Assembly: GCA_050506795.1 (NCBI GenBank)
Contig: JBJHCF010000053.1
Location: forward strand, 1-30,035
Length of the DNA: 30,035 nucleotides
Direction: 5' to 3'
From: Opitutia bacterium
Lineage (GTDB): Bacteria; Verrucomicrobiota; Verrucomicrobiia; Opitutales; T3Sed10-336
The notes under the pieces are model-generated. The model did not search any database and was not told the DNA's origin. It saw only the letters and a list, made by a program, of their open reading frames with translations. A program made the translations under genes and the position numbers. Within the stretch, counting starts at the first letter, position 1. Each line of letters opens with the position of its first letter. Below are positions 1-30,035 of this stretch, one piece after another.

Positions 1-63
1 CATAACCACTTTCCAGGGCGATTCGAGGCCCAATGCCGTCGTAAACAATTCGTTCTGAGTCAT
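1..63 (-). CDS. ISL3-family transposase, N-terminal 21 codons (partial)
   Basis: ATG at 63 gives MTQNELFTTALGLESPWKVVM..., open to the window edge. LFxxALGLxxPWxV is the characteristic ISL3 transposase N-terminus. Not in the ORF track. Confidence 0.75.
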   Translation of the reverse strand, partial: MTQNELFTTALGLESPWKVVM

Positions 64-126
64 GCGCCGAGCCTAGCAAATCTCAAAAATCCGTCGAGAT
101 TCACCCATCCCAAACAGCGAAAGGCC
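1..126 (-). mobile_element. Left end of an ISL3-family insertion sequence (continues beyond the left window edge)
   Basis: The minus strand from 126 reads GGCCTTTCGCTGTTTGGGATGGGTG, resembling ISL3-type terminal IRs (GGCTCTTCGC...). It is preceded by an AT-rich site (127-134, actaatat on +) and followed ~60 bp later by an ISL3-like transposase start. Confidence 0.75.
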
Positions 127-408
127 ACTAATATTGACTTCCCAAGCGATAGGTGCTCCGGATCCTTCTATCACCTCCGGAAGGGCATCCCACTCCATAT
201 GGTCCTCCGAGAAAAGCTCATCCGCAAAGTCGATTTCGTAAGTATGGAACATCGACCCCCACCAACTGAGGATCACCGCATCCTCTGTGGACCCCTCGGT
301 CACAAGGAGGCCTTCGTTAGGGTCCCAGGGTGTTTGGGCGTGGAGCGAATAGGAGGAGAGCATGAGGGTGATACCGAAAGCAGAGGCAATAGGGATAAGT
401 TTTTTCAT
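127..408 (-). pseudogene. 5' part of a secreted protein gene interrupted by the ISL3 element
   Basis: ATG at 408 gives a signal peptide (MKKLIPIASAFGITLMLSSYSLHA/QT) then DPNEG...LSWWG...TYEI...DEL...W...EGSGAPIAW. After ...WEVNIS the frame runs into the IS end, so the last 17 residues of ORF 73..435 (GLSLF...FEIC) are IS-derived. Confidence 0.7.
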
Positions 409-457
409 TTTTCCAAGGTGAGGTTGAGGTTTCAAAAGATCGCGACGTAAAGGCCGG

Positions 458-1309
458 TCAGCGTTGCGGGGGGTCCACAGGCCAGAAATTGATGACCGTG
501 GGGCGTTCCGGAGGAGGATTGGCTTGCCGGTGGCGTTCCCAGGCCGCGTTGAGCGCCTGGCGGCGCTGGTATTCCACCTTCAACCGCTCTTCGTTTTGTT
601 GGTACCAGGCGTGCAGAGCGTCGATGGGAGCGAGGGCATTCCTGCTTGGGGTGGCCGAACTCCGGCTCGAAACCACATAATCGGCCCGTTCCGTATCGAA
701 GCTTCCCGGCGGTGGCAGGTGGTGGTTTTTGCCGGCGGTATCCGCTTCTCCGATACCCATCATAAGGGTGTAATAGGTTCGGCCGTCGCCAGCCTCGAAA
801 CCCCTGACACCGCGCATGAAATTGAAGTCGATGTTGGAATCGACTTCGTACATCCGCCCCTCATGCACCCATCGGATGCGGGATATTTCCCGGTCGTAGA
901 TGGTCACGGAAAGGGGCAGGACAACGTTCTCCAGGTAATCCGTGCGCTGGAGGTAGGCCAACGCCGCCAGCGGAAGCCCGTAATCCAGAGCCACCTCCAG
1001 CTCATCGTCCGAGAACCTCGCGTAGGGGTCGGGCTTCTCCTCCGGTTCGGGCACGGGAATATCGGGCGGTTTGACCCGATTCATGATCAGATTCGGCCGG
1101 CCTTCCCGGGAGACCTCGCGTGATTCGAGGACTTCGAATTCAACGCGGTTGATAGGACGCGCGGCTTCCCGATCGGCCCGCGCCGCGGCTTCCGCCCGGA
1201 CGATCGCGTCGGCCTCGGCATCGCTCAACGGCAGGAGATCATGACTATCGTTGGCTATTGCGACAAGCCATGGCAATGAAGTGATCAGGAGTAGGTATCG
1301 AATTTTCAT
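458..1309 (-). CDS. Hypothetical exported protein (283 aa)
   Basis: ATG start with an N-terminal signal-like hydrophobic stretch and a natural protein composition. Contains SVTIYD...W...SNIDF and LHAWY...L...YQRR...PPP...INFWP segments. Co-oriented 49 bp upstream of the interrupted gene. Confidence 0.8.
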   Translation of the reverse strand: MKIRYLLLITSLPWLVAIANDSHDLLPLSDAEADAIVRAEAAARADREAARPINRVEFEVLESREVSREGRPNLIMNRVKPPDIPVPEPEEKPDPYARFSDDELEVALDYGLPLAALAYLQRTDYLENVVLPLSVTIYDREISRIRWVHEGRMYEVDSNIDFNFMRGVRGFEAGDGRTYYTLMMGIGEADTAGKNHHLPPPGSFDTERADYVVSSRSSATPSRNALAPIDALHAWYQQNEERLKVEYQRRQALNAAWERHRQANPPPERPTVINFWPVDPPQR

Positions 1310-1624
1310 GGTGACTGGTTAGTGTTATCCTTGGAACAATTCGGTGGGTCGGACTGTATTCGGAAAACTCCGACGGGCAATTTCATTAGCAAGGTGATCG
1401 GAATTTATAAAGAACCGGCATGCATACTATTATCATTAGGTGAAACTCGGAACGGCGGCGAAATCCACAGGATCCAGCCAACGCATAACCGTATCGGTTT
1501 TGTTTACGTTAGAAACGCTGCCTGATTTCCTGTCAACCCCTAAAATTGAGAAATCTTCAACCTGAGCGAACGAAGCCCTCGGAACCTCGTTCGACCTCAA
1601 AAAACTTCGACCCGAACCGGACGC

Positions 1625-2989
1625 TTATTCAGCGGCGTATCCGAGATGCAAATATATCCGGCTCACCTCGCCTTCGCGGAAGGTGCTATTGACCACCACC
1701 GGACGCCCGTCCGTGTCCACCGCCATCTTGCGCATCAGCAACCCCTGCTGGCTTCCGCTGAAACCCAGCGCGGGGTTGGAGGTACCCTCCACCAGAACCG
1801 GCGAAGAAAAGCTCTCTCCCCCGTCGTCGGAATAGGCGACTCCCAGCCCCAATGGACGTGGATAGCGCTGTGGAAAATGCTCCCAGTTGAGAAACAGGCG
1901 ACCACTTTCGCTCACCGCCAACCGGGGATAGTGTACGCTATGGCCTCCGTGCGCATCATGCGGTACGATGACGCGCGAAGGCTCAAAGGTTTCCCCACCG
2001 TCATGCGAGCGCATCAAGCGAAGATGATACCGCTGTCGCATTCCTCCCGGACTCTCCCCGTAAGCCAGGTGGAGAGTCCCCTCCCCGTCCAAGGCCAGCG
2101 AAGGCGCATCGGAATGTCCGTCGCTTTCACCTACGCGGCGCGGCGGGCCAAAAGATCGGCCGCGGTTGTGTGAGCGGACCAAATGAATGTCCGCCGCGGG
2201 ATCCTCGCCTATCGTCCACGCCAGAAAAACGTCTCCGTCATCGGAGGCGGCGAGAGAAGGCGCCCGCGCCGGGGCATTCGTTCCGCGGGCAACAATCGCT
2301 TGAGCTTCCGAAAAACTCCGGCCTCCGTCATCCGAACGCCGGAACCAGAGTCCCCCCTCGTACTCGGTCCAGGCGACATACACATCCTCTCCCGGCCCAG
2401 CGACGATGTCCAGGCTGCCGTTCTCCCACATCTCCCGCGTTAGTCGTCCCTTGCCGGCGCCGGCAGGACTGTTGGAGAGGTTCATCGGCTCGCTAAAACT
2501 TTTGCCGCCGTCCTTCGAACGGGCGAATAGAATCTCGCCACCGTGAGACCCTCCGGAGAAGATGATCTCCTGCCACAGGACGAGAATCGTGTCCGCATCC
2601 ATGAAGACCAATCGCGGCAGCCAGGAGAAAACCTCCGGGCTATTGGAAATATTGACCGCTCGGTCCATCCGGGGTTGCCCCGCTCCATCGAAAAGCCGGA
2701 AGTGAATATCCTGCCCAGAATGATCCGCCCACAATACACCGATTCGGTCTTCCCCCCACACCGCGACCGCCGGGTCATCGACAAAATCGAAGTTCGATTC
2801 ATTCATTCGCCACGGTCCGCGGTAGGCGTTGCCCGATGCGATTTCAATCGGCTCATTCCACCGTATCTCCTTTTCCGATTCCTCGCCCTCGGAAGCGAGC
2901 GGGAAGACTCCAAACACCGCAGCAAAAACTCCGATAAAAAACAGCCGTCCCGCCACATTCCCGCAAAAGTCAGGTTTTTTTCGGTTCAT
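1625..2989 (-). CDS. Secreted BNR/Asp-box repeat (sialidase-fold beta-propeller) protein
   Basis: Five Asp-box-like motifs: RSKDGGKSF, RSDDGGRSF, RSHNRGRSF, RSHDGGETF, YSDDGGESF. Signal peptide follows ATG 2989 (the ORF track starts at TTG 3025). Confidence 0.85.
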   Translation of the reverse strand: MNRKKPDFCGNVAGRLFFIGVFAAVFGVFPLASEGEESEKEIRWNEPIEIASGNAYRGPWRMNESNFDFVDDPAVAVWGEDRIGVLWADHSGQDIHFRLFDGAGQPRMDRAVNISNSPEVFSWLPRLVFMDADTILVLWQEIIFSGGSHGGEILFARSKDGGKSFSEPMNLSNSPAGAGKGRLTREMWENGSLDIVAGPGEDVYVAWTEYEGGLWFRRSDDGGRSFSEAQAIVARGTNAPARAPSLAASDDGDVFLAWTIGEDPAADIHLVRSHNRGRSFGPPRRVGESDGHSDAPSLALDGEGTLHLAYGESPGGMRQRYHLRLMRSHDGGETFEPSRVIVPHDAHGGHSVHYPRLAVSESGRLFLNWEHFPQRYPRPLGLGVAYSDDGGESFSSPVLVEGTSNPALGFSGSQQGLLMRKMAVDTDGRPVVVNSTFREGEVSRIYLHLGYAAE

Positions 2990-3186
2990 AGAACCTATTC
3001 TATCCAGGAACCGTTCTTGTGCCAACCAGAAACGGTCGCCACCGTATCCCCACCGAAGGTCTGTAATCCGCCGGCCGCTGGTTTATCCGAGGCCAGTTTA
3101 TGCCAAGGCCGTATTTACGGTGATTCGTTTGCCAAAGTGAAGCGCACTGGATGGGAATTAAATTCTTGGCCTGAGGCGAAGTCTCG

Positions 3187-4206
3187 TCACAACTTCAGGT
3201 GCTCCCCAACCAGACGCTTCAATTGGTCCTGTCGGCCGGTATCGCGATAGGACGGGAGCGGGCGCAGCGCTTCGATTTGCCGCGAGATTTCCATCATCCC
3301 GACCGAGGTCAAAAGCATCGGAATCTCCTTTTCCCGCGCCAGGGCGATAACCGAGCTATCGGGCGATCCCTCGCCCGACAGGACGATTCCAGCCGCCCCG
3401 GTCTCCAGTGCCGCCACGATCAGGTCCGTGCGATCGACTTCAGTCACCACCAGTTTGTTTCGCGAATGAAACGTCGGGGACTTCCGGGCCGCGGCGGCCG
3501 GAACCACCCCCGAAAACACGCCGTCCACCACCGTCTCCGCACCCGGCCGGCCGGTGATCGGCTTCACGAACAATTCGTCTTCCAGGTAGGCCAGGGTCAA
3601 GGCGCAAACCGACCCTTCGCGCGGCACCACTCCCACCACCGGCAACCCCGCGGCCTCGATCAAGGGTAAGTGATGCTTCGTGAAATCCTCCGGATCCAAA
3701 ACCCGGTTCAGGATCAACCCTCCGAAAACATCCTCCCGGGAAAAATTACGCCCCGCCAGAAAATGCGCGTCGTCCACCATCACCTCGGCGTCTCCGGCAA
3801 GCACGACGTATAGCCGGGCCTGCAACCGCCGCGCCAGGGTCACCGGATCGAGTCCCAGCGACGCCCCGCTGGCCAAATCCGCTCCGGTCTCCACCAGCAG
3901 GAGTTCTTTTCCCGCACCCGCCGCGTCCGCCGCCGCAAGCAGTCGTTTCTCCAACGCCTCTCCGGGATGGGAAAAGCGAAGTTTGGAGTGGTCGAATCCC
4001 AAGGTGATCGAATCGGGATCCGTATCCAGTTCCAGAACACGCGCCATCAGCGACGCATCGGAATCCCACAAGCGTTTCTTTTTGTAATGGGGACGATCTC
4101 CCAGAGGTTTCATATAACCGGCCCCGCCCTTTTCGAGGGCATAACCCAACAAGAGGCTGGTTTTTCCGGAGTCGCGGTGCATGGAGGCAAATACAATACG
4201 TTGCAT
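3187..4206 (-). CDS. AAA_26 (BioD-like) + DRTGG domain protein (phosphotransacetylase N-terminal-like, no catalytic PTA domain)
   Basis: P-loop-like DSGKT, YMKPLG, LLVETG, LILNRV, then VTEVDRTDLIVAALE...GIVLSG. ATG 4206 has an AGAAAGG RBS upstream. Confidence 0.85.
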   Translation of the reverse strand: MQRIVFASMHRDSGKTSLLLGYALEKGGAGYMKPLGDRPHYKKKRLWDSDASLMARVLELDTDPDSITLGFDHSKLRFSHPGEALEKRLLAAADAAGAGKELLLVETGADLASGASLGLDPVTLARRLQARLYVVLAGDAEVMVDDAHFLAGRNFSREDVFGGLILNRVLDPEDFTKHHLPLIEAAGLPVVGVVPREGSVCALTLAYLEDELFVKPITGRPGAETVVDGVFSGVVPAAAARKSPTFHSRNKLVVTEVDRTDLIVAALETGAAGIVLSGEGSPDSSVIALAREKEIPMLLTSVGMMEISRQIEALRPLPSYRDTGRQDQLKRLVGEHLKL

Positions 4207-4219
4207 GACAGACCTTTCT

Positions 4220-6340
4220 TTATACTGAAGATGATAACAGAATTCGCGCGTCCACGGCCAGAACACCGTCGCCCTGATCGTAAACGCGAACCGGATTGAT
4301 CTCGATATCGTCCACCTGAGGACACCGGGCGATGGTTTGCCCGAGTTTCAGAATGACGTCCACCAGGGCGTCGATGTCCTTGCGTTCCTCTCCCCGTGCT
4401 CCCAAAAGCAGCGGGAACGCACGCAGTTGACCCAACATGTCACGCACCGCCTCGCCATCCAAAGGTGCGGCACGAAACGCGACATCGCGAAAGACCTCCA
4501 CATAAACCCCTCCCAGACCCGCCATCACCACGGGTCCGAAAACCGGATCCCTCCTCGCGCCGACGATCATCTCCAGGCCGGGCGGCGCCATAGCGGCCAC
4601 TTCGACGCCCCTGATCTCCGCCTGCGGGCAGGCCCGGCGAACGTTGCCCAGCAGGCCTTGGTAGGCATCCGCCAGTTCTCGCGCGTCGCGCAGATCGAGG
4701 ACGACTCCTCCCACATCGGTTTTGTGCAGGATGTCCGGTGACGCGATTTTCAACACCACCGGATACCCAACCCGATCGGCAATGGAAAGAGCCTCCTCGA
4801 GGTCGTGGGCCAGCCCCCGGCCGGGAAAGGGAATTCCGGACGCCTCGAGCGCGGCGGCGTTCTCCTCGGGCAACAGGAAATGACGCCCGTTCTTCAGAGC
4901 GTCCTCTGCCAGCCGGTCAATCACCGGTGAATCGAGTACCACCGCTTCCGGCTCACGATCGACCAGGCCTTTGCGTTTCTCGTACTGATTGAGGGCTCCC
5001 AAACATCGAATCGCATCGTAAACATCACCAAAAACCGGTATCCGGTCGGAACGCAGTTCCGCCGATATCGCCTCGGTTCGGGCGCCGCCCATGGTGGAAA
5101 ACACAATCGACTTTCCGGCGTCGTGAAATGCCTGGAAATGCTTGCGGAACACCTCCGCCAAAGCGTCGGGCTCCAGTACGGCGGTTTCGCAATAAAGCGC
5201 GGCCACGGATTGCACCGCGGGAATCTCCAGCGCCAGGGAGAGCGCCCGATCGTAATCGCCCGGCGTCGCCTCACCGGTGAGGTCCACCGGATTGCGCGCC
5301 GAGCCGTAAGCGGGAATCACCGGTGAAAAACGTTGTCGCAAACCGGTCGCGTCGTCGTGGAGGGTCAGCCCGTACTTCTCGGAAGCATCGGTGGCCAAAA
5401 CCCCCATGCCGCCGCCATTGGTCACAATCAAGGTCTCTCCGCAGGGAGTGAGGGCGGCCCCCGAAAAGAAACGGCACAAATCAAACGCTTCCCCAATGCT
5501 TTCCGCGCGCAGGCCGCCGCACTGACGAACCAGATCCTCAAACACATTGTCCTCACCCGCCAGCGAACCGGTGTGCGACGCCGCCGCGGCGGCGCCCCGG
5601 TTGGAGCGCCCGGACTTGATAATAACCACCGGCTTTTCGGTTGCGATACCCTTCAGCGCGGCCAGCAGTTTCTCGCCGTCCTTGACCCCTTCCAGGTAAA
5701 TCATGACCACGCGGGTGCTTTCGTCGTGGCGAAGGTAGTCGAGCAATTCCACTTCCGACACGTCGGCTTTGTTGCCCAGAGAGACAATCACCGAAAGGCC
5801 GAGGTTTTCCATCGCCGTCCGCCCGATCATGGACAGGCCGAGGGCGCCGCTTTGAGAGAGTATGGCGACCCCGCCCGCCGGAATCTCCTCCGGACCGAAA
5901 GTACAGTTTATCGGCGCGGTTGCGCTGAAGATGCCAAACATATTCGGCCCCAGCAAACGCAAACCGTGCTCGCGGGCGTAGGTGGCAATGGCGGCCTCCT
6001 CCTCCCGTTTTCCGATCTCCGCGAATCCGGAAGAGATAATCAGCGCGTAGGCCACCTTCTTTCGGCAACAGTCCTTCACCGCGTCCAGAACCCGGGCGGC
6101 GGGCACCGCGATGACCGCGACATCAATCGGGCCCGGCACCGCATCCAGTTCGGGTATAACAGCATAACCTTCGACTTCTCCGCCTCGGGGATTAACGGGG
6201 TACACTTCCCCCTGAAACCCGGAACTGCGAATATTGCGTACGATTTTGCCGCCGATTTTTTCCGGATTCCCGCTCGCACCAATGACCGCGACGGATCTCG
6301 GGCGGAAAAGTAGACCGATATCAGGTGAAGGTGTTTTCAT
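4220..6340 (-). CDS. acdAB: ADP-forming acetate/acyl-CoA ligase, fused alpha+beta subunits
   Basis: LFRPRSVAVIGAS, YPVNP, GPNMFG, SQSGAL, SLGNKAD, YLEG, active-site SHTGSLAG, NPVDL, and ATP-grasp motifs GYPVVLK..ILHKTDVGGV, DPVFGP, EINP, AVDAR. Confidence 0.92.
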   Translation of the reverse strand: MKTPSPDIGLLFRPRSVAVIGASGNPEKIGGKIVRNIRSSGFQGEVYPVNPRGGEVEGYAVIPELDAVPGPIDVAVIAVPAARVLDAVKDCCRKKVAYALIISSGFAEIGKREEEAAIATYAREHGLRLLGPNMFGIFSATAPINCTFGPEEIPAGGVAILSQSGALGLSMIGRTAMENLGLSVIVSLGNKADVSEVELLDYLRHDESTRVVMIYLEGVKDGEKLLAALKGIATEKPVVIIKSGRSNRGAAAAASHTGSLAGEDNVFEDLVRQCGGLRAESIGEAFDLCRFFSGAALTPCGETLIVTNGGGMGVLATDASEKYGLTLHDDATGLRQRFSPVIPAYGSARNPVDLTGEATPGDYDRALSLALEIPAVQSVAALYCETAVLEPDALAEVFRKHFQAFHDAGKSIVFSTMGGARTEAISAELRSDRIPVFGDVYDAIRCLGALNQYEKRKGLVDREPEAVVLDSPVIDRLAEDALKNGRHFLLPEENAAALEASGIPFPGRGLAHDLEEALSIADRVGYPVVLKIASPDILHKTDVGGVVLDLRDARELADAYQGLLGNVRRACPQAEIRGVEVAAMAPPGLEMIVGARRDPVFGPVVMAGLGGVYVEVFRDVAFRAAPLDGEAVRDMLGQLRAFPLLLGARGEERKDIDALVDVILKLGQTIARCPQVDDIEINPVRVYDQGDGVLAVDARILLSSSV

Positions 6341-8247
6341 CTCGATTGCGTCTCCCCAAAAGCCATCTTCATTTCATAAATTCCGGCTTCCTTGCGCTTT
6401 TGTATATCAAATCCCATGCTTTCAAAAAGGTGCAGCATCGCGCCGTTTTCCACCAGGACTTCCGCCGTAAAGCCGTACAGGCCCTGACGGCGTGCCAATT
6501 CGTAAAGGTACCTCAATAAGGCCGTGCCGACCCCCCGGTTCTGAAACTTGTCACTGACCACCAGAGCCACCTCGGCGAAGTGCGACTGCTCGTCAACGCC
6601 GTATTGGCCAACGCCCAAAACCGTTTCGTGGTCGGGTCCGCCTTCCGTGGCCAGAATCACCATGGAGCTGGTGTAATCAATCACCACAAACTCCTGCAAC
6701 CGCGCGTGCGGCATATCGGCGCGCACGGAAATAAAGCGCCGGTAAATGCTCTGGTCCGACAGAGAGTAAAAGAAGTCTTTAAGCAACGGCTCATCCTTGA
6801 TTTTCACCGGGCGAAGCAAAACTTCATCGTCGGTTTTGGGAAGTTTACGAAAGCGCTCCAACTCCTCCGGGTACTCCCCCCGTCGCCCCGGAATGAAAGC
6901 CTGGTCGGGGTAGATAAGATTCAATCGTTTGGCTGCTTCGATCAATCCCGGACGGTAGTCCGGATGCGCGATGGCGATCAGCTCCATCGCTCTCTCCCGG
7001 ATGTTTTTGCCGTGCAGGTAGGCAATACCGTATTCACTGACAACATAATGAACGTCACCGCGATGCAGAGTGACTCCCGTTCCTTCACTCAGTCGGGACA
7101 CAATACGGGAAATCGAGCCCTGCCGCGCGGTTGACGGAATGGCCAAAATTGTTTTTCCTCCCCTGGACATATGCGCTCCGCGCATGAAGTCGGTTTGCCC
7201 GCCGACCCCGGAAAAAAACGCCCCGCCCACCGATTCGGCGGTGGCCTGACCGGTAAGATCGATCTCCAGCGCGCTATTGATCGCCGTCATGTTGTCGTGT
7301 CCGGCAATGACCAAAGGATTATTGGTGTAATCAATCGGACGGAATTCGATCGCCGGGTTATCGTGGAGAAAAGCATACGTATCACTGTCTCCCATGCAAA
7401 ACGAGGCCACCGTCTTGCCTCGATGCAGGGTCTTACGGGTGTTATCGATCACTCCCGCCTTCATCAGCGACACCACTCCGGCCGTGAGGAGTTCCGTGTG
7501 CACCCCCAGGTGTTTTTTCCCGCCCAGGTTTTTAAGGACCGCATTGGGCACCCGGCCGTAACCCACCTGCAGGGTGTCTCCATCCTGAACCAGCCGGGCG
7601 ATGTGACGGCCGATACTTTCCGCCGCGCGCTCCTCAACCGGGTCGCGGTTATTGGGAAGCGCCATCACCGGTTCGTCGCACACCATCGCGCAATCGATTT
7701 GGTCCCAGTGGATAAAGGTTTCTCCCAGGGTGCGGGGCATGTTCGGGTTGATTTGCGCAATGACCAAGGTCGCGCTTTCCACCGCCGACTTCACGATATC
7801 CACGCTGATCCCCAAACTGACGTAGCCGTGAGCGTCCGGCGGCGAAACCTGAATCAGGGCCACGTCGATGGGAACGATGCGTTCGCGGAATAAACGGGGG
7901 ACATTCGAGAGGAACACAGGAGTGTAATCGGCCAGTCCCTCGTTGACCGCTGTCCGGGTGCCCCGGGCGAGGAAGAACGAATTGTGACGAAAGTTACTCT
8001 CGAAACGGGCCTCCGCATAGGGTGCCACCCCGAGTGTCCACACGTGGAAGATTTCCGCACCAAACACCGCTTTCGGGTGTGCTTCAACATAACGGATCAA
8101 CGCATCCACCAGGGCACGGGGCTCGCCGCAACCCGTGCCGACAAAAATCCGGTCCCCCCGGTGAAGACGGGTGAATATCACGTCCACCGAAGGAAACTTC
8201 TTCGGATGCTCACGCCGAAAGGCGTCCAAACGCTGACCGTCCTTCAT
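6337..8247 (-). CDS. Acetyl-CoA hydrolase/CoA-transferase fused to a C-terminal GNAT acetyltransferase
   Basis: DVALIQVSPPD, TLQVGYG, LGVHTE, INSALEIDLTGQ, GGQTDFMRGA, VVSEYGIAYL, then GNAT motifs RPVKIKDE...FFYSLS...YRRF, FQNRGVGTALL, NGAMLHLFESMGF. Stop overlaps the next start (ATGA, 6337-6340). Confidence 0.92.
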   Translation of the reverse strand: MKDGQRLDAFRREHPKKFPSVDVIFTRLHRGDRIFVGTGCGEPRALVDALIRYVEAHPKAVFGAEIFHVWTLGVAPYAEARFESNFRHNSFFLARGTRTAVNEGLADYTPVFLSNVPRLFRERIVPIDVALIQVSPPDAHGYVSLGISVDIVKSAVESATLVIAQINPNMPRTLGETFIHWDQIDCAMVCDEPVMALPNNRDPVEERAAESIGRHIARLVQDGDTLQVGYGRVPNAVLKNLGGKKHLGVHTELLTAGVVSLMKAGVIDNTRKTLHRGKTVASFCMGDSDTYAFLHDNPAIEFRPIDYTNNPLVIAGHDNMTAINSALEIDLTGQATAESVGGAFFSGVGGQTDFMRGAHMSRGGKTILAIPSTARQGSISRIVSRLSEGTGVTLHRGDVHYVVSEYGIAYLHGKNIRERAMELIAIAHPDYRPGLIEAAKRLNLIYPDQAFIPGRRGEYPEELERFRKLPKTDDEVLLRPVKIKDEPLLKDFFYSLSDQSIYRRFISVRADMPHARLQEFVVIDYTSSMVILATEGGPDHETVLGVGQYGVDEQSHFAEVALVVSDKFQNRGVGTALLRYLYELARRQGLYGFTAEVLVENGAMLHLFESMGFDIQKRKEAGIYEMKMAFGETQSR

Positions 8248-8334
8248 TGAGATGGATGATGTCCTTAACGCCCGGACCGATGCGAGGGAATTTCCCGGAT
8301 AACGGAGATCATCCTCCGCTTATGAATCTTTGTT

Positions 8335-8352
8335 ATACGTAGAATCACGTAT
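8335..8352. promoter_or_regulatory. Candidate operator palindrome in the divergent intergenic region
   Basis: ATACGT-agaatc-ACGTAT perfect 6-bp inverted repeat in the AT-rich 144-bp gap between the two divergent operons. Confidence 0.3.
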
Positions 8353-8391
8353 GGTTAAAATCCCAAGCTCCTGTTAGGTTCTTCCCCGATT

Positions 8392-11300
8392 ATGAAAAGA
8401 CTTCGGCCCTTCGCTTTCCCGGCGGCTACCGCTTTCCCTTTTTTATTCGCCCTCCTGTCGGCGGCGCTGGGCGACCAGGTCCACGAACCCACCATAGACA
8501 ATCCGGGAGGTTACGTTCTGGCGTCCGACGCCGAAAACCCGAATTCGGGCTACAACCGCGACGCCGTCCAGCTCGGGTTCGTCCACGGGGCATCCTCACC
8601 CGGCTTCGACGGCGGCACCGTTCACTACCGCTATGTCTACCGGTTGCTCGACGAGGTCGGGGACCCCGTGCCGGTTTTGAACGACGAGGGCACGGTTCGT
8701 CCCGAACTGATTTTCGAAGACACGGTCGTTTTCGATTCTCTCGCCGCTATCGGACTGGAGCGAGACTTTCGTCTCCCCCCGGGCGTACAGCTCGATTCGC
8801 ACACTTTGTACCAGGCCCAGGTCACGATCTATCGCCGGGACGAGGGTTCCAGTACCTGGTTCCAGTCCGCCGAAAACGCCACACCGCCGCGCCGCCTGAT
8901 CCACTTCACGCACACCGATTCCGACGATGACGCGCTCAATGTCATCTCTTCTTTGGAGGGTCTTGCAATTCAGGACACCACCGTGGTTGCCACCGTCGAC
9001 GGGATGCGGCATTTTTCCGCCCGGGCCGATCTCACGCTTTTCCGCTGGGACGGTTTCGATGAAACCTTTGTCAGCAACGACTCCGTAACGGTCCATTTCG
9101 ACCTGGAATTGCGGCGCCTCGACAACGGCAATCCGGTGCCTCTTGAGGAATCGCGCATTACCCGGACTTTCGACGTGGACAGCTTTCAGGCCGGCAGCAG
9201 CCCGCGCGAACCCAAGGAGCAAAATTTCGACAATGTCGAACTGGAGTTCCTGCCCGCGGGCCAACTCGACTCCGTCGCCACCCAGTACCGCCTGCATGTG
9301 GCGGTGTCCCATGTCGACCTGGCCGGCGACGCCTCCACACCGGGCAACGATCGGCTCACGAGCGGCGCACGACTCCTCCACTTCAACGGTTCACTGCTCT
9401 TCGGGAACATCCGGGGGCAAATCAACGGACTGCAAAGCACCCCGGTCTCCCTCGGCGCCACCGCCGGCTGGATCGCCTCGGAACTGGAGCTCGAGGAGGC
9501 GGGCGGCGCCATCGAGGGGGTCGAGGACATCGTGTTCGGCGACGGCTCCTTTATTCCCGTCAACCTGCTCGCCAACGGCGACGCCGAGTACACCGGCGGC
9601 GACCCGGTGGCCGCCATTCCCGGCGAGGGTTACGAACCGCGCGTCCACGGCGGCCACCGCTTTTCCCACAACCCGATCGCACTGACCACCGGCGGAGCCT
9701 CGGCGACCCAGATCACCTTGGTACTCCCCGCCGGGGCAGGAATTCTGCCCGGACCTCTGCCCCAGGGAGAGTTTCTGGTGGGCTTTCCCTTTGTGCCCTT
9801 CAGCGATGTCGAACTCGACCAGAACATGCTGCCAATCGCTTCCACCCTCAGCCTCGAACTGGACAATCGGAAGTTCTACGTCGAATCCTTTCCCGTCTAC
9901 CTGCTCCTGGAGGAATTCGAATGGGCGATCAGCGCCGAGGAAATTATTCTGCATCCGACCGGCGTCGAGTTCATGCAGGAAGCCCGTTTCGCCTACCTGG
10001 AGGATCCGGACGCCGGGCTTGCCAATCCCGATGCCGCCCAACGTATGTCCAACGACATGTATTTTCGTCACGTCGACGGCATCAACGGGAACGCCACCCT
10101 GCGTCGAGGCGACAACGGCGAAGCGCTGCTCAATTGCGAGCTCAGCATTGGCCCCGGCCACCACAACGCGCACTTTCCCCTGTACAGCCATGTCGCCTGG
10201 GATGTCGGCGGCCAGCTTCACATCGAAGACACCCGCATCGACCCCGCCGCCAGCTACCTGGAAGGCGTCCAGGGCGCCCTGCAGATCTACCAGGCGAGCT
10301 GTCCGGACGACGATTGCGGCGGCGCTTCGCCCCTCCTGCGCTACCGGGCCATCGTCCCCGATAACAATCTTGCTTTATTCACCCCCGAAGGCGGTCTCCA
10401 CGCCACCGGCGACACCATGACCGAAGGGATTTATGACCCCCACCTCGAATGGGGCATGATCCCTTACAATGTCACCACCCATGAAACCGACGCCTTCATG
10501 CGGGCGAATTTCTACACCCCGGGTAACGTCCTGGCTGGATCGGACTTTCCCGGCGACCCGGACAAGGCTCCGGGAACCCTCCTGCTTTCCGGTGTGAATC
10601 CGGACGATCTCACCGAAATGGAACGCCCGGGCGAAACCGCCTATAAAGCGGGTCTCGGCGACTACCCGGGTCTCAATTTCCGGGTCGATGGGAATCAGGG
10701 CGAAAGCAAACTCGGCGGCGAATGGTTCAGCTTCGCTCTGAGTGACCGCTCCAAGTACTACGCGCGCTGGTCCGGCGTCTCCGGCATCCACGAAGCCGCG
10801 TCCTTCGACGAAACCCGGGAAATCTACGGCTACCCGTTCGCCTTCTCCAATTTCGGACTGTCCTTCCTTGCGGGCGTCAACCACGACTCCCGCGTCAACG
10901 GCGAGGTCACCGTCCCCTACCCGTCCGATTTCACCCAGGAATTCGAAAACATGACCGTCACCTGCCTGGGCGCTCTCGACGAGGCGCAACCACCGGAGGA
11001 CGATCCGGACAAAACCCTCGTCTACTGGGGCGCGGTGTTCAGCACCTACGCCATCCAGTTCGAGCCGGACCCCGACACCCCCTGCGCCCCGGAAGCCGGT
11101 TTTCTCACCCTCGGCGTCGGCACCGAACCGGGTTCACTCGCCACCCGTCTCTACGGCACCCTCGGTTTCTTCCCCGACGGTGAACTCATCGCTCCGTCCG
11201 AACACCCGGCAACCGTCGCCTCCCGACTCATCGCCCCGCAATCCCTGGAAGTCGCCGGTCCCGGTGCCGAAACTTACCGCGTCACCCCGGTGGCGGATCT

Positions 11301-13947
11301 TTACTTCAATTCCCACCACCTGCGCGACCAGCAAACCACCCCCGAACCCGCCCCCTTCCTCTCCCTCGCCGCGGGTATGAACGTGCCGTTCTTCGAGCAG
11401 ATTCAGGCTCAGCTTCACCTGTCCCCCCTGCCGGGAGCCGGCGAGGATGACGATATCTTCGAACGCCTTTATTATGTCATGGGAGGCTGGCCGGATACCG
11501 ACGCCGGCTGGACCGACGGCCAGGGCCGGCACTTTTTCTCGTACACGGACTTCGACGGCGAGAACCGCGGCTACCCGGACGGCGAAACACTGGAATCCTA
11601 CCGCGATCCCACCCGTAATGACGCGTCCAATACGCAATACCTGGCCCGCGCCCAAAAACAGTGGCTCGGAGTCATCCCCTTCGATTACCCGCTCAAGTGG
11701 ACCCCGGTCAATCGCGCGTTTCGCTCCCCGCAAAACGTGGAAAACGATCTCCTTGTCCTGCAGGTCGAACACCAGGTGCTCTACCTTGATCCCAACAACG
11801 CGGAGATCTCGTTCGGCGCGCAGTACGACGGGCTGCCGCAGATCAATGTCGCGAACATGCTCTACGACGCGGTGGACGAACAACTCGGCGCCGCCAATTC
11901 CCTCGTTAATTCCGCCGGGCAGGCGGTCTTCGATCGCCTCCTCGGGGGCGTCGACGGGTTCGCCCGAATTCTCGACGACAAGGTGCAGATGATTTTCCGG
12001 GAGCTGTTCGACGAGGGAATCGATCCGCTGCTGGACGAACTCGCTGCCGAAATCAATGCCCACCTGGCTTCCTTCCCCGACGATCCCTCCATCGACATCG
12101 ATCCCAACGAATTGATCGCGGAACACGCTCCGTGGCTCGACGCCTGGGACGATCACATCGATCAACTCGAAACCGAACTGGCCGGTCTGCACCAGCAGAT
12201 CCGCGAGGAAATCGCAGCCATCGCCGGCGGCGCCCAGGACGTGACCGCCGCGCCGGTCAACCTCATCGGGCAAATCGACGACGAACTCGCCCGGGTGCAG
12301 GATTCGATTCGCGCCGTGCTCGCCATGATGCCGGATTCCGTGGCGGTCGACCCCGACAAAATCGCGGACCTCCTTCCCGACCTGCCCGACGGCCAGGCCG
12401 GCCGCATTCTCGAAATCCTGGTGGGAGATCTCATCAGCAAGGAACTCCCGAACCTCGCCGCGAGCCTCATTGAGGAACCGCTGGAGGAATTGATGGAGCG
12501 CGCCGAACCCACCCTGGCCCAAATCGCGCATTTCCTCGACCGTATCGACGACCGCATCGGAGATGTCCGCGACAGCCTGCAGGAACAGGGTCAAGGCATT
12601 GACAGTTTCGCCGGCGAAATCCGCGAACGGATCGCCGGCGCCCAACAGGAAATCGAAAACATCGTCGACACCGTATTCGAGGAAGCCTTCGCGCGGCTGC
12701 AATCCCTGCCGCGCAACGACTACCGGTTCGACGAAATCGTCTACGATCCGGACATCGACCTGCCGGGCGAGGACGACGTCAACGCGATCAAGGAGGAACT
12801 AAAAACCTTCCTGCGCGAAACCTTTGAGGACGTCTTCTTCGAATCTGACATCGTCCGCCAGTACCACCGCATCGTCCGCCAGCGGATCTACGACATCTAC
12901 CTGGAAAAACAGGAAGCTGTGGACACCGTCTTCGCCCAGGTCAACGACATGGTGAAGGAGATTATCCGCGACACCGTGGGCTCCGCCGAAGACGCGATCA
13001 ACGAAGTGGTGGGCGACCTCTCCGAAAAAATCGGCGCCGGCGAAATCACCGGTCACGCCCACATCCAGGGCGAGGCCCTCAGGCTGCTGCGCCTCGACGG
13101 TCATTTCCAATTCCAGGTGCCCGACGAAATGGAACTGAGGGCATACCTGCAAATCAAGCAACTGCGCGCCGACGGCACGGACGGATGTATTCCGGCCAAC
13201 GGCGACAACGACCGCGCGGTGGAAGCCACCATCGGCGCCATCGATATTCCGCTGGAATGGCTGGCGCCCGACCTGCGGGCCGACGTGGAAACCCGCTTCT
13301 CCTTCGACACCGGTGGCGAATGGCCGGTACCGCGCGGCCTGGCCGGTTCCTTTGCGCTAACCGGGGGCACCATCGGTTTCGAGTCCTTCGAGATCAATCA
13401 ACTCGCCGCCGCCATGGCATTCAGCGCGAGCGGGGGCGAGGTCAACGAAGCCTATCTCAGCGCCGCCGTCGGACTCGACTTCAACGATTACGCCGCGTCA
13501 GGCGGTGTCTTCTTTGGCCGCGCGTGCAGCCTCCACCCGATCCAGATCTGGGATCCGGACGTGGCCGCCGTCCTCAACGATCCCCCGTTCACCGGAGTGT
13601 ATGTGTACGGCGAAGTCTGGATGCCGGTTTCCGAAGCCCTCCTTGGCATTCCCGCCACCTGCATGTTCCGGGTATCCGCCGGCGTGGGCGCGGGCATGTT
13701 CTACTTTGTTGAAGGCCCCACCTACGGCGGCAAACTTTTCGCCGGACTGTCGGGCGACATCCTCTGCCTGGTCAGCGTCGCCGGCGAACTCACCATGATC
13801 GGCGTCAAACAAGGCGGCGGCGCGGTCAATCTCACCGGACTCGGCTTCGTCGAAGGCAAAATCGGCGTCGGCCGCTTCGGCAAAACCATCAGTCGCGACG
13901 TCGTCGCCAGCTACATCGACGGCAGTTGGGATGTGGACCTGCAATGA
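8392..13947 (+). CDS. Giant secreted hypothetical protein (1851 aa): two N-terminal repeats, long beta-rich region, ~400-aa acidic helical region, Gly-rich beta C-terminus
   Basis: Uninterrupted 5.5-kb ORF with strong GC3 bias and a signal peptide (MKRLRPF...SAALG/DQ). No catalytic motif recognised. Confidence 0.9.
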   Translation: MKRLRPFAFPAATAFPFLFALLSAALGDQVHEPTIDNPGGYVLASDAENPNSGYNRDAVQLGFVHGASSPGFDGGTVHYRYVYRLLDEVGDPVPVLNDEGTVRPELIFEDTVVFDSLAAIGLERDFRLPPGVQLDSHTLYQAQVTIYRRDEGSSTWFQSAENATPPRRLIHFTHTDSDDDALNVISSLEGLAIQDTTVVATVDGMRHFSARADLTLFRWDGFDETFVSNDSVTVHFDLELRRLDNGNPVPLEESRITRTFDVDSFQAGSSPREPKEQNFDNVELEFLPAGQLDSVATQYRLHVAVSHVDLAGDASTPGNDRLTSGARLLHFNGSLLFGNIRGQINGLQSTPVSLGATAGWIASELELEEAGGAIEGVEDIVFGDGSFIPVNLLANGDAEYTGGDPVAAIPGEGYEPRVHGGHRFSHNPIALTTGGASATQITLVLPAGAGILPGPLPQGEFLVGFPFVPFSDVELDQNMLPIASTLSLELDNRKFYVESFPVYLLLEEFEWAISAEEIILHPTGVEFMQEARFAYLEDPDAGLANPDAAQRMSNDMYFRHVDGINGNATLRRGDNGEALLNCELSIGPGHHNAHFPLYSHVAWDVGGQLHIEDTRIDPAASYLEGVQGALQIYQASCPDDDCGGASPLLRYRAIVPDNNLALFTPEGGLHATGDTMTEGIYDPHLEWGMIPYNVTTHETDAFMRANFYTPGNVLAGSDFPGDPDKAPGTLLLSGVNPDDLTEMERPGETAYKAGLGDYPGLNFRVDGNQGESKLGGEWFSFALSDRSKYYARWSGVSGIHEAASFDETREIYGYPFAFSNFGLSFLAGVNHDSRVNGEVTVPYPSDFTQEFENMTVTCLGALDEAQPPEDDPDKTLVYWGAVFSTYAIQFEPDPDTPCAPEAGFLTLGVGTEPGSLATRLYGTLGFFPDGELIAPSEHPATVASRLIAPQSLEVAGPGAETYRVTPVADLYFNSHHLRDQQTTPEPAPFLSLAAGMNVPFFEQIQAQLHLSPLPGAGEDDDIFERLYYVMGGWPDTDAGWTDGQGRHFFSYTDFDGENRGYPDGETLESYRDPTRNDASNTQYLARAQKQWLGVIPFDYPLKWTPVNRAFRSPQNVENDLLVLQVEHQVLYLDPNNAEISFGAQYDGLPQINVANMLYDAVDEQLGAANSLVNSAGQAVFDRLLGGVDGFARILDDKVQMIFRELFDEGIDPLLDELAAEINAHLASFPDDPSIDIDPNELIAEHAPWLDAWDDHIDQLETELAGLHQQIREEIAAIAGGAQDVTAAPVNLIGQIDDELARVQDSIRAVLAMMPDSVAVDPDKIADLLPDLPDGQAGRILEILVGDLISKELPNLAASLIEEPLEELMERAEPTLAQIAHFLDRIDDRIGDVRDSLQEQGQGIDSFAGEIRERIAGAQQEIENIVDTVFEEAFARLQSLPRNDYRFDEIVYDPDIDLPGEDDVNAIKEELKTFLRETFEDVFFESDIVRQYHRIVRQRIYDIYLEKQEAVDTVFAQVNDMVKEIIRDTVGSAEDAINEVVGDLSEKIGAGEITGHAHIQGEALRLLRLDGHFQFQVPDEMELRAYLQIKQLRADGTDGCIPANGDNDRAVEATIGAIDIPLEWLAPDLRADVETRFSFDTGGEWPVPRGLAGSFALTGGTIGFESFEINQLAAAMAFSASGGEVNEAYLSAAVGLDFNDYAASGGVFFGRACSLHPIQIWDPDVAAVLNDPPFTGVYVYGEVWMPVSEALLGIPATCMFRVSAGVGAGMFYFVEGPTYGGKLFAGLSGDILCLVSVAGELTMIGVKQGGGAVNLTGLGFVEGKIGVGRFGKTISRDVVASYIDGSWDVDLQ

Positions 13948-16900
13948 GACCATCGTCGAGATTTACCTCGGAAATTCCAGCAACCGTTTTCGCAATGACA
14001 CCTATGATAAAGCCGTTTCATAAAAGCCTGGCTTCGATTTTTCCTCTCAGCCTGGCCCTGGCCGTTTCTCCCTGGCTCACCGCCAATGAAATCGACGAAC
14101 CGATGGTGATGACCGTCGGCACAGTTCACAACGACACGCCCAGCGGCGACACCTGGACCTACCTGACCTGGGAGGAAACGCTGGACGGCGCGCTCGACGA
14201 AGGACCGGTCGCCGTGTTCCGAAAATCCGGCGAAGCCGAGGCTCCGGCTCCCTTCGACCGCGTCGCCGTCGTCTCCTGGCTGAGCGATCCCCTCACCATC
14301 CAGTCCATGCTCAACCGGGCGCCGGAATTGAACGACGATCTCGCCCGTCTGGAATCGAATATCGATGAGATCTTCGGCGAAATGCTCGCCGCCACCGATG
14401 ACCTGCCTTCCGACGGCGACCCGGCGGAGGTTTCGCTGGCCCATAAAGTCGCGGCCCTTCTGAACGCCGCCGCGGCCGATGCCGAACAACGCGAAACCGT
14501 GCGCTGGCTGGCTCGCGTCCACCCGGTGCTCAACCTTTGCCTCGGACGCGCCTTCGCCGAAGTCGTGGCGGACAGCGGCCCGGTCACCTACGAGGTGCGT
14601 CACTGGGATCCGGCCGAAGGCCAAAGCCTGGAGGTCATCGGACGCATCACCCTCGACCCCGGCGCCGGCATCGTCAGGCTCCCGGCGGCCGGATACGCGG
14701 TCGAGGTGCCGCCCGACGGTCCCCGCGGGCACCTGTCGGTGCGTCTGCGCTGGGCGACGCCGGACGACCTTCGCGTGCGGGCGCCATTACATTTCGGATA
14801 CAACGTCTACCGCATGACGGAGGACTATGCCCGCGATGTCGGCTACGACGAACGCCCGCCCCATCCCGACGCCCTTTCCGACTACGCCGGCGATCCCACC
14901 TTCACCGAGGTGGTGCGCGCCAACCGGGCTCCTGTCGTGACCGACCGGATACTTTCCGAAAATGAAGCCCTCGACCTCTCGATCCAGCCCGGCGACCAGG
15001 AACCGTTTTTCTTTTTCGGCGACGACAACGACCGCTTCAACCACGGCGTTCCCTTCGAGGACGGCGACGGCTTTTATTATTTCATCACCGCCCGCGATAT
15101 CCTCGGGCGCGACGGCTACGCCTCCGACGGCACCCACGTGGTGGTCTGTTCACAAATGCCCCCCAATCCTCCCGGACGGGTGTGGGTGGAAAACCACTAC
15201 CGGTACGAGGACGGCGACCCGCAGGGACAACAGCATCTCGCGGTCCACTGGGAGCCGTCGAGCAGCGACACCGCCGAACAATACTACGTTTACCGCTTCA
15301 CCAGCGTAAACGAAATGCAGATCGCCACCCAGCAGGACCACCGCACGGAGGACTTCCGCATCGCCGGTCCGATCGAAGCCAAGGGTGACGGCGTCATGAC
15401 CTACATCGACGACGGTTCCGGCAACGACTGGCTGCGATATCCGGCGGGCCCCGCCGACTACGGCGTGCCCTACCTCTACACCGTGCGCGCGGAAGAAATG
15501 AGCGCCTGCGGCGGCAACCTTTCCGGACACGGCGCCCCCGCCTGGGGTGTGCTGCGCCAGCGCGAAGGGCCGGAAGCCGTCGACGCGACCCTGATCCCCA
15601 ACTCGCGCGCCATCACGATTCAACCCCCGCAATCGATCGTGGATGTTGCCGCGGACATGGAAGTCTTCGAAAGCCGTGTGTTCCAAGTGGCGGTCCAACG
15701 CCTCAACCCCGCCATCGAGTGGGCCGAGATCCAGATCGTAGCCCCGATGCGCGCGCCTTATCCCCATAGAAACCTGGGACGACAGGTATTCGGTGGCGAC
15801 GATGAGGTTTCCGCCAATTTCATCATGTGGGAGTGGCACTTGAATCAACCCCCGACCATTCTGGTTACAGCCGGCGGATCGGGCCTGACTCCGGCCCAGT
15901 CCTACGTTTACCTCCCCGACCTCAACGCAAAACCCGACACAGGAACCGGCGGCAACATCGGTCGCATGGTCTTTATCGCCGATGTCGAAACCGGTCCCGG
16001 CCTCGACGGCGTGGACCCGAATTTACACGTCTCCACCGATCCCGTAACCGGCGAAATCTTCTGCCTTGACCTGGAGGTCATTATCGAAGCCGGTTCGCCG
16101 GCCGCCGAATGGCGAATCTACCGGCGCATCGGTCAGGGAGACCTCGAACTTGTTCACCAGGAGATGCGCGAACCGGGCGCGGACGGCACGCTGGACTGGC
16201 AGGACTGCGCCCTGCCGGCCCGCGGCGGCATCGCCTGTTATTTCGTTCAGGCCCTCGACGACGAAGGCAACCCCGGTCCGATGACACGCGCCGGGTGCGT
16301 ACAACTCGAACCCACCCACAGCCTGCCGACACCCATGCTCTACCCCGTGCGCTCCCTCGGGACCGAGGACGACTCCCTGGCGACCGTTTCCTGGTTCAGT
16401 TCGCCCGAAGGAGTGGACCGGTTCGAGATCCTGATCGCCGCCGAAGGCGGCACGCCCCCGGAACACATCAGCGACGAACTGTCGGCCCGGCGCAATGACA
16501 CACCCATAACGCTTCCCGGTTTCGAGGATCAGAACTTCCACGTTTACGAAACCGCCCGCGTCGGTGTCGGCCTGCACGGCGACGGACCCGAATTCTCGGT
16601 CCAGGCGAGCTTTCTGTCGGGAACCGATCACACCATCCTGATCCGCGCCGTCGGTCAGGGACCCTTCACCGGACGTCCCGCAAACGACGGCCGCCCGGCC
16701 ATCGCCGAACGTCAGCGCGGCGCCCTCAGCAACAGCGAAACCTTCCAATGGACGGCCCCCGAAGACGAACCCGGCCCGCTGGTTCCCTGGCCGGCGCGTT
16801 CCCTTCCGCCGCTGGCGGACAACGGCGCCCGGTTGATCGCCGACATGGTGACCCCCCAGACCGGCGCCGGGGTACGCATCGGCGAATTCCGTTTTGTTAC

Positions 16901-17447
16901 CTTCGAGGAGAATCCGCAGCCTGTATCCATGCCGGGAACACACCCCTACCCTCTGCCATTTGAATACGATCCCAATGACGCCGTTTTTTCCGTCAACGGG
17001 CTGGAAAGCGTGTCGGACGACGCCGACACCGACAAATCCCTGCTCCCCGCCGTCCTCTACCGCTACCAGGTTCCCAACAGCGTCTTTCCCGACGTGGGAG
17101 GCAACCTGGTCCAGGTCTCTCCGCTGATCCGGGAGATCGCATTCCAGGTGCGGCCGGACGACGCCAAGGAGCGTTCGGACTTCGAGCACGCCTACGCCGC
17201 GTTTCCGCCGGGTGGGCACAAGGACTACAACATCCTGCAGGACCCCTTCCTCGCGGCCAAGATGAAAGAAGGGGCCAACGCCCTGATGAGAAAAACGCAC
17301 GACCTTTTCATCCTCGACAATCAACCGGTCGTATTCGGCGCCAAGTACCGCTACCTGCTGGTGCGTTTTAACGACGACGGCGAGATCGACCGCGTCTTTC
17401 CCGTACCCGCCCTCGATCTCGGCGGCCAGGGCGGAAACGGCCTCTGA
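13944..17447 (+). CDS. Large secreted protein with multiple fibronectin-III-like modules (~1167 aa; start could be 13995 or 14004)
   Basis: ATG 13944 overlaps the previous stop (ATGA). Signal peptide ...LALAVSPWLTA/NE. Repeated Fn3-like signatures LRW...GYNVYR, YYFITARD, VHW...YYVYR, YLYTVRA, WRIYRR, YFVQALD. Confidence 0.88.
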   Translation: MRPSSRFTSEIPATVFAMTPMIKPFHKSLASIFPLSLALAVSPWLTANEIDEPMVMTVGTVHNDTPSGDTWTYLTWEETLDGALDEGPVAVFRKSGEAEAPAPFDRVAVVSWLSDPLTIQSMLNRAPELNDDLARLESNIDEIFGEMLAATDDLPSDGDPAEVSLAHKVAALLNAAAADAEQRETVRWLARVHPVLNLCLGRAFAEVVADSGPVTYEVRHWDPAEGQSLEVIGRITLDPGAGIVRLPAAGYAVEVPPDGPRGHLSVRLRWATPDDLRVRAPLHFGYNVYRMTEDYARDVGYDERPPHPDALSDYAGDPTFTEVVRANRAPVVTDRILSENEALDLSIQPGDQEPFFFFGDDNDRFNHGVPFEDGDGFYYFITARDILGRDGYASDGTHVVVCSQMPPNPPGRVWVENHYRYEDGDPQGQQHLAVHWEPSSSDTAEQYYVYRFTSVNEMQIATQQDHRTEDFRIAGPIEAKGDGVMTYIDDGSGNDWLRYPAGPADYGVPYLYTVRAEEMSACGGNLSGHGAPAWGVLRQREGPEAVDATLIPNSRAITIQPPQSIVDVAADMEVFESRVFQVAVQRLNPAIEWAEIQIVAPMRAPYPHRNLGRQVFGGDDEVSANFIMWEWHLNQPPTILVTAGGSGLTPAQSYVYLPDLNAKPDTGTGGNIGRMVFIADVETGPGLDGVDPNLHVSTDPVTGEIFCLDLEVIIEAGSPAAEWRIYRRIGQGDLELVHQEMREPGADGTLDWQDCALPARGGIACYFVQALDDEGNPGPMTRAGCVQLEPTHSLPTPMLYPVRSLGTEDDSLATVSWFSSPEGVDRFEILIAAEGGTPPEHISDELSARRNDTPITLPGFEDQNFHVYETARVGVGLHGDGPEFSVQASFLSGTDHTILIRAVGQGPFTGRPANDGRPAIAERQRGALSNSETFQWTAPEDEPGPLVPWPARSLPPLADNGARLIADMVTPQTGAGVRIGEFRFVTFEENPQPVSMPGTHPYPLPFEYDPNDAVFSVNGLESVSDDADTDKSLLPAVLYRYQVPNSVFPDVGGNLVQVSPLIREIAFQVRPDDAKERSDFEHAYAAFPPGGHKDYNILQDPFLAAKMKEGANALMRKTHDLFILDNQPVVFGAKYRYLLVRFNDDGEIDRVFPVPALDLGGQGGNGL

Positions 17448-17476
17448 ACGGAAGAACGAGCAAACCCAACGCAACC

Positions 17477-20400
17477 ATGAAGCGGACTATTTTATTTTTA
17501 TCCCTGCTGACCGCCGGACTCGGCACCGTCGTCAACGCCCAGGACACCCGGCCGGCGGCTGGCAAAGCCTACGTATCCGATCGGGAAATACACCTCCATA
17601 TCACTCCGGCGGAATCGGGCCTGGCGGAACCGGTGTTAATCGATCGCGCCACCGGCCTCTACCGTTTCGCGTGGCGGGATGCGCAAGGCGTGCTGCAATG
17701 GGGCGAAACCCGTTCCACCGGACTGCCCGCCGTCGACAGCGCCAGCGCCGGACTTTTCCTGCCAAAATCTGGTCCGGGTTTTGTGGTCGTTGAACGGGAC
17801 GCCAACCGCCTGGCTTTTGTCACGCCCTCGGCCGACCCCGCCGTCGCCAACCCCGCGCTGGTCCCGTCGCCGGCCCCCGGACCCGCACGGGTCGCGGCCG
17901 GGAGATTTCACCACCGCAATGAAACGGAGCTGCATGAAATCGCCCTGCTCACCGCCTACAACACCTCCAGCCAGGCTCACCGGCTGGATTTCCTTAGCCT
18001 CGACAATGCCACATTTCCAACCCCGACCCTGCATCCGCTGGACGGAGAAGGCGTCACCATGGATCATCCGGGAAGCTTCGAAACCCTCCGGCACCCGTCG
18101 ATCGACACCGACATTCTCCTTCTGAGCGGCGACGCTTCCATCGCCGGGCCCCTGACCGGGTATTACCTGGACGGCTCCGCTATCGATATCGCGGTCCAGT
18201 ACATCGGGTCCGCCGAGACCCGTTTCGAAGTCGCCGAGCTTTTTGCCGCCCCGGACAACCCGTCCCTGTTGATCTGGCACCGGGGCGAACCGGTCCTGCA
18301 CCACGCGGTTCTCGTGGAGGGAAACGGCATCGACGGCGCGCCGCTGGGATTAAAATTCCTAGAACCGGAATGTGTGCTGCCGTTTAATATCGGTTCCCTG
18401 GTCCTCCTGGAGGACGGCGCCGATCCGGCGCGAATCCTGGTGGTGTCCGACGACGGAAGACTGGCGGTCGTGTTGCCGATCCACGACTCCTGCCCCGGCG
18501 ATCCCCTGGAAACGCTGCAGGCCGGGGAACAGGGCGTGTTCCTCGGCGCCCTCCCCGACGGGAAAGGCGGCTTCACTCTATTCACCGGGGTCCGGGGCGG
18601 CGCCAGCCGCGGCTACATGGATTTTCAACGCGAGGGCGACGGTTCCTACACGTTGAGAAGCGAGGGCTTACTGCCCGAACTCGACCATCGGCAGCGTTTC
18701 CCAAACCTGATCGGATTCGATCAGGATCCCTTTCTCGTTCCGGAGGCTTCGGCCTTCGCGTACTACCGTTACCAGGACTGGACGCTCCAGGGAACCTTTG
18801 CCGGCAACGCGGTGGAAGCGGTGGGGCAGGCGTTCCTGGGCGAGACCGAAGGGCTCGGCCAGGCTTCGACTTCGGCGGTCGGCTCGGTCGCCCCCGGTGT
18901 CGGATTCCTTCTGCCCAACCAGGTCGCCGCCGATATCTCGGTTGCCGCCCTGGCCCCTGTCGGATCCCACACTCCGGATTCGGTCTCGGTCTCCCCGGCG
19001 CCCGGCACCTACAACCGCAGCATCCGGCTCGATTTCTCCACCGGGGTTCCCGACGGGACGGTTTACTTCCGGCTGGATTCTTCGGGACCGTGGAACGCTT
19101 ACGATCCCGGCGCCCGCCCGGCCCTCTTTCAGGACACCACGGTGCAGTACTACGCCCGCTCCGAATCCGACCCCAACCGCATCACCGCGGTCCGGACCGC
19201 GATCTACACCTTCTCGCAACCCTTTCACCGTTTCGATTCCAACCGCGACGGCGTGCCCGACTTTGTCCGCGACCACTTCGGTCTCGATCCGTTTGGGCCA
19301 GTGGACAGCAGCGGCAACGGAATCACTGACCTCGAAGCCATTTTGCGTGGCCTCGACCCGCTTGATCCCGACGCCGAGGCCACCGGCCGTCCGATGGACT
19401 TCGGACTTGTTTTCGACGCCGAGGTGTATCCGCATTTTCCGGACCCGAAGGAAGCGCCCGGAACCGCCTTCCTCGACGCGGAGTCCGGAGTGAGCATCGA
19501 AGCCCACAAACTCACCTCCAACCGCGCCGGCCGTGGCGTTATCGGCAGCGCCACCGGCGATCCCTCCGGAGCCCTCCTGGAAAGACTGGATCCGGCGGGA
19601 GGACGTCTTTTCTTCACCGCCTCGACACCCTCGGTCTTTCCCACAAATCCCGTTGTCGGCGAATTCCATGGGCATGAACTCCTCGGACTGTTTGCCGCCC
19701 CGGACCTGACTCTGCCGGTCATCGAATACTCACCGTCCGGCCAGTCCCTGGCGGAAGAAGTGGACAACTGGCGCAACGCCGCCCTGAAGGCCCTCGAGGG
19801 ACACGAACGCGTCGTCGACCACTGGAACCTGACTCCGGAGAGCACCTTTGTGCTGGCGCTGATGGAGCACTCGCTGTCCGCTTTGCTCGCCGATCGGAAT
19901 GGAGAAAACCCAGCCCCGCACACCCTGGTCCCCCACCGGCGCGGCGACAACGACCGCGCCCGCTTCACCCGGGAAAAAATTGAATCCCTCACCCGGCCCC
20001 TGCCCGGAGCCCGCGACCTGAACGGACCGCTCTATGACCTGATCGCCGGCCGGGACGCCATCATCGACACCGTGGAAAACGGCCAGGGCGTCCAGGCCCA
20101 AGCCGTGCGAGCGTTGATTTACGACGTATTTCAAACCCGCACCCTGCACCACGATCCGCAACAAGCCGACCTGCCTCGCCCGCTGGACGCCTTTCGCGGG
20201 TTCCTGGAAAACGGCGGTGAATTGCCCGGCGCCTACCAGGATCTTATTGAATTGAGTGCCCCGGAAATCGAGGACGCGTATCTCGGCGCGCTCGCCATCG
20301 CCGAAGGTGCTTTCCCGGAACGAAGATTATCCATTCGCGTCGTTGAGATCGTGCCGGACACCTTCGACGCCCCCTGCCGCAACGTCATCGATCGCGCCCG

Positions 20401-21016
20401 GGGAGAAACCCTGCAACTGCTGAACGCGCGTGGCGAACCCTACCGCTTCCCCTCCGCGCTGCGCCTGCCGGAAGGCACCCGGCTGGAAATCAGCGGTTTC
20501 CCCTTGGAAATCGCCACCGGCGAGTGCCAGGGTGAGCCGTTCGAAGTGCTGGCGGTGCATTTGATCTTTCTGCCCTCCCCGATTGCGGCGGACGGCGACG
20601 GCAACCTCCTCCCCGATGAATGGGAACAGGCCTTTTTCGGAACGACCGGGCTGGATCCTTTTGCCGACAGCAGCGGCAACGGGTACTCGAACCTCCAGCA
20701 CTACCTGCGGGGCTCGGATCCCCGTTCCTCCTCGCCCATTTCCGGAGTCGAGCCGGCCGACCTTTCTCCACCAACCGTGGAGATCCGCACGACCGACAAC
20801 GGCGAATTCGAAATCGAATGGGCTTACCCCTACCCCTACATCCAACACATCGGGTTCCTGGTGGAGGAAAGTCACGACATGAACGATTGGCAGCCGCTGC
20901 CACCGATCAGTCAAAGCCAACCCGCCGCCGACCGACGCCGGGCCGTTCTGCCCGGACCGCAAGGCGACGGAACAGACGCCCCCTTCTTTCGGCTGCGGAT
21001 GGAAATCGATCATTGA
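17477..21016 (+). CDS. Large secreted protein (1179 aa) with a chitobiase/beta-hexosaminidase-C (Fn3-associated)-like domain, DxxxDG-type Ca-binding repeats and a terminal module
   Basis: Signal peptide MKRTILFLSLLTAGLGTVVNA/QD; SPAPGTY...TVYFRLD...W..Y...TTVQYYA; DSNRDGVPD...GLDP, DSSGNGITD...GLDP, DGDGNLLPDEWEQAFFG...DSSGNGYSNLQHYLRGSDP; ends PFFRLRMEIDH. Confidence 0.88.
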   Translation: MKRTILFLSLLTAGLGTVVNAQDTRPAAGKAYVSDREIHLHITPAESGLAEPVLIDRATGLYRFAWRDAQGVLQWGETRSTGLPAVDSASAGLFLPKSGPGFVVVERDANRLAFVTPSADPAVANPALVPSPAPGPARVAAGRFHHRNETELHEIALLTAYNTSSQAHRLDFLSLDNATFPTPTLHPLDGEGVTMDHPGSFETLRHPSIDTDILLLSGDASIAGPLTGYYLDGSAIDIAVQYIGSAETRFEVAELFAAPDNPSLLIWHRGEPVLHHAVLVEGNGIDGAPLGLKFLEPECVLPFNIGSLVLLEDGADPARILVVSDDGRLAVVLPIHDSCPGDPLETLQAGEQGVFLGALPDGKGGFTLFTGVRGGASRGYMDFQREGDGSYTLRSEGLLPELDHRQRFPNLIGFDQDPFLVPEASAFAYYRYQDWTLQGTFAGNAVEAVGQAFLGETEGLGQASTSAVGSVAPGVGFLLPNQVAADISVAALAPVGSHTPDSVSVSPAPGTYNRSIRLDFSTGVPDGTVYFRLDSSGPWNAYDPGARPALFQDTTVQYYARSESDPNRITAVRTAIYTFSQPFHRFDSNRDGVPDFVRDHFGLDPFGPVDSSGNGITDLEAILRGLDPLDPDAEATGRPMDFGLVFDAEVYPHFPDPKEAPGTAFLDAESGVSIEAHKLTSNRAGRGVIGSATGDPSGALLERLDPAGGRLFFTASTPSVFPTNPVVGEFHGHELLGLFAAPDLTLPVIEYSPSGQSLAEEVDNWRNAALKALEGHERVVDHWNLTPESTFVLALMEHSLSALLADRNGENPAPHTLVPHRRGDNDRARFTREKIESLTRPLPGARDLNGPLYDLIAGRDAIIDTVENGQGVQAQAVRALIYDVFQTRTLHHDPQQADLPRPLDAFRGFLENGGELPGAYQDLIELSAPEIEDAYLGALAIAEGAFPERRLSIRVVEIVPDTFDAPCRNVIDRARGETLQLLNARGEPYRFPSALRLPEGTRLEISGFPLEIATGECQGEPFEVLAVHLIFLPSPIAADGDGNLLPDEWEQAFFGTTGLDPFADSSGNGYSNLQHYLRGSDPRSSSPISGVEPADLSPPTVEIRTTDNGEFEIEWAYPYPYIQHIGFLVEESHDMNDWQPLPPISQSQPAADRRRAVLPGPQGDGTDAPFFRLRMEIDH

Positions 21017-21035
21017 GCCATCGGTTCAGCGTCGC

Positions 21036-21065
21036 TTGACACCTCGCGGTTCCGGAGCGTAAACA
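21036..21065 (+). promoter_or_regulatory. Possible sigma70 promoter for the acyltransferase gene
   Basis: Perfect TTGACA at 21036-21041, but only a weak -10 (TAAACA at 18-bp spacing). Confidence 0.25.
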
Positions 21066-21119
21066 GAAACGCTTCGTTTTTCGATTTCCACGGGCGGTCC
21101 GTGGCAACACAGATTCACT

Positions 21120-21977
21120 ATGGCTAAAATATTTCTGTTTCCGGGACAAGGTTCCCAGTCACTCGGCATGGGCAAGGACCTGTTCGCACGGTTTCGCGAC
21201 GAGGTCGCTGTCGCCGACGAAATCCTGGGGTATTCCGTTGAAGATCTCTGTCTCAACGGCCCCGAGGAGAAACTGAACCTCACCCAGCACACCCAGCCCG
21301 CCCTTTACCTGGTCAACGCGCTGACCTGGAAACAGAAGCTGGAGGACGGCGGCGAGGCACCCGCGTTTACCGCCGGGCACAGCCTCGGTGAATACAATGC
21401 CCTCCTGGCCGCCGGCGTCTTCAACTTCGGCACGGGATTGCGTCTGGTGCAGGAGCGCGGACGCCTCATGGGCGAAGCACGCGACGGCGGAATGGCCGCG
21501 GTGGTTGGACTGGACCGGGAAAAAATCGAATCGATTCTGCGTGAGAACGGCCTGGAGTCGCTCGACATCGCCAACCTCAACGCCCCCGACCAAACCGTGC
21601 TCTCCGGCCCGAAAGCCGACATTGAACGCGCCAAGCCGTTCTTCGACGATTCGGGTGCACGCATGTACGTGCCACTCAAGGTCAGCGCCGCCTTTCACTC
21701 CCGCTACATGACCCAGGCGGCGGATTCGTTCTCTCGGTTCCTGGAGGACTTCAGTTTCTCCGCCCCGAAGATTCCGGTGATCGCCAACGTATCCGCCCAG
21801 CCTTACGGCGACAACGACGTCACCGCCAATCTGGCCGGACAAATCAACGGCTCCGTCCGCTGGACCGAATCCATCAATTACCTCCTCGACCAGTCCCCCG
21901 ACGCCGAGTTCGAAGAAGTTGGCCCGGGCAAGGTGCTCGCGGGACTGCTGCGCAAGATCAAAGCCGGACGGAAGTAA
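21120..21977 (+). CDS. fabD: Malonyl-CoA:ACP transacylase (FabD family, PksC-like stand-alone acyltransferase)
   Basis: FPGQGSQ, TQPALY, catalytic GHSLGEY, RGRLM, ANLNAP, AFHS, SVRW, EVGPGKVL. Confidence 0.93.
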   Translation: MAKIFLFPGQGSQSLGMGKDLFARFRDEVAVADEILGYSVEDLCLNGPEEKLNLTQHTQPALYLVNALTWKQKLEDGGEAPAFTAGHSLGEYNALLAAGVFNFGTGLRLVQERGRLMGEARDGGMAAVVGLDREKIESILRENGLESLDIANLNAPDQTVLSGPKADIERAKPFFDDSGARMYVPLKVSAAFHSRYMTQAADSFSRFLEDFSFSAPKIPVIANVSAQPYGDNDVTANLAGQINGSVRWTESINYLLDQSPDAEFEEVGPGKVLAGLLRKIKAGRK

Positions 21978-22047
21978 GTTGGGGGTTCCTCGCTGTCAGT
22001 TGTCAGTAAGAACGAATACGCGTGCGGAACTGATTTTTTTCAGATTC

Positions 22048-22075
22048 CAACCGCCAACGAACAACCAACAACCGT
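22048..22075 (+). repeat. Four degenerate 7-bp tandem repeats
   Basis: caaccgc-caacgaa-caaccaa-caaccgt. A 7-bp-period tgtcagt-tgtcagt lies just upstream (21994-22007). Confidence 0.5.
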
Positions 22076-22132
22076 CCCCTCACCCGCTTCCGTTCCAAAA
22101 TGATCAGCCCGGAAAGCCGTGATCGTTACTAT

Positions 22133-22165
22133 TGAAGTGTAACCGAGGTCCTTGGGTTGTTACCC
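22133..22165 (+). repeat. Solo copy of an IS481-type terminal sequence
   Basis: tgaagtgtaaccgaggtccttg (22133-22154) matches 29629-29650 at 21/22 positions. It is followed by ggttgttaccc, similar to the ggttgtaccc terminus near 29675-29684. Confidence 0.75.
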
Positions 22166-22253
22166 TTTCATCTTACCTGTAGAATTACGGTCCCACAGGA
22201 CCGGGAGATCGGCGAAGTTGACCGGGCTAGCCATTCGGGTATTCTCCGACCTT

Positions 22254-24497
22254 ATGAAAACGAACACTATGAGCCACATTTTTACACACAAAAACAGGAC
22301 GGCTATACATAGTCTTACACTTGGCTTGCTGTTATTGATTATTCCAGGTTTTGCCTCAGATGCCAACGCCCGGAATGCTCCTATGAAACCTATTGCGGAA
22401 GGGCAAGAAAAGTGGATCGGTAACATTTGGAGCCATCAACAGTTGGAGGGTTTCACCAATTACTGGAACCAGGTAACCGCTGAAAATGCCGGCAAATGGG
22501 GAAGTGTTGAACATACAAGAGGGAATTACAATTGGAACAACCTTGATGCCAGCTATAATCTGGCAAAAGAAAACGGATTTCCTTACCGGTTTCATGTACT
22601 TATCTGGGGCGGACAGCAACCGGGCTGGATCAATGACCTGAGTACCGAAGACCAATTGGAAGCCATTACGCAATGGATGGACGCGGTTGCTGCACGGTAC
22701 CCCGATATGGAATATGTGGAAGTGGTAAATGAAGGGTCCAACGGTCACCAATTGCCTGACGGGCAAAGTGGTTCCGCCAACTATATTGAAGCTTTGGGCG
22801 GAACCGGTGAAACCGGACACGACTGGATCATCACCGCTTTCGAAATGGCACGTGAGCGATTTCCCAATAGTAAACTCATGATCAATGACTACAATATTGT
22901 CAGCAGTGAGACCTGGGGTAGCCAAAATGCACGAAATTATATGCGTATCATCGAAGACCTTCAAGAGCGTGACTTAATTGATGTGATTGGCGTTCAATCC
23001 CATGCGTTCTCAACACCGGGATCGCAAGCGCAAATTAGACGCGTACTGGATCAGTTGGCTGCGACTGGTTTACCCATCCAGGCCACCGAAATGGATATCC
23101 AGGGAGATTCAGATTTATCACAAGAAGAATCCGATCAACTTCAGCTTGAAAATATGCAACGGGTTTTCCCGGTATTTTGGGAGCACCCTGCAGTGGAAGG
23201 TATCACTTTCTGGGGTTGGAGAAGTACCTGGATGGAGGATGCTGAGCTAATTTACAGCAATGGTGAAGAACGGCCGGCCCTCCAATGGCTAAGGGAGTAT
23301 GTTGAAAATTGGGAGTCCGATAGTTCCGAACAATTAGACCCGTCGCTTTGGAACTGGGTTCCGTTCGATGAGGGTTCCGGCGGCGTGGCGGCAGACGCGA
23401 CCGACGCGGGCCGCGACGCGACATTGGCTGGTGGAGCCGGCTGGGGCCAGGGACGGAATGGCAGCGCCCTCTCGCTGCCCGGAACGAACGGATCCTACGC
23501 GGGGCTTCCCGCGGGAATCGTCAGCGATTTGGATGCGATTACTATCGGTGCCTGGGTCTATTGGGAAGGCGGCGGAAATTGGCAGCGCATCTTTGATTTT
23601 GGTCACGATACCAGTCGTTACTTGTTCCTGACTCCCCGCAGCGGCTCAGGGACGCTCCGGTTTGCGATAACACCTTCAGGGGGCCCCGGCAACGAGCAGT
23701 TGATTGAATCCGGCTCAGCCCTGTCAATCGGTTCATGGAACCATGTCGCGGTGACGATTTCCGGAAACACCGGACGGCTCTTCCTCAACGGAAATCAAGT
23801 CGGGCTCAATTCTGCCATGACCTTGCGTCCATCCGATCTTGGAGTGACTCCCAACAATTGGATTGGCCGGAGCCAGTGGGCGGATCCGTATTTTAACGGG
23901 CGGGTTGAGGATTTTCGCATCTATTCGGGCGCTTTGACCCCGGACCAAATCGCGGACCTGGTTCAGCTTGGCGCGGTCACTCCGCCGCCCCCGACCGGCC
24001 TCCAGGTCGTGCCGCAAGCAGAACGCGGAGTGATTGAATTGAGCTGGGAAGCGGTGGTGGAAGCGGACGAATACAACGTGTGGCGGGCCTCCGGAGAGGA
24101 CGATTACCAGATGATCGCCGACGGCCTCACGGAAACGTTTTTCGCCGACCAGGAGGTGATGCCGGAGGTGCTTTACAGCTACCGACTAACCTCCGTGAAC
24201 GCGGCCGGGGAGAGTTCGCCTTCAACCGAAACGAGCGTCGAACTCCCATCATTGATTGGGGTCGATGATGCGCGCGTGCAATCAATTCGGAGTGAAGGGG
24301 GGAATATCGTGCTCAAAATGCCGTCCGTATCCGGATTTCAATACCAACTTCAACGCCGGTATGACCTGGCTTCCGGGGAATGGGAAGACGTAGGAGGGCC
24401 GGTCCCGGCTTCGGGGGAGGAGATCGAATTCTCGGACATTCACGACTCCGAGGCTGTTCGAGCGTTTTACCGGGTGGTTATCCGGCCGGATATATGA
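22254..24497 (+). CDS. Secreted GH10 endo-1,4-beta-xylanase with LamG-like jellyroll, Fn3 and terminal module
   Basis: NQVTAENAGKW, FHVLIW, acid/base VVNE, LMINDYN, IGVQSH, nucleophile ATEMD, GITFWG. LamG motifs WQRIFDFG...WNHVAVT...FNGRVEDFRIYSGAL. Fn3 motifs LSW...YNVWR...YRLTSVN. Probable start ATG 22254 (or the next Met). Confidence 0.92.
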   Translation: MKTNTMSHIFTHKNRTAIHSLTLGLLLLIIPGFASDANARNAPMKPIAEGQEKWIGNIWSHQQLEGFTNYWNQVTAENAGKWGSVEHTRGNYNWNNLDASYNLAKENGFPYRFHVLIWGGQQPGWINDLSTEDQLEAITQWMDAVAARYPDMEYVEVVNEGSNGHQLPDGQSGSANYIEALGGTGETGHDWIITAFEMARERFPNSKLMINDYNIVSSETWGSQNARNYMRIIEDLQERDLIDVIGVQSHAFSTPGSQAQIRRVLDQLAATGLPIQATEMDIQGDSDLSQEESDQLQLENMQRVFPVFWEHPAVEGITFWGWRSTWMEDAELIYSNGEERPALQWLREYVENWESDSSEQLDPSLWNWVPFDEGSGGVAADATDAGRDATLAGGAGWGQGRNGSALSLPGTNGSYAGLPAGIVSDLDAITIGAWVYWEGGGNWQRIFDFGHDTSRYLFLTPRSGSGTLRFAITPSGGPGNEQLIESGSALSIGSWNHVAVTISGNTGRLFLNGNQVGLNSAMTLRPSDLGVTPNNWIGRSQWADPYFNGRVEDFRIYSGALTPDQIADLVQLGAVTPPPPTGLQVVPQAERGVIELSWEAVVEADEYNVWRASGEDDYQMIADGLTETFFADQEVMPEVLYSYRLTSVNAAGESSPSTETSVELPSLIGVDDARVQSIRSEGGNIVLKMPSVSGFQYQLQRRYDLASGEWEDVGGPVPASGEEIEFSDIHDSEAVRAFYRVVIRPDI

Positions 24498-24557
24498 GAA
24501 ACCTATCGGTTTTGTCCACAGTCAAGCAGAACCTGACGTCTTCCCAGTCGCCCGAAG

Positions 24558-24599
24558 AAAAAAAAACCGTCGGCCCGGAAATCCGAGCCGACGATTTTT
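24558..24599. terminator. Probable bidirectional intrinsic terminator between convergent genes
   Basis: A9 run (24558-24566), GC-rich stem cgtcggcccgga-aa-tccgagccgacg (24568-24593; the single mismatch is G-U on the minus transcript), then attttt. Confidence 0.8.
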
Positions 24600-24633
24600 A
24601 ACTTTTCGGGCTGACTGCAGCCCGGTTCCCAGG

Positions 24634-27600
24634 CTACTCGTTGATGCTTACGCCCAGACTAATAAACCTTTGGGGACCCGAACCGATCGGCACATCGTCC
24701 GTGTAGGTCTCCACGCCAGCCGAGTTGAACGGCGGGAAGCTATAGACCACCTCGAAACCATCATTCAGGTCATTGGTCGCCAGGATGGAATACACCACGT
24801 TGGGATCGGCAATGTGGTTGAAGGTGAGTGTCAGGAAGTCGTCCTCCTGGCCAACCTGGATTGCGCCGTGGGCCGAACCGGCAACCGTGGGATCCACGCC
24901 CAATGCGTACTTCACCAGATTCTTGAATCCGTCACCGGTGAACTCAACATCATTGGCCGCATCACCGTCGTTGGCGCTGGTTCCGAAGTATTCCTGGCGC
25001 CAGTCGGCGATGCCCTCTCCCGGCGGAATCAATTCGCCCTCGCCGGTCAAGAGAATCTGGAATCCGTTGAAGGCGTTCAAACCCTCCACTCCAGGCGCCT
25101 CGCTAATCGTCCAGCTCACCGTCCCGTTCGCGGCGACCATGGCATCCTCGAACACCACATGCGCGAAGTTGTTGTAGCGCAGGTCGCGCCCTTCAGACGC
25201 ATCAGTCACCCCCGACTGTGCTTCGCCGGTGGTACTGTTCGCCGCGGCGAGAGTCACGGTCGCGATGTCGTCGCGCTCATGACTCTGGTCGAAGGTGCTC
25301 TCCGGGCCGTGCGAATAAACGACGAGCGTCACCTCCAGTCCCGCGAACTGCGTGAGCCCGCTCAGCGTGAAGTTCATCGAATCCCCGCTCTCCGTGAAGA
25401 TGTAGTCCCGAAGCAAAGGCCCGGACCAATCTGTTACCGGATCGTCGATTCCCCCGCCGGTAGGCGTATCCTGCGCGGTGGCGGCAGGCGCGTCAATAGA
25501 GAGGGTCAAGCCCGGAAGCTGCAATCCTTCGTGATCAACCAAATCGGTGAAATCTCTCAAACCGCGCGCCCACTCGGCCATGCGGTTCCAGACTGTGTCT
25601 CCCTCACCGATTCCGTGTGGGTTCTGTGCCGCGGTCGCCGGATCGACCTCGATCACTGTTCCGTCCGTGCGCAGAATCCCGTGGCCGGACATCTCATCGT
25701 GAAGATCCAAAAGGATATGATTCATGTCGCCGCTGACCAGGATCGAACGTCCCCCACCGGCCACCGAGAGCGAGGCGTGAGCCTCATTGGTTGACCCGGC
25801 GCTGTCGTTGACGACGACCGTGTAGGTCCCGCTATCCGCCGCACTCACGTCGTCGAGTTGCAATGTCGCCGAGTTTGCGCCGGCGATATTCGTGCCGTCC
25901 GGTCCGCGCCATTGGTAGGAGAGATTTCCCCCGACGGCGGAATTCGCTTCCACCGAATAGGTAACACTGGATCCGGCGGGCGCGAATCGGCTCACCGGAC
26001 GCGATGTGAATACAGGACGCGCGACCGTGCCGGCACTTGTATCGACGATCGAAATCGCCGCGATCCCGCCCGGGTTGGCAACCACATCCTCATGGAGGAT
26101 CGTAAAGTTAGAACCCGTTACACCGGCGTACCGGAAGACCGTGACCGGTTCGCTTTGCGCAGCTTCCTCCTCGGTCATCGCCGAGGCAATGCTAAACGGA
26201 AAGTTGAATGGTGCGGCGGGGATGTAGCTTCGACCATAGAATGTGGTCTGGGCACCCTCGGCGTCGGTCAAGGTAATGCGCCGGGCATTCTGCCCATGAG
26301 CGCCGTCAACCCCTCGCGGATAGACGAAGACATCGTAGGTCGCGAACTCAATGTTGCTGATCGTCACCGAGGAACCACCCCGGCCCTCAATGTAGCCGTG
26401 GAACATCCGTTGGTCGGCATCCTTCTCGGCCACCGGGCCGAATCCGTTCAATGCCCCCCATGTATTCGCCGACTCCCAGGTGGCGGTCACGCCCGTCGGT
26501 TCGCCCAGATCGTTGACCAGCTCGAATGGCTGGGTCCGGGTGTTAACGCTCGGGGAATTGTTCCAGTTGGCGACCGGGACCACCCCGGCTTCCTGCCACG
26601 GATGGACGATTCCCAACTCACCATTGAATAGATCAAGAGCTCCGGCCCAGTCGGGCCGGGCCGAACCGACGAAGTTCAAGCTTATCGCCTCGGAGGGACG
26701 CGGGATGAGGATTAGCTCCGTCTGTAGAGTCACCGTGGTCGGCGGCAGTCCTTCGGATTCGGCGGCGTCGTCGATTACAACCACGGCGTAGGTTCCCTCG
26801 TCTTCGATTTCGACCGCTCCGAGATCCAGCGAGAATCCGGTTTCGCCGCCGAGGTCAACACCGTCCCTCGACCACTGGTAGGTAATATTCCCCTGCCCCG
26901 TCGCTTCCACGTTCAGTACGATGTGATCGCCGGCAAACGCCAACAGACCCGCCGGCGGGGCGGAAACGATTTGCGGTTCCGGGTATCCGGGTACGGACAG
27001 GGTTGCGACATCGCTGATTTCCTCGGCTCCGTCCGTTTGCGAAGCGATCACACGAAACCGGTGTCCGTCCTGCGAGAGTATAACGGATTCGATCGTGTAG
27101 TCGGGTTCATTGGCTCCATCAATATCGGTCCAAGTCGCCCCATCGTCGGTTAAAACCTGCCATTGGTAACCCGGCGTATCGACGCCGCCGCCAGTGGCGA
27201 AGGCCGAGAAAACGACCGTATCTGTGGCGAACGCGGTCGCATCCTGGGGATGCGAGACGAAGCGCACAACGGAGGTGTTGAAGGCCAGGAGTTCGTGCCG
27301 AGCGAGTGCCCGATCACTGAAGCGGACCTCATCGATTCGTCCGTTCACCCAGTCAACCGGGCCGCCTGCATCCGCCCATTGGCCACGCCCGATCGTCCAG
27401 GGCGTCACCGGGTCCTGCGGTACGAAAAGCCCGGAAAAATTCCCGGTCTGTCCATCCAGTTCCCCGTCGACATAAATCGAGAGCGTGCCGGCCTCGGCGT
27501 CACCGACCGCGGCCACGTGGTACCAACGGTTCGTCACGACGGGCGTGCTTCCTCCGGCGGTGATGTGATTTCCTTGAGAAGTTAGGGCGGTGGCGACAAA

Positions 27601-29112
27601 ATTATTTCCAGCAACCTTCTGGATTCGGAACAGAGGGTTGGCGTCACCCGTATAACTCTCCGCACCGGGACCGGGACGGTCATCGCGACCGACCACAATC
27701 TGCCAATCCGGATTGGTCAGTTGGTCGAATTGAACCCACGCCTCGACCGTAAAACTTTCGAACTCGATCTGGCTCAATGAATCACCGTCGGTGCCGACAA
27801 AAGCATTGTTTTCCTCGACCCCCAACTCCACCGCTCCCAGGTTTTCGGCCCCGCTCAGCGGCAGCAGCGCGAAGGGAACGCTGTCGCCGTATAACGGCGT
27901 GCCCACGGCCGGCAGATGATGTCCTCCGACGGAGTCGAAGGCCTCACCAATCTCCGAACCGGGCGTACCGCCTTCAAAGCGATAATAAGCGACAACGCCT
28001 TCCGTTTCCGGAGGACCATCGGCGTCACCGACACGCAATTCAGCCGCGTTACTCTCCAAGGTCATACCGTTGGCTTCGACCACCAATCGGTACTGATTCC
28101 GATCATCGGTCAAGGCGACATTCTCAAGAAACAACGTGGTCTCCGTCTCCCCTTCGATTTCCGTCCAGTTCTCGCCGCCGTCCGTCGACAGTTCCCATTG
28201 GTACGAGACCGTTTCGAAGTTCAAGCCGACCTCTACGGCCCCTGAAAAGCTCACGTCATAACCGGGCCTGGCAAAGGCCGGCTCGGGGTGAGCGACGAAT
28301 TCGAATATCTCCGGATCGCCGGTGAGAAATTCCTGCGGGCTGAGCGCCACATTGCTAAAGCGAACCTCGTCGACTCTGCCATTGAAGAAATTCTCGCGGG
28401 ACCCTATCCACTGGCCCGTGCCAATCGTCCACTCAGGCCTCGGATTCGGAAGGAACAACCCGGCGTAATTTCCCATGACTCCCACCTGTTGACCGTCCGC
28501 ATAAGCGGTAATTGTGCCCGCATCCACATCGCCCACCACCGCGAGGTGGGTCCAAGTGTCCGTTGTGAACACGTGGCTGGTGGTGAGAAATTGCACCGCC
28601 CCAGTCTCACGGTGTGTCGTCAGAACCCCGAAATTGTTGCTGTCTACCTTCTGGATGCGGAACAACCCATGGTTGTCATTATTCTGGTTCCCCCGGTCAG
28701 ACCGACCGACTATCGTCTGCCAGGCAGGTTCGAGACTCTCGAACTTGACCCAGAGCTCTATAGTGAAATCATCGAACTCGACATTGCTCAAGCCTTCATC
28801 ATCGATACTATGGAAGGCTACATTCGCTCCAGCGAAATCGATGGAGAACTCGTTATCTTCGTCAATAGCCAAGATAGGAGACATCGGAACGTCCGCGCGG
28901 TACACGGGGCTCGCGGCCCCGGCGACGAGGACCTCCAAATGGTAATTGTTTCCGGAGGAATCGAGCGCGCCGGTCGCGGCGGCACCGTCAGTGCCCTCCT
29001 CGAATCGGTAATGGGCGACCGTGTTGGCGGAGAGGGAGGCGGCGGGTATGAATACCGCCACGACCAGCCCGGCCAACAGAGATTTAACGAAGAAGGAACG
29101 TTTTAGTCTCAT
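24634..29112 (-). CDS. Large secreted multidomain protein (~1492 aa): LamG-Ig-LamG-Ig-Ig-beta-sandwich-Ig-beta-sandwich-terminal module; likely adhesin or glycan-binding protein
   Basis: ATG 29112 gives signal peptide MRLKRSFFVKSLLAGLVVAVFIPAASLSA/NT. Two LamG domains (AxYRFE...FTxExWV...WxHxAxV...DEVRFS..AL), four Ig-like units (YQW...YxxVV), and WRQEYFG...GDGFKNLVKYALGVDP near the end. The ORF-track extension to 29283 is AT-rich and looks non-coding. Confidence 0.9.
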   Translation of the reverse strand: MRLKRSFFVKSLLAGLVVAVFIPAASLSANTVAHYRFEEGTDGAAATGALDSSGNNYHLEVLVAGAASPVYRADVPMSPILAIDEDNEFSIDFAGANVAFHSIDDEGLSNVEFDDFTIELWVKFESLEPAWQTIVGRSDRGNQNNDNHGLFRIQKVDSNNFGVLTTHRETGAVQFLTTSHVFTTDTWTHLAVVGDVDAGTITAYADGQQVGVMGNYAGLFLPNPRPEWTIGTGQWIGSRENFFNGRVDEVRFSNVALSPQEFLTGDPEIFEFVAHPEPAFARPGYDVSFSGAVEVGLNFETVSYQWELSTDGGENWTEIEGETETTLFLENVALTDDRNQYRLVVEANGMTLESNAAELRVGDADGPPETEGVVAYYRFEGGTPGSEIGEAFDSVGGHHLPAVGTPLYGDSVPFALLPLSGAENLGAVELGVEENNAFVGTDGDSLSQIEFESFTVEAWVQFDQLTNPDWQIVVGRDDRPGPGAESYTGDANPLFRIQKVAGNNFVATALTSQGNHITAGGSTPVVTNRWYHVAAVGDAEAGTLSIYVDGELDGQTGNFSGLFVPQDPVTPWTIGRGQWADAGGPVDWVNGRIDEVRFSDRALARHELLAFNTSVVRFVSHPQDATAFATDTVVFSAFATGGGVDTPGYQWQVLTDDGATWTDIDGANEPDYTIESVILSQDGHRFRVIASQTDGAEEISDVATLSVPGYPEPQIVSAPPAGLLAFAGDHIVLNVEATGQGNITYQWSRDGVDLGGETGFSLDLGAVEIEDEGTYAVVVIDDAAESEGLPPTTVTLQTELILIPRPSEAISLNFVGSARPDWAGALDLFNGELGIVHPWQEAGVVPVANWNNSPSVNTRTQPFELVNDLGEPTGVTATWESANTWGALNGFGPVAEKDADQRMFHGYIEGRGGSSVTISNIEFATYDVFVYPRGVDGAHGQNARRITLTDAEGAQTTFYGRSYIPAAPFNFPFSIASAMTEEEAAQSEPVTVFRYAGVTGSNFTILHEDVVANPGGIAAISIVDTSAGTVARPVFTSRPVSRFAPAGSSVTYSVEANSAVGGNLSYQWRGPDGTNIAGANSATLQLDDVSAADSGTYTVVVNDSAGSTNEAHASLSVAGGGRSILVSGDMNHILLDLHDEMSGHGILRTDGTVIEVDPATAAQNPHGIGEGDTVWNRMAEWARGLRDFTDLVDHEGLQLPGLTLSIDAPAATAQDTPTGGGIDDPVTDWSGPLLRDYIFTESGDSMNFTLSGLTQFAGLEVTLVVYSHGPESTFDQSHERDDIATVTLAAANSTTGEAQSGVTDASEGRDLRYNNFAHVVFEDAMVAANGTVSWTISEAPGVEGLNAFNGFQILLTGEGELIPPGEGIADWRQEYFGTSANDGDAANDVEFTGDGFKNLVKYALGVDPTVAGSAHGAIQVGQEDDFLTLTFNHIADPNVVYSILATNDLNDGFEVVYSFPPFNSAGVETYTDDVPIGSGPQRFISLGVSINE

Positions 29113-29466
29113 AACAGGTACAGGTAGCGGGTTTAGGCTGGTTTCGTTCCTGAATAAAAAGCACAAGACAAACGAACCAACCGTTGATATTTTTAATATA
29201 ACGAAGACGTGTATTCTTGTAATTGAGGCGATGGAGGCTTTTTTCGAACAAAGCAATGATATGACAAAAACGTAAAACTCCACCAGTGCATTGACAGTCT
29301 AACAATAGAGCAATGGATCGAATCGCTAATTACGATACTCCACGCGAACGCCTTAAAGGTTCGCCGAAATTCGCCTGCTCATGATCGTCATAACCAGGCT
29401 GAGGGGCATGGCACGGCGGCCGACACGTTCGAACCGGCACGGACCCGAATGCACTGGAGGTCAACA

Positions 29467-29711
29467 CGGTACAACTCAAAGTCCCTGCAAAGCTCGCTGA
29501 TCGTGAATCGGCCCGTCTCGGACAGTACAGCGAATCGTTCTTTTTCGTCCGTGGTGGTCCGGTTCTCTTCGAGCCCGGTCTTGTCGCTCCGCTCAGAACG
29601 GTCTTTTTCCATGGCATAAACGCCATACTGAAGTGTAACCGATGTCCTTGCGATAACTGTTACCGATGTCTCTGGGTTGTACCCTATTACCAATGTTTTT
29701 GGGTTGTACCG
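29467..29711 (-). mobile_element. Internally deleted IS481-family derivative (~245 bp, MITE-like)
   Basis: Bounded by inverted repeats cggtacaactcaaa (29467-29480) and the reverse complement of 29698-29711 (cggtacaacccaaa), 13/14 match. Internal repeats tgtaaccgatgtc / tgttaccgatgtc / tattaccaatgtt. Carries the 5' end of a transposase. Confidence 0.7.
29481..29617 (-). pseudogene. IS481-family transposase 5' remnant, frameshifted and truncated
   Basis: MPWKKT in one frame and TTTDEKERFAVLSETGRFTISELCRDF in another, separated by ~40 extra nt. MPW...E+.RF...ISELCRxF is the typical IS481 HTH N-terminus. Confidence 0.75.
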
Positions 29712-29956
29712 CTACGAGGATGTGGCGGAACGGTTGGGGGGGGCCACTTCTAGTGAAATAGATCGCCTCCTTGATTGCCTTTACGGAAAATCATTTCTAA
29801 ATTCAGACCTCCTGACATGCCCTGATTAAATTAATCTTATTGTCAACAACTTAGGGAATCTTGCCCAAATGCAGGGTGCGGACCCAAAACTGTCCGGTTT
29901 TTTCGCCGGCCGACGAAGACTTCCCGATTTCTTCGGCGTGCGCCTATGCTTCGGAC

Positions 29957-30035
29957 ATGGGCGCCACGACTTCTCATGACCAGCTTTTCGACGATGAAGA
30001 ACTCAAGGGAGATGACGATATTGTCATCATCAATG
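29957..30035 (+). CDS. Possible 5' end of an unknown gene (partial)
   Basis: ATG 29957 gives MGATTSHDQLFDDEELKGDDDIVIIN..., open to the window edge, acidic like other proteins here. Too short to identify. Confidence 0.35.
   Translation, partial: MGATTSHDQLFDDEELKGDDDIVIIN

Follow-up and report, generated by a model that had tools for sequence, protein, structure and literature searches.

Three genes for very large proteins lie side by side at one locus

What do three adjacent genes build when each encodes a very large protein that fits no catalogued family? We addressed this question in a window of 30,035 nucleotides, the whole stretch of contig JBJHCF010000053.1 analyzed here, from an Opitutia bacterium (GenBank assembly GCA_050506795.1), in which the genes that we call A, B, and C lie on the same strand (Table 1). 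A preliminary description of this DNA had reported three co-oriented genes joined by an ATGA overlap and a 29-base gap, and the sequence confirmed the open reading frames and both junctions (overlap at 13944-13947, gap at 17448-17476). The length of ~1167 aa given for B holds for the frame opened by the ATG at 13944, but the true start is more likely the ATG at 13995 or 14004, giving ~1147 aa, because, counted from the ATG at 13944, the hydrophobic stretch of B starts only at residue 29 (hydropathy), its aligned homologues start near position 14004, and a -4 overlap occurs in just 4/71 homologous A-B junctions (67/71 are within 50 bases). Since B likely starts downstream of 13944, the overlap is probably no evidence for translational coupling of A and B here. 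At B-C junctions, a -4 overlap is found in 18/58. The Sec-type signal peptide attributed to each protein, assessed by eye and by hydropathy, agrees with the peaks of A (1.81) and B (1.61), but C lacks any 19-residue window above 1.6. Promoter and terminator scans of the locus gave results at chance level.

Table 1. Features of the three-gene locus (positions in the window; aa, residues of the protein concerned)
Feature	Position	Strand	Description and basis
Gene A	8392-13947	+	1851 aa; signal-peptide-like N-terminus; core subunit (ORF call, hydropathy)
A tandem repeats (aa 36-180, 183-335)	8497-9396	+	Two repeats of ~145 aa; HHalign 98.7% between repeats
A beta-rich region (aa 336-1084)	9397-11643	+	aa 655-1084 modelled at high confidence; no fold could be given to the region, which lies outside the fold-search match rows
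A first amphipathic-sheet strands (aa 1085-1145)	11644-11826	+	Before the insert (model, alignment, covariation L1123-I1552)
A acidic amphipathic helical insert (aa 1153-1546)	11848-13029	+	Predicted (model, alignment)
A 16 long amphipathic strands (aa 1549-1850)	13036-13944	+	Predicted (model, alignment); conserved cysteines; terminal [WFY]-x-hydrophobic-x-[FYL] strand
Gene B	13944-17447	+	1167 aa from ATG 13944; probably ~1147 aa
B conserved helical insert	14289-14543	+	Within first beta domain (model helices 96-180, alignment)
Gene C	17477-21016	+	1179 aa (ORF call)
C core (aa 641-1034)	19397-20578	+	No catalogued match; invariant Glu, Trp, Arg
C C-terminal tail	20765-21013	+	~80 aa; common to 112 ORFs of the genome
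Terminator-like hairpin	21053-21076	+	After C; top rank among 15 sites, shuffles 13.4 +/- 4.1; weak evidence

Can a known family account for these proteins? None reached its cut-off for A, B, or C in Pfam, NCBIfam, PADLOC, or PHROGs, and PDB sequence searches returned solely generic helical or titin matches, or none. Weak matches to Baculo_PEP_C, Apolipoprotein, and tape-measure families all fell within the helical insert of A and were set aside as generic. DUF6603 (PF20248) had no match when 16 members were scanned directly; in a second scan, none of the control genomes reached the cut-off. The RHS/YD-repeat shell with a hypervariable tip, as in Tc/RHS three-gene toxin complexes, was not found with Pfam, NCBIfam, or homologue domains. 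The earlier statement that the genes cannot be assigned to any named system thus held in the libraries searched. The term "non-enzymatic" is not established for the C core, with its invariant Glu, Trp, and Arg residues.

A, B, and C are an obligate three-gene unit

Are the three genes a unit or chance neighbors? Among 401 Verrucomicrobiota genomes sampled, A was found in 20 and B in exactly these 20; C was present in 20/20 of them, and none of the three was found in the remaining 381. After a contig end in one genome (G362) was checked, a partial cassette was seen in 0/401 genomes. A and B were adjacent in 70/73 scorable loci and B and C in 57/57; homologues were thus found together, the opposite of the separate occurrence that would have refuted the earlier proposal. 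The trees of A and B had 34/41 supported splits in common, with 5/41 in conflict, and in Roseibacillus (two genomes tested, one lineage) unlinked A and B-C copies had the same nearest cassettes. Spearman p-values from the tree comparison were set aside, the pairs being dependent on one another. A protein search with A at E<=0.001 gave 53 proteins, query included. These data indicate that A, B, and C are an obligate unit, almost always inherited together.

The distribution of the cassette is patchy: ~5% of the Verrucomicrobiota genomes sampled have it, some in multiple copies (5 at most), and the genome studied here carries a second copy on another contig (C20). Cultured carriers are Haloferula, Luteolibacter marinus, Roseibacillus persicicus, and Pontiella. 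No relatives outside Verrucomicrobiota were found in weak searches of plasmids and viral contigs, and a length-restricted search with the N-terminal half of B gave 3 matches, the single named one being verrucomicrobial. The genome matches considered were the best 80 of 166, 120 of 145, and 150 of 1435. Rather than a housekeeping system, the cassette would be a surface module that is optional and exchangeable. Neighbor clustering revealed no conserved fourth component or immunity-like partner (the commonest neighbor family was in 7/80 loci). The acyl-CoA genes at 3187-8247 (minus strand) and the acyltransferase at 21120 are absent from the recurring neighbor families and were rejected as cassette members.

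The C-terminal half of A is predicted to be a long amphipathic sheet interrupted by helices

The predicted model of A agrees with the beta/helical/beta architecture described for it. The two N-terminal tandem repeats are probably Ig-like, and no internal repeats were found beyond them (1/28 segment pairs significant); according to domain scans, homologues have this end extended or swapped for propeller or CARDB-like domains. Short amphipathic strands are numerous in aa 655-1084 of the model and run on into a longer sheet. The C-terminal half is predicted to form a single amphipathic sheet of ~19-20 strands that is continuous across a helical insert and ends in a beta-signal-like strand. The strands on the two sides of the insert (aa 1085-1145 and 1549-1850) are together the most conserved part of A, and the insert itself spans 309-464 aa across 59 homologues, with a hydrophobic period of 98-99 degrees.

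In homologue alignments of 19 strands, one face is <1% charged, with hydrophobic runs averaging 5.5 positions; these positions were selected for low polarity, so the percentage describes the runs and is no independent test. The opposite face is 36% D/E/K/R, conserved, and Gly/Tyr-rich, and the alignment and covariation suggest that loop 1712-1732 packs on it, the loop covarying with the polar-face residues S1690 and K1781 (effective depth 116). Longer loops and conserved cysteines line both edges of the sheet in the model and alignment. The terminal-strand pattern, which was set up from what we take to be the beta-signal, was present in 44/59 A homologues versus 2/1092 long ORFs. This sheet-plus-insert layout, the main feature of A, is new here and was missed in the preliminary description; no bacterial match was found in the searches made.

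B is a chain of Fn3-like domains, and C carries a tail shared across the genome

The claim that B is an Fn3 chain was borne out by the predicted model and by fold matches, which agree on a chain of Fn3/Ig-like domains (single-domain Fn3 Z about 11, rmsd 2.3-2.5 Å). The sole complex prediction, between A(1085-1851) and the N-terminal domain of B (the initial 195 residues in its alignment), scored 0.00 in two runs and was weighed neither way. C consists of an FG-GAP propeller-like N-terminus, an Ig-like domain, two TSP3-like acidic repeats, the core, and the tail; a domain scan detected FG-GAP and TSP3_bac repeats in its homologues, as expected from the propeller-like, calcium-binding protein first described. 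Bacterial integrin-alpha-like adhesins have the same FG-GAP, TSP3_bac, and Fn3 modules as B and C. Unlike these adhesins, B and C are fixed partners of A, B has a helical insert, and the core of C matches nothing catalogued.

A profile of the C tail matched 112 ORFs of this genome and 0 reversed tails; within the window, the tail is also found on a xylanase (22152-24497) and a LamG protein (24634-29283). It was present on 48/51 C homologues and on 0/79 A and 0/59 B homologues; since the profile was seeded from C tails, the independent part of this result is its absence from A and B. C is therefore, as claimed, the only one of the three with this terminal module. In two Prosthecobacter-like genomes, the tail is swapped for a different ~400-aa module that recurs at 12 and 10 places in the respective genomes. 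Its presence on 112 ORFs and this swap support the view, drawn from sequence comparison, that the tail is a generic, exchangeable address, and it is a candidate export or anchoring signal. The proposal that the third protein supplies the export or anchoring signal of the complex survives in part: the tail is generic and swappable, but dependence of A on C for export is doubtful, because A has a beta-signal-like strand of its own and may insert in the outer membrane independently.

How does this tail compare with known sorting domains? The occurrence of a similar ~80-aa terminal module on >100 unrelated proteins here, C included, resembles the type IX secretion (T9SS) CTD (Por_Secre_tail) and, by description only, the CTD-like domain of Akkermansia Amuc0953 in the accessible part of its report (PMC13524802). 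The C tail differs in having no Por_Secre_tail match in Pfam or NCBIfam; SprA, PorP, and GldN were not found in this 97.8% complete genome, and no control genome reached the cut-off either.

A surface attachment apparatus is the tentatively favored explanation

What, then, do A, B, and C build? We tentatively favor a cell-surface attachment apparatus, inherited as one unit, in which A is the outer-membrane base bearing B and C. All three proteins would be exported by Sec, and A would be put into the outer membrane by the BAM machinery via its terminal strand, lying there through its predicted ~19-20-strand sheet. The polar face would be turned inward to the lumen, loop 1712-1732 would fold back against that face, and the helical insert may be an arm that binds lipid or a partner. 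B would serve as an adaptor or a jointed stalk of Fn3 domains, C would leave the cell, likely via the shared tail, and give a calcium-stiffened propeller head, and the variable N-terminus of A together with the C propeller would pick the target surface.

Joint inheritance (co-occurrence, adjacency, and A/B tree agreement), the modular N-terminus of A, and the swappable tail of C are consistent with such an apparatus, as is the T9SS-like CTD reported on a surface-bound Akkermansia sulfatase in the accessible part of that study (PMC13524802); the A/B tree splits in conflict count against it. Outer-membrane barrels fill the fold-search lists of A (Z up to 14.1), and OccD/OpdC, MOMP, MtrB, FimD, and BtuB resemble the A model (Z 13-14) in their up-down meander, amphipathic strands of 11-14 residues, and terminal beta-signal-like strand. 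The model also has their one hydrophobic face of membrane-spanning length opposite a charged face. In porins a loop is folded inward, and the covariation of loop 1712-1732 with the polar face follows that fashion. However, no barrel fits A well (rmsd 7-12 Å), and A differs from barrels in its ~1080 N-terminal-domain residues, its two obligate partners, and the helical insert in its wall; we know of no precedent for a ~380-residue insert within a barrel wall. Typical barrels have short periplasmic turns, whereas A has longer loops and cysteines on both sheet edges. Barrel-closure covariation gave nothing above noise at an effective depth of only 116, and in the test for aromatic girdles the difference between strand ends (0.24) and middles (0.15) did not reach significance (permutation p=0.13).

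Could the sheet instead be open? Porins and the ApoB100 beta-belt fit the A model to the same degree, and neither more than loosely (Z about 14, rmsd 8-11 Å); the ApoB100 fragment (Z 13.9, rmsd 8.3 Å, 257 residues) is level with porins for best Z, and Foldseek placed ApoB100, MTP, vitellogenin, and lipovitellin at ranks 1-7 (E 3e-5 to 1e-2), which counts against a barrel. A might then be a secreted, apoB-like open amphipathic sheet with a helical insert, wrapped around a droplet of lipid, a vesicle, or a tube of membrane, in a system that harvests, carries, or shapes extracellular lipid, with B and C as a tether and the C tail exporting the complex; we consider this conceivable, though rather unlikely. 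Like the A model, these four proteins have an unbroken amphipathic sheet in which amphipathic helices are inserted between strands. For ApoB100, the accessible part of the structural report describes a continuous amphipathic sheet with a mean strand of 11 residues and mostly helical inserts (PMC11839476), as in the predicted layout of A. The insert profile of A matches apolipoproteins A-I, E, and A-IV, but designed bundles, spike HR1, and chemoreceptors match it equally well or better. Two helix references are the 11-residue lipid-surface repeat and the 103-degree heptad, and the period of the insert is nearer the former. Against an open belt, the same Foldseek matches had TM-scores <=0.10 and rmsd >35 Å, and no Vitellogenin_N Pfam family or PDB sequence was among the listed matches for A. 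A has no sequence match to this group of proteins, ~20 strands against the 120 of ApoB, and a bacterial operon setting; the likeness is an analogy only. Its Gly/Tyr-rich polar face with a packed loop suits a lumen more than a solvent-facing belt. That A is a bacterial counterpart of apolipoprotein B, by convergence or deep ancestry, an amphipathic beta-belt that assembles or captures membrane tubes or particles of lipid in the extracellular space while B and C tether and export it via an undescribed verrucomicrobial CTD pathway, likewise seems rather unlikely.

A membrane-attack or delivery device, in which helices shield the hydrophobic face of soluble A, the C propeller finds a target cell, and the sheet inserts in the target membrane, appears improbable. 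It would draw on the amphipathic sheet and helices, the patchy, multicopy distribution, and the similar layout of the TANFOR polymorphic-toxin cassettes of Bacteroidota, in which a giant secreted protein lies beside Fn3 and CTD proteins (PMC7073777). The likeness extends to a giant, putatively Sec-exported protein, N-terminal repeats of ~145 aa, and Fn3- and CTD-bearing neighbors. Yet TANFOR homology failed the domain test, TIGR02542 having no match at the locus even at E 1-10. Neither a variable toxin tip, an immunity gene, nor a T9SS gene was found here, family scans detected no TANFOR, RHS, or toxin domain in the cassette, and no relative was found in the weak search of viral contigs. The C-terminus of A is not polymorphic and is among its best conserved parts, and no neighbor is conserved.

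Might the three proteins serve one task without binding each other, as co-regulated exported proteins whose operon is held by shared transfer alone? Linkage alone gives operon neighbors shared trees, and B and C are largely common adhesin modules. This also strikes us as improbable: no sampled genome has a partial set, A and B-C copies of matching subtype, though unlinked, are both kept in the two Roseibacillus genomes tested (one lineage), and A and B lack the tail found on 112 other ORFs.

Least probable of all, and very unlikely in our view, is a periplasmic bridge-like lipid-transfer protein, with an AsmA/TamB-like groove in A moving lipid between membranes and B and C as accessories: the short strands of aa 655-1084 run into the long sheet, and TamB-like proteins too have a beta-signal-like terminal strand, but the TamB profile matched another gene (C4) rather than A (6/14 controls positive), A had no AsmA match in Pfam, no groove protein was among its listed fold matches (which barely cover aa 655-1084), and the cassette is in just 20/401 genomes and has adhesin-like variable ends. 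In other structural searches, the viral fold library gave nothing with a TM above about 0.1, the ESM Atlas gave three clusters for whole A at 0.81-0.82 with no Pfam family in common, and it gave no named match of use for aa 640-1150.

What the cassette would mean for Verrucomicrobiota

On these data, A, B, and C likely assemble into a single complex at the cell surface, in which A, the largest subunit, is predicted to turn the hydrophobic side of its long sheet to lipid. Judged against sequence libraries, fold libraries of PDB and viral proteins, and the open-access literature, the cassette is new in kind; it is set apart from the TANFOR cassettes of Bacteroidota by sequence profile, not by fold, and if a fold-level link to them were true, it would be a variant of the TANFOR system. 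It is an obligate, 4,200-residue, three-protein cassette, yet all three proteins fall outside the catalogued families. As a membrane barrel, A would represent a new barrel class with a 380-residue helical arm in its wall; as an open belt, A would be a parallel in bacteria to lipoprotein scaffolds. Because the cassette joins one tailed and two tail-less mutually dependent proteins, with the tail naturally swapped in one lineage, it would offer a direct test of the verrucomicrobial C-terminal tail.

Conservation and obligate association of the A-B-C cassette

Is the order of the three genes conserved across Verrucomicrobiota? Scanning GTDB genomes identified 166 relatives; among the best 80 of these 166, which were retrieved, the record titles named Verrucomicrobiota only (Opitutales, Verrucomicrobiales, Limisphaerales, Chthoniobacter, and Kiritimatiellia). 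Adjacency of A and B was scored in 73 loci, excluding 7 with fewer than 600 bases past A. B was located directly 3' of A in 70/73, behind an inserted 2,124-aa gene in one, and was missing in two. C lay directly 3' of B in 57/57 scorable loci, 14 being left out because the sequence past B was too short. In an even draw of 401 Verrucomicrobiota genomes, including our own, profiles of the A C terminus and of B matched the same 20 genomes. The C core profile matched 19 of these, and in the 20th, C was present but cut by a contig end. A, B, and C were not found in the other 381/401 genomes (two to five candidates scored per genome). Up to five cassette copies per genome occurred in this sample, and the B profile matched 510 clusters at E<=1e-30 (50%-identity representatives). 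Closer to our organism, A was present in 10/11 genomes of the same family and in 1/49 others of the order. The conclusion that the cassette is an obligate unit is solid.

The same genome carries a second cassette in identical order on another contig, C20, with 22 to 26% identity to the first. Its A is shorter (ORF of 1,614 aa) and its alignment to the window A starts at residue 299, so that most of both N-terminal repeats is missing or diverged.

Both loci with A alone belong to Roseibacillus, so that the exception represents one lineage; B-C is found elsewhere in those genomes, together with a second, intact A-B-C. The nearest cassettes of the unlinked A, B, and C were all L103, L108, L112, and L115, and the intact copy had different ones; the partners were thus retained after linkage broke. 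In 50 complete triads, the A and B trees had 34/41 supported splits in common (5 conflicting) and the B and C trees had 30/34 (3 conflicting), an agreement that linkage alone can explain.

No fourth gene was conserved, the commonest neighbor family being found in 7/80 loci. An exported-looking protein of 220 to 250 aa flanks the cassette in 7/80 loci (after C in L038, L058, L059, L060, and L062; before A in L079 and L084) and is possibly an occasional fourth part. The 2,124-aa exported protein between A and B ends in a tail resembling that of C. Three cassette loci (L059, L078, and L099) come from records that submitters titled "Akkermansia muciniphila," and one such record has sizes identical to those of the Akkermansiaceae MAG at L060.

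Features of the window and of related loci
Feature	Coordinates	Strand	Remarks
ORFs of 120 and 283 aa	73-435; 458-1309	-	Exported-looking; unmatched in Pfam and NCBIfam
Acetyl-CoA hydrolase/transferase-GNAT fusion, ADP-forming acyl-CoA ligase-like protein, DRTGG-domain protein	3187-8247	-	Divergently oriented relative to gene A; neighborhood with cassette not conserved
A	8392-13947	+	1,851 aa
B	13944-17447	+	Start probably 13995 or 14004
C	17477-21016	+	
GH10 xylanase	22152-24497		Carries C-type tail
LamG/Ig protein	24634-29283		Carries C-type tail
Second cassette	G000:C20:39962-51365 (L016:6963-18366)		Same genome
2,124-aa protein	L092:5829-12203		Pontiellaceae genome; Chlam_PMP-like and Flg_new_2 repeats
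~400-aa module	L094:18842-20041		Also at L110
Split A frame	L133:5523-5622		Genome G349

Gene calls and protein B

ORF lengths, the ATGA overlap, and the 29-base gap all agreed with the first description of the three genes. The overlap is present in the sequence, but the true start of B is probably 47 to 56 bases past the A stop. The later start is favored by a hydrophobic stretch from residue 29 of the longer frame (hydropathy), by homologue N termini that align nearby, and by junction spacing in homologues, where a 4-base overlap occurs in 4/71 and the genes lie within 50 bases in 67/71. Signal peptides were assessed by eye and hydropathy alone; a lipobox-like pattern was present in 3/63 A, 2/60 B, and 2/48 C. 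None of the three proteins scored above the cutoff in Pfam, NCBIfam, PADLOC, or PHROGs, in agreement with the preliminary description, which could assign no named system.

The B model (mean pLDDT 73.7, pTM 0.42, 19 sequences) predicts beta domains strung in a chain, the first of which contains a helical insert (model residues 96 to 180). Single domains matched Fn3 in fold searches (Z about 11, rmsd 2.3 to 2.5 Å), and whole-chain matches were generic Ig/Fn3 chains; coverage of the last ~230 residues was minimal. The model is consistent with the Fn3 chain originally proposed.

Protein C ends in an exchangeable tail

C homologues contain N-terminal FG-GAP repeats, a CHB_HEX_C_1-like domain, and TSP3_bac repeats. 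Among the 11 C proteins scanned, TSP3_bac exceeded the cutoff in 4 and FG-GAP in 0. The calcium binding proposed earlier is inferred from DxDxDG-type motifs. Glu, Trp, and Arg residues are invariant in the C core (641-1034), which had no sequence match in the PDB.

An iterated profile seeded on the last ~80 residues of C matched the tails of 112 ORFs in this genome but none of the reversed tails; the module is uncatalogued. Among homologue tails it matched C in 48/51, A in 0/79, and B in 0/59; within the cassette, the module is confined to the third protein, as had been noticed. Two of the three tail-less C proteins, from Prosthecobacter-like loci, have Ig domains and another module of ~400 aa in its place; the third has masked bases. 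The ~400-aa module had 12 matches in one of these genomes and 10 in the other (query gene and orthologue counted), many in very large proteins of up to 8,230 aa, and is possibly a second lineage-specific sorting domain. Since another many-copy module replaces the tail in two loci, the end of protein C acts as an interchangeable address. In Akkermansia, a sulfatase bound to the cell surface is reported to have a CTD-like domain, and a comparable export system has been suggested (PMC13524802). The T9SS genes SprA, PorP, and GldN were not found in this genome by a search that had no positive control.

Protein A: a possible membrane barrel or lipid-binding belt

A begins with two ~145-aa repeats (HHalign 98.7%); homologues have propeller domains added or a CARDB-like region instead. 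In the model of residues 655 to 1851 (59 sequences, pLDDT 78.8, pTM 0.61), strands at 1085-1145 and sixteen at 1549-1850 form one sheet, aligned in fold searches to consecutive barrel strands. The covariation L1123-I1552 spans the intervening helical insert (z 8.0; 234 sequences, effective 116). One sheet face is near charge-free and the other 36% charged, the hydrophobic runs having been picked for low polarity. The insert (309 to 464 residues) is acidic and amphipathic, with a period of 98 to 99 degrees, and is less conserved than the sheet (0.37 versus 0.60). From the model, we predict an amphipathic sheet with a helical insert with fair confidence.

Six cysteines within the sheet region, together with two located upstream, are conserved in 92 to 100% of homologues; the window A lacks the last pair. 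At L133, A is in two frames that meet where the first sheet strands join the insert, by sequencing error, pseudogene formation, or a real split; two congeneric genomes have an unbroken 1,868-aa frame.

Porins matched the A model with Z of 14.1 at best (rmsd 9.5 to 11 Å), a tie with the ApoB100 beta-belt fragment (Z 13.9, 8.3 Å); the fit of larger barrels was slightly closer (MtrB, 7.5 Å over 298 residues). Foldseek ranks 1 to 7 were ApoB100, MTP, vitellogenin, and lipovitellin, with TM of 0.10 or less. These searches barely tested residues 655 to 1084. The tie and the poor fits suggest a large curved amphipathic sheet in the model rather than a standard closed barrel. A membrane barrel is favored by the terminal strand (aromatic-x-hydrophobic-x-[FYL] is the C-terminal end in 44/59 homologues) and by loop 1712-1732, which covaries with polar-face S1690 and K1781. 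It is disfavored by the lack of a covariation signal for closure (234 sequences, effective 116), a nonsignificant aromatic-girdle test (p=0.13), and loops and cysteines on both sheet edges. The alternative that A is a secreted apoB-like lipid scaffold draws on the insert's helix period and on the amphipathic sheet-plus-helical-insert layout described for ApoB100 (PMC11839476); we consider it rather unlikely.

Proposed arrangement of the three proteins

In its predicted working, the cassette comes closest to an adhesin complex anchored in the outer membrane or to a lipoprotein scaffold; the tests applied place it in neither group. The nearest gene layout is that of the TANFOR polymorphic-toxin cassettes of Bacteroidota (PMC7073777); this cassette lacks a TANFOR domain, a toxin tip, and an immunity gene. 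TamB, DUF6603, and RHS profiles did not match it, and searches of the open-access literature yielded no paper on it.

The initial observation was borne out, and its interpretation in part: the three genes are a conserved, obligate unit, and their products may form a single surface complex. That A, B, and C are co-regulated but unbound proteins is improbable, and the same applies to a membrane-attack or delivery device; A as a periplasmic lipid bridge is least probable of all. The best reading, a tentative one, is an outer-membrane base (A), a stalk (B), and a propeller head (C). All three proteins would cross the inner membrane by Sec, A would enter the outer membrane and serve as the base, and C would exit through the tail pathway. 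C and the stalk B would then present a propeller head, and the surface bound may be chosen by the variable A N terminus and the C propeller.
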